Shown here piece by piece: positions 1 to 64,000 of a stretch of 64,000 nucleotides of DNA. Source of the stretch: Vicinamibacteria bacterium (lineage in GTDB: Bacteria > Acidobacteriota > Vicinamibacteria > Marinacidobacterales > Marinacidobacteraceae). The stretch is taken from NCBI GenBank assembly GCA_965199715.1, contig OZ241322.1:1568001-1632000 (forward strand), given 5' to 3'. Positions within the stretch are counted from its first letter, which is position 1; every line of letters begins with the position of its first letter. The notes below the pieces were generated by a model. The model was not told where the DNA came from, made no database searches, and saw only the letters and a program-made list of their open reading frames with translations. A program made the position numbers and the translations under genes.

Positions 1-1748
1 AGGCGGAGCGGGTCGAGGTCGTGCGGGGGCCGGCGACGCTGCTCTACGGGTCCAACGCGATCGGCGGCGCGGTGAACGTGATCTCGATGGCGTCGCACCT
101 CGCGCACGGGCCGCCGCCGGGATTCCGGGGACAGGCCAACGTGGACTACTCCACCGCCGACGAGGGCCGGCGCGCCGGCGCCCGGTTCCAGGCCTCCGGG
201 CACGGCTGGTTCGCCTGGGGCGGCGGCAACTCGAGCCGCACCGGCGACTACGAGTCGCCGACCGGCGTCGTCGAGAACACGCACAGCGCGATGGACCAGG
301 GCGAGGCCGGGTTCGGGCTCTTCGGCGACCGGGCGTGGTTCTCCGGCAGCGTCCGGATCGACGACTCGCGCTACGGGGTCCCGTTCGCCGGGGAGTTCCA
401 CGCCGCGCACGAGGGCGACGACGGTCACGACCACGGCCACGGGCACGACCATGGGGACGAAGAAGCGGAGGAGGAGCTTCTGGTGGACGTGACCATGGAG
501 CGGCGGCAGTTCCGCACCGACTTCGGCCTGCGGGAGCTGGGCGCGGTCTTCGAGGAGGCCGAGTTCACCGTGCGGTACAGCGACTACGACCAGGACGAGA
601 TCGAGGAATTCGTCGCGACCGGGGAGGAGATCACCGCCACCCACTTCGACAACCGCTCGCTCGTCGTGCGGGGCGAGCTCAAGAAGCCCACCGGCCGCTG
701 GACCAGCCGCGTCGGGATGTGGGGCAACTTCCGCGACTACGAGGCCGCCGGACACGAGGCGCTCGCGCCGAGGACCCGCCAGAACGTCCTCGCGGCCTTC
801 GCCTACAACGAGTTGGAGACTTCGGACCGGCTCACGTTCCTCCTCGGCGGGCGCGTCGCGCGCAACGCCTACGACACCGAGGACCGCGCCGAGGCCGACC
901 ACGCCGAGGAAGAGGAGACCGGCCACGAGGGACACGATCACGGCCACGGCCACGGCGAGGAAGAAGAGGAGGAGGCCCCGCCGGTCCGGGACCGGGACTT
1001 CCTCGCGGTCTCGGGCAGCGCCGGCGCCCGCCTCTCGCTGGCCGACGAAACCGCGCTGGTCGGCACGGCGAGCCTCTCGACCCGCGCGCCCTCGCTGGAG
1101 GAGCTCTACAACTTCGGCCCCCACGTCGGGAACCTCGCCTTCGAGATCGGCAACGCGAACCTCGACTCCGAGCAGTCGCTCGGCTTCGAGCTGGGCCTGC
1201 GCCACAGCTCGGACCGGTTCACCGGCAGCGCGAGCTTCTTCCGCTACGACATCGCCGACTTCATCTACGGCGTGGACACCGGCGAACGCGACGGCCTCCG
1301 GGTGCTCCAGTTCCTGCAGGGGGACGCCGTCTATCAGGGATACGAGGTGGAGGGGCACGCCGATCTCGGGCCGGCGGAGCTCGTGGCGAACGCTTCCTAC
1401 GTGGACGCGAAGCTCACCCAGACCGACGAGAGCGCACCGCGCATCCCGCCGCTCCAGGGCCAGTTGCGGCTCGACGTGCCCTTCGGCGAACTCCGGCTCT
1501 CGCCCCGGATGCGCTGGGCGGCCCGCATGAACCGGCTCTACGGCGTCGAGACCCCGACCGACGGCTACGCGGTGTTCGACTTCACCGCCTCCTACGTGAT
1601 CGTGAGCGCCCACACCGTCTCGAACATCTCGCTTCGGGCCTCCAACCTCACCGACGCCGACTACCGCTTCCACACCTCGCTCATCAAGGACTTCACCCCG
1701 AACGCGGGGCGCGGGTTCCAGATCAGCTACTCGATCCGGTTCTTCTGA
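1..1748 (+). CDS. TonB-dependent receptor, ZnuD-like with His/Glu-rich loops (5' partial)
   Basis: Plug motif ERVEVVRGPATLLYGSNAIGGAVN, beta-barrel strands, C-terminal Phe; loops HEGDDGHDHGHGHDH and HEGHDHGHGHGEEEEEE. Confidence 0.9.
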   Translation, partial: AERVEVVRGPATLLYGSNAIGGAVNVISMASHLAHGPPPGFRGQANVDYSTADEGRRAGARFQASGHGWFAWGGGNSSRTGDYESPTGVVENTHSAMDQGEAGFGLFGDRAWFSGSVRIDDSRYGVPFAGEFHAAHEGDDGHDHGHGHDHGDEEAEEELLVDVTMERRQFRTDFGLRELGAVFEEAEFTVRYSDYDQDEIEEFVATGEEITATHFDNRSLVVRGELKKPTGRWTSRVGMWGNFRDYEAAGHEALAPRTRQNVLAAFAYNELETSDRLTFLLGGRVARNAYDTEDRAEADHAEEEETGHEGHDHGHGHGEEEEEEAPPVRDRDFLAVSGSAGARLSLADETALVGTASLSTRAPSLEELYNFGPHVGNLAFEIGNANLDSEQSLGFELGLRHSSDRFTGSASFFRYDIADFIYGVDTGERDGLRVLQFLQGDAVYQGYEVEGHADLGPAELVANASYVDAKLTQTDESAPRIPPLQGQLRLDVPFGELRLSPRMRWAARMNRLYGVETPTDGYAVFDFTASYVIVSAHTVSNISLRASNLTDADYRFHTSLIKDFTPNAGRGFQISYSIRFF

Positions 1749-1818
1749 CGTGCGGCGCCTGACGCGCTCCGGCCAGGGTTCTCCGCAGAGAACCGACCAG
1801 AGCGCGGAGGGCGTCGTC

Positions 1819-2133
1819 GTGTTGCGAGGGCTGTTATTTCTTTCCTGCGGTCTGGCGCTCGCCGGCTCCGCCGTCGCCCGGACCGTCTCCGGAACCGTCG
1901 TCATCGAGGCGATCGGAGAACACGCCCACGCCGCGGAGGTGGTCGTCGTCGAGACCGGTCAGGTCGCCCACACCGACCACCACGGCCGGTTCGAGATCGA
2001 GCGCTCGGAGCGGGTCGGCGAGGTCACTTCGACGTGGCGCGCCCGACCAGGACATGGTCGAACTCGAAGAGCCGATCGTGCTTCACGTCGGCTGCCGGGG
2101 CGTCTCCGCTGGAGGCGTTCGGATCGGTGTTGA
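1819..2133 (+). pseudogene. Truncated N-terminus (signal peptide + carboxypeptidase-regulatory-like domain) of a TonB-dependent receptor
   Basis: GGAGG 8 nt before GTG1819; signal peptide then TVSGTVV...AEVVVVETGQVAHTDHHGRFEI; similarity lost at ~2030. Confidence 0.6.
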
Positions 2134-2760
2134 ACGTGAACGCCGGCCGCTGCCCGCCGCGCTGCTCCCCGAAGAAGGGGTTGTTGAAGTCCGCGCCGTC
2201 CACGATGAAGCTGTTGAAGATGCCGCGCTGGCCGTTGATGTTCAGCCCGTACCCGTCCGGCCCCTGCGAGACCGCGGCGCCCGGAATCAGCAGCGTCGGG
2301 TCGAGGAAGTTGCGGCCGTTGCTCGGCACCGCGTCCACGATTTCTTCCCTCAGGCGCTGCGAGCGCGTGACGCCGGTGGTCTCGGTCGGCGCCTTAAGCT
2401 CGCCGAACACGGTCACCGTGTCGGACGTCACAACCCGCAGCGTGAGGTGCAGGTCGAGCATCTCGCCGACCCGCAGGATCGCTCCCTCGATCCGCTCGGT
2501 CCCGTAGTTCGGATCCGGCGGAGCGACGGTCGGTCGTAGGTTCCCGGCGGCAGCAGCGACCGGGCGAATGCGCCCGACCGGCCGGTCTCCACCGTGGTCG
2601 AGAGGTCGGTCTCCCGGTGGCGGATCAGGATCGTCGCGCCCGGAACCACGTCGCCGACGGGATCCGCGACCTCGCCCCGGATCACGCCGGTCGTGGCGCC
2701 GGCCTGGCCCGCGGCTTCGGCGGCGGGAACGAGCGCGAGCACGAATGACAGCTTCCGCAT
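2024..2760 (-). pseudogene. Frameshifted, truncated Oar-type TonB-dependent receptor
   Basis: Frame 1: signal + GVIRGEVADPVGDVVPGATI...LLPPGTY; frame 2: PSNGRNF...INGQRGIFNSFIVDGADFNNPFFGEQRGG; barrel absent. Confidence 0.8.
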
Positions 2761-2798
2761 GAGGCGGGGATTATGGTCCTGCGGGTAGAGTCAGCCGC

Positions 2799-3932
2799 AT
2801 GAGCAAGATGTCGCGACGCAGCGTTCTGTCGGCCGGGGTCGGGATGGGAGTTCTCGGTCCCTTTCGGGCGCCGGCCGCGCCCACGCTGGCCACCGCGTCC
2901 AACCGGGTGCGGATGACCGGCGACGGGCTCGGGCTGAGCGTCGTCGAGCAGGCGCGGCTCTTGGCCGAGCTCGCGAAGGACGGCGGCGTCGCCCGCGATT
3001 CGTACTCGAACGGCGGCGTCGTGGAGGAGCTCGAACGCGCGTTCGCGACGGCGCTCGGGAAGGAGCGGGCGGTGTTCCTGCCGACGGGCACGCTCGCGAA
3101 CCACCTCGCCGTGCGTACGCTCGCCGGACCCGGAAACGGGCGGGCGGTCGTCCAGGCGGAGAGCCACCTCTACAACGACACGGGCGACTGCGTCCAGACG
3201 CTGAGCGCGACTCCGCTCGTCCCGCTCGCGCCCGGCCGCGCGACGTTCGCGCTCGAGGAGCTTCAGGAGACCGTCGGGCGCACCCGGGGCGGGCGCGTGC
3301 GGCGACCGGTGTCCGTCGTATCCATCGAGACTCCGGTCCGCCGCCGGTCGGGCGAGGCGTTCGACCCGGCCGAGATGGACCGGGTGACCGCGTTCGCCCG
3401 CGGGGAGGGGATCCGGCTCCACCTCGACGGCGCCCGCCTCTTCCTCCAGGCCGCCGTCGCCGGCGTGGACGTGAGGGACATCGCGCGCCCGTTCGACACC
3501 GTGTACGTGTCGCTCTACAAATACTTCAACGCTCCGTCGGGGGCGATCCTCGCCGGTCCGGCGGAGCTCCTCGACGAGCTCTTCCACGAGCGGCGGATGT
3601 TCGGCTCGGGCCTTCCGGCGGCCTGGCCGTTCGCGGCGATCCCGCTCCACTACCTGCCCGGTTTCGATGAGCGCTTCCGTGCGGCGCTCCAGGTCGCCGG
3701 AGCGTTCCGTCGCAAGCTCGGCCCGCCGTTCCGGGTCGAGCTCGCGAAGGGCGCGACGAACCTGTTCCGGCTCCATGTCCCCGGGGATCCCGCCGCCTTC
3801 CGCGAGCGCCTCGGCAAGGCCGAGGTCGATCTGGGGTCGCCGCGCGAGGACGGGAGCTTCCTCGTCGCGGTCAACGAGACCTGGAACCGCGCCGACGATC
3901 TCGCCGAGCGCTTCCGGGCGGCGCTTACCTGA
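2799..3932 (+). CDS. Threonine aldolase-like PLP-dependent (beta-eliminating lyase family) enzyme with Tat signal
   Basis: FLPTGTLAN, LHLDGARL, VSLYK (PLP Lys); N-terminal SRRSVL. Confidence 0.85.
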   Translation: MSKMSRRSVLSAGVGMGVLGPFRAPAAPTLATASNRVRMTGDGLGLSVVEQARLLAELAKDGGVARDSYSNGGVVEELERAFATALGKERAVFLPTGTLANHLAVRTLAGPGNGRAVVQAESHLYNDTGDCVQTLSATPLVPLAPGRATFALEELQETVGRTRGGRVRRPVSVVSIETPVRRRSGEAFDPAEMDRVTAFARGEGIRLHLDGARLFLQAAVAGVDVRDIARPFDTVYVSLYKYFNAPSGAILAGPAELLDELFHERRMFGSGLPAAWPFAAIPLHYLPGFDERFRAALQVAGAFRRKLGPPFRVELAKGATNLFRLHVPGDPAAFRERLGKAEVDLGSPREDGSFLVAVNETWNRADDLAERFRAALT

Positions 3933-5121
3933 CGATCCGGCCCCGGGCCATCGCGAGCCGCACCCGCCCCAGCGCGCGGACATCCCGGCTGGGGTCGCCC
4001 TCGACGACGACGAGGTCCGCGACGTAGCCCGGCGCGAGCGTCCCGATCTCGTCGCCGAGGCCGAGCGACTCGGCGGCTAGCGAGGTGAGGCTCACCACGA
4101 GATCCCCGGGGTCCTGCCCGCCCCGCTCCACCCGGGCGAACGCCTCGCGGGCGTTGTGGCCGTGTGCTCCGGCGACCGCGTCCGTCCCGAAGACCACTCG
4201 CAGCCCGTCGGTCGCGAGCGCGGTCCGGAACACGTCCATCCGGCCCTCGAGGTTCTCCTCCATCAGCCGGAACCCCTCCTCGGTGTAGTTCCCGATCCCC
4301 AGGTATCGCTCCTTGTTCTCGAGGTAATTCGCGACGATGAGGTACGTGTTCGGGTCGAAGAAGAGCCCCTCCTCGGCGAGAAGCTCGAGCGTCGCCGGGT
4401 CCAGCAGCGATCCGTGCTCGATCGTGGTGCATCCGGCCCGGGCGGCGCGGGTCGCGCTCACCGGGCCGTGGGCATGGACGAGCGTCCGCAGCCCGCGCTC
4501 CCTCGCCGCGCCGCAGGCGGCTTCGAGCTGCTCCGCCGACAGGGTGGGGCCGCCGCCGTCGCGGCTGCTCTCGGACGCGAAGATCTTGATCGCGTCGGCT
4601 CCGAGGTCAGCGAGCCGATGCGCCTCGGCGGCGAGCTCGTCCGGGCCTCCGGTTCGCGCCGCGAGGCTCCCGAGCGAGCTCAGGATGCGGGGACCGGGAA
4701 CCCGCCCCCGCCGGATCGCGTCGCGGACCGGTCCGTCCACCGGATCGCCGAGGCTCTGGACCGTCGTGAAGCCGGCCTCCAGCATCAGCATCCCGTTTTC
4801 CACCGCGTGAACCGCGGCGGCCGCGGGCGAAGCGCCCCGCGCCAGCCGTCCCTCCCCGTCGAAATGCCAGCTCAGGTGGACGTGCGTGTCGATGAAGCCG
4901 GGGAGGATCGTCCCGCCGGGGAAGTCGAGCGTCGCGTCCGGCAGTTCCGAGCGCGGCGCAACCGCGACGATCCGCCCGTCCCGGACCATCACCCCGTGGT
5001 CCTCGAGGACGCCGCCGCGCCCGTCGAGCACGCGGTCGGCGGCGATGACCGCCGTCCCCGGAGGAGCCGGCTCGCCGCAGCTCGCGGCGAGGAGGAGAAC
5101 GAGCGCCCGGAGGCGGCTCAA
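3925..5121 (-). CDS. Metal-dependent amidohydrolase, lipoprotein
   Basis: TTG overlapping upstream stop; lipobox LLLAASC; PGFIDTHVH, VHAHG, IEHG, FGTDA, PGYVADLVV. Confidence 0.88.
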   Translation of the reverse strand: MSRLRALVLLLAASCGEPAPPGTAVIAADRVLDGRGGVLEDHGVMVRDGRIVAVAPRSELPDATLDFPGGTILPGFIDTHVHLSWHFDGEGRLARGASPAAAAVHAVENGMLMLEAGFTTVQSLGDPVDGPVRDAIRRGRVPGPRILSSLGSLAARTGGPDELAAEAHRLADLGADAIKIFASESSRDGGGPTLSAEQLEAACGAARERGLRTLVHAHGPVSATRAARAGCTTIEHGSLLDPATLELLAEEGLFFDPNTYLIVANYLENKERYLGIGNYTEEGFRLMEENLEGRMDVFRTALATDGLRVVFGTDAVAGAHGHNAREAFARVERGGQDPGDLVVSLTSLAAESLGLGDEIGTLAPGYVADLVVVEGDPSRDVRALGRVRLAMARGRIVR

Positions 5122-6326
5122 CTCCACAGCCCGAGCACTCTCCCGAGAGTGAAGCCGGCGATGACCGCCACCACGAGGATCCCCAGCACGTTGGCGAGCC
5201 GGCCGTTGCGGGCCGCCCCGACGATGGACTTGCGGTTCACGACGACGAGCAGCAGGATGAGCGTCAGCGGCAGCACGACCCCGTTGCCCGCCTGCGCGAG
5301 CACGATGATCTGGTAGGGGGACGCGCCGAGGATCGTCCCGAACAGCATGCCGCTCAGCAGCACGAACGCCCACAGCGCCCGGAAGCGGCCGCTCTTCAGG
5401 TCGGCCTTCCACCCGAACGCGCCGGCCGCGGCGTAGGCGCCGGCGAGCGGCGCGGTGACCGCCGAGGTCAGCCCGGCGGCGAAGAGGCCGATTCCGAAGA
5501 ACAGCGGCGCCGCCGGCCCGAGCAGCGGCTCGAGCTGCTCCGCCACGGCCGCGGCGTTCGCGGCCTCGGCGCCCTGCCCGAAGAGGCGCGACGCCGAGAC
5601 CACGACCGCCGTCGTGATGAGCCCGCCGAGCGCCACCGAGAACAGGATGTCCCGGCGACTCTCCTTGATGTTCTCGGCGGTCCGGTCCGCGTCGGGCCAG
5701 CGCTCCATCGAGGTGCTGGCGTGCAGGAACAGGTTGTAGGAGACGACCGTGGTGCCGATGAGCGCCATGACGGTGAGCGTCGAGCCGTCCGGGATCGTGG
5801 GCACGAGGAACCCGGAGACGAGATCGCCGACGCTCGGCGCGGTCATCACCGCGACCACGCAGAAGACCACGCTCATGAGCCCCACGAGGAAGACCAGCGC
5901 GTTCTGGATCGTCTTGTAGGCCCCGGTGAGCAACAGCCCGCCTGCGGCGCCGCCGATGACGAGCACCAGCAGCCACTGCGGGACGCCGGTGATGAGGCTC
6001 ACCCCGAGCGCGGCCCCGAGCAGGTTGCCGGTCTGGAACGCGGCGTTGCCCAGCAGGATCGTGACCGCGATCAGGCCGAGGACGAGGACCTGCGCGGCGG
6101 GGCCTCCGAGGCTGTCGCGGATGGCCTCCGCGAGCCCGCGCCGGCCGGCGATCCCGACCCGCGCCGCCATGTCCTGGAGCACGCAGGTGGCGAAGACCGC
6201 GAAGAGCACGGTCCACAGCAGCGCGAGGCCGTAGCCGGCGCCGGCGCGGCTCGCGGTGACGATGGTCCCCGGGCCGATGAAGGCGGCGGTGACCAGAAAC
6301 CCCGGGCCTGGACGAAAACGGCTCAT
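5118..6326 (-). CDS. Nramp-superfamily (YcsG-like) transporter
   Basis: GPGFLVTAAFIGPGT, GTTVVSYNLFLH, multiple TM helices; lacks canonical DPGN. Confidence 0.85.
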   Translation of the reverse strand: MSRFRPGPGFLVTAAFIGPGTIVTASRAGAGYGLALLWTVLFAVFATCVLQDMAARVGIAGRRGLAEAIRDSLGGPAAQVLVLGLIAVTILLGNAAFQTGNLLGAALGVSLITGVPQWLLVLVIGGAAGGLLLTGAYKTIQNALVFLVGLMSVVFCVVAVMTAPSVGDLVSGFLVPTIPDGSTLTVMALIGTTVVSYNLFLHASTSMERWPDADRTAENIKESRRDILFSVALGGLITTAVVVSASRLFGQGAEAANAAAVAEQLEPLLGPAAPLFFGIGLFAAGLTSAVTAPLAGAYAAAGAFGWKADLKSGRFRALWAFVLLSGMLFGTILGASPYQIIVLAQAGNGVVLPLTLILLLVVVNRKSIVGAARNGRLANVLGILVVAVIAGFTLGRVLGLWS

Positions 6327-6330
6327 GAAG

Positions 6331-7809
6331 TCACTCGGCGCCGAGCGCCACGATGGGGTCCAGCCGCGCCGCGCGGCGCGCCGGCACCACGCCGGCCACC
6401 ACGCCGACGAGCACCGCCACGAGCAGCGAGAGCAGCGCGGTCAGGAACGAAAGGTCCATGGCGAGCCCGAACGCGCGCTCGACCACGAGCGACGAGATCG
6501 CCCCGAGCGCGATCCCGAGCACGCCGCCGAAGGCTCCCATCATCACCGACTCGGTCAGGAACTGGCCGCCCACGTCGCCGGTCCGCGCCCCGACCGCCAT
6601 GCGCAGGCCGATCTCGCGGATCCGCTCGCGCACCGAGAGCAGCATCACGTTCGAGATGCCGATCGCCCCGACGGTGAGCGACACCAGCGCGATCGCGAGC
6701 AGCAGCGCCGACATCGTCCGGCTGGACCGCTCGAGCGTCTGCGCGAGCTGCTGGAGCGTGGTCCGCTCGAGGTTCGGGATGTTGCCCGCCAGCGTGCGCG
6801 CCACGTCCGGGTGCAGCCCCTTGGACAAGACCTCGGAGGCCTGGGTGGAGACGGTGAAGTCGTCGGGCATCGTGTCGAGGATGCCGTGGCGTTCGCGCAG
6901 CAGCGTCGTGATGCCGCGGGCCACCTCGGTGACCCGTCCCGACGACTCGGCGGTGACCGTGATCGAGTTCAGGTTCGTCACGTTGAGCAGCCGGTGGACC
7001 GCCGTGAACGGCGTGTACACCGCGTCGAACTCGTCGTCGCCGAGCGCTCCCGGGTTCATCCAGTTGCTGCTTACCACCACGCCCACGACCTCGAACGGCT
7101 GGCTCCAGATCGTGACCCGCCGGCCGACCGGATCGTCCTCGCCGAAGAGCCGGTCGCGGACCACGCTGCCGAGCACGACGACCTGCTCCGCCCGGTTCAG
7201 CTCGCCCTGGGTGAAGAAGCGCCCGTGCTGGATCGAGAACGAGCGGCGGATATCGATCAGATCCACTTCCGTCCCGTGGAGCCGCGTGAACCAGCGCCGG
7301 TCGGCGCTGAAGATGCGCACGCTCTCGTGGACTCCGGAGGCCGCGTTGGAGACTCCGGGCATCCGCGAGATCGCATCGGCGTCGTCCTGCGTCAGGGTCG
7401 CCGCGCCGCCGAGTCCGGCCGCCGAGTCGCCGAGTCGTTCGGCCGCGGTCGGATGGTCGTGCTTCTCCATCGGGTCGTTTTCCGGATGCGCGAGCGCGAC
7501 CGGCTCGACCTTCCGCAGCAGCCGCTCGAAGAGCCCCGGGTCCAGCGACGCCCCGTGCCGGGTGGGAGCCTCGGTTCCGCCGAGCGGGCGCTCGCCCCGG
7601 GTGCGGTAGTTGCCGGCGGTGATCTCGATGACGTTCAGCCCGGCGGCCCGGACCTGCCGCTGGATCGAGTTCTGGGCGCCGCGCCCGAGCGCGATCGTGG
7701 TCATCAGCGCCGCGACCCCGATGGCGAGGCCGGTCAGCGTCAGCCCGGTGCGCAGCGGGTAGCGCCGCAGGCTCTGACGCGCGACCTCGACCGCCGTGTC
7801 GCGGGCCAT
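6331..7809 (-). CDS. MacB/FtsX-type ABC transporter permease
   Basis: LTLTGLAIGVAA, VGAIGISNVMLLSVRERIREIGLRMAVGA, PARRAARLDPIVAL. Confidence 0.9.
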   Translation of the reverse strand: MARDTAVEVARQSLRRYPLRTGLTLTGLAIGVAALMTTIALGRGAQNSIQRQVRAAGLNVIEITAGNYRTRGERPLGGTEAPTRHGASLDPGLFERLLRKVEPVALAHPENDPMEKHDHPTAAERLGDSAAGLGGAATLTQDDADAISRMPGVSNAASGVHESVRIFSADRRWFTRLHGTEVDLIDIRRSFSIQHGRFFTQGELNRAEQVVVLGSVVRDRLFGEDDPVGRRVTIWSQPFEVVGVVVSSNWMNPGALGDDEFDAVYTPFTAVHRLLNVTNLNSITVTAESSGRVTEVARGITTLLRERHGILDTMPDDFTVSTQASEVLSKGLHPDVARTLAGNIPNLERTTLQQLAQTLERSSRTMSALLLAIALVSLTVGAIGISNVMLLSVRERIREIGLRMAVGARTGDVGGQFLTESVMMGAFGGVLGIALGAISSLVVERAFGLAMDLSFLTALLSLLVAVLVGVVAGVVPARRAARLDPIVALGAE

Positions 7810-7822
7810 CCGGCGGCGGGAG

Positions 7823-8542
7823 TCACCCCGCGCTTTCGTTGCGGATCCTTCCATCTTCGATCTCCACCCGCCGGGTGGCGTACTGGGCCACCTGTCGGTC
7901 GTGCGTGATCATCACGACCGTCAGGCCCCGTTCCCGGTTCAGCCGGGCGAACGTGTCGAGGATCTCGCGCCCGGTCCTTGTGTCCAGATTGCCCGTGGGC
8001 TCGTCGGCGAGCAGCATGCGCGGCCCGTTGGCGAGCGCCCGGGCGATGGCCACCCGCTGCTGCTGCCCGCCCGAGAGCTGGTTCGGCGCGTGCGTCGCCC
8101 GGTCCGACAGGCTGACGGCGGCCAGCGCCTCCTCGGCGCGCCGCCGCCGCTCCTCCTTCGGGGGCTTGTCCGCCCGGTACAGCATCGGCAGCTCCACGTT
8201 CTCGAGCGCGGAAGCCCGCGCCAGAAGGTGGAAGCTCTGGAAGACGAAGCCGATCTCCTCGTTGCGGATGCGCGCCCGCTCGTCCGGATCCAGCTGGGAC
8301 ACGTCCCGGTTCATGAGTCGGTACGAGCCGGACGTGGGCTGGTCGAGGCACCCGAGGATGTGCATCAGGGTGCTCTTGCCCGACCCCGACGGGCCGAGCA
8401 CCGAGACGAACTCGCCCGCCTCGACCGAGAGGCTCACGCCCCGCAGCGCCCGCACCTCGTGGTCCTCGCCGAGGACGTAGGTCTTGACCAGGTCCCGGAC
8501 CTCGATGGCGGGTCCGCCGGACGCGGCTTCGGGAGTTCCCAT
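7823..8542 (-). CDS. ABC transporter ATP-binding protein (MacB/LolD type)
   Basis: GPSGSGKST, LSGGQQQR, LLADEPTGNLD. Confidence 0.93.
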   Translation of the reverse strand: MGTPEAASGGPAIEVRDLVKTYVLGEDHEVRALRGVSLSVEAGEFVSVLGPSGSGKSTLMHILGCLDQPTSGSYRLMNRDVSQLDPDERARIRNEEIGFVFQSFHLLARASALENVELPMLYRADKPPKEERRRRAEEALAAVSLSDRATHAPNQLSGGQQQRVAIARALANGPRMLLADEPTGNLDTRTGREILDTFARLNRERGLTVVMITHDRQVAQYATRRVEIEDGRIRNESAG

Positions 8543-8738
8543 GCGTGGCTCTGCTGACCCGGGACGCGCCCAAGCCGACTCCCTAGTGTATGCGCTCGGC
8601 ATGCCGCCCCGCCCTCCGGCCGATGCGTCAAATTGCGGCATAGGCCGGACAAGAGCCGTCGCCCTCGCACGGAAGGCTTCTGCGCCCGCGGCTCGCGAAG
8701 GATCGGGCCCGGACGACGACGGAACAAAGGGAGGCTTC

Positions 8739-8891
8739 ATGCACATTGTCCGTGTCATCGCGCTGGGCGTCCTCATGGCGCTCGGCCTTTCGTGCAACAG
8801 CGGCGGCGGCGACGCCGCGCCCGCGCCGCCGCGGAAGGTCCTGCCGCAGGCGCCCTTGCACCTACCGCGTGGAACGCCCGTATTTCGATGA
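8739..8891 (+). pseudogene. Short or truncated lipoprotein
   Basis: SD AAGGGAGG; MHIVRVIALGVLMALGLSC lipobox; only 50 aa. Confidence 0.45.
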
Positions 8892-9062
8892 CCGGGTCGG
8901 CTGGTTCCGCTTCGATTTTCGGTGGTTCCCGCCGGAATCCCAAGGCACGGATCCGGTCACGACGCAAGAGCTCCGGGATTCGCCCTCCTCCTGACGCGCA
9001 CCCCGCCGTTCCTCAACGAACGCGGCGGCTCGAGCGCGCATTTCGTTCCGCGAAAGGCGCAT
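8862..9062 (-). pseudogene. N-terminal remnant of MmeI-like type IIL restriction-modification protein
   Basis: MRLSRNEMRARAAAFVEERRGARQEEGESRS resembles recalled MmeI-family start (MRLSWNEIRARAAxF..EKGETQSF); similarity ends after ~30 aa. Confidence 0.65.
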
Positions 9063-9306
9063 GGATTCAGGCAAGGACCCGCACAGCGATAAAGTGGAAG
9101 GAATGGCCAAACAGATGCGCAGGGGTGGGCCGCCTCCTCCCGATCCGCACTTCGCGAAGGACTGGCGCGAACAGATCAAGGCGCGCCTCGCCGCCCAGGT
9201 CGAGGCCGGAGGCACGCTGTACGGGGTTCGGGCCGACGGCGCCTATGTCGCCCGCACCAAACATGGCGAACGAGTCATCGCGCCGGCCAAGCGGGATTCC
9301 GAGTAA
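9061..9306 (+). CDS. Small hypothetical protein, possible partner of downstream ATPase
   Basis: 81-aa ORF (true start may be ATG9103) 24 nt upstream of COG4185-like gene. Confidence 0.5.
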   Translation: MDSGKDPHSDKVEGMAKQMRRGGPPPPDPHFAKDWREQIKARLAAQVEAGGTLYGVRADGAYVARTKHGERVIAPAKRDSE

Positions 9307-9330
9307 GCCGGCGGAACGACCGCTCTCCGC

Positions 9331-9743
9331 GTGCCCACGCTCTTGGTCGTGGCGGGACCAAACGGCTGCGGTAAATCCACCTTGACCCAGACAACCGGCT
9401 TTCGCGGATTCAAGATCATCGACCCGGATGCGATCATGCGTGAACTGGGGACCGACAGTGGAGCGCATGCGGCCAGGGAGGCGCTGCACCGGAGGCGGAC
9501 CGCCTTGCCCGCATTCGGAACCGCGTCGCGCTCGGCGGACATGACGTTCCCGAAGCGGACGTGCGGCGACGTTTCGACCGGTCGCACGCCAACCTCCCGC
9601 ACGCCATCAAGATAGCCCACAAGGCGCAACTTCACGACAACGCGAGCCCGGACGAGCCGCACCGGGAAGTCGCCGTCCTGATGGAGGGCCGCTGATGGGC
9701 CGCCGAGCGCCTCCCGCGCTGGGCGGCGCGGGTTCTTCCCTAG
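9331..9743 (+). pseudogene. Zeta-toxin-like/COG4185 P-loop ATPase with internal deletion and nonsense codon
   Basis: VAGPNGCGKST...IDPDAI, then another frame from ~9510 RIRNRVALGGHDVPEADVRRRFDRS...HDNA; TGA at 9693. Confidence 0.8.
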
Positions 9744-10021
9744 GAGCGCGCCGGAGCGAAGTCCGTCGCCGCGTGCGGGCGGTGCGCCGGAACCGTCTTC
9801 CTCGCGCGTCGGTGGCGGATCACCACGGAGGCGCCGATCCCGAAGAGCAGATACGGCATCCCCAGCAGGAACAGGATGCCCCGGTTGAAGCCGGCGGCGG
9901 CCTCGGGGTTCTGTTCCAGCGCGGTTCGGCACATCGCGCACTGCGCCGCCGCGTCCTCGGGGGCGAGGAACGGGAGCGCGATCGCGACGAGGAGCGCCAG
10001 CGCGGGAAGGCGCGCGGTCAT
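9740..10021 (-). CDS. Small exported CxxC (AQCAMC) membrane protein, last gene of oxidase operon
   Basis: ATGA overlap with subunit IV; signal peptide, QCAMCR, one TM helix. Confidence 0.75.
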   Translation of the reverse strand: MTARLPALALLVAIALPFLAPEDAAAQCAMCRTALEQNPEAAAGFNRGILFLLGMPYLLFGIGASVVIRHRRARKTVPAHRPHAATDFAPARS

Positions 10022-10314
10022 CGGCTGCTCGCGAGGATGTGGAGGCCGTCGTACGCGGGCAGCACGAACATCAGGATGCTGGTCAGGAAAAGACCCACGA
10101 GCACCGTCAGGATGAGCTGCATGTGCTCGAACTTGAGGTGCATGTAGTAGAAGATGATGAGGGTCGCCTTGATGGCCGATCCGAAGAGCACGAGGCTGAG
10201 CGCCAGCGCGGTGGGCAACGACGCGCCCTCGATGGCGATCATGAGAAGGGTGACGGCCAGCAGGACGCCCCAGAGGATCCAGTAGCCCCGGTAGGGATGC
10301 GCGGACGAACTCAT
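10018..10314 (-). CDS. ctaF: Cytochrome c oxidase subunit IV
   Basis: 3 TM, KATLIIFYYMHLKFE, operon context. Confidence 0.85.
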   Translation of the reverse strand: MSSSAHPYRGYWILWGVLLAVTLLMIAIEGASLPTALALSLVLFGSAIKATLIIFYYMHLKFEHMQLILTVLVGLFLTSILMFVLPAYDGLHILASSR

Positions 10315-10326
10315 GAAATCCCCTCC

Positions 10327-10932
10327 TCAGACCAGGTAGAACAAGGCGAACACAAAGACCCAGACAAGGTCCACGAAGTGCCAGTAAAGGCCGGCGTTCT
10401 CGACCCCGGCCGCCGAATACTTCCCGAGCGCCGAGCGGATCGCGACGACGAGCAGCACGGTCACGCCGGTGAGGACGTGGAAGCCGTGGAAGCCGGTGAT
10501 GATGAAGAAGAACTGGCTGAAGGTCGGCGAACCCCACGGGTTCCCGGTGATGCCGCCGCCCTCGGCGATGAAGTGGCTCCACTCGTACACCTGCATGCCG
10601 AGGAAGCCGAAGCCGCCGATGATCGTGAGCCACAAGAAGAGCGTGACCCGGTCCTTGCGCCCCATCTCGGCCGCCGCGACCGCGCAGGCCATGGTGGCCG
10701 ACGAGCTGATGAGCACGAAGGTCATCGCCGCGATGTAGGTGAGGCTGAAGACCTCCGACTGCTCGGGCCAATCGCCGGTGGCGATGCGGACCACGCCGTA
10801 GGACACCAGCAGGCCAGCGAAGAGCAGGGCGTCGGTGACGATGAAGAACCACATCATGGTCTTCTGCCAGGTGGCGCCGAAGGGGCTGGCGCCGCCGCCC
10901 CAATCGGCCTCTGCGAGCACGGTCTGGCTCAT
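10327..10932 (-). CDS. ctaE: Cytochrome c oxidase subunit III family (copy 2)
   Basis: FFIITGFHGFHV, GLYWHFVDLVW. Confidence 0.92.
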   Translation of the reverse strand: MSQTVLAEADWGGGASPFGATWQKTMMWFFIVTDALLFAGLLVSYGVVRIATGDWPEQSEVFSLTYIAAMTFVLISSSATMACAVAAAEMGRKDRVTLFLWLTIIGGFGFLGMQVYEWSHFIAEGGGITGNPWGSPTFSQFFFIITGFHGFHVLTGVTVLLVVAIRSALGKYSAAGVENAGLYWHFVDLVWVFVFALFYLV

Positions 10933-10963
10933 GCGGCCTCCTGTTTCCCGATGCCCGGAAACG

Positions 10964-11548
10964 TCATCCGAGCAGGAACATCACGGCCAGCAGATAGATC
11001 CACAGACCGCCGACGAAATGCCAGTAGATGGCGGTGAGGGTCGGAGCGTCCGACCGTCCGGGGACGAGGCGTCCGACGGCCGCGAGCAGCGCGACCGCGA
11101 CGAGAGCGACCACGCCCGCGAGCAGATGCGCCCCGTGCACTCCGGTCAATACGAAGAAGAACGAACTCTTGGGGTGGCTTTGGAGGTACACCCCGGCGTC
11201 CTGGAGCGCCCGCCACGAGGCGAGCTGGCAGGCGAGGAATCCGACCCCAAGCGCCGCCGTCGCGAGCATCGCGTTCCGGAACGCCGGAAGCCGCCCGCCC
11301 TGGAACGCCCGCCGCGCCCGTTCGAGCGACGCCGAGCTGAGCAGGATCAGCGCGGTGCCGAGCCACAGGACGGCGGGCGGCTCGAGCGCCACCCAGTCGC
11401 TTCCGCCGCTGCGGACGATGTACGCCGAGGTGAACGCGGCGAACAGCATGGTGATCCCCGCGAGCCCGACGAGCATGCCGAGCCGGTTCACGAACCGGCG
11501 ATCCGCCGGTCCGCCGCCCGCGGCCGCTTCGAAATGCGCAGTGGTCAT
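10964..11548 (-). CDS. Cytochrome c oxidase subunit III family (copy 1)
   Basis: LTGVHGAHL, YWHFVGGLW. Confidence 0.88.
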   Translation of the reverse strand: MTTAHFEAAAGGGPADRRFVNRLGMLVGLAGITMLFAAFTSAYIVRSGGSDWVALEPPAVLWLGTALILLSSASLERARRAFQGGRLPAFRNAMLATAALGVGFLACQLASWRALQDAGVYLQSHPKSSFFFVLTGVHGAHLLAGVVALVAVALLAAVGRLVPGRSDAPTLTAIYWHFVGGLWIYLLAVMFLLG

Positions 11549-11558
11549 GGGGATCCCG

Positions 11559-13286
11559 TCAGTTCTCCCACTGGGTCACGAAGTCGCGCTTCCCGCCGGG
11601 CGGGCTGTACTCGTAGGGCCAGCGCTTCACCTCGGGAATCTCGCCGGGCCAGTTGCCGTGGCCGGGGTGCGGCGGGGTGGACCACTCCAGCCCGACCGAG
11701 TTCCATGGGTTCTCGGTCGCCGGGGCGCCGAAGCGCATGCTGACGAAGTAGTTCCAGATGAAGATGAGCTGGCCGAGGAAGAGGATGAACGCCGCGATGG
11801 TGATGAACACGTTCACCGGCTGGAGCGGCTGCAGGAACTCGTAGACGTTCGGGTCGTAGATCCGCCGCATCATCCCCGAGACGCCGAGGTAGTGCATCGG
11901 GAAGAACACCGCGTAGTAGGCGATGAACGTGATCCAGAAGTGGATCTTCCCGAGACGCTCGCTGAGCATCCGGCCGAACATCTTGGGATACCAGTAGTAC
12001 ACCGCTCCGAAGGCCCCGAAGAGGCCGGCGCCGGCCATGATGAAGTGGAAGTGGCCGACCACGAAGTAGGTGTCGTGAAGCTGGATGTCGGTCGCGTTGG
12101 TCCCGAGGAATATGCCGGTGAGGCCGCCGGTCACGAACAGCGACACCACGGCAAGCGCGAACAGCGCCGGCGTCGTGAACAGGATGCGCGACCTCACGAT
12201 GGTGAACAGCCAGTTGAACGCCTTGACCGCCGACGGGATCGCGATCGCGAGAGTGGTCACCACGAAGAGGCTGCCGAGGAACGGGCTCATGCCGCTCACG
12301 AACATGTGGTGGCCCCAGACGAGGAAACTGAGGGTGCCGATGGCGACGATCGCGTACACCATCGACTTGTAGCCGAAGATCGGACGGCGGCAGAAGGTGG
12401 CGAGGATGTCCGACGTGAACCCCATCGCCGGCAGCATGATGATGTACACCTCGGGGTGGCCGAGGAACCAGAACAGGTGCTGCCAGAGCAGCGGCGTGCC
12501 GCCCTCGTGGGGCATCAGCGTGTCGCCGATGTAGATGCCGGCGGGCAGGAAGAAGCTGGTGCCGAGCGACCGGTCGAACGTCAGCAGGATGGCGCCGGCG
12601 GCGAGCGCCGGGAAGGACAACAGGCCGAGGATGCCGACCACGAACTGCGCCCAGGTGGTCAGCGGCATACGCATCATCCGCAGGCCCTTCGTGCGCAGGT
12701 TCAGGATCGTGACGACGAAGTTGAGGCCGCCCATCGTGAACGAGGCCACGAAGAAGATCATCCCGACCAGCCAGAGCGTCTGTCCGGCGTCGGAGCCGGG
12801 AATCGCGCTGCGGATCGCCGACAGCGGCGGGTAGGCGGTCCAGCCGGAAGCGGCGGCGCCGCCCTCCACGAAGAACGAGACGATGATGATGATCGCGCCC
12901 GGAACCACGGTCCAGAAGGACAGCATGTTCAGGAACGGGAACGCCATGTCGCGGGCGCCGATCTGGAGCGGGATCAGGAAGTTCCCGAAGCCGCTGACCG
13001 GAAGCAGCGACAGCAGGAAGAACACCATGATCGTCCCGTGCATCGTGAACAGGGACACGTAGAACTCGGGAGTCATGATCCCGCTGGCCATGCCCACCGG
13101 GAACAGGTTCTCGAGGAACGGCCACGGGCGCGAGGGGAACCCGAGCTGCAGGCGGATCAGGACCGCGAGAATCCCGCCGATGAACCCCATGGTCATCGCG
13201 AGCGTGAAGTACTGCTTCCCGATCATCTTGTGATCGAAGCTGAAGACGTACTTGCTTATGAAGCCTTGCTTGTGGCCGTGCTCCAT
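11559..13286 (-). CDS. ctaD: Cytochrome c oxidase subunit I, A1 type
   Basis: DHKMIG, MHG, WFLGHPEVY, WGHHMF, AVK, GHFH. Confidence 0.97.
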   Translation of the reverse strand: MEHGHKQGFISKYVFSFDHKMIGKQYFTLAMTMGFIGGILAVLIRLQLGFPSRPWPFLENLFPVGMASGIMTPEFYVSLFTMHGTIMVFFLLSLLPVSGFGNFLIPLQIGARDMAFPFLNMLSFWTVVPGAIIIIVSFFVEGGAAASGWTAYPPLSAIRSAIPGSDAGQTLWLVGMIFFVASFTMGGLNFVVTILNLRTKGLRMMRMPLTTWAQFVVGILGLLSFPALAAGAILLTFDRSLGTSFFLPAGIYIGDTLMPHEGGTPLLWQHLFWFLGHPEVYIIMLPAMGFTSDILATFCRRPIFGYKSMVYAIVAIGTLSFLVWGHHMFVSGMSPFLGSLFVVTTLAIAIPSAVKAFNWLFTIVRSRILFTTPALFALAVVSLFVTGGLTGIFLGTNATDIQLHDTYFVVGHFHFIMAGAGLFGAFGAVYYWYPKMFGRMLSERLGKIHFWITFIAYYAVFFPMHYLGVSGMMRRIYDPNVYEFLQPLQPVNVFITIAAFILFLGQLIFIWNYFVSMRFGAPATENPWNSVGLEWSTPPHPGHGNWPGEIPEVKRWPYEYSPPGGKRDFVTQWEN

Positions 13287-13311
13287 CGTGTTCTCCAGTG
13301 ACTCCGGGGCG

Positions 13312-14133
13312 TCAGTTCCCGGCGGCGGGGGCGTTTTGGGCCACCCAGGCCTCGTAGTCGCCCGCCTCCATGACCTCGAGGAAGGCGCGCATCCGGTAGT
13401 GGCCGAGACCGCACAGCTCGGCGCAGGCCACCTCGTAGTTGCCGGTCTTGATCGGCGTGAACCACACCTCGGTGCTCATGCCCGGAACCAGGTCGCGCTT
13501 GACCCGGAAGTTGGGCAGGAAGAAGGCGTGCTGGACGTCCTTCGAGCGCAGGAGGATCCGCGCCGGGCGGTCCACCGGGAGCACCAACTGGTTCGTGAGC
13601 ACCCAGTCGTCGGCGGCCGCCGGATCCGCGCCGTCGAGCCCGATCTGGTTGTCGATGGCGTACAGCTCGGGGTTGAAGCGCCCGAACTCGCCGTCCGCGC
13701 CCGGATAGTGGAAGTCCCACTGGAACTGCGCACCGACCGCGATGACGGTGACCGCGTCGTCGGGGGCCGGCTCGTTCACCCGCTCCCAGTACACGAGGCC
13801 GGTGAGCACGATCGGGACGAGGATGACCGCGGTCCCGAGCGTCCAGAACATCTCGAGCCGGTGGCTCTCGTGCCAGTTCGAGGCGACCGCGCCGGGCCGG
13901 TCGCGGTAGCGCCACACCACCCAGCCGAGCGCCACCTGGTAGAGCACGAAGGCGACGCCGGTGATCGCGAGGATGATGTTGTAGAGGCTGTCGAGATAGG
14001 CCCGGTCGGACGCCAGCTCGGGGACTCCGTAGCGGAAGAAGTAGGCGACCGAGGCCGCAACCATCACCCACAGGAACAAGGCGAAGGCGATTCCCGCGAG
14101 GCCGCCGGAAGCCGCTTTCGGATCGTCTGCCAT
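13312..14133 (-). CDS. ctaC: Cytochrome c oxidase subunit II (no fused cyt c)
   Basis: DVQH and CAELCGLGHYRM CuA ligands; SD AGGAG. Confidence 0.95.
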   Translation of the reverse strand: MADDPKAASGGLAGIAFALFLWVMVAASVAYFFRYGVPELASDRAYLDSLYNIILAITGVAFVLYQVALGWVVWRYRDRPGAVASNWHESHRLEMFWTLGTAVILVPIVLTGLVYWERVNEPAPDDAVTVIAVGAQFQWDFHYPGADGEFGRFNPELYAIDNQIGLDGADPAAADDWVLTNQLVLPVDRPARILLRSKDVQHAFFLPNFRVKRDLVPGMSTEVWFTPIKTGNYEVACAELCGLGHYRMRAFLEVMEAGDYEAWVAQNAPAAGN

Positions 14134-14191
14134 GAGGTCTTCTCCTGATTTCCGAACAGGACTCAACGGACCTGCGGGCGCCGCGCCCGCA

Positions 14192-16999
14192 TCAGCGGTC
14201 GTAATTCATGAGATACGTGGCCACGGCCCGCATCTGGGCCATGGGATCGCCGTCGAGAACGTCCGGCAGCGCGGTGACGAGGTTCCCCTGCTGGTCGGTG
14301 GGCCAGAACTGCGGCATCTGGGTGCCTGGCGTGATTCCCTGGGGGTCGAGCAGCCAGTCCACGATCCAGTCGTGCGTGAGCCGCTCGCCGGAAAGGCGGA
14401 ACGACGGGGCGAGCTGCGCCGCGTCCATCGTGCCGGCGGCGGAGGCGATGTGGCAGCGCTCGCACTGGAGCTGGTCGAGGAGCTGGGCGCCGACCCGCAG
14501 CGCGGCCCGCGTCGTCTCGCGCTCGTCCTCGGCGTCGAACGGCTGGCCGCCGTCCATCGCGAGGAAGCCGGTGACCAACGTGTTCGCCTCCTCCGGCGTG
14601 AAGTCGAAGGTCGGCATCCGGGCCTGCATCCAGAAACGGACCTCGCTCGGCTCCCGCAGGAAGTGGTAGAGCCAGTCGGCCTGGGTGCGGGCGCCCTGGG
14701 TGTTCAGGTTCGGCGGATGCATGCCCGAATCCGCGATCGCTTCGTAGATCCCGCCGCCCGCGCCGTCGATGACGTGGCAGCCGCGGCAGTTGTAGTCATG
14801 GATCAGGCGGCGGGCGTCCTCGGCGACCGCCTCGGCCGCGGAGAGCGTCTTGACCCCTTCCATCGGGAACTCGTCGTTCACCTGCCCCAGCACGTTGCGC
14901 ACGAGGTTGAGCCGGTCCGAGTCCTCGAACGCGAAGTACGGCATCCGCAGCTTCTCGCCCGGCAGCTTCTCCTTGCCCCGGTCGTAGCTCCTCGGCGCCG
15001 CCAGCTTGTTGTCCAGCCACGCCTGGCGGGTGTGCGGAACGTCCACGTACCCGAAATCCAGCCGCGTGACCATCTTGGAGCCCCACGTCGAGAGATCCAC
15101 CCCGATGTTCTGGGCTTCCTCGAATCCCGAGATCTCGTGGCAGCCGAAGCAGCCGTAGCGGAGGATGAGACGCTCGCCGGAGTACAGCAGCTTGTCCTGC
15201 TCGGACATCTCCGCGAGCCGTTCGTCGGCCAGCCGCTGCGGCAGCCCGGCGCGGAGGAACTCGCTGGTGATGACGTCCAGCTCGCCGGCGTCCATCGCCG
15301 GCCCGGCCCCGGCCATGAACTCGGGGGTCTCGCGGGAGACGAGCCACGCGGTGACGTCCGCCGCCTCCCGGTTCGTGAGCCGGAGGCTCGGCATGAAGGT
15401 GTCGGCCCAGTGGCTCTTCGGATCGCGGATCCACTCGTAGATGAAGCCCGGATCCAGCTTCGTGCCCGTGCCGGTGAGCGCGGGGCCGCGGCGGCGGTAG
15501 ATGCTCGCGTCGGCGTAGCCGGCCTCGTCGGTCAGGTGGCAGCCGGTGCAGCCCACCTCGGCGAAAAGCGTCTCGCCCCGCCCGGCGTCGCCGGGCGGCG
15601 GGGCCGGGTACTTCGGCTCGTCCGCGGCGCGGTCGAAGATGTACTCGACGATCGCCGCGACCTCGGTGTCGTTGCGCGCCCCGTGGTCGGCGTCGGGGTT
15701 GTTCTCCAGGTCCCAGAACTTCGGCATCCACGTGGAGCTGCGGAACGACTTCGGGTCCTTGACCCAGCGGGCGACGAAGTCCTGCGTGGTCTTGGTGGCG
15801 ATCCGGTTCAGCGAGGGGCCGCGCTTGCGCTTGCCCTCGAAGCCCGCGGTGTTGTGGCAGCCGTAGCAGCCGGCCAGCTCGTAGGTGAGCCGGCTGTCGT
15901 TCAGGTGGGTCGCCTGCGGCACGAAGACCTGGTCGCGGTGGCACTTGATGCAGCCGGCCTCGGTGACGTTCGCCGGGAACATCGGGCTGTCCCAGTAGTG
16001 ATCTTCCCGCCAGTCGTACTTCTCGACCCACTCGAGCTCCTGCTCGTGGTTCTGCGGGCTGTGGGTCGCGCCGGTGAAGGTGAGGCGGCGGCCCCGGCCC
16101 TCGTGGCACGAGGTGCAGCCGAAGTCATCGAGTCCGTGCGCCGATTCGCGGCTCACGTAGAGGTCGAGGTTCGGGTGGGCGCGGAAGGGCTGGGGCGCGT
16201 CCGCGTACTCGGGGTTGTCGATCCCGAGGTGGCAGGTCTGGCAGCGGTCGATCCGAGACACTTGCGCGAAGCTGAGGTCCTCGGTCACGTTGCGGACCAG
16301 AACCTGCTGGACCTCGATCGACGGATCGATGAAGTCCACGAGCGGCAGGTTGCGGAAGGTGTTCGGCAGGCTCGGGCGGAGGCTGTCGCGGCGGAGCCGG
16401 GCGAGCGACACGGCCTGGGTCAGGTCGTCGCGCTCCCCGCCCAGTTCCGAGATCCGGGAGAGCAGCTCCCGGCGCTCGGCGCGGAGGCCGCCCAGATCGT
16501 GGTCGAGGCTCACCCGGACGTCCCTCGCGGCGAAGAAGTCGGTCTCGAGCGTCCGGAACTCCTCGTCGCCGATGGCCTTGCCCCACGGGACCCCCCGGGC
16601 CTTCGTCTCCTCGTAGAAGAACTTGTCCGAGTCGTACACCGCCTTCAGCTCGCGCTCCCGGATGTCGGCGAGCGTGCGCTCGACGTCCAGCTCGCCGATC
16701 CGGGCGTCGATGGCGTCCAGCGCGCCCTGCTCGGCTGCGAGCGCGGCCTCGGCCTCGGCGAGCGCGGCCTCGACCCGCTGCAGCTCGGCCTGGTTCACCG
16801 ACTGGAGCGCCGCCTGCTCCTGGGCGGCGGCCTTCTCGCGCTCCATCGCCGTGAACTGCCGCTGGTAGTCCTTCCACTCCCGCGCGTAGTCGAACCAGAC
16901 CATCCAGAGCGTCGAGGCGAGGAGGAGGGCGCTCGAGAACGCGAAGACGACGTGCAGCGCCTTGATGTTGTGCGCGTGGCCGGGAGCGACTTTCGACAA
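14192..16999 (-). CDS. Membrane-anchored octaheme cytochrome c of Rieske/cyt b complex
   Basis: Eight CxxCH: CQTCH, CTSCH, CIKCH, CYGCH, CTGCH, CFGCH, CRGCH, CERCH; N-terminal TM + coiled coil. Confidence 0.92.
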   Translation of the reverse strand: MSKVAPGHAHNIKALHVVFAFSSALLLASTLWMVWFDYAREWKDYQRQFTAMEREKAAAQEQAALQSVNQAELQRVEAALAEAEAALAAEQGALDAIDARIGELDVERTLADIRERELKAVYDSDKFFYEETKARGVPWGKAIGDEEFRTLETDFFAARDVRVSLDHDLGGLRAERRELLSRISELGGERDDLTQAVSLARLRRDSLRPSLPNTFRNLPLVDFIDPSIEVQQVLVRNVTEDLSFAQVSRIDRCQTCHLGIDNPEYADAPQPFRAHPNLDLYVSRESAHGLDDFGCTSCHEGRGRRLTFTGATHSPQNHEQELEWVEKYDWREDHYWDSPMFPANVTEAGCIKCHRDQVFVPQATHLNDSRLTYELAGCYGCHNTAGFEGKRKRGPSLNRIATKTTQDFVARWVKDPKSFRSSTWMPKFWDLENNPDADHGARNDTEVAAIVEYIFDRAADEPKYPAPPPGDAGRGETLFAEVGCTGCHLTDEAGYADASIYRRRGPALTGTGTKLDPGFIYEWIRDPKSHWADTFMPSLRLTNREAADVTAWLVSRETPEFMAGAGPAMDAGELDVITSEFLRAGLPQRLADERLAEMSEQDKLLYSGERLILRYGCFGCHEISGFEEAQNIGVDLSTWGSKMVTRLDFGYVDVPHTRQAWLDNKLAAPRSYDRGKEKLPGEKLRMPYFAFEDSDRLNLVRNVLGQVNDEFPMEGVKTLSAAEAVAEDARRLIHDYNCRGCHVIDGAGGGIYEAIADSGMHPPNLNTQGARTQADWLYHFLREPSEVRFWMQARMPTFDFTPEEANTLVTGFLAMDGGQPFDAEDERETTRAALRVGAQLLDQLQCERCHIASAAGTMDAAQLAPSFRLSGERLTHDWIVDWLLDPQGITPGTQMPQFWPTDQQGNLVTALPDVLDGDPMAQMRAVATYLMNYDR

Positions 17000-17011
17000 G
17001 ACGAACCGTTC

Positions 17012-18133
17012 CTAGATGTTGAAGAAGATCTCGGGGAAGGCGACGATGTACTTCAGGTTGAAGAACCAGCGCAGGTACATCTTGATGGGCAGGCTCAGCA
17101 TCATCAGGAAGAGCGAAACTCCGACGTAGTAGCGCACCGCTCCCATCTTCTCGTAGTACTTGTTGAGGCTCAGCCACTTGAGGCCCGCGGGGAACCGCGA
17201 ATTCGGCCACGAGAGGGCCACCGGCAGCACGAGCACGTAGGCGCCCACCATGAGCACGCCGAGCCATTCGCGCAGTAGCGCGTTGAAGAGGCCCCCCGAC
17301 GGCAGCGGCATCCCGAGCAGCTTCACCCAGAAGAAGTCGGAGACGTTGACGTTCAGCAGCGGCTCCACCCGGTGGACGTCCCAGTACTCGTAGGGGCCGA
17401 AGAAGTTCCAGTTGGGCCCGCGCAGGAAGGTGCCCGAGACGACGAGCACCGACCACAGGATCAGGAAGCCGTAGAGGAAGATCGCGATCTCGGCCTTCCG
17501 CTCCTTGAACGTGTAGTAGCCGTTCCCCTTGGGGTTCGTGTCGATGTAGGGGATGGCCATGAGCCCGACGATGATGAGCGTCGGGAACACCACGCCGGCG
17601 AGCCACGGGTCGAAATAGACCAGCATCTCCTGGAGGCCGAGGAAGTACCACGGAGCCTTCGAGGGGTTCGGCGAGTCGGCGGGGTTCGCCGGTTGCTCGA
17701 GCGGCGCGGCGAGGAGGATGGACCAGACCAGCAGCACCACGCTGAGCAGGACCATCGCCAGCATTTCGGTATAGACGAGGTCGGGCCAGACCCAGACCTT
17801 CTCCGACTCCGCCTTCTCCAGCGGCGGCTCGCCCGCGGCCTTCCGCCGATCGTTCTCGAGCCCCTGGTGCATCGCGTACCAAGTGAAGAAGAGGACGAGG
17901 AAGAGGACTCCGGTGATCGGGATGTTGTCCGGCTTGGCGACGATCAGGAGGAAGTTCGGGTCCCACATGCTCGCGACGTAGAACACCGAGAAGACGGCGA
18001 AGAAGGCCTTCGCCGCGGTCCGGTGCCAGACGCCGGTGAAGCGGAAGGCGAGCAGGAGGCCGACCGTGCAGATGGTGAACAGCACCGTCGGGCCGGAGCC
18101 CCAGTTCACGATGTTCCGGAAGAGATCGAGCAC
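17012..18133 (-). CDS. Cytochrome b subunit IV-like (PetD/QcrC) with extra TM helices
   Basis: VWPD, PLEQPANP...PNPSKAPWYFLG (PEWY equivalent), IPYID. Confidence 0.88.
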   Translation of the reverse strand: MLDLFRNIVNWGSGPTVLFTICTVGLLLAFRFTGVWHRTAAKAFFAVFSVFYVASMWDPNFLLIVAKPDNIPITGVLFLVLFFTWYAMHQGLENDRRKAAGEPPLEKAESEKVWVWPDLVYTEMLAMVLLSVVLLVWSILLAAPLEQPANPADSPNPSKAPWYFLGLQEMLVYFDPWLAGVVFPTLIIVGLMAIPYIDTNPKGNGYYTFKERKAEIAIFLYGFLILWSVLVVSGTFLRGPNWNFFGPYEYWDVHRVEPLLNVNVSDFFWVKLLGMPLPSGGLFNALLREWLGVLMVGAYVLVLPVALSWPNSRFPAGLKWLSLNKYYEKMGAVRYYVGVSLFLMMLSLPIKMYLRWFFNLKYIVAFPEIFFNI

Positions 18134-18196
18134 GCTGTCAGCCGTTTCGGGTTTCGGTTGCGGGGGCGGAGATCACGGGATGACGACTGCGGCCGG

Positions 18197-18997
18197 CTAC
18201 ATCGGGCCGGAGATTCCTCCGTCCTTGCGGACCCGCCAGAAATGCACCGCCATGAGGACCGCGGCGACGAGCGGAAGCCCCACGCAGTGCAGCACGTAGA
18301 AGCGCAGGAGCGTCGGCTGGCCGATCGAGCGGGCGCCCAGAAGGGCGAAGCGGGCGTCGTTCCCGGTGTTGACGAGGCTGATGTCCCCGAGCGTGAGCGA
18401 CGCGCTGAGCGGCCCCTCGGTGCCGAGCAGCGGGGTCGCGCGGGCCATGTTCGAGCCCACCGCGATCGCCCAGATCGCGAGCTGGTCCCACGGCAGCAGG
18501 TAGCCGGTGAAGGACAGCAGCAGGGTGAGGACGAGCAGCACCACGCCGATGCCCCAGTTGAACTCGCGCGGCGGCTTGTAGGAGCCGGTCATGAACACCC
18601 GGAGCATGTGCAGCCAGACGGTGATGACCATGGCGTGGGCGCCCCACCGGTGCAGCTCCCGCATGATGCCGAGCGGGACGTGCTCTTGCAGGTCCACGAT
18701 GTCCGCGTAGGCGTACTCGACCGTGGGCCGGTAGTAGAACATCAGGAGCAGGCCGGTGAAGGTCAGGACGAGGAACAGGAAGAAGGTCACGCCGCCCATG
18801 CACCAGGTGTAGCGGAGCTTGATCCCCGCCTTCCGCGACTTCACCGGGTGGAGGTGCAGGAACACGTTGCTCATCATCACGAGCGCGCGGTTCCGGTTGC
18901 TCACCGGCTTCCCGTGCCGGAAGACCGAGGACCAGATCTGGTTGTTGGTGGCTTCCTTCCAGGCTCCCTTGAGCGAATCGAGGATGCGGTTCAGCAC
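18197..18997 (-). CDS. petB: Cytochrome b6-like subunit
   Basis: WCMGG (heme ci Cys), [31 protein letters not shown]. Confidence 0.93.
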
Positions 18998-19012
18998 GGG
19001 CGGGCGCTCCGA

Positions 19013-19588
19013 TCAGACCATGGGGAGGAACGAGTTGGTGTCCTCCCACTGGTTGGCCTCGAACTTGTAGAGGCGGGACTTGTCGATGAGGATCTGGCCG
19101 TCGTCGGCGAGGCTCACGCCGACCCGTTCCAGCGGACGGGGCGCCGGCCCCTCGAAGTTGATGCCGCTGATGTAGAACCCGCTGCCGTGGCAGGGGCACT
19201 TGAACTTGGACTCGGCCTCGAGCCAGTTGGGCGTGCAGCCGAGGTGGGTGCAGATCGTCGAGAGCGCGTAGATCTTTTCCTCGTCGCGGACGATCCAGAC
19301 CTGGTAGCGCTCCTTGAAGCGGGTGTCCACCACGCCGATCGCGAAGTCGTCGGGGAACCCGGCCGTGAAAGTCGAGGGCGGCTCGGTGAGCACGTTCGGG
19401 AACATGAACCGCCCGGCGGCGGTCAGCCCGGCGCCGACGGCGGCGATGAAGAACCCCCACGCGATGGCGAGGAACGGAAACTCGCGGCGGGTGACCTTCT
19501 GCGCGCCGGCCTTGGGGGACCGTTTCGGGGCGACCTTCGGAGGAGGCTTCGGAGCGCTCGCCGCGGGAGGGTCAGTCGTTTCGGGCAT
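19013..19588 (-). CDS. petC: Rieske 2Fe-2S subunit
   Basis: Tat TRREF; CTHLGC, CPCHGS, GPAPRPL. Confidence 0.93.
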   Translation of the reverse strand: MPETTDPPAASAPKPPPKVAPKRSPKAGAQKVTRREFPFLAIAWGFFIAAVGAGLTAAGRFMFPNVLTEPPSTFTAGFPDDFAIGVVDTRFKERYQVWIVRDEEKIYALSTICTHLGCTPNWLEAESKFKCPCHGSGFYISGINFEGPAPRPLERVGVSLADDGQILIDKSRLYKFEANQWEDTNSFLPMV

Positions 19589-19624
19589 CGGGAACTCGGA
19601 TGGGCTGATGGGCGAGCGGCCGCA

Positions 19625-19630
19625 ATTCTA
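19625..19630 (-). promoter_or_regulatory. Candidate -10 box (TAGAAT) of respiratory operon
   Basis: AT-rich TAGAAT in the 65-nt gap upstream of the Rieske gene. Confidence 0.5.
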
Positions 19631-19653
19631 TATGGAAGCCGGCCCGGTTTCGG

Positions 19654-20541
19654 TCATTGGGGAAGGGTCGGCGCGGCCATGTCGCCGGCGGCGAGCACGC
19701 GCAGCGCGACCTCGCGGGTTCGCAGGTCCGGGTCGGAGGCCCCGATCTCCCGCAACGCCTCCAGCACCCGGGGCGACCGGAGCGCTCCGGCGGCCTGGAT
19801 GGCGCTCAGCCGGGCCAGCATCCGCTCGCCCTCCCCGACGCCGGCGAGGCCGTTCCAGTAGGCGGGCCCCAGCATCCCGAGCAGGCGGCCCTCGGCGCTC
19901 GGATCGCCGAGCCGGGCGAGCGCGACGACCGCGTTCATGGACACGTCGATCTCGGGATCGTCCATTGCGCGCAGCAGCGAATCGGCGCCCCTCGGGTCGC
20001 CGATGGCGCCGAGCGCGTACACCGCCATGGTCCGCACGCCGGCGTCGGCGGACCGGCTCGCCGCGATCAGGGCGTCCACGGATCCCGGGCCGCCGATCGC
20101 GCCGAGCGCCCACGCGGCGTACACCTGGACCGTCGGGTCGTCGTCGTCGAGCGCCTCGACGAGCGCCGGCGTCGCGCGCGGGGTTCCGATGGTCCCGAGC
20201 GCCAGCGCGAGGTACTGGCGCACCCACGGGTCGGTCCGGGGGGCCTCCTCGAAGGCGCGCACCAGCTCCGGGGCGAGCGTGCGGTAGTCCTCGGCCTCGC
20301 CGTGCTGGATCCGGTTCGCCAGCTCGAACGCCGCCTGCCGCCGCTCGCGGGCGTTGCCGGAGCGGACGCGGTTCAGGTAGTCCTCGGCGGTGGTGTCGTC
20401 GGAAACCAGCCACGCGAACCCGAGGAACAGCCCGACGCCGACGACGACCACCCCCATCGGGATGACGAAGAGCTGGAGGAGGGTGCGGGCGAAGGAGACG
20501 TCCGGCTCGGCGTCGGGCGTCGGGCTCGCGGGCTCGGTCAT
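19654..20541 (-). CDS. Membrane-anchored HEAT-repeat (PBS lyase-like) protein
   Basis: N-terminal TM; repeats VRQYLALALGTIG, VQVYAAWALGAIG, VRTMAVYALGAIG. Confidence 0.85.
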   Translation of the reverse strand: MTEPASPTPDAEPDVSFARTLLQLFVIPMGVVVVGVGLFLGFAWLVSDDTTAEDYLNRVRSGNARERRQAAFELANRIQHGEAEDYRTLAPELVRAFEEAPRTDPWVRQYLALALGTIGTPRATPALVEALDDDDPTVQVYAAWALGAIGGPGSVDALIAASRSADAGVRTMAVYALGAIGDPRGADSLLRAMDDPEIDVSMNAVVALARLGDPSAEGRLLGMLGPAYWNGLAGVGEGERMLARLSAIQAAGALRSPRVLEALREIGASDPDLRTREVALRVLAAGDMAAPTLPQ

Positions 20542-20555
20542 CGATCAACCGGGAA

Positions 20556-21572
20556 TCATGGCGCCGCCGGCAGCGCGCCGAGACCGCGCATCAGCGCCAG
20601 ATCGGCGAGGACGCCCTCTAGCGTGGCGATGTCCACGGTCTGCGCCGGGTCGGTGTAGGCGGTGTCGGGGTGCGTGTGGGCCTCGACGAGGAGCCCGGCG
20701 GCGCCCACGCCGATGGCGGCGCGGGCGAGCGGGCGCACCCGGCTGCGGTGCGCGACCGAGCGCGAGGGGGCCACGAGCACCGGGAGATGGGAGATCTCGC
20801 GGGCGACCGGGACGGCGTGCAGGTCGAGCACGGTCCGGCCCTGCCCGCCGGTGCGCACGCCGCGCTCGCAGAGCGCCACGTCGTGCTTCTCCCGGGCCAG
20901 CAGCGATTCGGCGGCCATGAGCCACTCCTCGATGGAGGCCGAGGGAGCGCGTTCGAGGATCACCGGGATGCGGAACCCGGCGACGACCTCGAGGAGCGGC
21001 TCGTTTCCCATGTGGCTCGCCGGCACCTGGACCGCGTCCACCCGCTCGGCCACGTCCGCCGCCGAGCGCGGATCCACCACGTCGGAGACGATCGGAAGCC
21101 CGGTCTCCGCCCGCACGCGCTCCAGCGTGTGGAGCCCCTCGTCGCCGATCCCGCCGAACTGGTAGGGGCCGATCCGCTCGGACCAGAGCCGGGCGCGGAA
21201 GATCCGGACGCCGGCGGCGCGCACCCGCCGGGCGATCGCGAGCGTGCGGGCCTCGGTCTCGACGCTGCCGGGGCCGGCGATGACGACCGGCTCGGGCCCG
21301 CCCACCCGCACGTCGCCGATATGGACCTCGGTGCTCTCGGGATGGACCTCGCGGCTGACGAGTTTCCACGGCTTCGTGACCCGGATGCACTGGGCGACGC
21401 CCGGCAGCCGAACGATGTAGGAGTCGTCCACCGGGCCCCGGTTTCCGGTGACGCAGATGGCGGTGCGGCCTGCGCCGGGAACCCGCAGCGGCGCGTAGCC
21501 CATGTCCCGGATCGCGGACTCGACCCGCCGGCACTGGTCCTCGGTGGGACCGGGCTGCATGATGACGAGCAT
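20556..21572 (-). CDS. Type I-beta DAHP synthase homolog with ACT-like domain, degenerate active site
   Basis: KPWKLVSRE, IAGPGSVE, EEWLMAAE, LCERGVRT; key residues substituted. Confidence 0.85.
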   Translation of the reverse strand: MLVIMQPGPTEDQCRRVESAIRDMGYAPLRVPGAGRTAICVTGNRGPVDDSYIVRLPGVAQCIRVTKPWKLVSREVHPESTEVHIGDVRVGGPEPVVIAGPGSVETEARTLAIARRVRAAGVRIFRARLWSERIGPYQFGGIGDEGLHTLERVRAETGLPIVSDVVDPRSAADVAERVDAVQVPASHMGNEPLLEVVAGFRIPVILERAPSASIEEWLMAAESLLAREKHDVALCERGVRTGGQGRTVLDLHAVPVAREISHLPVLVAPSRSVAHRSRVRPLARAAIGVGAAGLLVEAHTHPDTAYTDPAQTVDIATLEGVLADLALMRGLGALPAAP

Positions 21573-21576
21573 CCTT

Positions 21577-22359
21577 CTATTCTCCGGGAGACAGTCGGCG
21601 GACCGCGCCGGCGAAGGCTTCGGGGAGCCGCTCGCGGTCGCTCCGGCCGATGACGCGGGCGAGGTGGCTGCCGACGACGGCGACCCGCGCGCCGGCTTCG
21701 AAGGCGCCCTCGACCTGGGACGAAGTCGAGATGCCGAACCCCAGGCAGACCGGCGTCGCGACGACGGCGACGACCTCCCGGACCCGGTCGAGCACCGGAT
21801 CGAAGGCGTCTTGGCGCACGCCGGTGACCCCTTGGAAACCGGCGAGATACAGCAGGTCCGACGCGCGGGCCAGCCGCGTCAGGCGGCCCTCGCCCGTGAG
21901 CGGCCCGGCGAGCTCGACGTGGCCGAGGCCGGCGCGGCGCGAGGCCCGGCGTAGCGGTCCGGCTTCGTCGAGCGGGATGTCCGGGGTCAGGAGCGACGAG
22001 GCCCCCGCCGCGGCCGCTTCCGACGCGAACCGCTCGTAGCCCATCCGGTGGACGAGGTTCCCGTAGATGAGCAGGTTCAGGGGCGTGTCCGGGCAGGCGT
22101 CCCGGATGCGCCCGAGGATTCCGAGCGCCGACCGGGTCGAGGTTCCGCCGGCGAGCGCGCGCTTCGCGGCCGCTTCGATCGCCGGCCCGTCGGCGACCGG
22201 GTCGCGGTAGGGGAACCCGAGTTCCAGCATCCCGGCCCCCGCCCCGACCGCGGTCCGCGCGAGCTCCACCGAGAGATCGGGGCTGGGGTCGCCGAGCATC
22301 AGGAACGGCGATACCCAAGGTCCGGCGGCCAGTTTCCGCCGCAGCAGCTTCCGGCTCAC
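21577..22359 (-). CDS. trpA: Tryptophan synthase alpha chain
   Basis: [29 protein letters not shown]. Confidence 0.95.
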
Positions 22360-23543
22360 GGGGTCCGCCCGAGCGCGAAGTAGGTCTCGAGGTCCTTGTC
22401 GCCCCGTCCCGACAGGTTCAGGAGGACGCGGGCTCCCTCGGGGAGTTCGCCCCGGCTGACGGCGGCGAGCGCGAACGCGAGGGCGTGCGCCGACTCGAGC
22501 GCCGGGACGATTCCCTCGCTCACGGAGAGGAACTCGAAGGCCTCGAGCGCCTCCTCGTCGGTCGCGGCGACGTAGCGGGCCCGCCCGGTCTCGCGAAGGT
22601 GCGCGTGCTCCGGCCCCACGCCGGGGTAGTCCAGCCCGGCGGAGACGCTCTCGGCCTCGAGGATCTGGCCGTCGTCGTCTTGGAGCACCATGGTGCGCGC
22701 GCCGTGGAGCAGGCCCGGCGAGCCCCGCACCAGCGTCGCCCCGTGGCGGCCGGTCTCGAGGCCCGCGCCGCCGGGTTCGACCCCGATCAGCCGGACGTCG
22801 GAGTCCTTCAGGAACGGCTGGAAGATCCCGATCGCGTTGCTGCCGCCGCCGACGCAGGCGACCACGGCGTCCGGGAGCCCGCCGCGTTGCCGCCGCCACT
22901 GGCGCCGGGCCTCGCGGCCGATCACCGACTGGAAATCCCGCACCAGCCTCGGAAAGGGATGCGGGCCGGCGGCGGTGCCCAGCAGGTAGTGGGTCGCGCC
23001 GAGCGAGCGGGTCCAGTCGCGCAGCGCCTCGTTGATCGCGTCCTTGAGCGTGCGCCCGCCGGCCGTCACCGGAATCACCTCCGCCCCGTTGAGGCGCATC
23101 CGCCGGACGTTCGGGGCCTGGCGCTCCATGTCCCGCTCGCCCATGTAGATCACCGCCTCCATGCCGAGCCGGGCGGCGATCATGGCGGTGGCGGTTCCGT
23201 GCTGGCCGGCCCCGGTCTCGGCGATCAGGCGCGTCTTGCCCATCCGCCGGGCGAGCAGCGCCTGCCCGAGCACGTTGTTCGCCTTGTGGGCCCCGCCGTG
23301 GAGAAGGTCCTCGCGCTTGAGGACGACCGCCAGGCCGGCGCGGCGCGAGAACGACGGCACCCGGGTGAGCGGGGTGGGGCGCCCGACCCATTCGCGGGCC
23401 TCCCGGTCCAGGTCCGCCCGGAATTCCGGATCGCGGACGAAGGTCCGGCGGGCCTCTTCCAGCTCCTCGAGCGCCGGGATCAGGAGGTCCGAGACGAAGC
23501 GCCCGCCGAACGCCCCGAAGCCGCCGACGCGGGGACGATTCAT
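22356..23543 (-). CDS. trpB: Tryptophan synthase beta chain
   Basis: [44 protein letters not shown]. Confidence 0.97.
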
Positions 23544-24154
23544 GATGCGGCGAGCTCGTCCACGAAGCGGCGCATCCGCTCGGGATCCTTGACTCCGGGG
23601 GCCGACTCGACCCCGCTGGAAACGTCCACGCCCCACGGCCGCCGCGGCGTGAGCCGGGCCACGTTCTCGGGGCGGAGGCCGCCCGCGATGAACGCCCGAT
23701 CGGGGGCGCGCTCGCCGAGGATGCGCCAGTCGAAAACCCGCCCGGTGCCGCCGCCCCCGACATCGAAGACGAGCGGCCCCTCCGCCGGCCGGGGAGGCCG
23801 GAAGTCCGGCAGCCGGGCGGCGCCGTCGGGAACCACGACGACCCGGTGAACGATGAAGCCGGCCGCCCGCAGCGCGTCGGCCCCGGAGCAGTCGAGGCCG
23901 TGGGGCTGGACCCGCTCCACGCCGAGGAAGCGGGCGTCCGCCTCCACCTGTTCCCGGCTGCGGCGTCCGGTGGCCAGCACCGGCCGCACTCCGGGGTCGG
24001 CCTCCCGCGCCGCCTCGATCACCCGGCGAGCCTCGTCGAGCGTGGCGGCGCGGGGGGAATCGGGGGCACGCACGATCCCGATCCAACGGGCGCCGAGCCG
24101 CACGGCGAGGCGGGCGTCCTCGGGCCGGCGGAGGCCGCAAATCTTGATCTCCAT
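23540..24154 (-). CDS. trpF: Phosphoribosylanthranilate isomerase
   Basis: [26 protein letters not shown]. Confidence 0.93.
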
Positions 24155-24156
24155 GG

Positions 24157-24900
24157 CTACATGAACGCCGCCGGGTCGGGAGCGCGCATGAGCGCCGTTC
24201 CGATCAGGACCGCGTCCGCCCGGCCGCGGACGGGGTCGAGGTGCGCGGGCTCCAGATAGCCGCTCTCGGCCACGGCGATCCGGTCGTCCGGAACGCGATC
24301 CAGAAGGCGCTCGGCGCGGCGGCGGTCCACGTCCAACGTGTCCAGATCCCGGTTGTTCACTCCGACGATCGCGCCAGGGAGCCGCAGCGCTTGTTCCAGT
24401 TCGGCCGGATCGTGGACCTCGACGAGAACGTCGAGGCCGATCTCCTGCGCCTCGGCGTGGAGCGCCCGGAGTTCGCCGCCTTCGAGGCAGCGGACGATGA
24501 GCAGGACCGCCGAGGCCCCCGCGGCGCGCCCGGCGCGGATCTGCGCCGCGTCCACCACGAAATCCTTCATGAGCGCGGGGATCCCGGACGCGCCGGCGGC
24601 GGTCCCGAGGTCGGCGAGCGAGCCGCCGAACGCGCCGGGCGCGGTCAGGACCGAGAGCGCGGCGGCGCCGGCGGCTCGGTAGCGGCGCGCCTGCTCCGCC
24701 GGGTCGGCGTCGCGGATGCGTCCCTCGGAGGGGCTGCGGCGCTTGAACTCGGCGATCACCGAGAGTCGGTCGCGCCCCCGGATCGCCTCCGCGAACGACG
24801 GCGGCGGAAACGCCGGGAGCACCGGCTCGGGGCCGGCGTTGAGCGCCGCGGCGCGCTCCCGGGCGGACCGGACGAGTCCGGCCATCACCCCGTCGGTCAC
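24157..24900 (-). CDS. trpC: Indole-3-glycerol phosphate synthase
   Basis: [29 protein letters not shown]. Confidence 0.95.
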
Positions 24901-25916
24901 GAAGTCACCCGGACGCTGGTCTCGATGTAGCGATCCAGCGAGCGCAGGGCCTCGCCGTTCGCCAGAAGCTCGCGTGCGGACGCCACCCCGGCCCCGAGGT
25001 CGGGCGCGAGGCCGGCCGCCGCGATCGCGGCGGCCGCGTTCAGCGCCACCACGTCCCGGCGCGGCCCCTGATCGGCCCCCGAGAGGACGCCCCGGAGGAT
25101 CTCGGCGTTCTCCTTCGCGCTTCCGCCGGCCAGCGCCGAAATCGGCGCCTCCTTGAATCCGAAGTCGCCGGGGCGCGCCTCGAACTCGTGGATCGCGCCG
25201 CCCTCGACCCGGTGCCCCCGGGTGGTTCCGTGGAGGCCGATCTCGTCCAGGCCGTCGCAGTGGACGACGAGCGCCGAGGCGCAACCCAGTTCGAGCAGGG
25301 CTCCGGCCACGACCTCGGTCAGGTCGGGGTGATAGACCCCGACGAGCTGGCTGTCGGCGAGCGCCGGGTTCGCGAGCGGTCCGAGCACGTTGAACACGGT
25401 GCGGACGCCGAGCGCCCGGCGCACCGGCGCCACGTGCGCCATGGCCGGGTGGAAGGCCGGCGCGAAGAGGAAGACGAATCCGGTCGAGTCGAGGATGCGG
25501 ACGGCCTGCTCCGGGTTCAGGTGGAGCGGGGCGCCGCACGCCTCCAGCACGTCGGCGCTTCCGGTCATCGAGGAGACGCTGCGGTTGCCGTGCTTCGCGA
25601 CGGCGCCGCCCGCGGCGGCCACCACGAACGCCGACGCGGTCGAGATGTTGAAGGTGCCGCTGCGATCCCCCCCGGTGCCGCAGGTATCCACCAGCGGGCG
25701 CACCGCGGAGGTCACCGCCTTGCGGTGGCTGCGCATGACCCGGGCGCAGGCGGCGAGCGTGCCGGCGTCCGGCTCGCGGACGCGCAGCGCGACGAGCAGC
25801 GCGGCGGTTTCGACGGCGTCGCCCTCGCCCGACAGGATGCGGTGCAGCGCGGCCTCGAGGGCGGCGGACTCGGCGGATTGGCCGGCGAGAAGGGCTTCGA
25901 GAAGGTTGGCGATCAC
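24897..25916 (-). CDS. trpD: Anthranilate phosphoribosyltransferase
   Basis: DTCGTGGD, FNIST, KHGNRSVSS, GLDE; SD AAGGAG. Confidence 0.96.
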   Translation of the reverse strand: MIANLLEALLAGQSAESAALEAALHRILSGEGDAVETAALLVALRVREPDAGTLAACARVMRSHRKAVTSAVRPLVDTCGTGGDRSGTFNISTASAFVVAAAGGAVAKHGNRSVSSMTGSADVLEACGAPLHLNPEQAVRILDSTGFVFLFAPAFHPAMAHVAPVRRALGVRTVFNVLGPLANPALADSQLVGVYHPDLTEVVAGALLELGCASALVVHCDGLDEIGLHGTTRGHRVEGGAIHEFEARPGDFGFKEAPISALAGGSAKENAEILRGVLSGADQGPRRDVVALNAAAAIAAAGLAPDLGAGVASARELLANGEALRSLDRYIETSVRVTS

Positions 25917-26012
25917 GGGAAGGGACTCCTTGCGACGACTCGGGAGGGGGCGGCCGCCGGGTTGGTCGATGCTCGGGGCGGCCGCGGTCGGCGGCTCGGC
26001 TGGGCCGGAACT

Positions 26013-26096
26013 TCAGCCGACGGGAGAAAAGCGGGGGCGCATCCGGGGGCCCCGCCATCGAAATCGCTCGGCGGGGGCGGGGTACCGGGTCGTCAT
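26013..26096 (-). promoter_or_regulatory. Candidate trp leader peptide and attenuator
   Basis: uORF MTTRYPAPAERFRWRGPRMRPRFSPVG; GCGGGG/CCCCGC stem + TTTT at 26027-26056. Confidence 0.45.
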
Positions 26097-26152
26097 GGTC
26101 ACGCGTCGGGACGAGATTCTAAGCGAGCGTCGATCCGTACAATGGGCTGACG

Positions 26153-27673
26153 ATGCGGAAAGCCTTCGGAGCGGCGCTTCTCCTTGCTTGCGGGAGTCCC
26201 CCGCCGGAACCGGCGCTCTCGGTCGTCGAGCTGGATATCGCGGGGATCCACGCGGGGCTGGCGGCCGGCGACTTCCGCTGCTCCGAACTCGTCGCCGCCT
26301 ACCTCGCCCGGATCGAGGCCTACGACCGGCAGGGTCCCACGCTGAGCGCGATCGTGGCGGTGAACCCGCAGGCCGAATCGCGCGCCCGAAAGGCGGACGA
26401 GCGCATCGCCCGGGACGGGATCGCCCGCCCGCTCGAGTGCGTGCCGATGATCGTGAAGGACAACTACGACACGGCGGACATGCCCACGACCGCCGGTTCG
26501 GCCTCGCTCGCCGCGTCCGTTCCGCCGGACGACGCCTTCCAGGTGCGGCGGATCCGGGAAGCCGGGGCCATCGTGCTGGCCAAGTCGAACATGGCGGAGT
26601 TCGCGTTCAGCCCGAACGAGAGCCTCGGGTCGGTGGTGCCCGGGCACACCCGCAACCCCTACGACCCCCGCCGCGTGCCCGCCGGCTCCTCGGGCGGCAC
26701 CGCGGCCGCGGTCGCGGCCAGCTTCGGCGCGGTCGGGCTGGGCACCGACACCGGGAACTCGATCCGCGGCCCGTCCTCGCACGCGGCGCTCGTCGGAATC
26801 CGCTCCACGATGGGGATCACGAGCCGCGACGGGATCGTGCCGCTGAACCTGTTCCGCGACGTCGGCGGGCCGATGGCGCGCACCGTCGAGGACGCGGTGC
26901 GGGTGTTCGACGTGATCGCGGGGCCGGATCCGGCGGATCCCGCCACCGAGGGCTTCGAACGCGACGAGGACTACCGGACGGCGCTCGACGCCGCGCCGCT
27001 CGACGGGATGCGGATCGGCGCGGTCCGGCAGCTCTCGGACGTGGAGACCGCCGATCCCGAAATCCTCGCGCTCTTCGAGGCGGCGCTCGCGGACCTCGCG
27101 GCGCTCGGGGCCGAGATCGTGGGTCCGGTCGTGATCCCGATGCTGGACGAGGAGCGCAGCCTGTGGTGCAACCCGTTCAAGGCGCACCTCGAGGCGTATC
27201 TCATGAGCCTCGGGCCGGACGCGCCGGTGCGGACGCTCGCCGAAATCGTGGAGGGCGGCGACTTCCACCCGTCCATCGAGGGACGGCTCGAAACGGCGCT
27301 CGAGGTCGAGGAAGCGCCGGAGAACGGCTGCGCCGACGCCATGGCGGGAGCCGACGCGCTGCGCGCCGAGGTCGAGGCGGCCTTCGCCGGCGACGGGCTG
27401 ACCGCGCTCGCGTACCCCACGTGGAGCAACCCGCCGCGGATGCTCGGGGATCTCGTGACTCCGGGCGGAAACAACTCGTACCAGTTGTCGCCGCCGACCG
27501 GCTTCCCTGCGGTCACCGTTCCGATGGGGTTCACGGGCGACGGACTGCCCGGCGGGCTGCAATTGCTCGGGCGGGCGCGGCAGGAGGCGGCGCTGATCCG
27601 GCTCGCCTTCGCGTTCGAGCAGGCCACGCTCCACCGCCGGCCGCCGCCGACCACGCCGGAACTCGCGCCGTGA
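26153..27673 (+). CDS. Amidase signature family lipoprotein
   Basis: LLLAC lipobox; VKDN, GSSGG, GTDTGNSIR. Confidence 0.92.
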   Translation: MRKAFGAALLLACGSPPPEPALSVVELDIAGIHAGLAAGDFRCSELVAAYLARIEAYDRQGPTLSAIVAVNPQAESRARKADERIARDGIARPLECVPMIVKDNYDTADMPTTAGSASLAASVPPDDAFQVRRIREAGAIVLAKSNMAEFAFSPNESLGSVVPGHTRNPYDPRRVPAGSSGGTAAAVAASFGAVGLGTDTGNSIRGPSSHAALVGIRSTMGITSRDGIVPLNLFRDVGGPMARTVEDAVRVFDVIAGPDPADPATEGFERDEDYRTALDAAPLDGMRIGAVRQLSDVETADPEILALFEAALADLAALGAEIVGPVVIPMLDEERSLWCNPFKAHLEAYLMSLGPDAPVRTLAEIVEGGDFHPSIEGRLETALEVEEAPENGCADAMAGADALRAEVEAAFAGDGLTALAYPTWSNPPRMLGDLVTPGGNNSYQLSPPTGFPAVTVPMGFTGDGLPGGLQLLGRARQEAALIRLAFAFEQATLHRRPPPTTPELAP

Positions 27674-27702
27674 CCGCCTAAACTCACGGCGCACATTTCC
27701 CC

Positions 27703-27984
27703 ATGCCGATCTACGAATACGAGTGCGCGGCGTGCGACCGGACCTTCGAGGCGCTCCAGCGGGTCAGCGACGCGCCGATCGAGACCTGCCGCCATTGCGG
27801 CGGCGCCGCCAGCCGCATGATCTCGTCGCCCGCGATCCAATTCGTGGGAAGCGGTTGGTATGTGACCGACTACGCGCGCAAGGGCGCGGCGAAGAAGGAC
27901 GGCGCCCATGGTTCCAGCAAGAAGGACGGCGCTTCCGGCACGGCGGCCAAGGAAACGGCGAAGCCCGCGGCGGCGGCTTCCTGA
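27703..27984 (+). CDS. FmdB-family zinc-ribbon protein
   Basis: MPIYEYECAAC...CRHCGG...FVGSGWYVTDY. Confidence 0.9.
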   Translation: MPIYEYECAACDRTFEALQRVSDAPIETCRHCGGAASRMISSPAIQFVGSGWYVTDYARKGAAKKDGAHGSSKKDGASGTAAKETAKPAAAAS

Positions 27985-28861
27985 GCTGCTGCTCGCGCTG
28001 GCGCTCGCTCCCCTGGGCGCGGCCGCGCAGGCTCCCGAGTGCGAGGCCGCCTTCCAGGCCGCCGACTGGCCGCAGGCGATCCTGAGCTGCCGGGCGGCGC
28101 TCGCCGACGAGCCCGACTCCTTCGGCGTCCGCTACTTCCTCGCCTACGCCCATCAGGGGGCGGGCGAATGGAGCGCGGCCGCGGCCGCATTCGAGGAGTT
28201 CCTCGCCCGCGTCGAGAAGGATCCGGAAGCCATGGAGCGGATGGGCGAGCAGGTCGGTTTCGCGGTCCGCAGCGCCGGGGTGGCGCGCGCCCGCTCCGGC
28301 GAATTCGACGCCGCGGCCCCGTGGCTGCGGCGCGCGGCGGAGGCGACCCCCGAGGACGCCGAAGTGGCCTTCTGGCTCGGGTACGGACTTCAGGACCGGG
28401 AGCCGGACGAGGCGGAGGCCGCGTTCCGGACCGTCGTGGAGCGCGCCCCCGACGTGGCCGAGGCGCTCTTCCTGCTTGGGCGGCTCCGCTTCCGCGCCGA
28501 CGACTCCGCGGAGGCGGAGGCGCTCCTCGGCCGCTATCTCGCCGCCGATCCGGCGGGAGCGTTCGCCGGCGAGGCCCATTGGATGGCCGCCTCGCTCGCG
28601 CTGCGGGACGAGGCGGCGACGGCTCGGGCGGCGGCGCACTTCGCCGGCTTCCTCGAGGCGGGCGGCGGGGGCTCCCGCGCCGCCGCCGCCCACTACTTCC
28701 TCGGCGATCTCGCAGCGGAAGCGGACGACTGCGCCGGCGCGATCGAGCACTACCGCCGCTTCGTGGAGCTTGTCCCCGACGACCCCCGGGTTTCCGAGGT
28801 GGATGAGTACGTCGCGGCGACGGCGGCCGGCTGCGAGCCGGGTACCATCGGGTTCCGGTGA
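27908..28861 (+). CDS. Secreted TPR protein 1 (start uncertain, probably near 27985)
   Basis: Signal peptide LLLALALAPLGAAAQ, TPR-like helices, C-x15-C. Confidence 0.75.
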   Translation: MVPARRTALPARRPRKRRSPRRRLPELLLALALAPLGAAAQAPECEAAFQAADWPQAILSCRAALADEPDSFGVRYFLAYAHQGAGEWSAAAAAFEEFLARVEKDPEAMERMGEQVGFAVRSAGVARARSGEFDAAAPWLRRAAEATPEDAEVAFWLGYGLQDREPDEAEAAFRTVVERAPDVAEALFLLGRLRFRADDSAEAEALLGRYLAADPAGAFAGEAHWMAASLALRDEAATARAAAHFAGFLEAGGGGSRAAAAHYFLGDLAAEADDCAGAIEHYRRFVELVPDDPRVSEVDEYVAATAAGCEPGTIGFR

Positions 28862-29571
28862 CTCGATTCCTGATCCTGGCCGCGTTGCTCGCCGCCGCGC
28901 CGGCGCTGCCCCAAAACGCCGCGTCCCGGTGCCAGCGCGCCATCAATCTCCAAGAGCCGGCGGCCGTCCTCGCATCCTGTCCCGCCGGTCTCGACATGCT
29001 CCCCGCCCGGCATCCCTGGGAGCGGTCGTTCCGCGTGAGCCTCCAGTGGGCGCGGGAGATCGCGTGCCCCGAGGCGGTGGCGGCCGACGACCAGGCGGCG
29101 GTCGTCGCGCACTGCGCTCCCCTCCTCGCCAGCGCTCCGGAGTGGGCGCGCTTCGCGTTTCCGCTCGGGCGCGCCTGGGCGGAGCGGGGGGAATGGGAGC
29201 GCGCCGCCGAGGTCGCGGAGCGGACCGCCGGGAATCCGGACGTCCACTACTACCGCGCACGGGCCGCGATCCTCCGGGGCGACGGCGAGCGCGCCCGCGC
29301 CGAGCTGCGGCGCTACGTGGAGCTGCTTCCGGACGGGGAGTTCGCCGCCGATGCGCACTGGCGGCTTGCGGACCTTCGCGGCTTCGTCCGGGCGGCGGCC
29401 TCCCGCGACCCGCGCCTGCGGGAGGCGTTCTTCCGGCTCGGGAGCGCGGAGGCGGCGGCCGGGAACTGCGAGGCGGCGAATTCGTGGTTCGAGCGGTTCG
29501 CGGCGCGGGCGCCGGACGACCCGAGGAACGCGGACGTTCCCGACCTGATCGCGGAGTGCGCGGCCCCGTAG
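28858..29571 (+). CDS. Secreted TPR protein 2
   Basis: GTGA overlap, signal peptide, two C-x15-C, TPR helices. Confidence 0.78.
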   Translation: MTRFLILAALLAAAPALPQNAASRCQRAINLQEPAAVLASCPAGLDMLPARHPWERSFRVSLQWAREIACPEAVAADDQAAVVAHCAPLLASAPEWARFAFPLGRAWAERGEWERAAEVAERTAGNPDVHYYRARAAILRGDGERARAELRRYVELLPDGEFAADAHWRLADLRGFVRAAASRDPRLREAFFRLGSAEAAAGNCEAANSWFERFAARAPDDPRNADVPDLIAECAAP

Positions 29572-29626
29572 CGGCGGCCCGCAGTGTGCTAGTTTTTTTC
29601 CGCCGCCCGTGCAGGAGACCCTCATC

Positions 29627-30673
29627 ATGTTCATCCGCTTGCCGCTGACGGCGGCCTTGCTTGTTCTCGGCGTCCTCGCCGCCGCCCCGGCCGCCGCGCA
29701 GGACGTGGATCCCGAGAAGGCCGCGGCCTGCCTGCAAGCCGTGGACGGCGCCGACTACGCCGCGGTGCTGGAGGCGTGCCCCGAGGTTCTGGAGACGCTT
29801 CCCGAGGACCATCCGTACTACGCCCACTGGTCGCAGACGGTGCAGTACGCCTACAGCCTGCAGTGCGAGCCGGCCGCCGAGGCCCAGCAGTGGGATTCGG
29901 TGATCGCGTATTGCGAGATGGCCGTAGCCGCCAATCCGAACGCGTTCATCCTCAACTACTACCTCGGCCTCGCGTACCAGACCAAGCAGGACTGGACGAA
30001 CTCGGCGGTGAACTTCTCGGCGTTCCTCGACGGGGTCCGGGGGTCGGGATCGGCCGGGCAGCTCTCCCAGCAGATTCAGGTGGCGCAGCGGTCGGGCGGC
30101 ATCGCGTACGCACGGGTGAACGCGATGCAGGACGCGATTCCGCTGCTGCGCGCCGCGGCGCAGGCCAACGGGACCGACGTGGAAGTGCATTTCCGGCTGG
30201 GATTCGCGCTGCTCAGCACCGGCGAGAGCGCCGCCGCCGAGCAGGCGCTCACGGTGGTGATCGACAACGCTCCCCAGCCGATTCCGGCGGTCCTGTTCCT
30301 CGCCGGGCAGCTCAACTACAACTCCGGGGAATACGCGAAGGCCGACGCGCGGCTGAGCGCGTTCCTGTCGGCGGCGCCGGGCGACAACGGGGCCCCCGAT
30401 GCCCACTACATGCTGGCGCAGGCGCTCCAGGGGTCGGACGAGGACCGGGCGATCACCCACTACGACGGGTTCCTCGGCGCGGCGCCGGCGGAGGACGCGC
30501 GGGTCGTGGACGCCAACTACGCGCTCGGCACGATCTACTACAACCGCGACGACTGCGCCAACGCGGAGACGCACTACGCGCGTTTCGTCGAGATGGCGCC
30601 CGACCACGCCAACGCCGCGCAGGCGACCGAAGTCCTGACTTCCATCGCCGAAGGTGCCTGCCAGCAGAACTGA
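29627..30673 (+). CDS. Secreted TPR protein 3
   Basis: SD AGGAG, signal AAA-Q, two C-x15-C, TPR repeats (YYLGLAY, HFRLGFAL, NYALGTIY). Confidence 0.85.
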   Translation: MFIRLPLTAALLVLGVLAAAPAAAQDVDPEKAAACLQAVDGADYAAVLEACPEVLETLPEDHPYYAHWSQTVQYAYSLQCEPAAEAQQWDSVIAYCEMAVAANPNAFILNYYLGLAYQTKQDWTNSAVNFSAFLDGVRGSGSAGQLSQQIQVAQRSGGIAYARVNAMQDAIPLLRAAAQANGTDVEVHFRLGFALLSTGESAAAEQALTVVIDNAPQPIPAVLFLAGQLNYNSGEYAKADARLSAFLSAAPGDNGAPDAHYMLAQALQGSDEDRAITHYDGFLGAAPAEDARVVDANYALGTIYYNRDDCANAETHYARFVEMAPDHANAAQATEVLTSIAEGACQQN

Positions 30674-30770
30674 TCGAATCGCGGGAATCCCGACCGGGCT
30701 TCCCGTGGTACTCTCTTTGCTCGCTTTTGCGGGTTGCGGGCGCGTTCCTGCCCCCATCAAGGAGACTCCC

Positions 30771-31865
30771 ATGTCATCTCGGAACCGGAAACGCATCCTC
30801 GCGCCGGGGGTGCTGTTCGGCGCGCTCGGCTTCCTCGTCGGGACCGGCGCTCCGGCGCTGGCCCAGGACGAGGACGATCCGTTCAACCCCTGCATCGAGG
30901 TGGCCGAGGCCCAGGACTGGGACGCGGTGATCGAGGTCTGCCCGGCGCTTCTCGAGGAGCGCGCCGAGGAGGCGAGGGTCCACGAGTCCGGCCAACTGAT
31001 GCGCGACAACGTAGACTACGCCTACCAGGCGCTGTGCACCGCCGCGGCGCAGGCGTCGGACTGGGAGAAGGTGCTGCGAACCTGCGATCCGGCGCTCGAG
31101 GCCTACCCGGATTTCTTCACCTTCCATTTCTTCATCGGGCTCGCGAACGAATCGACCGACAACGGCTCCGCCGCGATCGGTTCCTACCGGGCGTTCCTCG
31201 ACGGGGCCGAAGGCAACCCGGAAATGGCCGCGCAGCTCGGGCAGCAGATCGACCTCGCCGAGCGCAGCACGGCGGGCATCCTGCTCGCGGCGGAGGATCT
31301 GGAGGGCGCGGTTCCCGCGCTCCGCGCAGTCCTCGCCCGCCATCCTGACGACGTGGCCTTCCGCTTCCAGTTGGGTCTCGCGCTCCTGCAAGGCGGCGAC
31401 GACGCCGGCGCCGAGACGGAGTTCGCCATGCTCGTGGAGCAGGGCGCCGACATCCCGCAGCTTTCGTTCGCCGCCTTCCGGGCCGGGGTCATCAACTTCA
31501 ACGCCCAGAACTTCGACAAGGCGGGCATGCAGCTCGCGAAGTACGTCGAGCTGGAGCCGGAGGGGAACCAGATCACCGAGGCCCGGTGGATGCTCGGCTC
31601 GATCGCGCTCCGGAACGAGGACGACGGCGAGACGATGGCGCACTTCGAGGCGTTCCTCGAGACGGTCGAGGACGGCGACCCCCGGGCCGCGCTCGCCAAC
31701 TACTCGCTCGGGACCATCGCCTTCGGGCGGGTCCAGTGCAACACCGCCCAGCGGTACTACCGGCGCTTCCTCCAGTTGGCGCCCCGGAACGATCCGCAGC
31801 GCGGCGAGGTGAACGAACTCCTCCTCGACATCGAGGACGGGGTCTGCGAGCCCGGTCTCCGGTAA
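30771..31865 (+). CDS. Secreted TPR protein 4
   Basis: SD AAGGAG, signal ALA-Q, collinear similarity to protein 3. Confidence 0.85.
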   Translation: MSSRNRKRILAPGVLFGALGFLVGTGAPALAQDEDDPFNPCIEVAEAQDWDAVIEVCPALLEERAEEARVHESGQLMRDNVDYAYQALCTAAAQASDWEKVLRTCDPALEAYPDFFTFHFFIGLANESTDNGSAAIGSYRAFLDGAEGNPEMAAQLGQQIDLAERSTAGILLAAEDLEGAVPALRAVLARHPDDVAFRFQLGLALLQGGDDAGAETEFAMLVEQGADIPQLSFAAFRAGVINFNAQNFDKAGMQLAKYVELEPEGNQITEARWMLGSIALRNEDDGETMAHFEAFLETVEDGDPRAALANYSLGTIAFGRVQCNTAQRYYRRFLQLAPRNDPQRGEVNELLLDIEDGVCEPGLR

Positions 31866-31874
31866 GGGGGCCGG

Positions 31875-32321
31875 TCAGGCCGGCGGCGGATCGGTCAGGA
31901 AAGTCGGGATCTCGATGTCCGCCAGCCGGTCGCGCTCGGTGATCCACAGCTTGGCCAGCCGGGCGTTCAGCCAGCGGAGCTCGTCGAGCGAATAGCGGCG
32001 GTCGCTGGACTCGTAGCGGCTCAGCCAGTGACCCGGCAGGTCGCGGGCCACCTCGTACCAGTGGCGGTCGAGGGTCTCGGTCGGAAGGCGCGCCGGCTCG
32101 ATCATGTGCGCCACGGTGTGGACGAGCGTCCCGGGATCGAGGATCCGGCCCCGGATCGCGAGGCACCGCACGCCGCGCAGGAAGTAGGTGAGGCACCAGC
32201 GAAGCTCGGGAGTGAGCGACTCGGGATCGGCCAGCATCCGGGGCGCGAGCGCGGCGGCCCCGCCCTCCCGCTCGTCGAGGAGCAGCCGGTGCAACTCCTT
32301 GCGCAGCGTCTCCCGGGGCAT
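31875..32321 (-). CDS. Hypothetical protein
   Basis: 148-aa ORF, plausible codon usage, 1 nt after upstream stop. Confidence 0.65.
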   Translation of the reverse strand: MPRETLRKELHRLLLDEREGGAAALAPRMLADPESLTPELRWCLTYFLRGVRCLAIRGRILDPGTLVHTVAHMIEPARLPTETLDRHWYEVARDLPGHWLSRYESSDRRYSLDELRWLNARLAKLWITERDRLADIEIPTFLTDPPPA

Positions 32322-32322
32322 T

Positions 32323-35300
32323 TCAGCGTCTTTCGGACGGATCGCCGGTGGGCTCGCGGCCGCCCTCCGAGTCGAGGAAACCGTGGCGCGCTTCGGGCCC
32401 GATCCGCCGGGTGTTGTACTCGGCCCGCCATGTCCGCAGCGCCTCAGAATCGGGGTAGGCGCCGTCGGGATAGGGGTAGGCGGGCATCCCGTGGAAGGGC
32501 AGCGGGCCGACCGTGTGCGGCCGCGCCGAGTTCAGGTCCATGTCCTTGCCGAATCCGTCGGCGAGGACGAAGAAGGACCTTTCGAGTCCGTCCGCCAGAG
32601 CCGGAGCCTCGGCGAAGCGGAGCCGGATCTCGTCGCCGTGGCGGGCGATCACGTAGCGGTCGTCCACTTTGGCGAGGAGCGGGCGCACGTCCCCGAAGCG
32701 GGTGTAGGCGCCGGCGTGCGCGCCCCAGGAGTCCGACGACCGAAGGTTCCGATAGCGGTACTCGCCCGGCGGAAGCCCCCCCGGCCGGTGCGGCTCGGGA
32801 TAGCCGGCGAAGCCGAGATCCGCGGTCGCCGCGTCGATTCGCGTGACCGTGACCGCGGCGAGGGACGCTCGCTCGGCGAGCTCGGCGCGGTCCCAGTAGA
32901 TCCGCATGTTCGTGCGGATGCGCAGCGGCTCGCCGGACGCGAGCGGCACGCCGTCGAGCGGGACGACCATCGTCTTCGGCAAGCCGGCGGGGAAACCCAT
33001 GGGATCGAGCGCGGTCCGGAAGGCTCCGTCGTCGCCGAGAACTTCCAGAACCGGCGGAAGCCCCGCCGCGCCCGCCTGCGCGGCGGACAGGTTCGAGCTG
33101 GAGTCGGCGTAGTCCACCCAGCCGTACAGCAGGAGCACGTGCTCCGCCCCTTCGCGGACGTCGTCGAAGCGCAGCGTGAGCGTGTGCTCCTCGGCGTAGC
33201 CCTTGAACGGCAGCAGCGCGAAGTCGTCCACATAGACGCGGTCCACCGCGAGCAGCGCGTCCGTCCGGTCGCGGGCCGCTCCGTCGGTTCCGGCCCACTC
33301 GGCGCTTGAAGGCGGGCGGCGGTTCTGCACCGCGACGAGACCCGGCGCGGGGAACGGCGGGGCCGGCAGGAGCCGCTCGTCGGGGAACACGTCCACGTCC
33401 GGCGGGTGGTCGGCGACCCACAGCTCGGCCCGGTCGTAGAAGATGACCTCCTCAAGCTGGTTCAGCCAGCGCATCTCGTAGTGGCCGTCCCGTGCGACCA
33501 GTGGGAACGACTCCATCTTGACGACTTCGGCGGTGTCCGGGGTGTTGAACATGCCGGGCGCGAGCAGGTTGCCGAGCGCGCTGCCGCCGAGGAAATCGGT
33601 CACGAAGCGGATCCGCTCACCGTCCCAGGCGTAGAGCACCGGGCAGGAGGTTCCCTTGCGGTTCAGCTCCTCCACCGACGCGAGCGCCGCCGCCGGAAGA
33701 TCCAGCTCGATCTGCTTCACGCCGCCCGGCCAGAGGAGGCGGACGTAGTCGGCGGCCGCCGCGGCGCCGAGGCCGAAGTGCGCGGGGAGGTCGTCCTGCG
33801 ACAGGTAGCCCGACGTGGTGCGGACCTCGCGGCGCTGGCTCACCCCCGCGACCCGGACCTCGATCTTGGTTCCGACGCCGTCGAGGTTGCTGCGAAGCCC
33901 AGTGGGTCGCACCGCCATCCACCGCCCCGGGTCCGGAGTCTCGTTGCGGAACGCGAGGAGCCGGCCGCGGTTCGTCCCGGCGACCGCGTCGAGATCGCCG
34001 TCGCCGTCCACGTCGGCGAGCGCGAGGGCGCGGGCGCCTTCGTCGGGTTCGAGCGCGGCGTCGAGCGACGCGGCCCGCAACAAGCCGCCCGGCCCATTGC
34101 GATGCAGCGCGAGGACTGCGCCGGGTTCGTTCGTGACCGTCAGCAGATCGAGGTCCATGTCGTGGTCCGCGTCGAGCAGGGACACGCCGTAGCGGGAACC
34201 GGGCGCCCCGGCGCCGAGGAAACCGGGCGAGACGGCGTCCGGCGCGAATCCGCCGGCGCCGCCCCGAAGCAGCATGTTGAGGGCGCCCCCGTCCGCGGTG
34301 AGGACGAGGTCGAACATCCCGTCGCGGTCGAAGTCGCCGCCCGAGACGCCGCGCATCCTTCCCGCGGTCTCGACCCCCCACGCCTCGGAGACCTCGGTGA
34401 AGGTGCCCACCCGGTCGTTCGAGAACACCTGCACCGGGGCGCCGTCGTTCACGACCGCGAAGTCCACGTCCCGGTCGTCGTCCCAGTCGGAGAAGATCGC
34501 CGCGAGGCTGCGCCGGGAACCGCCGGTCGTGCGGGTCTCCACCGCCACGTCGGTGAACGTGCCGTCGCGGTTGTTGCGAAAGAGGCGGTTTGGCGCGCCG
34601 GCGCCGTCGTCGCCGACCGAGAGCGCGTAGTTCGCGACGTACACGTCGAGGTCGCCGTCGTGGTCGAAGTCGGCGAGGGTCGCGCCCACGGAGACCTCGT
34701 CTCCGGCCGCCGCCTCCGAGAGCTCGAAGCGGTCGCCCCGATGCAGGAACAGCGGGTTCGGGCCGGCGGCGGCGACGTAGATGTCCGGGCGGCCGTCGAG
34801 GTCCACGTCGCCGATGGTCACGCTGATCGCGTTCGTGGTTTCGACCCCGGAGTCCTCCCACCGTTCGAAGCGGCCTCCGACGTTGCGGAAGAGCAGCACC
34901 GCGCCGTCCCGCACGAACGCCAGTTCGGGCCGGTCGTCGCCGTCGAGGTCGCGGAAGGCGACCCCGGAGCCGAGCCGGGCGAGGAGCGGATCGGGAGCGA
35001 TCGGCGGGAGCAGGAGCCCCCAGTCCTCGGTCGCTTCGACGAAGGCCGCCGGTCCGCTCGCCGGCTCCTGCGTCTGCCGGTAGAGCGAGGCCGGAGCCGG
35101 CTCGATCGCTTCGGCGTAGGGGCCGAGCTCGGTGTACTGGAGCCCGGCGGAGACCCCGGCCCCGGCGAACGCCTCCTTGAGTTCCTGGAACTTCTGGAGC
35201 TGCGCCCGCCCCTCCTCCCGGCGCCCGGCCCGGACCAGCACGTTGCCGAGGCTGAAGTGGGCCGACTCGTGCTCCGGAGTCAGCAGGATGGCGCGGCGGA

Positions 35301-35724
35301 GCGCGGCCTCGGCCTCCTCGAGCCGGCCCGACGCGGCGTCGAGCGAACCGAGGTAGTACCAGGTCATGGAGTCGTCCGGGTTCATCTCGGCGACCCGGGC
35401 GAAGGCGGCGCGCGCGTCGTCGGTGTTGCCCTCGAGCTTGTCGATCAACCCGAGGTTGTAGTGCGCATGCGGGCTGCCCGGATCCAGCTCTCGCGCGCGT
35501 CGGAACGAGGCCCGCGCGGCCGCGAAGTCGCGCTCGTTGAACCACGCGATCCCGAGGTTCACGTGCGCGTCCGCCGAGTGGGGACGCAGCTCCGCCACCC
35601 GCTGGAATTCGACGGCGGCGTCGGCGAATCTGAACTGCTCGAGGAGCGCGACCCCGCGGCTCATCCGGGTCGCCGCCTCGTCGGCCGGTGGCGCGGCGAG
35701 CAGCGCGAGGGCGAGCAGGAGCAT
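32323..35724 (-). CDS. Secreted TPR + FG-GAP repeat + ASPIC/UnbV (CRTAC1-like) protein
   Basis: Signal peptide, TPRs, DxDGDxDxD repeats, SNLDGVGTKI...HFGLG, KGTSCP. Confidence 0.9.
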   Translation of the reverse strand: MLLLALALLAAPPADEAATRMSRGVALLEQFRFADAAVEFQRVAELRPHSADAHVNLGIAWFNERDFAAARASFRRARELDPGSPHAHYNLGLIDKLEGNTDDARAAFARVAEMNPDDSMTWYYLGSLDAASGRLEEAEAALRRAILLTPEHESAHFSLGNVLVRAGRREEGRAQLQKFQELKEAFAGAGVSAGLQYTELGPYAEAIEPAPASLYRQTQEPASGPAAFVEATEDWGLLLPPIAPDPLLARLGSGVAFRDLDGDDRPELAFVRDGAVLLFRNVGGRFERWEDSGVETTNAISVTIGDVDLDGRPDIYVAAAGPNPLFLHRGDRFELSEAAAGDEVSVGATLADFDHDGDLDVYVANYALSVGDDGAGAPNRLFRNNRDGTFTDVAVETRTTGGSRRSLAAIFSDWDDDRDVDFAVVNDGAPVQVFSNDRVGTFTEVSEAWGVETAGRMRGVSGGDFDRDGMFDLVLTADGGALNMLLRGGAGGFAPDAVSPGFLGAGAPGSRYGVSLLDADHDMDLDLLTVTNEPGAVLALHRNGPGGLLRAASLDAALEPDEGARALALADVDGDGDLDAVAGTNRGRLLAFRNETPDPGRWMAVRPTGLRSNLDGVGTKIEVRVAGVSQRREVRTTSGYLSQDDLPAHFGLGAAAAADYVRLLWPGGVKQIELDLPAAALASVEELNRKGTSCPVLYAWDGERIRFVTDFLGGSALGNLLAPGMFNTPDTAEVVKMESFPLVARDGHYEMRWLNQLEEVIFYDRAELWVADHPPDVDVFPDERLLPAPPFPAPGLVAVQNRRPPSSAEWAGTDGAARDRTDALLAVDRVYVDDFALLPFKGYAEEHTLTLRFDDVREGAEHVLLLYGWVDYADSSSNLSAAQAGAAGLPPVLEVLGDDGAFRTALDPMGFPAGLPKTMVVPLDGVPLASGEPLRIRTNMRIYWDRAELAERASLAAVTVTRIDAATADLGFAGYPEPHRPGGLPPGEYRYRNLRSSDSWGAHAGAYTRFGDVRPLLAKVDDRYVIARHGDEIRLRFAEAPALADGLERSFFVLADGFGKDMDLNSARPHTVGPLPFHGMPAYPYPDGAYPDSEALRTWRAEYNTRRIGPEARHGFLDSEGGREPTGDPSERR

Positions 35725-35767
35725 CGCTCGCAATTATGGCGAGAGGCGTAGCATTCGCGCCGCTCGC

Positions 35768-37648
35768 ATGATCCAGCTCTCCCGCGCTTCCAAGGCCTTC
35801 GGCGAGCAGGTCCTGCTTCGGGACTCGTCGTTCCGGGTGCAGGAAGGCGACCGCGTGGGACTCGTCGGGCCGAACGGTTCGGGGAAGACGACGCTGCTGC
35901 GGATCCTCGCCGGGCAGGTGGAGCTGGACGCCGGCGAGGTCGTGCGGGCGCGCGACCGGCGGTGCGCGTACCTGCCGCAGGACGGCCTCCGCCACGAGGG
36001 CCGGAGCCTCTTCGAGGAGGCCCGCAGCGCGTTCCAGGACCTGCTGGACCTGCGCGAGGAGCAAGAGCGCATCTCGGGGAAGCTCGCGTCCCGACCAGAC
36101 CTGCTGCAGCGGTTCGGGCAGATCGAGGACGAGTGGCAGCGCCGGGGCGGGTATTCGCTCGAGGCGCGGATCGCCGAGGTGCTCGCCGGCCTCGGCTTCG
36201 AGGAGTCCGACCACGGCCGCCCCACCGAGACGTTCAGTCAGGGATGGCAGATGCGGATCGCGCTGGCGAAGCTGCTGGTGCAGGGGAACGACCTGATCCT
36301 CCTCGACGAGCCGACGAACTACCTCGACATCGAGGCGCGGGCCTGGCTCCTCGGGTTCCTGAACCGCCATCGGGGCGGCCTGGTGCTCGTGGCCCACGAC
36401 CGGTACTTCCTCGACTCGGTGGTGACCCGCATCACCGAGATCGGGATGGAGGGGCTGCGGGACTACCCGGGCAGCTTCAGCCGCTACGAGGTCAAGCGGG
36501 CCGCCGAGATCGCCGACCTCCGCAAGCGGGCGCAGGAGCAGCAGGAGGAGATCGAGCGCTGCCAGCGATTCATCAGCAAGTTTCGCTACCAGGCGAGCCG
36601 GGCGCGGCAGGTGCAGAGCCGCGTCAAGGCGCTCGCCCGGATGGAGCGGATCGTCGCCCCGCCCGAGCCGCGCCGCTTCCGCCTGCGGCTGCCGCCCCCG
36701 CCGCGTTCCGGTCCGGTCCCGGTCCGGCTGGAATCCATCGCGAAGGCGTACGGCGACAACGTGGTGTTCCGAAACGCGGACGTGACGGTCGAGCGGGGGC
36801 AGCGGCTCGCGCTGATCGGCCCCAACGGGGCGGGCAAGTCCACGCTGATGCGCCTGCTGGCCGGGGCGGAGGCGCCCGACCGGGGCTCCCGGGAGCTCGG
36901 CCACAACACGAAGATCGCTTACTACGGGCCGGACCGGCACGACCTCAACCCCGAGCGGACGGTCCGCCAGACGATGTCCGACGCGGCCTCGCTGGAGATG
37001 CTCCCGCAGATCCGCGACATCCTCGGGGCGTTCCTGTTCTCGGGCGAGACCGTCGAAAAGCGCACCGCCGTGCTCTCCGGCGGGGAACGCAGCCGGCTCG
37101 CGCTGGCGCGGCTGCTGCTGCGTCCGGCGAACCTGCTGCTTCTGGACGAGCCCACGAACCACCTCGACCTCGCCTCTAAGGCGGCGCTCCTGGACGCGCT
37201 CAAGGCGTACCGGGGGACGATCGTCTTCGTGGCGCACGACCGGTACTTCATGGACGCGCTGGCGACCCGGGTGGCCGCGATCGGGGGCGGCGAGGCCGCG
37301 CCCTACTGGGGGAACTACAGCGACTGGCTCGCCCGCCAAGCCGGCGAGAAGGCCCCGGCGCCGGCCCTCCGGCGGAAGGAGCCGGCCAAGAAGGCCGCCC
37401 CGAAGGAGGCGATGTCCAAGAACCGCCTCCGGCGGCTGCGGCGCGAGTGGAAGGAGGCGTTCGACCGGGTGGCCGCCGCCGAGAGCAGCATCGAGGAGAT
37501 GGAGACCCGCATGGCGACGCCCGGGTTCTTCGAGGACCGCGAGACGTCCCGGCGGGTCGCCCGGGAGTACGAGGTGCTGAAGTCGGCGCTGCCCGCGCTG
37601 TTCAAGACCCTCGAGGGCCTCGACGCCCAGTTGGGCGAGAGCCGGTAG
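35768..37648 (+). CDS. ABC-F family ATPase
   Basis: Two NBDs (GPNGSGKTT, GPNGAGKST; DEPTNYLD, DEPTNHLD), no TM, coiled C-terminus. Confidence 0.93.
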   Translation: MIQLSRASKAFGEQVLLRDSSFRVQEGDRVGLVGPNGSGKTTLLRILAGQVELDAGEVVRARDRRCAYLPQDGLRHEGRSLFEEARSAFQDLLDLREEQERISGKLASRPDLLQRFGQIEDEWQRRGGYSLEARIAEVLAGLGFEESDHGRPTETFSQGWQMRIALAKLLVQGNDLILLDEPTNYLDIEARAWLLGFLNRHRGGLVLVAHDRYFLDSVVTRITEIGMEGLRDYPGSFSRYEVKRAAEIADLRKRAQEQQEEIERCQRFISKFRYQASRARQVQSRVKALARMERIVAPPEPRRFRLRLPPPPRSGPVPVRLESIAKAYGDNVVFRNADVTVERGQRLALIGPNGAGKSTLMRLLAGAEAPDRGSRELGHNTKIAYYGPDRHDLNPERTVRQTMSDAASLEMLPQIRDILGAFLFSGETVEKRTAVLSGGERSRLALARLLLRPANLLLLDEPTNHLDLASKAALLDALKAYRGTIVFVAHDRYFMDALATRVAAIGGGEAAPYWGNYSDWLARQAGEKAPAPALRRKEPAKKAAPKEAMSKNRLRRLRREWKEAFDRVAAAESSIEEMETRMATPGFFEDRETSRRVAREYEVLKSALPALFKTLEGLDAQLGESR

Positions 37649-38188
37649 CTACTCCAGTTCCACGCCGAGGCCGCTCGCGATGCGGTTCACGTAGCCGTAG
37701 TAGGCGGTGACGGCGCAGGCGTCGTGGACGTCCCGGTCCGTGAGTCCGGCGTCCCGCAGCGGCGCGAGGTCGCCTTCGGTCATCGCGCCGGGGGCGCGCG
37801 CCAGCTTGATCGCGTAGTCGGCGAGGGCGCGGAACCGGGGCGGCAGCGGCGCGCCGTCCGGATCCCGGACCAGCGCCTCGACCAGGTCCCGGTCGCGGGT
37901 GAGCCGGAGGAGACCCCTCCGGTGGTGCTCGATTCAGTAATGGCACTCGTTCACGGTCGAGACCGCGACCGCGATGATCTCGCGCTCGGCGAGGCTGAGC
38001 CCCGACGGGCCGCGCATCAGGTGCTCGTAGAGCGACAGGTGGTGCTCGAGCGCCCCCGGATTCAGGCTGCTGGCCCGCAGGATGTTGTCCATCTTGCCGT
38101 CCGGGCGGCGATGTTCGCGATAGATCCGGCCGAGCGTTCCCTCCTTCGCCTCGGGGTCGTCGGGGGCGACCATCCGGATCCACGCCAT
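37649..38188 (-). CDS. AhpD/CMD-like peroxidase-related selenoprotein (CxxU, Sec85), 179 aa
   Basis: EREIIAVAVSTVNECHY-TGA-IEHHRRGL...YAIKL...YYGYVNRIASGLGVELE; frame continues through TGA 37934-37936. Confidence 0.88.
37904..37922 (-). promoter_or_regulatory. Bacterial SECIS element
   Basis: CCGGAGG-GGTCT-CCTCCGG hairpin starting 11 nt after in-frame TGA. Confidence 0.8.
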
Positions 38189-38225
38189 GGGGAACCGGAG
38201 CATAGTCGGCCGTAGGATTCCCGCC

Positions 38226-38663
38226 ATGATTCGAGCGGCCTGCGACGGGTCCTGCCTCGGCAACCCGGGGCCCGGCGGCTGGGCCGCGGTGCTGCGCCTG
38301 CCGACCGGCGAGGAGCGGGTCCTCACCGGCGGCGAGGCCGAGACCACGAACAACCGCATGGAGCTCGTGGCCGCGATCCACGCGCTGGACGCGCTGCCCG
38401 AGAACGAGGCCGCGGAGATCCTCTGCGACAGCACCTACGTCATCCAGGGAGTCGAGCAGTGGGTGCCCCGCTGGATCCGGCGGGGATGGATGACCTCGAA
38501 GAAGCAGCCGGTGAAAAACCGGGATCTGTGGATGCGGCTCGCCGACGCCCGGGCCGCCCGCCCGATGGCGCGATTCCGCTGGGTGCGCGGCCACGCGGGA
38601 AACCCGGACAACGAGCGGGCGGACGCGCTGGCGCTTCAGGCGGCGAGGAGCCAGGCGCGATGA
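38226..38663 (+). CDS. rnhA: Ribonuclease HI
   Basis: [37 protein letters not shown]. Confidence 0.96.
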
Positions 38664-39583
38664 GCGACGGGACCCGGGCGTATCGGCTCCTCACGGCGGA
38701 CGTGTTCACCGACCGGGTCTTCGAGGGGAACCCGCTCGCGATCCTCCCCGACGCCCGCGGCCTCTCCGGCGCCTCGATGCAGAAGATCGCCGCCGAGATG
38801 AACCTCTCGGAGACCGCCTTCGTGCTGCCGCCCGAGGATCCCCGCGCGATCCGCAAGCTGCGCATCTTCACGCCGGCGGCGGAACTGCCGCTGGCCGGGC
38901 ATCCCGTCGTCGGGACCTTCTTCGTGCTCGCCTCGAGGGGAGAGCTCGGCGATCTTGGCGACGGCGACCACCGGATCCATCAGGAGTGCGGCGCCGGGGT
39001 CCTGCCCGTGGACGTCCGCGTCCGGGACGGCCGGGTGGAGCAGGTCGTGATGACGCAGGCTCCGCCGCAGTTCCTCGCCGCGAGCCGCGACCGGGACGCG
39101 CTCGCCGCGAGCCTCGGACTCGACCCCGCCGACGTGCTGCCGGAGAACCTGCCGGCCCGGGTGGTTTCGACCGCGCTGCCCCAGCTCATGGCGCCGGTGC
39201 GCTCGCTCGGGGCCGTGGGGCGCATCCGGGTGGACGCCGGCGCGCTCGCGCGACTGCTCGGCCCACTCGGTTCCGAGTGCGTCATGGCGTTCTCGACCGA
39301 GTGCGCCCATGAGGAGAGCGCCGCCCACGCGCGCATGTTCGCGCCGGGGCTCGGCGTCCACGAGGATCCGGCGACGGGGAGCGCCGCCGGGGCGCTCGGC
39401 GCGTACCTCGTCCGCTACGGCCTCGCGAAGGGCGACCGGATGACCGTCGAGCAGGGGTACGAGATGGGCCGCCCGAGCGCGATCGGGGTGGAAGTCGAGT
39501 GCGAGAACGGCGATCCCCGCCGGGTGCTCGTCGGCGGGCGGGCGGTCGAGGTCTCGGAGGGCCTTATTCGGGTCCCGGCGTGA
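38660..39583 (+). CDS. PhzF family epimerase
   Basis: DVFT...[26 protein letters not shown]. Confidence 0.93.
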
Positions 39584-41153
39584 GCGCGATCCGCTCGCCG
39601 GACAGCGGCGGCGTGTGCGCCGGAGTCCGCCGCGCCCGGGCGCGCTGCTCGAAGGCGTAACCGAGCGCGAGGAGCCGGGGTTCGCTGAAGGCGGGGCCGA
39701 GGAAGGAGATCCCGACCGGCAGCCCGTCCCCGGTGAATCCGGCGGGAACGATCAGGTCGGGAAAGCCGCTCAGGTTGGCGAAGCGGACCGGACTCGGGCC
39801 GCCGAATCCGCCCCGGCCCGAACGCAGCGGAGGCCGGGACACCGAGGTCGGATAGACGAGCGCGTCGAGGTCGTGCTCCTCGAGCAGGCCGGTGAGGATG
39901 GCGCGGACGAGCGGCAGGCCGTGCTCCCGGACGGCGAGGTGCTCGGCGTCGGTGACCGAACCGCTCGCGTTCTCGCGCAGGAACAGGCTCCAGCGGCCCG
40001 GGTTGGGCGTGAGCCCGTCGCCGGGCGCGGTGAGTTCGCGGGACCGCTCCACGATCTCGTCGAGCGTGCGCGGGTGGCCGGGGCCGAGCGTCGCGAGGTA
40101 ATTCTCGATCTGGGCGCGGAACTCGGGCCACCGGACCGCCGTGTAGAAGTCGTCCTCGATCTCGAGCAGCCATCCGGGAAGACGCGCCTCGACGACCGCG
40201 GCGCCGGCCCGCTCCATCGTCGCGACCGCGGCCTCGACCACCCAGTCCACCTCCGGATCGACCCCCGCGAAGTCGCGGAGGATCCCGAGGCGGGCTCCCG
40301 AGAGCGCGTCCGCGTCGAGGAACCGCGAATAGTCGGCGTGGCTCATGCCCTCGCTCGCGGAAGTGGCCGGGTCCGCCGGATCCACGCCGGTCATGACTCC
40401 GAGCGCGAGCGCCACGTCGGCCACGTTCCGCGCCATCGGGCCGCCGGTGTCGAACGAAAGCGCGAGCGGGACGACGCCGTCGCGGGAGAGGAGTCCGAGC
40501 GTGGGTTTGAGCCCCGCCACGCCGTTGGCCGTCGAGGGGCCGCGCACCGAGCCGCCGGTGTCGGTGCCGAGCCCCATGAAGGCGTAGCCCGCGGCGATCG
40601 CGGCGCCGGTGCCGCCGGACGAGCCCGACGGGCTGCGGGCCGGATCGTGCGGGTTGCGGGTCACGCCGCCGAGCGAGCTCATCGCGCCGCCCGACGCGAA
40701 CTCGCTCATGTTCACCTTGGCGATCACGATCGCGCCGGCCTCGCGCAGCCTCCGCACCACGAAGGCGTCGTCCGGGGGAACCGAGTCGGCCAGCAGGAAG
40801 GAGCCGGCCGTCGTGGGCATGTCGGCGGTGTCGAAGTTGTCCTTCAACACGATGGGAATGCCGTGGAGCGGCGACCGTGGGCCGGACTCCGCCCGTTCCC
40901 GGTCGAGCGCCCGCGCGCGCTCCGTCGCCCGCGGGTTGACCGCGATGACGGCGTTGATCCGCGGCCCCTCGTCGTCGTAGGCGGAGATCCGCGCGAGGCA
41001 GAGCTCCACCAGACGCTCCGACGTCACCGCGCCGGAGTCCAGCGCCGCGGCGAAGTCCGCGATCGTGCCCGAGGTCAGCTCCAGCGAGTCCTGGGCGGCC
41101 AACGGAGCCGCCGGAAGAAGGGCGAGGAGCAGGCGGAGCAGGAACGGTCGCAT
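39564..41153 (-). CDS. Secreted amidase signature family protein
   Basis: Signal peptide; LKDN, SGSSGG, GTDTGGSVR. Confidence 0.92.
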   Translation of the reverse strand: MRPFLLRLLLALLPAAPLAAQDSLELTSGTIADFAAALDSGAVTSERLVELCLARISAYDDEGPRINAVIAVNPRATERARALDRERAESGPRSPLHGIPIVLKDNFDTADMPTTAGSFLLADSVPPDDAFVVRRLREAGAIVIAKVNMSEFASGGAMSSLGGVTRNPHDPARSPSGSSGGTGAAIAAGYAFMGLGTDTGGSVRGPSTANGVAGLKPTLGLLSRDGVVPLALSFDTGGPMARNVADVALALGVMTGVDPADPATSASEGMSHADYSRFLDADALSGARLGILRDFAGVDPEVDWVVEAAVATMERAGAAVVEARLPGWLLEIEDDFYTAVRWPEFRAQIENYLATLGPGHPRTLDEIVERSRELTAPGDGLTPNPGRWSLFLRENASGSVTDAEHLAVREHGLPLVRAILTGLLEEHDLDALVYPTSVSRPPLRSGRGGFGGPSPVRFANLSGFPDLIVPAGFTGDGLPVGISFLGPAFSEPRLLALGYAFEQRARARRTPAHTPPLSGERIALTPGPE

Positions 41154-41217
41154 GGGCGCCGGATGCTATCCGCCGGGTGCGAGGCCCGCCGGAAGCGAGC
41201 CGCGCGAAGCGTTCGGG

Positions 41218-42264
41218 TCAGCTAGCCGCCCGGACCTCCATGTCCGCCTTGAGGTGGCCGAGATCGGTCCGCAACCGGATGAGGGCCTCGTTCTCCAACT
41301 GGCGCACCCGCTCCCGGGTGACCGAGAGCTCGCGCCCGATCTCCTCGAGGTTGGCCTCGGTCCCGTCCTTCATCCCGAACCGCTTGGTCAGCACGAGCCG
41401 CAGCCGGTCCGGAAGCCGCTCGATGGCCTCTCGCACGTGCCGGCGCCGCTCGGCGGTGGACACGTCGTCGATCGGGTTGAGCTGCTTCGGATCCGGCGTC
41501 AGCGCGACCCGCAGCGTGCCGTCGGGAACCACGGGCGCGTCGAGGGAGTCGATCTGGGGCACCGAACGAAGGGTGTCCTCAAGTCGATCCTGCGGCACGC
41601 CGATCTCGCGGGCGACGTCCGCGGTGGTCGGGGTCAGCCGCTTGCCGCGGCGGCTCGGGTCGTTCTGGTAGCGCTGCTCCAGCTCGGCGTACACCTTGGC
41701 CGCCTTGCGGTGCAGGTCCAGCTTGTTGATCGGCACCTTGATCGTGCGCGACTTCTGCGAGAGCGCGCGCCAGATCGCCTGCCGGATCCACCACGTGGCG
41801 TACGTGGAGAACTTCAGGTTCCGCTCCGGCTCGAACTTCCGGACCGCCTGCATGAGGCCGATGTTCCCCTCCTGGATCAGATCGCCGAGGGGCAGCCCGA
41901 GGTGCCGGTACTGCTTGGCGATGGAGATCACGAGGCGCAGGTTGCCCTCGATCATCCGGCGCCGGTTCTCGTAGAACGTCTCCTCGCTGTCGGGAGCCGG
42001 AACGTCCGCGGATGTCTGGTCGGCCGAGGCCTTCCGCATGGCGCGGCTGTACTTCTGCTCGTCGTTCTTGGTCAGGAGACGGTGCCGGTGGGTCTCGCGC
42101 AGGTAGAGCCCCATGGAGTCGAGATCCCCCGTCTGGTGGTTGTCCGGGCCGAAGGCGATCCCGTCAACGGGAGCCTCCGGTTCCTCGGCCTCGACATCTT
42201 CTTCCTCTTCCTCGGTCTCGAACTCCTCGTGGAATTCGATGGTCTCGTATTCGGCGTTCTCCAC
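41218..42264 (-). CDS. Sigma-70 family factor (RpoD/RpoS-like, no region 1.1)
   Basis: SD GGAGG; [42 protein letters not shown]. Confidence 0.92.
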
Positions 42265-42437
42265 TTTTCTTCCTCCTGTGGTTTTTCGAATCTGAAGTTC
42301 CGGGCGAACAAGCAAGAACAATGCCGTCCGGTCGCGGTGAAGAACCCGGCGCGGCGCAAGGCGCGGGTCTCGGCGATCAGTGCGTTAACGACGCGACCGA
42401 GCCGATAGTTCCCTCGGTCCGGGGATTCGCAGGAGAC

Positions 42438-43076
42438 TTAGCGGGCGTCCGGCTCTTCGGACAAATGCATCCGCAGTATAGCGCGCTCGGTCTGGAGCTC
42501 CTCCACCCAGTCGCCGATCCGCTGGTTCAAGTCCCTTTCCTCGAGCGTGCGGCGGATGAGCCGGGCCACTTCGGGGGGCGGCGTCTCGTTCGCGTCGTCC
42601 AGGTCCGGCCGGAGGACGGTCCGGTAGTACTCCTCGATCGCGCGCTGCGGAACCTGCACGAGCGGGCGGAAGCGCCGCTCCAGATAGCGGTCCACGACCA
42701 GCTCCCGCTCGATCCGCTTGCGCAGGTAGTCCTCGCGGATTCCGAGGCGGAGCAACGTGTCCCGGTACTCGGCCTCGCCGGGGAAGCGGTCGCGGAGGCT
42801 CGCCAGAGTCACCTCGACCTCGTCGGGGGGAATCGGCCCCATCGGATACCGGCGGGCTTCGGCCTCCATCAACCGCGCCTCGATCAGGGTCTCGACCGCC
42901 TCGCCGAGCGTGGGCGGGGGCGAGAGATGCGGCTGGAGCGCCATCGTCTCCCTCGCTTCGGACAGCGTGATCGGCTGGCCGTCCACGACCGCGACCACCC
43001 GGTCGCGCACCTCCTGGGCGAAGCCGCCCGAAGGCGGCAGGGCGAGCGCGAGCGCGAGAACCGCCTCAGAACGCAT
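42438..43076 (-). CDS. SurA N-terminal-like periplasmic chaperone
   Basis: Signal, DRVVAVVDGQPITLSE, LIEARL; next to Omp85 gene. Confidence 0.75.
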   Translation of the reverse strand: MRSEAVLALALALPPSGGFAQEVRDRVVAVVDGQPITLSEARETMALQPHLSPPPTLGEAVETLIEARLMEAEARRYPMGPIPPDEVEVTLASLRDRFPGEAEYRDTLLRLGIREDYLRKRIERELVVDRYLERRFRPLVQVPQRAIEEYYRTVLRPDLDDANETPPPEVARLIRRTLEERDLNQRIGDWVEELQTERAILRMHLSEEPDAR

Positions 43077-45786
43077 GGCCGATCGTGAAGTGCCACTGGC
43101 CCCGGGAATCGTCGCCGACGTCCCCGAGGCGGAATCCGTAGTCGAAGCGGACCGGGCCGAGCGGCGTGTCCCAGCGCACGCCCACGCCGGCGCTGTGCCC
43201 GACATCTTCGAACCCGAGGCGGCGGACGCGCGTGTACACGCCGCCGTGATCGCTGAAGATCGCCCCCGAGAAGCTCCCGAACAGGCCGATCCGCGCCTCG
43301 AGGTTCGCCACGACCAGCATGTTGCCGCCGAGCGGATAGCCGCCCTCGTTGAGCGGGCCGGCGCGGTCCAGCGGGAAGCCGCGCAGCGTCGTGGCGCCGC
43401 CGGCGAAGAACCGCTCGGTGATGGGCACGAGCTCGGGCCCCTCGTCGTCGAGCGTCGCGGCGAACCCGACCCGGCCGCCGGCGGCCAGCACCACGCGCGA
43501 CGACAGCGGGAAGTAGAGGAATTGCTGCCCCAGCGCCTTGACGAACGGTGCCCGGGAGCCGAGCTGCGCCGAGGACCACGCCACGTCCACGATCCCGAAC
43601 CGGCCCCGGCGCGGGGAGACCGGGTCGTCCCGGGTATCGACCACCATCGAGGCCGACACCGTGGACAGCCAGAGGTTCTCGGCGAAATCGCGGTCGATCT
43701 CGTCGGGGTCGATCTTCAGGTCCCACAACTCGCTGCGCGTGAAGTCGTGGCGCAGGATGAGGTTGCGCCCGAACACCCGGCGAGTGAGCTGGACGCCCGC
43801 GCCGTAGCGCAGGAAGTCGAAGCTCTCCCGGTCCTGGGACTCGCGGTAGGCGCTCGCGAAGATCGGGACTTCACGGTCGAAGCCCTCCGCGCCCCGGTAC
43901 GTGGCGATGAAGCGGGTGCCCCTCAGCGAGACCCGCGCGAACATGCTGAGCGTGTGGTATCGCCCGAAGAGGTTGCTCCGGGTCCACTCCCCCTCGGCGC
44001 GGGCCCGTTCCCGCTGGCTGAAACCGGCGCCGTAGCCGATGCGGTTCCGGGGCGCCTCGGCGACCCGCACCAGCACGTTCCGCTGGCTCACCGGCTCTTC
44101 GGGCTCCAGCAGCTCCACGTCCACTTCGGAAAACGCCCCGGTGGCCAGAATCCGGCGGCGCGTCTCCAGCAGCGCCTCGCCGGAGAGCGGATCGCCCTCT
44201 CCGAGCGCGATGCGGTCGCGGATGCGGTCGCTCCGCGTGACTTCCGCCCCGGCCACGATGATCTGGCCCACCGAGAGGAACTCGCCCTCCACCACCACGA
44301 AGCGCACGTCCGCTTGGTGGGACTCGGCATGGACCGGCGCCTCGACGGCGACGCTCGCCTCGAGGAACCCGCGCTCCCGGTACCACGCCTGGAGCGTCTC
44401 CCGCGCCGCGACGACGCTCTCGGCGACGAACGGGTCGCCGGGGCGCAGCGGCGCGACCGCCTCGAGCTCCCCGGTCTCGTGGCGCGCGTTGCCCTCGAAT
44501 CCGATCGAGCCGATGCGGGCGAGCGGGCCCGGCCGCACTTCCGCCGTCAGCCGCAGCGTGCCCGGGACGCCCGCAGGCTCCGTCCGCCCGGCGACCTCGG
44601 CCCGGAAATGCCCCGCCCGCCGCAAGGTCAGCCGCAGCGAGTCGAGCGCCGCGTCCCACGCGATCTCCCGGAACGGTTCGCCGTCGCCCAGCGGCTCGAC
44701 CGCGGCGAACAGTTCGGCCCGAAGCGCCGGCGGGGCCCCGGAGAGCTCGACCCCCGCGACCGAGAAGCGCTCTCCCGCAGCGGCCAGAAAGCGCACGCGC
44801 AGGCTCCCCCCGTCCCTGGACGGTTCCTCGACGACCTCCACGACGGCGTCCCGGAATCCCGCGTTCCGAAGCCCGGCGGCGAGGTCCTGGCGCGCCGCCT
44901 CCAGCGCGTCGGCGTCGAGACGGTTGGCCTCGAGCCGCCGCCGGACGTCGCCGGCGCCGCCGTGGTCGTCGGGAAATCCCTCGAACAGCAGCTCCACGAC
45001 CGGCCCGGCCTCGACCCGGAGCACGACGTCGAGCCGGGGGCCCTCGTCCCGGACCAGCTCGTAGTCGGCGACCGCGAAGAGGAACCCGCGCTCCCGCAGC
45101 GCGCGCTCCGCGTCGGCGATTCCGGCCTCGAACTCCGACTCGGAAATCGGCCGCCCCGGAAGGGCGCCGAGTTCCCGCTGGAGGCGGGTCGCGAGCGTCC
45201 CGTCGACCCCTTCGGCCCGAAACGACCGCACCGCGTCGCGCGGCCCCGGCCTCGCGAGAACATGGGCCCGAGCCCCGCCCGGGGCCGGTTCGGCGCGCAC
45301 CTCGACGATCGCCTCGAACCAGCCCTCCTCCCGCAGGTACTCCTCGGCCGCCTGCCGGCGCAGCGGCAGGTCGGTCGGAACGTCCCCGGGTTCGAGGTCG
45401 ATGATCCCGGCGAGCGCGTCAAGATGCCCCGCCGGCGCGCCGCGCACCGAGAGCGACTGGATCCGCAGCCGCGGCGCGAGCTCGAAGCGCAGCCGCGCGT
45501 CGCCCTCCGGCGTCCGGCTGACGAGGGCGCGGACGTCCTCGAACCGGCCCAGCGCGAAGAGCTGCTTGATGGACTGTCGCACCCGGATCGCGCGGTAGCC
45601 GTCCCCGGCGGACACGGCGAGCAGGCGCCGCGCCGCTTCGGGGATCGGCTCCTGGCTGCCGTCCGCCCAGGCCACCTCGACCTCCGCGATGGGGACGCCC
45701 TCGAGCGCGGGCGGCTGCGCGGGCGCGGCCCCCGAAGCGAGCAGCGGGAAGAGCCCGGCGGCTGCCCACCGGCGCGCGCCGGCCAG
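43066..45786 (-). CDS. Omp85 (TamA/BamA-like) outer membrane protein
   Basis: POTRA-like repeats, ERFFAGGATTLRGF, TPLGPVRFDYG, C-terminal F; signal peptide upstream of GTG45675 implies CTG start. Confidence 0.88.
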   Translation of the reverse strand: MAGARRWAAAGLFPLLASGAAPAQPPALEGVPIAEVEVAWADGSQEPIPEAARRLLAVSAGDGYRAIRVRQSIKQLFALGRFEDVRALVSRTPEGDARLRFELAPRLRIQSLSVRGAPAGHLDALAGIIDLEPGDVPTDLPLRRQAAEEYLREEGWFEAIVEVRAEPAPGGARAHVLARPGPRDAVRSFRAEGVDGTLATRLQRELGALPGRPISESEFEAGIADAERALRERGFLFAVADYELVRDEGPRLDVVLRVEAGPVVELLFEGFPDDHGGAGDVRRRLEANRLDADALEAARQDLAAGLRNAGFRDAVVEVVEEPSRDGGSLRVRFLAAAGERFSVAGVELSGAPPALRAELFAAVEPLGDGEPFREIAWDAALDSLRLTLRRAGHFRAEVAGRTEPAGVPGTLRLTAEVRPGPLARIGSIGFEGNARHETGELEAVAPLRPGDPFVAESVVAARETLQAWYRERGFLEASVAVEAPVHAESHQADVRFVVVEGEFLSVGQIIVAGAEVTRSDRIRDRIALGEGDPLSGEALLETRRRILATGAFSEVDVELLEPEEPVSQRNVLVRVAEAPRNRIGYGAGFSQRERARAEGEWTRSNLFGRYHTLSMFARVSLRGTRFIATYRGAEGFDREVPIFASAYRESQDRESFDFLRYGAGVQLTRRVFGRNLILRHDFTRSELWDLKIDPDEIDRDFAENLWLSTVSASMVVDTRDDPVSPRRGRFGIVDVAWSSAQLGSRAPFVKALGQQFLYFPLSSRVVLAAGGRVGFAATLDDEGPELVPITERFFAGGATTLRGFPLDRAGPLNEGGYPLGGNMLVVANLEARIGLFGSFSGAIFSDHGGVYTRVRRLGFEDVGHSAGVGVRWDTPLGPVRFDYGFRLGDVGDDSRGQWHFTIGHAF

Positions 45787-45787
45787 T

Positions 45788-48700
45788 TCAGAAACTCCGG
45801 TGGAAACGCACGTCCACTCCGAGCGAGCCGTCCTGGTCGCGGGACAGGATCCACGACACCGGGCCCTCGGGCGTGTATTCCACGATGATGATGGCCTCGT
45901 CGGTCTCGGAGAAACTGGAGGAATAGCGCACGCTCAGATCGCGGGAGACCTGCTTTCCGAGGGTGACCCGCGCGGTCGGGTCGCCGAAGCGCCCGATCAG
46001 GAAGGGATCCACGCTGACCCGGTCGATCCCGAAGACGCGGCCGGCGCGGCGCCCGAGCGACCCGCTGAGGGTCTGGGTGAGGAGCGACGCCGCCGACGCC
46101 GCCGCGACCTCGTCGTCGGCGCGGGCGGTCAGGAGGTCCTCCTCCGGAGCGCCGGCGAGGAGCCGGAGGATGTCGGCCTCGCGCAGCGGCGGATCGGAGC
46201 TCAGGTTGGCCTCGATCTGCTCGGTCGTTCCCGACGCCCGCAGGCGCACCCGGTAGCTGCGCACGATCGACTCGGCCTCGAGGTCGAAGACCGGCTCGAT
46301 CCCGGACGGGTCCACGAAGTCGGCCCGCCCGCCGACCACCCCGAACCGGTTCGCGCCGAAGAACACCTCCCCGCCGACGAGGTCCGCCCGGCCGAGCACC
46401 GCCGGCGCGAGCGCCGTCCCGCGCAGGTCGAGCCCCGCCGCCGCCTCCAGCCGGAAGATGGAGTTGCGCACCTCGAAGGGGGCGTCGGTCTCGACCCGCA
46501 CGTCCAGCCGCAGCGCTCCCAGGGCGCCCTCGCCTTCGGGAGCGTCCTGGCGGGAGACCGAGTTCACGTCGGCGAAGATGTTGGAGAACAGCTCGTACTC
46601 GCGGCTCCAGACGGCCTCGTCGAGGCGCACCTCGCCGGACAGCAGCCGCCCGTCGGGATCGCCCACGACGCTCAGGTCGGCGTCCACGGTGGCCGCCAGA
46701 TCGCGGGGGTAGCGGATGCGGGCGCCCGAGAGCTGCACGCGCAGATCGGTGGCCCCGACCTCGAACCCGTCGAGCGAGACCGTGCCCGACACGATCGTCG
46801 GCCCGGACGCGATCTCGCCGGCGAGCTCCGCCACCCGCACCGCGTTGGGGTCGAAGACGACGCCGCCCTCGATGTTGCGGAACGTGTGGGGGAATCCCTC
46901 GACGCCCACGCTGCCGGCGCGGATGAACCCGCGGCCGAGGACTTCGGGAGCGTCCCACGGCCCCCGCACCTCGGCCTCCACGCCGAAGTCCCCCTCGAAC
47001 GAGAGGCCCGACGTGAAGTTCTCGAGCACGGCCAGCGAGACGTTCCCGTCCAGCGCGAAGTCGAGCAGCGTGTCGGCGAGGCCGACGGTCCCCGAAAGCC
47101 GCAGCCGATCGTCGCCCTGCGCCGCCTCGAAGCCCTCGACCGTCACCCGGGCGTCGGCGATCGAGATGCGCGTCGGACCGGTGGAATCGACCGCGAGCCC
47201 GGGCGCGACGACGCGGAACCGGGTCAGCTCGCCCGCGCCGGTCATCCACTCGTCATGGGGGTTCTCGAGGTGGAAGGCCCCGCCGCCCGCGACCACGGCC
47301 TCGATCCCGCGCTCCCCGGCGTCGGGAAACAGGAGCGACGCGATATCGACCCCCGCGATCTCGACCTCGCCCTGCCCGTCGAGGCCGAGCGGCACCGTCC
47401 CCCAGACGTCGAACCGGGCTGCGCCGGAGTCCAGCGCGCCGTCCCCCACGTAGGTCTCGCCCTCGACCCGTCCGTGGATGTCCCCCGGGCCGAGCGAGAG
47501 GCCGAGCACCGCCGCGTCGGGGATCCGCGCCCGCAGATCCAGCACCGGGACGAGGAGGTCGCCGCCGATGTCGAGCTCGAAGTCCGACCGGATGGAGATC
47601 CACTCGGGCGCCAGCCCCGGAGTCAGCGGATAGTCGGAGCCGACGAGCGCGCCCTCCATCTCCCACTCGACTAGGCCGATCCGCAAGTCGCCGGACGCGA
47701 CGCCGCCCCGGAACGTGCCCCCCATCGGGGAAAGGTGCGCCGAATCCCCGTCGAGGCTCCATTCCACCCGAACATCGTCGAAGGGCTGCTCCATCAGCGC
47801 GCCGTCCATCCCGGTCACCCAGCCGCCGCCGAAGTAGCGCTCGTCCTGCCGCACGGTCTGGCTCTCGCCGCTGACGACGCCCTCGGCGACGAGATCCCAC
47901 TCGAGGAACGTGATGATCTCGGCGGCGTCCCACGCCTCCCACGAGGCGTCGAAATCCATGTCCGGATAGAGCTCCGGGCCGCGGGCGAAGTCTCCCGATG
48001 CGGTGATCCGGCCCTCCCCGGCGCGGGCGTTCAGGGTCTCGAGCCGCATGGAATCCCGGCCCACCGATCCGGTGGCGACGAGCGTGTCGGTCTGGATGCC
48101 CGAGAACCGCATCCCCCGGCCCTCCACCTCGCCGGCGAGCACGATGTCCGGCCACTGGCCGGTCACCCTTCCTTCGACCGCGCCGCCGCCGGCCACGTCC
48201 CAGAGCGTGGTCTCCGGCGCCTCGCCCCAGATCACCCGGCGGAACTCCTGCTGGACCCGGTCGGCCTCGGCCGAGTCGCCGGCGAACCCGGTGACCGAAA
48301 CGTCGGCGCCGCCCGCCCGTCGGTACGCGCCGAGGCCCTGCGCCTGGAACGCGGCCCCCTCCACCGACAGCGCGTGGATCGAGGTGGCCGCGTCGTCCAT
48401 GGTCAGCTCGACCCCGAGCGCGATCGGGAGCAGGTCGCTCTCGACGCCGACCTCGTCCGGAGGCGCCGGACGCGCGCCGCGCGCCCGGATCGTCCCGGTC
48501 ATGGCGAGCGGGTCCGAAAACGGCATCCGCAGGTCCGCCGCCACGTCGAGCGCGGACTCGAGCGTCGTCGGGAGACCGAAGACCCCGCCGAGCGCCGAGG
48601 CGAGCGAGCCGCTTTCGAGATTCAGCGCGATCGCAGCCGGGTTCTCCTCCCGGGGCTGGACCTGGAGCAGCCGCAGCCCGGCGCGCCCGCCCGCGAGGAC

Positions 48701-49705
48701 GCCGGCGGAGGAGAGGATCTCGATGCGTTCCGGATCCCAGTGCAGGACGCCGCTCCAGTCCGCGAGCGGGATGCCGTAGAAGCGCCCGCCGGGAAGGGTG
48801 AAGTCCCCGTCCACGACGAACCCCACGTCCTCGAAACGGCCCGTGCCGTCCAGCCGGAACCACGACTCGCCCTCGGTCTCGAGGCCCTCGAACTCGAACA
48901 GGAAGCGCCCGAGGCCGCCGGCGTCGCCGCCCCCGACGAGGCGGAGCGGGCCGGAGAGGTCGTCCGCCAGGTCCAGCGCGCCGTCGAGGGTCGCCTCCAG
49001 CAGGTCGGCCTCGAGGTGGAGGCGGTCCACGTGGAGCAGGTTCTCCCGGAGCCTGAGCTCCGCCTGGACCTGCATGGCGAGATCGGGCCGCTCCCAGAGG
49101 CGGATGGCGCCGACGCCGAACCGCGCGGTCGCGTCCACCCCGCCCCCGTCCACGGGGCGTACGTCCAGCGCGAGGCCGTCCACCCGCAATTCCCACGGCG
49201 TCGGGCGGTTGCGGTATCCGATCGTGGTGCCGGAGATCTCGACCTGATCCGAGGTGAACGCGAGACGGTCGGCGAGCCCGCCGAGCAACGGATCCGCCGG
49301 CGCGTCCCGCTCGGGCGGCGGGACGCCCCCGTCGTCCAGTCCGCGCATGCCCAGTCCCTCGATCCGCAACTGGTTCAGCTCGAAGCGCGCCGGGAGCAGG
49401 GACCCCCAGCCGAACGCGCCCTCGATGCGCTCCACGGCATAGACCGGAGGGGCCGGGCCGAACGGCGAGGGATCGCGCCCCGCCTGAAGCCCCTCCACGA
49501 CGAAGCGACCGCTGAAGGGATCGAACTCGACGTCCCACGCGGCGAGCGGCATGTCGAGCGTCGTCGAGAGCCGCTCGAGCGCGAGCCGGGCGAGCCGCTC
49601 GGGCGCGAGCAGCGGAAGCGCCCGGAACGCGACGAAGGCCCCGGTGAGAACGACGGCCAACGCGACCGCGACGAAGACGAGGGTCCGGCGGCGGGAAACA
49701 GTCAA
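45788..49705 (-). CDS. tamB: TamB/AsmA-like translocation and assembly module protein
   Basis: 1305 aa, N-terminal TM, beta-rich, C-terminal LSSDPPL...DILRLL...VTLGKQ; precedes Omp85. Confidence 0.85.
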   Translation of the reverse strand: MTVSRRRTLVFVAVALAVVLTGAFVAFRALPLLAPERLARLALERLSTTLDMPLAAWDVEFDPFSGRFVVEGLQAGRDPSPFGPAPPVYAVERIEGAFGWGSLLPARFELNQLRIEGLGMRGLDDGGVPPPERDAPADPLLGGLADRLAFTSDQVEISGTTIGYRNRPTPWELRVDGLALDVRPVDGGGVDATARFGVGAIRLWERPDLAMQVQAELRLRENLLHVDRLHLEADLLEATLDGALDLADDLSGPLRLVGGGDAGGLGRFLFEFEGLETEGESWFRLDGTGRFEDVGFVVDGDFTLPGGRFYGIPLADWSGVLHWDPERIEILSSAGVLAGGRAGLRLLQVQPREENPAAIALNLESGSLASALGGVFGLPTTLESALDVAADLRMPFSDPLAMTGTIRARGARPAPPDEVGVESDLLPIALGVELTMDDAATSIHALSVEGAAFQAQGLGAYRRAGGADVSVTGFAGDSAEADRVQQEFRRVIWGEAPETTLWDVAGGGAVEGRVTGQWPDIVLAGEVEGRGMRFSGIQTDTLVATGSVGRDSMRLETLNARAGEGRITASGDFARGPELYPDMDFDASWEAWDAAEIITFLEWDLVAEGVVSGESQTVRQDERYFGGGWVTGMDGALMEQPFDDVRVEWSLDGDSAHLSPMGGTFRGGVASGDLRIGLVEWEMEGALVGSDYPLTPGLAPEWISIRSDFELDIGGDLLVPVLDLRARIPDAAVLGLSLGPGDIHGRVEGETYVGDGALDSGAARFDVWGTVPLGLDGQGEVEIAGVDIASLLFPDAGERGIEAVVAGGGAFHLENPHDEWMTGAGELTRFRVVAPGLAVDSTGPTRISIADARVTVEGFEAAQGDDRLRLSGTVGLADTLLDFALDGNVSLAVLENFTSGLSFEGDFGVEAEVRGPWDAPEVLGRGFIRAGSVGVEGFPHTFRNIEGGVVFDPNAVRVAELAGEIASGPTIVSGTVSLDGFEVGATDLRVQLSGARIRYPRDLAATVDADLSVVGDPDGRLLSGEVRLDEAVWSREYELFSNIFADVNSVSRQDAPEGEGALGALRLDVRVETDAPFEVRNSIFRLEAAAGLDLRGTALAPAVLGRADLVGGEVFFGANRFGVVGGRADFVDPSGIEPVFDLEAESIVRSYRVRLRASGTTEQIEANLSSDPPLREADILRLLAGAPEEDLLTARADDEVAAASAASLLTQTLSGSLGRRAGRVFGIDRVSVDPFLIGRFGDPTARVTLGKQVSRDLSVRYSSSFSETDEAIIIVEYTPEGPVSWILSRDQDGSLGVDVRFHRSF

Positions 49706-50187
49706 GAGGCCGGCTCCACCACGAAAAGAAGCTCACCGCCCTGAAGCGGCGATCCCTCGGCGACGCTCAACCCGGCCACGACGCCCCCAGCGGGGGCGCG
49801 CACCTCGTTTTGCATCTTCATCGCCTCGTACACCAGAACGCCTTGTCCCTCCTCGACCCGGTCCCCGTTCCCAAGCAGGATGCGCACCACCTTGCCCGGC
49901 ATCGGCGGCCGAACCTCGACGCGGCCCGAGGCACCCGAGCGACCGCCCCCGAATCCGGGGCGGCGGAGCCCGAACGAGAACCGCTCGCGCCCGATCTCGA
50001 CCGCGATCTCCCCGCCGCGCCGGGTGACGACGGCCTCGCGCGTCCGGCGTCCCCGGGTCACGAGCAGCGTCTGGCCGAGCCGGGCCGCCCGGATGGGCTC
50101 CCCGTCGACGCGCACCCGGGTCGCGTCGCCTTCGCGCTCCGCCTCGACCGGGTGGGCGGCGCCGTCGGCGTAGAGGATGCGGCGCAC
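49702..50187 (-). CDS. Biotin carboxyl carrier protein
   Basis: PMPGKV...EAMKMQNE. Confidence 0.9.
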   Translation of the reverse strand: MRRILYADGAAHPVEAEREGDATRVRVDGEPIRAARLGQTLLVTRGRRTREAVVTRRGGEIAVEIGRERFSFGLRRPGFGGGRSGASGRVEVRPPMPGKVVRILLGNGDRVEEGQGVLVYEAMKMQNEVRAPAGGVVAGLSVAEGSPLQGGELLFVVEPAS

Positions 50188-50189
50188 GC

Positions 50190-51656
50190 TCAGTGCCTCC
50201 CGGCGACCCGCCAGCGGGAGTCTTGCGCCGGCGCCGGCGGCTCGCTCTCGAACAGCGCGGCCGCGGCCGCGGCCAGCGCCGCCGGGAGGAGGGCGTCGCG
50301 GTCTCCCGGAGCGTCGCGGAGGCGCGGCCACTCGGCGGCGACGAACGACGTGTCGAAGTCGCCGGACCGGAACGCTTCCGAGGCGAGGACCCGTTCGTGG
50401 AAGCCGAGCGTGGAGGCCACGCCGGTGAGGCGGGTCTCGCGGACCGCCCGCAGCGCCCGCCGGCGGGCGGACTCGCGGTCGGGACCGTGCGCGATGAGCT
50501 TCGCGACCAGCGGGTCGTAGTCGGGGGAGACCCGGCTTCCCGACACGACCCCCGAATCGCAGCGCACCCCCGGTCCGAGCGGCGGCCGGAACTCGCCGAT
50601 CCGCCCGGCCGCGGGAAGGAAGTCGGCGTCCTCGGCGGTGATGCGCAACTCGATCGCCGCGCCCCGGGTCTCCACGTCGGCCTGGGCGAACGGGAGCGGC
50701 TCGCCCGCCGCCACGAGGAGCTGGAGGGCCACGAGGTCGAGACCGGTGACGCATTCGGTGACCGGGTGCTCCACTTGCAGCCGCGTGTTCATCTCGAGGA
50801 AGTAGAAACGCCGGTCGCGGTCCAGCAGGAACTCCACGGTGCCGGCGTTGCGGTACGAGACGCTCGACGCGAGCCGGACCGCCGCCTCGCCGAGGCGCTC
50901 CCGAAGCGGGGGATCCACGGCCGGCGACGGGCTCTCCTCGATGAGCTTCTGGTTCCGGCGCTGGATCGAGCAGTCCCGCTCGCCGAGGTGGACGACCCGG
51001 CCCGAACCGTCGCCGAGCACCTGGACCTCCACGTGGCGCGGCCGCTCGACGAGGCGTTCGAGGAACACCCGCCCGTCGCCGAACGCGGCTTCCGCCTCGG
51101 ACCGGGCCTCGGCGACCCGGCGCGGCGCGTCGTCGGGATCCGGGCACGCCCGCATCCCCATGCCGCCGCCGCCCGCGCTCGCCTTGACGAGCAGCGGACC
51201 GCCGAGCGCCCGCGCCTCGGCGAGGCCGTCCGACTCGGGCGGCAGGATCCCGGAACCGGGGACCGTGGGCACGCCGATCTCCGCCGCGACCCGGCGGGCG
51301 GTGGCCTTGTCGCCCATGCGCCGCATCGCGTCGGCGGACGGTCCGACGAAGCGGAGGCCCCGTCCCTCGCACATCGCGGCGAACTCGGCGTTCTCGGCGA
51401 GGAAGCCGTAGCCCGGATGGACCGCGCCGGCTTCGAGCGCCTTGGCCGCGTCCAGCACCCGCTCGGCGTCCAGATAGCTGTGCCGGGCCGCGGCGCCGCC
51501 GATCTCGATCGACTCGTCGCACAGCGCCACGTGCAGCGAATCCCGGTCCGCCGCCGAGTGGACCGTGACCGGGGAGACCCCGAGGTCGCGGCAGGCGCGC
51601 GCGACCCGGACGGCGATCTCGCCCCGGTTCGCGATCAGGACCCGGCGGAACGTCAA
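50190..51656 (-). CDS. accC: Biotin carboxylase subunit
   Basis: [45 protein letters not shown]. Confidence 0.93.
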
Positions 51657-53218
51657 AGCGGGATGTTTCCGTGCTTCCTCGGGGGGTTCGCGTCCCGCTT
51701 GGTCGCGAGCGAGCGGAGCGCGGCCGTCAGCTTGCGCCGCGTGTCGCGGGGCGCGATCACCGCGTCCACGTAGCCGCGCTCGGCGGCCGCGTACGGGTTC
51801 GCGAAGCGGGAGCGGTACTCGGCGACCCGCCCGGCGCGTTCGGCTTCGGGATCCGGCGCGGCGGCGAGCTCCCGGCGGAACAGGACGTTCACGGCGCCCT
51901 CGGGCCCCATGACCGCGATCTCCGCCGTCGGCCAGGCGAGGTTCACGTCGGTCCGGATGTGCTTGCTCCCCATGACCACGTAGGCCCCGCCGTAGGCCTT
52001 GCGGGTGATGACGGTCAGCTTCGGGACGGTCGCCTCGGCGAAGGCGTAGAGCAGCTTGGCGCCGTGGCGGATGATCCCGTCCCACTCCTGGCGGGCGCCG
52101 GGAAGGAAGCCGGGCACGTCCTCGAAGACGACCAGCGGAATGTTGAAGGCGTCGCAGAAACGCACGAAGCGCGCGCCCTTGACCGAAGCGTGGATGTCGA
52201 GCACGCCGGCGAGCACCGCGGGCTGGTTCGCGACGACCCCGACGACCGCCCCGCCCAGCCGGGCGAACCCGACGACGAGGTTCCTCGCGAACAGGCCGTG
52301 CACCTCGAGGAAGACGCCCTCGTCCACGACCTCGCCGATCACGTCGCGCATGTCGTAGGGCTGGTCGGGAGCGTCGGGAATGACGCGGTCGAGCGCTTCG
52401 GCGGAGCGGTCCGCCGGGTCGGCGCCGGAGCCGGGGGGCGGGGTCTCGAGGTTGTTCGAGGGAAGGAAGGAGAGGAGCTCGCGGATGACCTCGAGGCAGT
52501 CGTCGTCGCACTCGCCGAGGAAGTGCGCGACGCCGGAGACGGAGTTGTGGGTCTCGGCGCCGCCGAGCTTCTCCTTCGTGACTTCCTCGTTGGTGACCGT
52601 CCGGATGACGTCGGGGCCGGTCACGAACATGTAGCTCGCCTTGCGGGACATGATCGTGAAGTCGGTGATCGCCGGGGAATAGACGGCGCCGCCGGCGCAC
52701 GGCCCGAGGATCGCCGAGATCTGGGGCACGACTCCCGAGGCCTTGACGTTGCGCAGGAAGATGTCGCCGTAGCCGCCGAGCGACGCGACCCCCTCCTGGA
52801 TGCGGGCGCCGCCGGAGTCGTTGAGCCCGATGATGGGCGCTCCCTGGCGCACGGCCAGGTCCATGATCCGGCAGATCTTTCCGGCGCAGGCCTCGCCGAG
52901 CGAGCCGCCCAGCACGGTGAAGTCCTGGGCGAACAGGTACGCGAGCCGTCCGTCCACCCGGGCGTGGCCGGCGACCACCCCGTCCCCCGGATGGCGGCGG
53001 TCCTCGAGGCCGAAAGCGCGGCCCTGGTGCTCGACGAGCCGCCCGATCTCCTCGAAGGTGCCGGGGTCGGCGAGGGCGTCGATGCGCTCGCGCGCGGTCA
53101 GCCGCCCGTCTTCGCGCTGGCGCTTGAGCCGCCGTTCCCCGCCGGGTTCGGCGGCGGCCTCGGCGCGGCGCTCGAACTCCCGGAGCGCGGCGGCGGTAGC
53201 CCCCTCGGCGGCCGGCAT
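51653..53218 (-). CDS. pccB: Acyl/propionyl-CoA carboxylase carboxyltransferase
   Basis: [42 protein letters not shown]. Confidence 0.93.
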
Positions 53219-53222
53219 GGCC

Positions 53223-53870
53223 TCAGGCGTTCCGCGACGATTCCCAGTCCTTCAGAAACCGCTCCAGCCCGATGTCGGTCAGCGGATGGCGGATCAGCAG
53301 GTCCAGAACCTTCGCCGGCATGGTCGCGATGTCGGCGCCCATCCGGGCGGCCTCGACCACGTGGAGGGGGTTCCGAATGCTGGCGACCAGAATCCGGGTG
53401 TCGAACGCGTAGTTGTCGTACACCTCGCGGATGTCGGAGACGAGCTGCATGCCCGGCAGCGAGATGTCGTCCAGACGGCCGACGAAGGGACTGATGATCG
53501 ATGCGCCCGCCTTCGCGGCGAGGAGCGCTTGCGGCAGGCTGAAGCAGAGGGTGACGTTCACCCGGATGTCGTACTCGGCGAGTCGGCGGACCGCCTGCAG
53601 CCCGTCCGCCGTGAGCGGGCACTTCACGATGATGTTGGGGGCGATCGCCGCGAGTTCCCGCCCCTCGCGGACCATGCCGGCGGCGTCGGTGGCGAGGACT
53701 TCGGCGGAGACTTCGCCGGGAACGACCTCGGCGATGCGGGCAAGCACCTTCCGGGAGTCGCCGCCCTCCTTCGCCATGAGCGACGGGTTCGTGGTCACGC
53801 CGTCCACGAGCCCCATGCTGCGAGCGCGGGCGATGTCCGCGACGTTGGCGGTGTCGAGAAAGATCTGCAT
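53223..53870 (-). CDS. tal: Transaldolase (FSA/TalC family)
   Basis: FLDTAN, GVTTNPS, VKCP, SPFVGR, ASIR. Confidence 0.93.
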
Positions 53871-53914
53871 CGGTTCGGCCCGTTCGTAATTCTATGCGTG
53901 GAGGCGGCTTCGAT

Positions 53915-55330
53915 TCAGCGCGGGCGGACCGCCACTTCCTCGCCGGGGGCGCTCTCGTTGGGCGGCGAGGCGCGATCGACCGCCGTGACCCGATAGCGGT
54001 AGAGCGCCCCCGGGTCGCGATCCGCGTCGCGCCAGTCGGCGCGTTCGAGGGGGGCCTCGGTCCGGCGCTCGAAGCCGCCCGACTCCCCGGCGCGGTACAC
54101 GTGGTAGCCGGCGAGGTCCGGCGCCGTGACCGGAAGCCAGCTCAGGTCGGTGTGCTCCGCGCCGGGGATCGCCCGCAGGTCGCGCGGCGCCGGCGGCGCG
54201 AAGACGTCGACCGGCGTGACGCAGACCGCTTCGGAGACGGCGCCCGCGCTCAGTCCTCCGGCCGATGCGGCCGGGACGAGGACCGGAACCGGTTCCGCGT
54301 CTCCTTCCGCCGGGATCGAGATGGTCCGCTCCTCGGTCGCGGCGGCCATCACGAGGCGCACCGAATAGCAGGCCTCCTCGCCCCACGCCACTTCGGTGTC
54401 GGAATACGCCGGACCGAGCGCCCGCCCGAGACGTTCCTCGCCCTCGCCGCGACGCCGGAACACCTCGTACACGGGTTGCGAGAGCCGCGCGGCGGCTTCG
54501 GCTCCTCCGGTCGCCCGGACGTCGTTCCAGGCGAGCGCGACGACGCCGTCCCCCACGTCGGCTTCGACCCCGTCCACCCCGGGGAGGTCGCCGGTCACGT
54601 CCAGCGAGAGCAGGTCGGCCGGATCGCCGGCGCCCGTCGCGGATTCGTAGAAGAGGCGGAACTCGACCCGGCGGCCCACCCACTCGTCGCGGATCGGCAG
54701 CAGCCGGATGTGCGTCGCGCCCGGCGACTCCGACTCGATGCGGTCGAACGGCTCGAAGTGGACGTCGTCGTACTGCAACGCCATTTCGCGGGGCGGTTCG
54801 GGTTCCGGTTCCATGGGCGGCTCTTCGGAAGCCGGCTCGGGCGGGTCCTCCGTCGCGGGCGCATCCGGCTCGCCTTCCGCGGCCTCCGGCGCGTCCTCCT
54901 CCGGCGCCACGGGCTCCGGCTCGGGCGGATCCCCCGTCGCGGGCGCATCCGGTTCGCCTTCCACCGGGGCCTCGGCCTCAGGCGCGACGTCCTCCGGCTC
55001 GCCTTCCGCCAGGGCGTCGCCCGGCGGGTCGGGTTCCTCCTCCGGCTCCGGTTCGGGCGCGGACTCGGCGGCCGCCTGGGCGAACGCCAGCTCATGCAGA
55101 TCCAGCACGCGCATCTCGAGGACCGCCCGGCGGAGGCGCAGCTCCTGAAGCCGCCCGTCGTCATCCGTCGTCGGCGCCGTCCACCGGAGCAGGAGCTCCC
55201 CGTCTTCCTGCAGGATCGGCTCGACCTCGGGCGCGCCGGGCAGCACCTCGAGCGGCGGTTGCGGCGGCCCCCGGCGCCCGCAGCCCACGGCGGCGAGGAG
55301 CGCCAGCGCGACGAGGAGGCGCCGCTGCAC
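53915..55330 (-). CDS. Lipoprotein with fibronectin type III-like domains and acidic Pro-rich linker
   Basis: LLAAVGCGRRGPP lipobox; LSW...GYHVYR...YRVTAVD...NES. Confidence 0.82.
   Translation of the reverse strand: MQRRLLVALALLAAVGCGRRGPPQPPLEVLPGAPEVEPILQEDGELLLRWTAPTTDDDGRLQELRLRRAVLEMRVLDLHELAFAQAAAESAPEPEPEEEPDPPGDALAEGEPEDVAPEAEAPVEGEPDAPATGDPPEPEPVAPEEDAPEAAEGEPDAPATEDPPEPASEEPPMEPEPEPPREMALQYDDVHFEPFDRIESESPGATHIRLLPIRDEWVGRRVEFRLFYESATGAGDPADLLSLDVTGDLPGVDGVEADVGDGVVALAWNDVRATGGAEAAARLSQPVYEVFRRRGEGEERLGRALGPAYSDTEVAWGEEACYSVRLVMAAATEERTISIPAEGDAEPVPVLVPAASAGGLSAGAVSEAVCVTPVDVFAPPAPRDLRAIPGAEHTDLSWLPVTAPDLAGYHVYRAGESGGFERRTEAPLERADWRDADRDPGALYRYRVTAVDRASPPNESAPGEEVAVRPR
54832..54962. 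repeat. Imperfect 47-bp direct repeat, 84-bp period, in lipoprotein linker
   Basis: 54832-54878 vs 54916-54962, encoding EGEPDAPAT[G/E]DPPEP twice. Confidence 0.8.
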
Positions 55331-55335
55331 GAGTC

Positions 55336-56751
55336 CTAGGTGATGAACCGGGACAGGTCCTCGTCCTCGACGATTCCTTCGAGCTTCCGGTTCACGTACT
55401 CGACGTCGATCTCGCAGCGCTTCGGGTCCATTTCGGGCGCGTCGAACATGATCTCGTTGAGCACCCGCTCGAGGATCGTCGGCAGCCGCCGCGCCCCGAT
55501 GTCCTCCATGCGGTCGTTCATCTCGGCCGCCACCTCGGAGATCGCCCGGATGGCGTTCCGGTGGAACGTGAGCTTGAGGCCCTCCGCCTCGATGAGCGCG
55601 GTGTACTGCTTGATGATCGCCGTCTCGGGCTCGGTCAGGATGCGCTCGAGGTCGTCCACCGAGAGCGGATCCAGTTCGACGCGCACCGGAAAACGCCCTT
55701 GCAGTTCCGGCAGGAGGTCGTTGGGCCGGGCGTCCTGGAACGCGCCGGCGGCGATGAACAGGATGTGGTCGGTCTCCACCGCTCCGTAACGCGTGGTGAC
55801 GGTGGATCCGTCGAGCAGCGGCAGCAGGTCGCGCTGGACTCCCTCCCGGGAGACCTCCACGCCGTGCATCTCTCCCGAGCCCGTGACCTTGTCGATCTCG
55901 TCCACGAACACGATGCCGTAGTCCTCGGCGCGCTCGACGGCCAACCGCGCGAGCTGGCGGTTGTCCACGAGGTGGTCCTCCTCCTCCTCGATCAGATGGT
56001 CGAACGCCTGCGGCACGGTCATCTCGACCGTCCGCGTCCGGAATCCGAACGCCGACCGCAACATCTCCGCCATGTTCACGTCCACTTCCTCGTTCGGCCC
56101 GGAGATCGCCTCGAGGAACGGCGTCGCGGGCTCCCGCACGTCCAGATTCACGAGCCGATCGCCGAAGTCGCCGGTCTTCAACTGCTCGCGGAGCTTCTGG
56201 CGGCTGCGCTCCCGGGCGGCGTCCTCGGGCCGCGGATCGCCCTCCGACGCGGCCGCGTACGGGTTCGGGCGGCCGCGGGAGACGGCGCTTGCATCCGGGA
56301 GCAGGAGGTCCAGCAGCCGCTCCTCGGCGTTCGCCTCGGCCCGCTCGCGGACGTCCTCGATCATCTCCTCCCGCACGATCGCCACCGCGGCCTCGACCAG
56401 GTCCCGCACCATCGAGTCCACGTCGCGGCCGACGTACCCGACTTCGGTGAACTTGGACGCCTCCACCTTGACGAACGGCGCCCGCGAGAGCCGGGCGAGG
56501 CGCCGCGCGATCTCGGTCTTTCCAACCCCGGTGGGGCCGATCATGATGATGTTCCGCGGCGCGATCTCGGTGGCGACGTCGTCCTCGACGTGGAGTCGGC
56601 GCACCCGGTTGCGCAGAGCGATGGCGACCGCGCGCTTCGCCTCCGCCTGACCGACCACCCAGCGATCCAGCTCCTCGACGATCTCGCGCGGCGTCGGGTC
56701 GTCAAGGCGCGCCGGCGGCTCCGAACCCGCCGGCGGGAGGTGACGGACCAG
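55336..56751 (-). CDS. hslU: ATP-dependent protease ATPase subunit HslU
   Basis: TPREIVEELD..VVGQ, GPTGVGKT, DEIDK, GVQRDLL, ELQGRFP; CTG start inferred. Confidence 0.93.
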   Translation of the reverse strand: MVRHLPPAGSEPPARLDDPTPREIVEELDRWVVGQAEAKRAVAIALRNRVRRLHVEDDVATEIAPRNIIMIGPTGVGKTEIARRLARLSRAPFVKVEASKFTEVGYVGRDVDSMVRDLVEAAVAIVREEMIEDVRERAEANAEERLLDLLLPDASAVSRGRPNPYAAASEGDPRPEDAARERSRQKLREQLKTGDFGDRLVNLDVREPATPFLEAISGPNEEVDVNMAEMLRSAFGFRTRTVEMTVPQAFDHLIEEEEDHLVDNRQLARLAVERAEDYGIVFVDEIDKVTGSGEMHGVEVSREGVQRDLLPLLDGSTVTTRYGAVETDHILFIAAGAFQDARPNDLLPELQGRFPVRVELDPLSVDDLERILTEPETAIIKQYTALIEAEGLKLTFHRNAIRAISEVAAEMNDRMEDIGARRLPTILERVLNEIMFDAPEMDPKRCEIDVEYVNRKLEGIVEDEDLSRFIT

Positions 56752-56754
56752 GGG

Positions 56755-57390
56755 TCAGACCTCCTCGTAGGAGATGCGGTGGTTCGTGTAGATGCACAGT
56801 TGGGCGGTCGCCACCATGGCCGCCTCCGCGACGGCCTTCGCCGACAGCGTCTCGACGCTGAACAGCGCCCGCGCGGCCGCCATCGCGAACGGCCCCCCAG
56901 TGCCGATGGCCATGACCCCGTCGTCCGGCTGGATGACGTCGCCGTCGCCGGAGAGCACGAAGAGCTGCTCCTTGTCGGCGACGAGCAGCAGCGCGTCGAG
57001 GTGGCGGAGCACCCGGTCGGTGCGCCAGTCCTGCGCGAGATCCACCGCGGCGCGCTCGAGGTTCCCCCGATGCCCCTCCAGCTTCGTCTCGAATTTGGAG
57101 AACAGGGCGTGCGCGTCGGCGGTCGCGCCGGCGAAGCCCGCGATCACCTTGCCCCCGGCGAGGCGGCGGAGCTTCCGGGCCGTGTGCTTGACGACCACGT
57201 CGCCGAGCGTGACCTGCCCGTCGGCGGCGAGCACGGTCTTGCCGTTCTTGCACACGGCGAGGATGGTGGTGGCGCGAGGGAGCAACTTGGCGGCGTCCGT
57301 CGGCCTCTCGCTACGCGAAGGCTCGGTGGTCTTCTTGGCAACCGCGAGGCGAACCAGCGCGTCAACCCCGATGGAAGGAACTTCGGACAA
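56755..57390 (-). CDS. hslV: ATP-dependent protease subunit HslV (start uncertain)
   Basis: ATTILAV, ADGQVT, GFAGATAD, WRTD, CIYTN. Confidence 0.93.
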   Translation of the reverse strand: MSEVPSIGVDALVRLAVAKKTTEPSRSERPTDAAKLLPRATTILAVCKNGKTVLAADGQVTLGDVVVKHTARKLRRLAGGKVIAGFAGATADAHALFSKFETKLEGHRGNLERAAVDLAQDWRTDRVLRHLDALLLVADKEQLFVLSGDGDVIQPDDGVMAIGTGGPFAMAAARALFSVETLSAKAVAEAAMVATAQLCIYTNHRISYEEV

Positions 57391-57440
57391 CGGAGCCGAT
57401 GGGAGTTTCGGACTGTGTGGTCAGTATAGTTTGCACGGCG

Positions 57441-57845
57441 ATGGCGCGAACGGTTGCCGGCGCGGGCCCGGCGTCGCTGCTCCGGTTGATCGCGATCCTC
57501 AGCGGAATCTACGATGTCCTGCTCGGCGGCGCGATGCTGCTCGCAGTGGATGAAGTCGCGCGGCTGGCCGGAATTCCGCCGCCGCTGTTCCCGATCAACG
57601 CGAACCTGAACGGTCTCTTCGCGCTCGCGGTGGGCCTCGGCTACTTCGCGGTCGCCCGGCGCCCCAACGAGTCGCGGTGGTACTTCTGGATCATGGGCCC
57701 GTTCCTCAAGGGCGCGGGAGCGCTGGCGCTCCTGCTCGACGTCGCGCTGCGGGGCTCTCCCGGCTCGTTCCTCGCGTTCGCGGCGGCGGACGGAGCCCTC
57801 GCCGGGTGGACCGGCTTCGCGCTCGCGCGGACCGCCCGTGGATAG
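57441..57845 (+). CDS. Four-TM hypothetical membrane protein
   Basis: Four hydrophobic segments; TATAGT upstream. Confidence 0.7.
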   Translation: MARTVAGAGPASLLRLIAILSGIYDVLLGGAMLLAVDEVARLAGIPPPLFPINANLNGLFALAVGLGYFAVARRPNESRWYFWIMGPFLKGAGALALLLDVALRGSPGSFLAFAAADGALAGWTGFALARTARG

Positions 57846-58497
57846 CCGCGAGCTCGTGCGCCGGGTCGCCCGCGCCGCTCCGGGCGACCCGCTCTGGGAC
57901 GATTTCGTGAAGCTCTGCCGGGCGATCGTGCGGACGACGCTCCGGCGCTGGAGGGCGGAGCTCGAGTTGCGCCCGGACCCCCGCGACATCGAGCAGGAGG
58001 TCCTGCGTCGGCTCGTCGCCGGGGATCGCGCCCACCTCCGGCGGTTCGACGGGAAGCGGCGGGTCAGTTTCACGTGGTATCTCCGGCGCGTCGCCGAGAC
58101 GGTCGTGATGGACTGGGTCCGCCACGAATACGGCCGGCGCGGCGAGGCGCCGCTCGTGTTCTCGCAGGGGGACGCGGGGTTCCTCGACCGGAACGCGGAA
58201 CACCTCTACGGGAGCGCGCTCCGGCGGCCGGACGACGACGTCCGGATGCGCGAGGTCGAGGAGGTCGTGCACGAGTTCCTCGAGGCGACCGTGCCGGACC
58301 CGCTCGACCGGGCGCTGTGCCGGCGCATCTTCCGGCTGCGCTTCCACGAGGGTTACACCATCCAGCAGATCATGCGGATGCGCGCCGTGCCCCTGAGCGC
58401 GTCGTCCATCTCGCGCCGGATGCACGCCATGCGCGAGCACCTGCGGAAGGTGTTCGGCTCTCGGGCGAGCCCGCGAGACCGATCACGAGATCCATGA
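57838..58497 (+). CDS. ECF-like sigma-70 factor
   Basis: Region 2-like DIEQEV...FTWYLRRVA...DWVR; region 4-like FRLRFHEGYTIQQI...SISRRM. Confidence 0.7.
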   Translation: MDSRELVRRVARAAPGDPLWDDFVKLCRAIVRTTLRRWRAELELRPDPRDIEQEVLRRLVAGDRAHLRRFDGKRRVSFTWYLRRVAETVVMDWVRHEYGRRGEAPLVFSQGDAGFLDRNAEHLYGSALRRPDDDVRMREVEEVVHEFLEATVPDPLDRALCRRIFRLRFHEGYTIQQIMRMRAVPLSASSISRRMHAMREHLRKVFGSRASPRDRSRDP

Positions 58498-59752
58498 CGT
58501 TCGTGCCGGTCGGACCGGTGCGCAGCAGATCCCCGGTCGCGTCGAGCAGCGGGTAGGAATCGTTCCGCCGCAACGCGCCCGCGGGATCGAGACGCATCGA
58601 CTCGGCCCTCTCCCACGAGGAGCCGTCCGCGAACCCCCCGGCCGCGTCGGTGGGGCCGTCGGTCCCGTCGGTCCCGGCGGCCAGAAGCGCCGCGCCGTCG
58701 GCTCCCGCCATCTCCCGCGCGGCGACGAGCGCGAATTCCTGGCTGCGCCCGCCGCGCCCGGAACCCGCCACCGCGAGCGTGAGCTCGCCGCCCGCCAGCA
58801 GCGCGACCGGACGGGCGGAAGCGGCGAGCCGCCGCAGGCGCCCGGCGAAGGCGGCGGCCGTCTCATGGACGCCGCCGACCATGTCCCGCGCGAAGATCTC
58901 CACCCGGTAGCCGAGCCGGCGGGCCGCAGCCCCGGCCGCGTCGAGCGACTGGCGGTTGCTCGCGAGGATCGTGTGGGGGACCTTCGCCGGGGACGACGGC
59001 TCCGCCTCCCCGCCCCGCTCCAGCAGCCGGAGCACGGCGGGCGGCGCGCGGTCGAGAAGCCGATACCGCCGCAGCACGGCGAGCGCGTCGGCGAACGTGG
59101 TCGGGTCCGGAACGGCGGGCCCGGAGCCGATGGACGCGAGCCGGTCTCCCACCACGTCGGAGATCAGGAGCGCCGCCGAGCGTCCGGGCGGCAGCAGCGG
59201 GAGGAGCCGGCCTCCCTTCACCAGCGAGAGGCGCCGGCGCACCGTGTTCATCTCGTGGATGTCGGCCCCGCATTCGAGCAGCAGGGCGCCGGTCGCGATC
59301 TTGTCCTCGAGCGTGAGGCCCGCTGCGGGCGCCGCCAGAAGCGCCGAGGCTCCCCCGGTCACGAGCAGGAGGACCCGCGCCCCGGGCCCGACGCGGCGAA
59401 GGTCCTCGAGCAGGCGCCGCGTGGCGGCGACGGAATTCGCGTCGGGAAGCGGGTGTCCCGCGGCCTCGACCTCCACGCCGGGCACCGGCGCCTCGTGTCC
59501 GTACTTGACGATGAGCCGCCCCGAACACGTCTCGCCCCGAAGCTCGCGCGCCACGCCCCTTCCGAGCGCGGCCGCTGCCTTGCCGGCGCCGAAGAGGAAG
59601 ACCGGATCGTCGCCCCGGCGCGGCGGGAGCAGCGGTTCGCCCCGGATGGTCCAGCCGGAGTCTCGATCCCCCGCCAGATCCCGGGCGAGGATGCGCTCGG
59701 GATCCGCGGCGGAGAGGCCCGCCCGGTAGATCGCGAGGAGGCGGTCGCGCAT
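58370..59752 (-). CDS. Glycerate kinase type 2 (MOFRL family)
   Basis: GAGKAA, GHPLPD, GGASAL, ISDVVG, GTDGTDG, GPTGTNVMD. Confidence 0.92.
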   Translation of the reverse strand: MRDRLLAIYRAGLSAADPERILARDLAGDRDSGWTIRGEPLLPPRRGDDPVFLFGAGKAAAALGRGVARELRGETCSGRLIVKYGHEAPVPGVEVEAAGHPLPDANSVAATRRLLEDLRRVGPGARVLLLVTGGASALLAAPAAGLTLEDKIATGALLLECGADIHEMNTVRRRLSLVKGGRLLPLLPPGRSAALLISDVVGDRLASIGSGPAVPDPTTFADALAVLRRYRLLDRAPPAVLRLLERGGEAEPSSPAKVPHTILASNRQSLDAAGAAARRLGYRVEIFARDMVGGVHETAAAFAGRLRRLAASARPVALLAGGELTLAVAGSGRGGRSQEFALVAAREMAGADGAALLAAGTDGTDGPTDAAGGFADGSSWERAESMRLDPAGALRRNDSYPLLDATGDLLRTGPTGTNVMDLVIGLAGSPESRTPSAGARAWRASGARWTTRSGARRASA

Positions 59753-59824
59753 CCGAGTCGCCGCGCCGCTGGCTAGAGTTCCGGGTGGCCCGGATCGGGC
59801 CGCGATTCCATCAGGAGGACGAGC

Positions 59825-60805
59825 ATGTCCGGCAGCGAATGGTACGTGGCGGACGGCGGCAAGACCCACGGTCCGTTTCCCGTCGCCGAGATCCAGCGCG
59901 GCGTCCAGTCCGGCCGCTGGTCGGCGGGCACCCTCGTGTGCCCGCAGGGCGGGTCGCGCTGGCAGCCGCTCTCCCAGTTCCGCGAGCTGGGGTCGGGCGC
60001 CGCGCCTCCTCCGCCGCCGACGCAGATGCACGAGGTCGATTACGACATCGTCGGATCGGAGATGCAGTTCGTCGAGGTGGAGCTGGATCCGGGCGAGGGA
60101 GCCATCGCCGAAGCCGGGGCCATGATGTTCATGACGAACGGCGTGAACATGCAGACGATCTTCGGCGACGGCACCGAGGACGGGTTCATGGGCAAGCTGC
60201 TCGGCGCCGGCAAGCGGCTGCTCACCGGCGAGAGCCTGTTCATGACCGAGTTCGTGAACCAGGGCCACGGAAAGCAGCGGGTCGCGTTCGCCGCTCCCTA
60301 TCCGGGGACGATCCTGCCGGTGGACCTCTCGCAGATGGGCAACCGGGTCATCGCCCAGAAGGACGCCTTCCTGTGCGCCGCGAAGGGCGTCTCCGTCGGG
60401 ATCGCCTTCCAGAAGAAGATCGGCACGGCGCTCTTCGGCGGCGAGGGATTCATCATGCAGTCCATCGAGGGCGACGGGCTGGCGTTCCTCCACGCGGGGG
60501 GAAACGTGGTGCGCAAGGATCTCGCCGCGGGCGAGCGCCTCCGCGTGGACACCGGCTGCCTTGTGGCGCTGGCGCCTTCGGTCAACTACGACATCGAGTT
60601 CGTGGGCGGGGTCAAGTCGGCGCTCTTCGGCGGCGAGGGCTTCTTCTTCGCGAGCCTGACCGGGCCGGGCTGGGTCTGGCTCCAGTCGCTTCCGTTCAGC
60701 CGGCTGGCCGGGCGCATCCACCAGGCCGCGCCGCAAACCGGCGGAGGCGGCAAGGGCGAGGGATCGCTGCTTGGGAAGCTCTCCGGCGTGGGGTGGGACG
60801 GCTGA
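59825..60805 (+). CDS. AIM24/TIGR00266 family protein with N-terminal GYF-2-like domain
   Basis: SD AGGAGG; WY...GPF; AEAGAM, TGESLF, FGGEGF twice. Confidence 0.88.
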   Translation: MSGSEWYVADGGKTHGPFPVAEIQRGVQSGRWSAGTLVCPQGGSRWQPLSQFRELGSGAAPPPPPTQMHEVDYDIVGSEMQFVEVELDPGEGAIAEAGAMMFMTNGVNMQTIFGDGTEDGFMGKLLGAGKRLLTGESLFMTEFVNQGHGKQRVAFAAPYPGTILPVDLSQMGNRVIAQKDAFLCAAKGVSVGIAFQKKIGTALFGGEGFIMQSIEGDGLAFLHAGGNVVRKDLAAGERLRVDTGCLVALAPSVNYDIEFVGGVKSALFGGEGFFFASLTGPGWVWLQSLPFSRLAGRIHQAAPQTGGGGKGEGSLLGKLSGVGWDG

Positions 60806-61317
60806 CGCCGCGATCCGCCGAGGCGGATCGTTTCCTCGCGGGGTTCACCTGGGACGGCTGGACCCCCACTGAGCGCGCCACGCTGCTGTTCGTGGTGGAG
60901 GCGGATCGCATCCTGCTCATCCGCAAGCATCGCGGGCTCGGCCAGGGCAAGCTGAACGGCCCCGGCGGCCGGCTGGAGCCCGGCGAGACCCCGGAACAGG
61001 CGGCGGTCCGCGAGGTTCAGGAGGAGATCGGGGTCACGCCGGTCGATCCCCGCTACGTCGGGAGTCTCGCCTTCCAGTTCGTGGACGGCTACGCGCTGCG
61101 GGTCTTCGTCTTCCGCGCCGGGTCGTTCCGGGGCGAGCTGCGCGCCACCGAGGAGGCGACCCCGCTGTGGACGCCGCTCGACTGCATCCCCTGGGACGAG
61201 ATGTGGGAGGACGACCGCTGGTGGCTGCCGCGGCTGATCGCCGGAACACCCTTCGAGGGACGCTTCGTGTTCGAAGGCGAAGCGCTCCTCGAGGGGGAGA
61301 TGCGCGACCCGGCCTGA
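60793..61317 (+). CDS. NUDIX hydrolase (MTH1/8-oxo-dGTPase-like)
   Basis: ATLLFV, KHRGLG, GGRLEPGETPEQAAVREVQEEIG, MWEDDRWWLP. Confidence 0.88.
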   Translation: MGRLTPRSAEADRFLAGFTWDGWTPTERATLLFVVEADRILLIRKHRGLGQGKLNGPGGRLEPGETPEQAAVREVQEEIGVTPVDPRYVGSLAFQFVDGYALRVFVFRAGSFRGELRATEEATPLWTPLDCIPWDEMWEDDRWWLPRLIAGTPFEGRFVFEGEALLEGEMRDPA

Positions 61318-61318
61318 C

Positions 61319-61405
61319 CTGAATCCCGGACTCGCGCCAGCGGTCCGTCAGTTTCCGGACGCGCGCCAGCGGTCCGTCAGTTTCCGGATTCGCGCCAGCG
61401 GTCCG
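61319..61405. repeat. Three tandem 29-bp repeats covering a gene 3' end
   Basis: Unit tcagtttccggaYKcgcgccagcggtccg at 61348 and 61377; degenerate copy at 61319. Confidence 0.85.
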
Positions 61406-64000
61406 GGTCCACCGGCTCGGAGAGGCCCTCGTTCACGCCGTCGAGCCCGTCGCCCAGAAGCTCGCCCAGCGTCTCGAGGTGGCCGTCCAGTTCGCCGGTC
61501 AACTCCTCGAACACGGCCCACGCGCCGTCGGTCGGCTTCGCGTCGCCGTTCTCGACGCTGCGCCGCAACGAGGCGAGGCGGTTGTTGAGCCGGATCGGGA
61601 AGTTCAGCGGATCCTGATTGCTGCGGTTCTGGGTCTGGTAGAGCGCTTCCTCGACTCCGGTCATGTCCTCGACAAGCTTCGCCCCCGAAGCGATGAGCCT
61701 CTGGTCGGAGGCCCCTTCCAGCCGCTCCTCGAGCTGGGCGCGCACGTCGCGGATCTGGATCACCGCCTCGTTGGCCCGGCTGGTCTGGTCCCGGATCTTG
61801 CTGGCCAGCTCGAACTGCTCCTCGAGATCGGCGGTCGTCACGCCCTTGAGCCGCGGGTCGGCGGTCCATTCGAACTCCACCGTCTCGCTCACGCCGGCGG
61901 CCGACACGGTCGCCCGGTACGTTCCCGGAGGCGCCTTGGGACCGTTCTCCGACCGCGCCGACCAGAGGATCATTCCCTCGAAGCCGACCGCGCCCCGATA
62001 CCGGCCGTTCCAGACGAAGCGGTTCAGCCCCCTCGCGGTCGTGGGGACCGTGGACCGGCGGGCGCGGAACCACGAGAAGTCGGGCGCGGCCTCGAAGTCG
62101 GGCTCGATCCCCTCGAAGCGATCGGCGAGCTCGCCGGAGGAGTCGTGGATCTCGACGACGACCTTCTCGACCTCCTCGGCGAGGTGGTACTGGATGATCG
62201 CGTCCTGAACCCCGCGGACCCCGGGCGCCGGGTCGAAGACCGCGAGGGTCGCGTTCGGGGTCGCCGCATCCATCTGCCGCAACGGCTCGATGTCGTCGAG
62301 GATCCAGAAGCCGCGCCCGTGGGTGCCGAGCACCACGTCGCCGCGGTGCACCACGAGATCGCGGATGGGCGTGTCCGGCAGGTTCAACTGGAGCGATTCC
62401 CAGCGGTCGCCGTCGTTCATCGAGAAGTACGCGCCGTGCTCGGTGCCGAGGAACAGCAGCCCCTCGCGCACCGGGTCCTCGCGCACCGCGCGGGCGAAGT
62501 GCCCGGACGCGACGCCCTCGACGATCTTCGTCCACGTCGCCCCGAAGTCGGTGGTCCGGTACACGTAGGGCTCGCGGTCGTCCACCTGGTAGCGGTTCGC
62601 CGCGAAGAACGCGGTTCCCTCCCGGTGCGGGGACTCGTCGATGATGCTCACCCGGCTGTACTTCGGCAGGTCGGGCGGCGTGATCTCGGTCCACGTCGCG
62701 CCGTGGTCGCGGGTGACATGGAGCAGGCCGTCGTCCGAACCGACCCAGATCGTGTCCGGGTCGTGCCGGGAAGGGACGACCGCGAAGATCGTGGCGTAGA
62801 TCTCCGGACCGTTCATGTCCATCGTGATCAGGCCGCCGGTCACGCCGAGCGTGTCCGGATCGGCGAGGGTCAGGTCGGGGCTGATCTTCGTCCACGACTG
62901 GCCGTCGTTCTCGGTGAAGTAGAGGAACTGGGAGCTGGTGTAGAGCCGGTTCTCGTCCAGCGGCGAGAACACGATCGGGAACGTCCATTGCCAGCGGTCC
63001 GGAAGCGCGCTCGCCGGCTCACCCGAGAAGAAGCGCGGATAGACTTGGATGTCGCGGATCTGCCCGTTCGAGCGGTCGTAGCGGGTGAGCAGCGCGCCTT
63101 GGCTCCCCGCGTAGAAGACGTCCAGGTTCGTGGGATGCTGGGTGATGTAGCCGCTCTCCCCGCCGCCTGCGTCGTAATACCAGCGGCTGCCCGGACCCCG
63201 CGCCTGCATGTGGTCCCAGCCATCGCTCGGCGTGCACAGCGTGGTGTTGTCCTGCTGGGCGCCGCAGACGTGGTACGGGAAGTCGTTCGTGACGTTCACG
63301 TGGTAGAGCTGCGCCGTCGAGTAGGCCTGACCGGTCCACGTCTCGCCGCCGTTCACGCTCACGTTCCCGCCGCCGTCGTTGGCGTTGCACATCCGCATCG
63401 GGTCGTTGGGGTCGATCCAGAGGTCGTGCTGGTCGCCGTGGGGCGGTCGCAGCACGATGTCGAAGGTCTCGCCGCCGTCCACCGACTTGTAGAAGCCGGT
63501 GTTCAGCGCGTACACCACGTCCTCGTCCACCGGATCGGCGTACACCCGGGAGTAGTAGAAGGCGCGCTGGCGCAGCTTCCGCTCGTCGTTCGTGAGCCGC
63601 CAGGTGGCGCCCCCGTCCTCGGAGCGGAAGACGCCGCCCTCGGGAGCCTCCACGATGGCCCAGACGCGATCCGGGTTCGCCGGCGAGACGGCGACTCCGA
63701 TCTTCCCGATCGGGCCCTCGGGCATGCCCGGGTTCGCGGTCAGCTCGGTCCAGGTGTCCCCGCCGTCGTCCGAGCGCCACAGGCCCGAATCGGGGCCGCC
63801 GCCCCACATCTTCCACGCCTTCCGGTACACCTGCCAGAGCGTCGCGTAGAGGATGTCCGGATTCGTGCGGTCGATGACGAGGTCGGCGGCGCCGGCCCGC
63901 GGGCTCTCGAAGAGCACTCGCTCCCACGTGTTTCCGCCGTCGGTGGAGCGGAACACGCCGCGTTCCTCGTTGTCGCCGTAGGGATGGCCGAGCGCCGCCA
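61377..64000 (-). CDS. VPS10/sortilin-like BNR-repeat protein (5' partial)
   Basis: Many Asp-boxes (RSTDGGNTW, RSDDGGDTW, KSVDGGETF), GAQQDN, GTHGRGFWILD. Confidence 0.9.
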   Translation of the reverse strand, partial: AALGHPYGDNEERGVFRSTDGGNTWERVLFESPRAGAADLVIDRTNPDILYATLWQVYRKAWKMWGGGPDSGLWRSDDGGDTWTELTANPGMPEGPIGKIGVAVSPANPDRVWAIVEAPEGGVFRSEDGGATWRLTNDERKLRQRAFYYSRVYADPVDEDVVYALNTGFYKSVDGGETFDIVLRPPHGDQHDLWIDPNDPMRMCNANDGGGNVSVNGGETWTGQAYSTAQLYHVNVTNDFPYHVCGAQQDNTTLCTPSDGWDHMQARGPGSRWYYDAGGGESGYITQHPTNLDVFYAGSQGALLTRYDRSNGQIRDIQVYPRFFSGEPASALPDRWQWTFPIVFSPLDENRLYTSSQFLYFTENDGQSWTKISPDLTLADPDTLGVTGGLITMDMNGPEIYATIFAVVPSRHDPDTIWVGSDDGLLHVTRDHGATWTEITPPDLPKYSRVSIIDESPHREGTAFFAANRYQVDDREPYVYRTTDFGATWTKIVEGVASGHFARAVREDPVREGLLFLGTEHGAYFSMNDGDRWESLQLNLPDTPIRDLVVHRGDVVLGTHGRGFWILDDIEPLRQMDAATPNATLAVFDPAPGVRGVQDAIIQYHLAEEVEKVVVEIHDSSGELADRFEGIEPDFEAAPDFSWFRARRSTVPTTARGLNRFVWNGRYRGAVGFEGMILWSARSENGPKAPPGTYRATVSAAGVSETVEFEWTADPRLKGVTTADLEEQFELASKIRDQTSRANEAVIQIRDVRAQLEERLEGASDQRLIASGAKLVEDMTGVEEALYQTQNRSNQDPLNFPIRLNNRLASLRRSVENGDAKPTDGAWAVFEELTGELDGHLETLGELLGDGLDGVNEGLSEPVDPDRWRESGN

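Follow-up and report, generated by a model that had tools for sequence, protein, structure and literature searches.

A catalytically degenerate DAHP synthase homolog at the end of the trp operon of sponge-associated Acidobacteriota

Catalytically dead homologs that are kept as allosteric partners are known from amino acid metabolism, with HisZ, Thermus GdhA/APRTh and the trypanosome prozyme as examples. In the Trp pathway, PMC12727527 describes plant TSB-like as a pseudoenzyme. DAHP synthase (DAH7PS) depends on metal for its activity, as stated in part of PMC8408635, and the type I-beta enzyme of T. maritima (1RZM/3PG9; PRK08673) has its allosteric amino acid site formed by an ACT pair, according to passages of PMC5493349. 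The same passages describe how the M. tuberculosis DAH7PS lends aromatic amino acid sensing to chorismate mutase (PMC5493349).

Here we characterize psi-aroF, a gene in a 64,000-nucleotide stretch of Vicinamibacteria DNA (the window). Its product has the ACT, linker and TIM barrel architecture and the fold of the T. maritima DAH7PS but, unlike that enzyme, lacks the catalytic lysines and metal ligands, and apparently no pathway is left for it to gate. It also differs from the M. tuberculosis DAH7PS, a type II, active enzyme that acts on chorismate mutase, in that psi-aroF is of type I-beta and dead, and the inventory of a related genome bin, bin61, counts zero chorismate mutases. The intact aroF of other Vicinamibacteria (loci L028, L029 and L030; 69 of 89 sister clusters) lies in the same place behind trpA, at 54–60% identity and with a near-identical ACT domain; it differs in that none of its 13 catalytic positions is damaged, and in L028 trpE-trpG and a leader with four consecutive Trp codons are still present. 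Whereas metabolic pseudoenzyme regulators are mostly paralogs beside an active copy, psi-aroF is a sole ortholog that has apparently outlived its own pathway, and the active cognate enzyme that accompanies regulators of the HisZ/GdhA type is absent from the bin61 inventory (70% complete). The usual explanation, in which a dead paralog regulates its live twin, seems unavailable here, so that the selection on psi-aroF would reflect a second function of the type I-beta fold that had not been seen before. We found no description of a DAHP synthase pseudoenzyme in the open-access PMC and bioRxiv literature, and none of this lineage's aromatic metabolism in the open-access literature; a term search of the pseudoenzyme review PMC10211241 returned no mention of DAH7PS.

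Reading frame, fold and active site of psi-aroF

An earlier note on this DNA had described a full-length, intact reading frame 4 nt past trpA without giving a strand. The frame lies on the minus strand (Table 1) and runs from ATG to TGA with zero internal stops; 4 nt separate its start from the stop of trpA at 21577. The plus-strand reading of the same interval is not a gene. The ACT-like domain and scaffold, which the note took to be kept, are recovered as Pfam DAHP_snth_FXD (PF18152, ACT-like; residues 1–67) and DAHP_synth_1 (PF00793; residues 87–319), and the AlphaFold model (pLDDT 87.5) has the DAH7PS structures 4GRS and 1RZM as top Foldseek folds (TM ~0.8). By domains and fold, psi-aroF thus belongs to the type I-beta DAH7PS structural family.

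Table 1 Features of the trp operon and its borders in the window
Feature	Positions	Strand	Evidence or remark
psi-aroF (pseudo-DAHP synthase, 338 aa)	20556..21572	minus	ACT/ferredoxin-like domain + TIM barrel; PEP, E4P and metal site dismantled
trpA	21577..22359	minus	TIGR00262 above cutoff
trpB	22356..23543	minus	TIGR00263 above cutoff
trpF	23540..24154	minus	PF00697
trpC (start codon approximate)	24157..24900	minus	PF00218; frame checked
trpD (first enzyme gene of operon; catalytic motifs intact; candidate partner)	24897..25916	minus	TIGR01245 above cutoff; alignment
Trp leader ORF (27 aa, Arg-Trp-Arg motif; adjoins trpD upstream)	26013..26096	minus	25/25 regions
TAGAAT -10-like box (~20 nt upstream of leader start)	26116..26121	minus	not called by generic promoter scan
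HEAT-repeat protein (14 nt downstream of psi-aroF)	19654..20541	minus	after psi-aroF in 26/27 loci

Profiles of the active enzymes score psi-aroF lower: 304 bits with PRK08673 (NCBIfam; cutoff 335), compared with 456 for the intact sister L028, and 237 with TIGR01361 (cutoff 268), compared with 376 for the intact sister. With the KDO8P synthase profile TIGR01362 it reaches 86.5 (cutoff 314); both lysines are gone and the KANRS-type motif was not found. By these scores and motifs psi-aroF is predicted to fall outside the families of active DAH7PS and KDO8PS enzymes.

Alignment with T. maritima 1RZM bore out all five motif changes that the note had listed relative to the consensus, namely AGPCS to AGPGS, KPRT to SERI, GARN to PASH, LKRG to LERA and DPSH to APSR. 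SERI, PASH and Glu207 thus stand in place of the motifs of an active DAH7PS, and at the positions that we take to be the metal ligands, Cys102/His272/Glu298/Asp309, psi-aroF has Gly/Arg/Glu/Asp. In T. maritima numbering, the retained residues are R126, R133, R237, E298 and D309. The clustering of changes at catalytic positions that the note had proposed is real and only moderate: 8/13 catalytic or metal positions (our choice from the T. maritima literature) are changed, compared with 14/58 other family-conserved positions (Fisher p=0.017). With its fold and reading frame intact, its catalytic residues lost and purifying selection acting on it (see below), psi-aroF qualifies as a pseudoenzyme as far as sequence defines one. 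Its DAHP synthase Pfam domains and its COG2876 assignment mean that annotation would wrongly credit a sponge symbiont with entry into the shikimate pathway.

The dead clade and the selection acting on it

Of 6252 hits, the best 120 comprise 31 clusters at ~67–100% identity, which we call the dead clade, and 89 at 54–60%, the sisters introduced above. Within these best 120, K131 and K207 are both lost in 31/31 dead-clade clusters, compared with 1/89 sisters and 4/149 distant representatives, and K131x, T134x, N187H/D and K207E/D are each common to all 31. R186S and D269A each occur in 2/31 of these clusters and are mostly private to the window's lineage. The orthologs that the note had suggested looking for, with the same substitutions next to trp genes, were thus found beside trpA in 27/27 loci as regards the clade-wide lesions, and largely not as regards these two. 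None of the 31 dead-clade clusters among the best 120 hits has the full four-ligand set, a metal ligand being missing in each by one of two mutually exclusive routes: C102G with H271R and E297 retained (19/31), or E297A/S with H271 retained (12/31). K131, K207, N187 and a metal ligand are therefore lost jointly in 31/31, at positions that are at least 85% conserved in the 149 distant representatives.

This joint loss makes it very improbable that psi-aroF is still an active DAHP or KDO8P synthase working through migrated residues, even though R126, R237 and often E297/D308 are kept and the new R128 could replace a lysine; the bin61 inventory moreover counts no downstream pathway for DAHP (PMC5649159, supplementary table). 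We also considered a neofunctionalised enzyme or small-molecule binder whose rebuilt barrel pocket would accept, for example, anthranilate or kynurenine. Such a pocket would account for the residues fixed near the old site (G128R and A129L (29/29), N187H (29/29), P132E, K207E/D, F191E, N229K and N252H) and for the retention of R126 and R237 in 31/31 dead-clade clusters among the best 120 of 6252 hits. The two arginines, however, also survive in most unrelated degenerate homologs, positions 131, 133 and 134 vary freely across the dead clade, and the two exclusive metal-site losses resemble charge compensation of an empty site and not one chemistry, so that we regard a rebuilt pocket as improbable.

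In a tree built without the active-site columns, the dead clade (SH-aLRT 100, stem 0.48) was nested among intact Vicinamibacteria enzymes; this tree and the AU test below used a 60-row subsample of 137. A2 covered 30/31 dead-clade rows (all but P0028), and the residue-fixation and charge counts 29/31 (all but P0028 and P0029). We conclude that psi-aroF is the aroF that closes the Vicinamibacteria trp operon, passed on by vertical descent, and that it lost catalysis once, on the stem of the sponge-associated clade. A second degenerate group of nine clusters (P0038, P0057, P0066, P0072, P0073, P0080, P0093, P0099 and P0102) and the degenerate pair P0045 and P0051 are both placed elsewhere in this subfamily; they show convergent C102S/P and K207E/D and mostly N187S. 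The best tree favours an independent origin of the second group, a common origin not being rejected (AU p=0.305). Since at least five catalytic lesions are also carried by 9/149 distant I-beta representatives (P0153, P0164, P0189, P0208, P0228, P0245, P0249, P0261 and P0266), catalysis-free DAH7PS proteins may be a recurring class. A search of the ESM Atlas returned nothing but ordinary DAHPS clusters.

Two observations concern variation within the family. The psi-aroF alleles of L005, L008 and L010 are mosaics, 0.87–0.97 identical over codons 1–80 to the E297A-type L014/L019/L007/L016 and 0.68–0.88 in the barrel, so that the two dead metal-site types have apparently been swapped by recombination. 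Cysteines 14, 40 and 62 of the ACT domain are near-invariant throughout the subfamily, dead and active, and are not so in distant homologs; they are a possible redox or metal site.

Omega was 0.064 for psi-aroF, compared with 0.039 for trpB, 0.042 for trpD, 0.070 for trpF, 0.075 for trpC and 0.087 for trpA from the same 25 genomes (GY+F3X4 on a fixed Trp-enzyme tree; 25 of 28 genomes, with L005, L006 and L012 dropped for incomplete operons); high GC3 makes absolute omega rough, and the comparison stays within one operon. Setting omega to 1 lowered lnL from -11366 to -13226, a cost of ~1860 units. None of the 27 dead-clade loci (27/27) has an in-frame stop, and the amino acid tree length of psi-aroF, 3.68, is below that of trpC (4.08), trpF (4.32) and trpA (4.91). 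psi-aroF is therefore under purifying selection as strong as that on the working Trp enzymes. The central claim of the earlier note, that selection maintains a pseudoenzyme coupled to the trp operon, finds strong support in this omega, in synteny in 27/27 loci and in the clade-wide lesions, and the decay that it had named as its refutation, with dN/dS near 1 and intact relatives, is contradicted by the same omega and by the lesions shared among dead-clade relatives. The active-site loops of the dead clade are indeed relaxed, as decay or a reading frame serving only as a transcriptional spacer would have it, but in view of the omega, the uninterrupted frames and the short tree this explanation is effectively refuted.

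Operon context and the missing pathway

A GTDB scan yielded 30 loci, 27 of the dead clade and three intact (L028, L029 and L030). The 27 are all from Acidobacteriota (sponge-type Vicinamibacteria, Ca. Marinacidobacterium and bin61-type), and in each of them psi-aroF lies directly behind trpA. The HEAT-repeat gene comes next wherever the locus extends that far, the 27th locus ending first; this linkage is missing in the intact sisters L028 and L030. The sister L028 has the order leader-trpE-trpG-trpD-C-F-B-A-aroF and L030 trpB-trpA-aroF, with aroF intact in both. Given this shared place behind trpA, psi-aroF is the positional ortholog of an active aroF, and we identify it as the ortholog of the intact operon gene and not as a spare paralog of it.

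TrpE and TrpG of L028 matched nothing in the window or the clade loci, 24 of which reach upstream of trpD. A leader ORF of the Arg-Trp-Arg type stands directly 5′ of trpD in every region (224/1000 shuffles gave one). That the leader now adjoins trpD implies the removal of trpE/trpG from between the two; the dead clade has lost trpE/trpG from its operon and keeps the Trp leader and trpD-C-F-B-A. The leaders of the window and of 24 related loci contain 1–3 Trp in the Arg-Trp-Arg pattern, mostly as CGA-TGG-CGA codons, and begin a short distance downstream of a TANAAT box. These leaders had no called U-tract terminator, a promoter/terminator scan gave no signal above chance, and Rfam had 0 matches in 19000–27000.

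Several features of the surroundings were recorded. On the minus strand, ~10000–20541 holds HEAT-repeat, Rieske, split cytochrome b, 935-aa cytochrome c-like and cytochrome c oxidase-like genes, all names except HEAT being assigned by inspection. An amidase-signature protein with a lipoprotein-like N-terminus (26153–27673, plus strand) is, in most of the clade's loci, encoded divergently to the trp promoter, and it is conceivable that it releases anthranilate; a second amidase-like ORF lies at 39564–41153 (minus strand). The TrpF branch to the sister L028 measures 3.24, compared with 0.38–1.04 for the other operon genes, possibly through replacement or a burst of change. In L027, a 520-aa ORF (3498–5060), transposase-like by inspection, splits the operon between trpD and trpC.

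Locus L012 belongs to bin61 (MPMW; 70.27% complete), whose gene inventory is given in Supplementary Table S4 of PMC5649159. In the rows of that table for aromatic metabolism, DAHPS-family COG2876 counts 1, and zero is given for type I-alpha DAHPS, type II DAHPS and KdsA, for all the shikimate steps AroB, AroD, AroQ, AroE, AroK, AroA and AroC, for TrpE, TrpG/PabA, TyrA and chorismate mutase, and for the quinone/folate-route COGs (MqnA-, MqnD-type, MenF, MenD and FolP, plus MenA) (PMC5649159). TrpD, TrpB, TrpA, PheA and Phe hydroxylase are present, as are one kynureninase and one kynurenine formamidase, with TDO at 0 (PMC5649159). At this completeness only 3/6 control amino acid genes are present, and the evidence for pathway loss comes mainly from this one bin. 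Two of the quinone-route COGs are those that we presume to be of the MqnA and MqnD type. In a search with the L028 TrpE, down to 50% identity and into Planctomycetota, apparent same-contig pairs numbered 0/37 for clade contigs of at least 20 kb (18 of them at least 1 Mb) and 4/28 for intact-sister contigs; the test has low sensitivity, is blind to non-orthologous TrpE and gives weak to moderate support for TrpE loss. We favour the view that the shikimate pathway and anthranilate synthase have been lost and that Trp would be made from salvaged anthranilate or kynurenine.

The main idea of the earlier note was that psi-aroF is a regulatory subunit acting on an active DAHP synthase; without catalysis of its own, it would pair in a heterotetramer with an enzyme encoded at another site. 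This is mechanistically neat, since in the T. maritima geometry two subunits could use their ACT pairs to gate the other two, and 30% of bin61 is missing. However, presumed canonical positions of the oligomer interface are remodelled by F191E, Y223S, Q140A/G and the loss of one residue at 242. Moreover, bin61 has one DAHPS-family gene and zero shikimate genes (PMC5649159, supplementary table), no second DAHPS copy was found in the window or the 27 loci, and the 89 clusters closest to the dead clade from outside, drawn from the best 120 hits, apparently have no contig in common with it. Because psi-aroF is itself the ortholog of an active aroF and bin61 lists no other DAHPS, we consider the regulatory subunit quite unlikely.

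A putative role in sensing aromatic amino acids

The reading that we tentatively prefer is that psi-aroF is an aromatic amino acid sensor, probably of Trp, that acts in trans on the anthranilate-salvage Trp pathway, most plausibly on TrpD; it fits the note's suggestion of a sensor with Trp enzymes as its target. TrpE is the usual target of Trp feedback. A lineage that dropped de novo chorismate synthesis, and made Trp by anthranilate or kynurenine salvage, would have lost this feedback point together with TrpE. psi-aroF would keep the ACT-gated open/closed switch and bind an aromatic amino acid, most likely Trp and possibly Phe. Through contact between proteins it would relay this signal to one of the co-expressed enzymes that remain of the pathway. 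TrpD would be the logical target, being the new first, PRPP-consuming step now that TrpE is gone. psi-aroF would then resemble the M. tuberculosis DAH7PS in lending its allostery, with the lending function alone left.

The most constrained part of psi-aroF is the ACT ligand loop, which we assume to map residue by residue onto the T. maritima allosteric site: loop 28–48 has a tree length of 0.60 against 2.54 for the barrel (~4x slower), and 14/21 of its columns are invariant. Its conservation is just as high in the active sisters and so may be inherited structure and not a new sensing role. Mean charge is +2.7 in the ACT domain of the dead clade and +0.4 in that of the sisters, and -4.3 and -0.9, respectively, in the barrel; this reciprocal shift would fit a latch in which ACT domain and barrel co-evolve. 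That a dead homo-oligomer keeps its ACT loop invariant and the charges of ACT domain and barrel matched suggests that something reads the switch, and as no active DAHPS is apparent, the likeliest reader would be a co-expressed Trp enzyme. Compared with T. maritima, the ACT pocket has H29L, S31V and V38A, which are common to the active trp-operon sisters and presumably make it less polar and roomier; these changes would suit Trp or Phe better than Tyr. Against a sensor counts that the operon still has its Trp leader, which leaves no obvious need for another feedback device. The stem/crown rate ratio of TrpD, 2.39, compared with 1.4–4.6 for the other genes, shows no unusual pattern linking TrpD to psi-aroF.

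Synteny in 27/27 loci and an omega of 0.064 also fit a ligand-independent scaffold or activator of Trp enzymes, which would channel labile intermediates in a metabolon or stabilise a subunit, with the ACT domain serving structure or docking only. In favour of it, the subfamily-specific barrel surface residues T106-E107-x-R109-T110, R276/R278/R280/R284 and Y306 are invariant in dead and active members. The strongest constraint, however, sits on the ACT loop, the allosteric amino acid site of T. maritima in passages of PMC5493349, and we hold a pure scaffold to be unlikely.

A sensor of aromatic amino acids could also have a target other than the Trp enzymes, namely PheA, the trp leader and ribosome, or the downstream HEAT/respiratory genes. 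PheA is present in bin61 without a chorismate route (PMC5649159, supplementary table), the HEAT gene follows psi-aroF in nearly all loci, arginines have been gained in the ACT domain, and DAHPS-prephenate dehydratase fusions (40–49% identity) dominate the longer homologs. These fusions, however, belong to distant lineages of the Syntrophobacterales type, with intact catalytic motifs in 118/120 cases, Pfam finds no nucleic-acid-binding domain in psi-aroF, and the HEAT gene is not linked to the intact aroF of L028 and L030. We judge such an outside target to be rather improbable.

Returning to the sensor of the Trp enzymes, we suggest with greater reserve that an enzyme of a lost pathway survives here as a free-standing Trp-sensing module that replaces the TrpE feedback site, and that a contact between DAH7PS and a Trp enzyme already existed in the active subfamily, which would explain the apparently repeated loss of catalysis in that subfamily. 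If true, this would reveal a hidden DAH7PS–Trp enzyme interaction. psi-aroF would be the catalytically dead first enzyme of aromatic synthesis, kept in sponge-dwelling bacteria though the pathway seems gone; having seemingly outlived that pathway, it is more surprising than first thought. Our results suggest that a widespread sponge symbiont is an aromatic auxotroph with Trp salvage. Brominated Trp products, barettins among them, have been connected with its genus (bioRxiv 10.64898/2026.08.03.742642).

Of the 226 longer hits, the best 120 included no fused form of the dead clade, which is weak evidence on a partner. Among the longer homologs, P0271–P0389 make up a large family from Syntrophobacterales-type genomes in which an intact DAHP synthase is fused to prephenate dehydratase and ACT.

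Follow-up and report, generated by a model that had tools for sequence, protein, structure and literature searches.

A predicted AhpD-like CxxU selenoprotein gene, cut in two by standard annotation, in a Vicinamibacteria bacterium

Introduction

Does an in-frame TGA codon within a gene for an AhpD-like protein terminate translation, or is it decoded as selenocysteine (Sec)? The question is raised by a locus in the genome of a Vicinamibacteria bacterium (assembly GCA_965199715.1, contig OZ241322.1). We analysed a stretch of 64,000 nucleotides of this contig, positions 1,568,001 to 1,632,000 of the forward strand, hereafter called the window, to which all coordinates refer. The in-frame UGA most likely encodes Sec, as the original prediction held. 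Taking all of its features together, we consider it very probable that the locus is a single gene for an AhpD-like thiol/selenol oxidoreductase of the TIGR01926/COG2128 type, with the motif C82-H-Y-U85, in which a SECIS element directs Sec insertion at the UGA and whose product works as a relay enzyme.

Organization of the gene

The whole predicted selenoprotein gene occupies 37649..38188 on the minus strand. With TGA translated as U, it consists of 179 codons (M1 to E179, with U85) followed by a TAG stop codon. The original prediction had placed the gene correctly, without giving its strand. The N-terminal part, M1 to Y84 (37937..38188, minus strand), is the piece reported by a standard gene caller. 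Next comes the in-frame TGA, codon 85 and the proposed Sec codon (37934..37936, minus strand), which is the second position of the C82-H-Y-U85 redox motif. The C-terminal part, I86 to E179 (37652..37933, minus strand), would be translated only if the UGA is recoded and includes H89 of the presumed proton relay. The true stop codon, TAG (37649..37651, minus strand), abuts the TAG stop codon (37646..37648) of a convergent gene for an ABC-F ATPase.

A mechanical list of ORFs contains the frame 37934..38434, which ends at ...NECHY. Translation with TGA as U bore out both that the ORF track ends at ECHY-TGA and that 94 further codons follow in frame. The read-through product, MAWIRMV...STVNECHY-U-IEHHRRGLLRL...GLGVELE, has 179 residues and contains one in-frame TGA. 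An alternative ATG located upstream, at 38203, gives rise to the 89-aa gene call P0022. The start at 38188 is favoured because the homologs begin with MAWIR.... The protein collection lists the window's own gene under two separate entries, P0022 (89 aa) and P0070 (44 aa). Standard annotation has thus split the gene, as the original prediction expected.

Family membership and active-site residues

The assignment of the protein to the AhpD/CMD-like family is supported by profile searches with the read-through sequence. TIGR01926, 'peroxidase-related enzyme', is matched with 145.4 bits (cutoff 81.8), residues 11-176 lying on profile positions 8-173 of 178, across the TGA. The Pfam CMD profile is matched at 2.9e-15, and TIGR00778 (ahpD_dom) is matched as well. 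The nearest relatives in the PDB over residues 7-176 are the Cys-form AhpD-like proteins 3c1l (7.6e-29), 2pfx (4.6e-27) and 6k40 (1.1e-23), and PA0269 (2o4d) is matched at 1.3e-5. The protein falls outside the canonical AhpD subfamily TIGR00777, for which it scores 17.2 bits against a cutoff of 191.95. It is likewise outside NF041238, 'AhpD_rel_CFYUT (seleno)protein' (45.9 bits, cutoff 175). The latter also describes an AhpD-related selenoprotein with a CxxU motif, but its profile has 357 positions, is aligned only by its C-terminal half and represents a separate family.

Residues E70, C82, Y84, U85 and H89 reproduce the spacing E-x11-C-x-[H/Y]-C-x3-H, so that a CxxU motif is found within a complete relay set. 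The codon of E70 (37979..37981, minus strand) lies 12 residues before C82, and E70 is a candidate equivalent of the relay glutamate of AhpD. E70, C82 and Y84 are invariant in 50 aligned sequences.

Coding signal downstream of the TGA

The part of the gene downstream of the TGA is coding, to judge from its composition and conservation. The GC contents at the three codon positions are 0.68/0.44/0.93 upstream of the TGA and 0.81/0.49/0.95 downstream of it. The GC content of the window is 71%, and its confident ORFs have GC3 values above 0.85. In a comparison with L001, the nearest ortholog, dN/dS is 0.29 for the C-terminal half and 0.125 for the N-terminal half. L001 is a 75%-identical ortholog from an Acidobacteria MAG that also carries the TGA. 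Among the best 80 of 589 confirmed homologous loci (see below), the frame remains open for 94-112 codons past the TGA in 15 of the 15 loci that have this codon, and in these loci the identity of the C-terminal half to the window protein is about that of the N-terminal half.

The catalytic column in relatives

A search among proteins of nearly the same length gave 19 matches, 16 of them full-length and three of them half-length fragments. All 16 full-length relatives have Cys at the column of the TGA. A search among shorter proteins gave 70 matches. The fragments include 50 N-terminal ones (49 from outside the window, the remaining one being P0022), every one of which stops at reference residue 84 with C-x-Y. 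The 23 C-terminal fragments begin at assorted internal starts, at reference positions 87, 96, 102, 103, 123 and 136. Several pairs of N- and C-terminal fragments share one Mb-scale contig and are therefore not truncations at contig ends.

Genome contigs were also scanned for homologous loci with the pattern ERE[LM]IAV[AV]V, which does not cover the window's own EREIIAVAV. The scan gave 595 stretches, of which 589 were confirmed and the best 80 of these were kept; the resulting Sec:Cys ratio of 15:61 does not amount to a census. The original prediction proposed that homologs be aligned at position 85. Among these best 80 of 589 loci, the codon at this column is TGC in 49, TGT in 12, TGA in 15, a Gly codon in three and a Ser codon in one. 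Both outcomes that had been foreseen, Cys (61 loci) and TGA (15 loci), are thus represented, and the TGA does take the place of the second Cys in CxxC, as the Cys residues of the 16 full-length relatives also indicate. The loci with TGA, again among the best 80 of 589, belong to Acidobacteriota, Gemmatimonadota, Actinomycetota (Acidimicrobiia), Planctomycetota (Planctomycetales) and unclassified MAGs. As read from the alignment, the TGA recurs independently at this one column across phyla.

A maximum-likelihood tree, with loci drawn from the best 80 of 589, groups all 16 Sec forms into a single subfamily (support 100/99) that comprises 32 rows. The same subfamily contains 12 Cys forms and four Gly/Ser forms, while the other 49 Cys forms make up a separate clade. 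A speculative and rather improbable reading is that, within this 32-member subfamily, the Sec forms are ancestral and the Cys forms derived. The hairpin described below might then have slid by 2 nt between lineages, with its distance of 16-18 nt from the UGA being kept.

The hairpin following the UGA

The TGA is followed by 11 nt (ATCGAGCACCA), and then by CCGGAGG, the loop GGTCT and CCTCCGG. This putative bSECIS-type hairpin spans 37904..37922 on the minus strand, with its 5' arm at 37922..37916, the GGUCU loop at 37915..37911 and the 3' arm at 37910..37904. It was described in the original prediction, and indeed has a perfect 7-bp stem and a 5-nt loop that begins 18 nt after the UGA, with a folding energy of -12.6 kcal/mol. 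The model of bacterial SECIS elements in the available text of PMC13188914 calls for a loop of 3-9 nt, an upper stem of 4-16 bp and a G in the first two loop positions. Its further limits are 16-37 nt between the UGA and the loop and an MFE of at most -7.5 kcal/mol. The window hairpin, with 5 nt, 7 bp, GG, 18 nt and -12.6 kcal/mol, lies within every limit of the model as given there.

How improbable is such a hairpin by chance? The model is permissive: at 16-37 nt it is satisfied after 137 of the 980 background TGA triplets counted on the two strands of the window. At 16-22 nt, a model hairpin follows 62 of the 980 window triplets (6.3%), and one as strong as that of the gene follows 10 (1.0%). 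When synonymous codons were resampled according to the usage of the window, with the peptide kept the same, an equally strong hairpin arose in 496 of 20000 sequences (2.5%) and any hairpin that satisfies the model in 3949 of 20000 (19.7%). Both stem and loop rest on the rare codons AGG (Arg) and GGT (Gly), each of which accounts for 4% of the codons of its amino acid in the window. The fold of the whole 76-nt region is ordinary (z = -0.43). By these chance controls, the hairpin alone is no more than moderately unlikely to arise. What makes the case strong is the placement of the hairpin after a TGA that is aligned with the catalytic Cys.

A comparison of raw MFE over the 42 nt following the codon did not separate Sec forms (median -12.75 kcal/mol) from Cys forms (-15.6 kcal/mol; one-sided p = 0.97), and in many alphaproteobacterial Cys forms the 42-nt fold is at least as stable. 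It was replaced by a test specific for the position and shape of the hairpin, under a strict model allowing no bulge. With loci from the best 80 of 589, such a hairpin follows the codon at 16-22 nt in 10 of the 16 Sec forms, in one of the 12 Cys forms of the same subfamily (C-x-Y-C-x-x-H-H) and in seven of the 49 other Cys forms. The enrichment in Sec forms is significant both within the subfamily (Fisher p = 0.0047) and against all Cys forms (p = 0.00016). The six of 16 Sec forms that fail the strict no-bulge model have stems in the same place that are shorter, weaker or bulged.

A codon-aligned gapless alignment displays two hairpin registers 2 nt apart. In the register of the window (six sequences), 81% of the cells pair, against 55.6% in shuffled alignments (none of 500 reaches the observed value) and 36-60% with slid partners; the sequences were grouped by eye before counting, which favours structure. 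Five of the seven pairs in this register are changed on both sides, that is, in a compensatory manner. The second register (10 sequences, grouped in the same way) has 82.5% of its cells paired, against 30-56% when slid. It displays almost no covariation, its sequences being too alike: a single pair is changed on both sides, which 80 of 500 shuffled alignments equal. Searches of Rfam returned no match in the window at the gathering score. A permissive Rfam scan of 37800..38000 returned four matches at the level of chance (E 1.2-3.9), none of them to a SECIS family.

The original prediction also likened the hairpin to that of E. coli fdhF, and we compared it with the region of Sec140 in the fdhF record of E. 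coli K-12. The likeness in spacing and in the GGUCU loop stands: in both genes the 5' arm of the upper stem (GGTTGCA in fdhF) starts 11 nt past the TGA, and GGTCT starts 18 nt past it. The match does not extend to the stem itself. By eye, without folding, the fdhF arms GGUUGCA...UGCACC require one unpaired U, whereas the stem in the window is an uninterrupted 7 bp, in which a bulged U of the fdhF type was not found. The bulged U of the fdhF upper stem matters for SelB binding. The fdhF loop, again by eye, is closed by an A-U pair and thereby reduced to GGUC, while the window hairpin has a 5-nt loop on a G+C-rich stem. The two host proteins are unrelated, being formate dehydrogenase H in the case of fdhF and an AhpD-like protein in the window.

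Other readings of the UGA

An organism that carries this gene would be expected to use selenium and to possess selA, selB, selC and selD. Neither selA, selB nor selD was found among the 37 ORFs scanned in the 64-kb window, which covers a small part of a contig of about 2.3 Mb, and ARAGORN detected no tRNA-Sec there (0 tRNAs of any kind). The regions flanking the 15 Sec-form loci likewise gave no tRNA-Sec with this program, and sel genes are absent from the 79 ORFs nearest the gene, of 201 extracted from these regions. That no Sec machinery is seen in the 64-kb window speaks for two of the three rival readings, namely for a suppressor tRNA and for a genuine stop.

The best surviving of these, although we regard it as very improbable, is that the UGA is recoded by a suppressor tRNA that inserts Cys, Ser or Trp instead of Sec, making the motif CxxC, CxxS or CxxW. 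The tRNA in question could be a tRNA(Sec)-like tRNA(Cys)UCA working with a SelB-type factor, an acidobacterial allo-tRNA or a near-cognate tRNA(Trp). According to the available text of PMC5389517, the selC* tRNA(Cys)UCA, a mimic of tRNA(Sec), inserted Cys at an opal codon when tried in E. coli, and acidobacterial allo-tRNAs may suppress nonsense codons. Cys or Ser might therefore be inserted here, although this is unlikely. Such recoding would suit the presence of Cys at the U85 column in 61 of the best 80 of 589 loci. Yet the selC* genes in that same text come from Firmicutes, Thermodesulfobacteria, Nitrospirae and Proteobacteria, not from Acidobacteria, and every selC* genome described there has a full Sec apparatus. 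Moreover, a plain Cys codon would suffice, without the costly combination of UGA and hairpin. The TGA and the hairpin are kept across at least four phyla, as expected when Sec itself is selected, and the table of PMC13188914 lists the family among the CxxU selenoproteins. We give equally little credence to a broader version, in which a non-canonical tRNA would stand in for SelA, SelB and tRNA(Sec), and the site would be occupied by Sec, Cys or Ser depending on the selenium supply.

It is more doubtful still that the locus specifies two small proteins, an 84-residue N-terminal product and an internally started C-terminal one, perhaps assembling non-covalently. C-terminal fragments are called from internal starts, for instance at reference residue 103. 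In E. coli, recoding has an efficiency of 30-40% and termination competes with Sec insertion (PMC4513850, in the part available), so that some 84-residue product is likely to be made. Against this reading, residues 86-102 belong to neither fragment and are nonetheless conserved in frame, H89 of the relay among them. The internal starts vary among lineages, as expected of gene-caller artefacts, and the alignments to TIGR01926 and to the PDB entries are continuous across the junction.

That the TGA is a genuine stop, whether through pseudogene formation, a recent nonsense mutation or a sequencing error, with a decaying frame downstream, would agree with the use of TGA as the usual stop in the window (26 of 33 confident ORFs) and with the gene callers ending the ORF there, but is effectively refuted by conservation: the TGA stands in the same column in 15 independent assemblies from several phyla (among the best 80 of 589 loci), 49 of 49 independent N-terminal fragments end at it, the frame beyond it is open in 15 of 15 loci with both halves equally conserved (dN/dS 0.29, GC3 0.95), and a random nonsense mutation would strike the column of the catalytic Cys with a chance of only about 1/179.

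Proposed mechanism

Under the preferred reading, that of a selenoprotein, the UGA at codon 85 would be translated as Sec. The mRNA hairpin located 11 nt downstream, with its 7-bp stem and GGUCU loop, would act as a bacterial SECIS element. It would recruit SelB, loaded with Sec-tRNA(Sec), which would compete with release factor 2 at the ribosome.

In AhpD, the nucleophile is the second Cys of the motif. By analogy, Sec85 would carry out the attack, and Cys82 would resolve the intermediate to yield a selenenylsulfide. The set Glu70/Cys82/Tyr84/Sec85/His89, presumably equivalent to the AhpD relay, would serve to reduce a peroxide or an oxidised partner of the peroxiredoxin type. The proton relay of AhpD from M. 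tuberculosis consists of Glu118/Cys130/His132/Cys133/His137, and that of P. aeruginosa PA0269 of Glu36/Cys48/Tyr50/Cys51/His55, as given in the available portion of PMC3141380. The window protein shares the CMD/AhpD core and the relay spacing with both, and has Tyr at the third position like PA0269. It differs from them in that the second Cys is replaced by the predicted Sec. It follows from the identical relay spacing that the protein is most likely a selenol/thiol peroxidase or a peroxiredoxin-reducing adaptor. Unlike the situation with AhpD, no ahpC gene adjoins the gene in the window. Its neighbours, the convergent gene for the ABC-F ATPase, a divergent gene for RNase HI and a PhzF-family gene, give no clue to the substrate.

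Relation to catalogued AhpD-like selenoproteins

The existence of AhpD-like selenoproteins in environmental genomes, which the original prediction took as known, is well documented. A 2005 study of the Sargasso Sea reported AhpD-like CxxU selenoproteins (COG2128) with 27 sequences (PMC1088965), and in the 2008 GOS data 'AhpD-like 1', with 299 sequences, was among the most abundant families (PMC2398784). A 2026 review has a table row reading 'AhpD-like protein, TIGR01926, CxxU' (PMC13188914), and a database paper of the same year uses the AhpD-like family as a browsing example (PMC13326102). These statements are taken from the available parts of the four papers. As far as these parts describe the family, the window gene shares with it the TIGR01926 assignment, the predicted Sec at the second position of the motif, a SECIS-type hairpin directly downstream and a G opening the apical loop. 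The published sets, in the same parts, consist mostly of marine metagenome reads, whereas the copy in the window resides in a genome with a GC content of 71%. Nothing essential sets the window gene apart, which on its sequence is a further member of an already catalogued selenoprotein family. Neither for recoding nor for AhpD-like enzymes does it raise a new question.

The practical value of the finding lies in correct annotation, as gene callers routinely split genes of this kind. No fewer than 49 relatives are shortened in this manner, and the selenoproteomes of Acidobacteriota and Gemmatimonadota are therefore under-counted. In 2006, four selenoproteins in three families were listed for Acidobacteria (PMC1794560, Table 2).

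Other TGA codons in the window

The frequency with which TGA ends the confident ORFs of the window (see above) means that this codon is not globally reassigned. Four same-frame ORF pairs, at 10326/10327, 17011/17012, 19012/19013 and 56754/56755, were considered as further selenoproteins and rejected. They are separate genes, because each pair matches two families, for instance HslV and HslU or a Rieske protein and cytochrome b.

SECIS registers and hairpins in Cys-form homologs

The SECIS hairpin of the Sec forms, that is, of the genes with TGA at the U85 column, occurs in two registers, offset from each other by 2 nt with respect to the codon frame, as seen in alignment A4, which runs from the TGA to +45 and comprises the window and 15 related loci. 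One register, centred at about column 24, is found in the window and in loci L001, L020, L030 and L033; the other, centred at about column 22, is that of the loci from Gemmatimonadota, Chloracidobacterium and Thermoanaerobaculia. In both, the loop keeps a distance of 16-18 nt from the UGA.

Among the best 80 of 589 loci, a strong GC hairpin occupies the position matching the SECIS, within the 42 nt past the second Cys codon, in many distant Cys-form homologs. These include L031, L042, L043, L044 (-23 kcal/mol), L069, L075 and other alphaproteobacterial loci, and their motif is of the type C-x-Y-C-L-T-A-H-G-A-A-V-R. It is for this reason that the raw-MFE control, a comparison of folding energies between Sec and Cys forms, failed. 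In the same set, 7 of the 49 distant Cys forms match the bSECIS model. The hairpin of the Cys forms may result incidentally from the near-palindromic AHGAAVR codons or, alternatively, be a SECIS relic.

The second redox residue is gone in four homologs among these 80 loci. It is replaced by Gly in L026, L027 and L037 (C-x-Y-G; two Thermoplasmatota MAGs and one Thermotogae MAG), with L026 missing the first Cys too, and by Ser in L077 (C-x-Y-S), a Caldilineaceae MAG.

Boundaries and neighbours of the selenoprotein gene

The selenoprotein gene is convergent with an ABC-F ATPase gene (35537..37648, + strand). Their TAG stops, that of the selenoprotein gene being at 37651..37649 (- strand), are separated by zero bases (TAGCTA, window 37646-37651), and no terminator would fit between them. 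At its other end, the selenoprotein start (38188, - strand) diverges from the likely RNase HI start (ATG 38226, + strand) across a gap of 37 bp (38189-38225). The latter start was placed by a profile match beginning at residue 37 of the 38124 frame. P0022, the protein collection's 89-aa call for the N-terminal piece of the selenoprotein, begins at an upstream ATG (38203); homologs begin at MAWIR (38188).

In Gemmatimonadota (L002, L003, L006, L009, L011, L012 and L013), an NlpC/P60 peptidoglycan hydrolase gene consistently precedes the Sec-form gene, and groES-groEL often follows it. In L005 (Chloracidobacterium), a thioredoxin gene and a DsbD-like gene lie at most 3 kb upstream. An EgtB/SenA-like gene (match below cutoff) directly follows the Sec-form gene of L017. 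TPR-repeat neighbours are common to L001 and the window.

Other genes in the window

A respiratory gene cluster occupies 10018-20544 (- strand). Its first genes encode a Rieske protein, cytochrome b, an ExtQ-like membrane protein and a 939-aa multi-haem cytochrome c, and the later ones CoxB, CtaD, two subunit-III-like proteins and caa3 subunit IV. In NCBIfam the cytochrome b matches best to ExtP, a component of the selenite/tellurite reduction operon, with a score of 267 bits that narrowly misses the cutoff of 290. Since the Ext-family matches are below cutoff, the selenium link of this cluster is one of name resemblance only.

Two paralogous amidase genes lie 12 kb apart (26123-27673, + strand; 39564-41165, - strand), both with NF006006 as best match, at 365 and 460 bits (cutoff 534).
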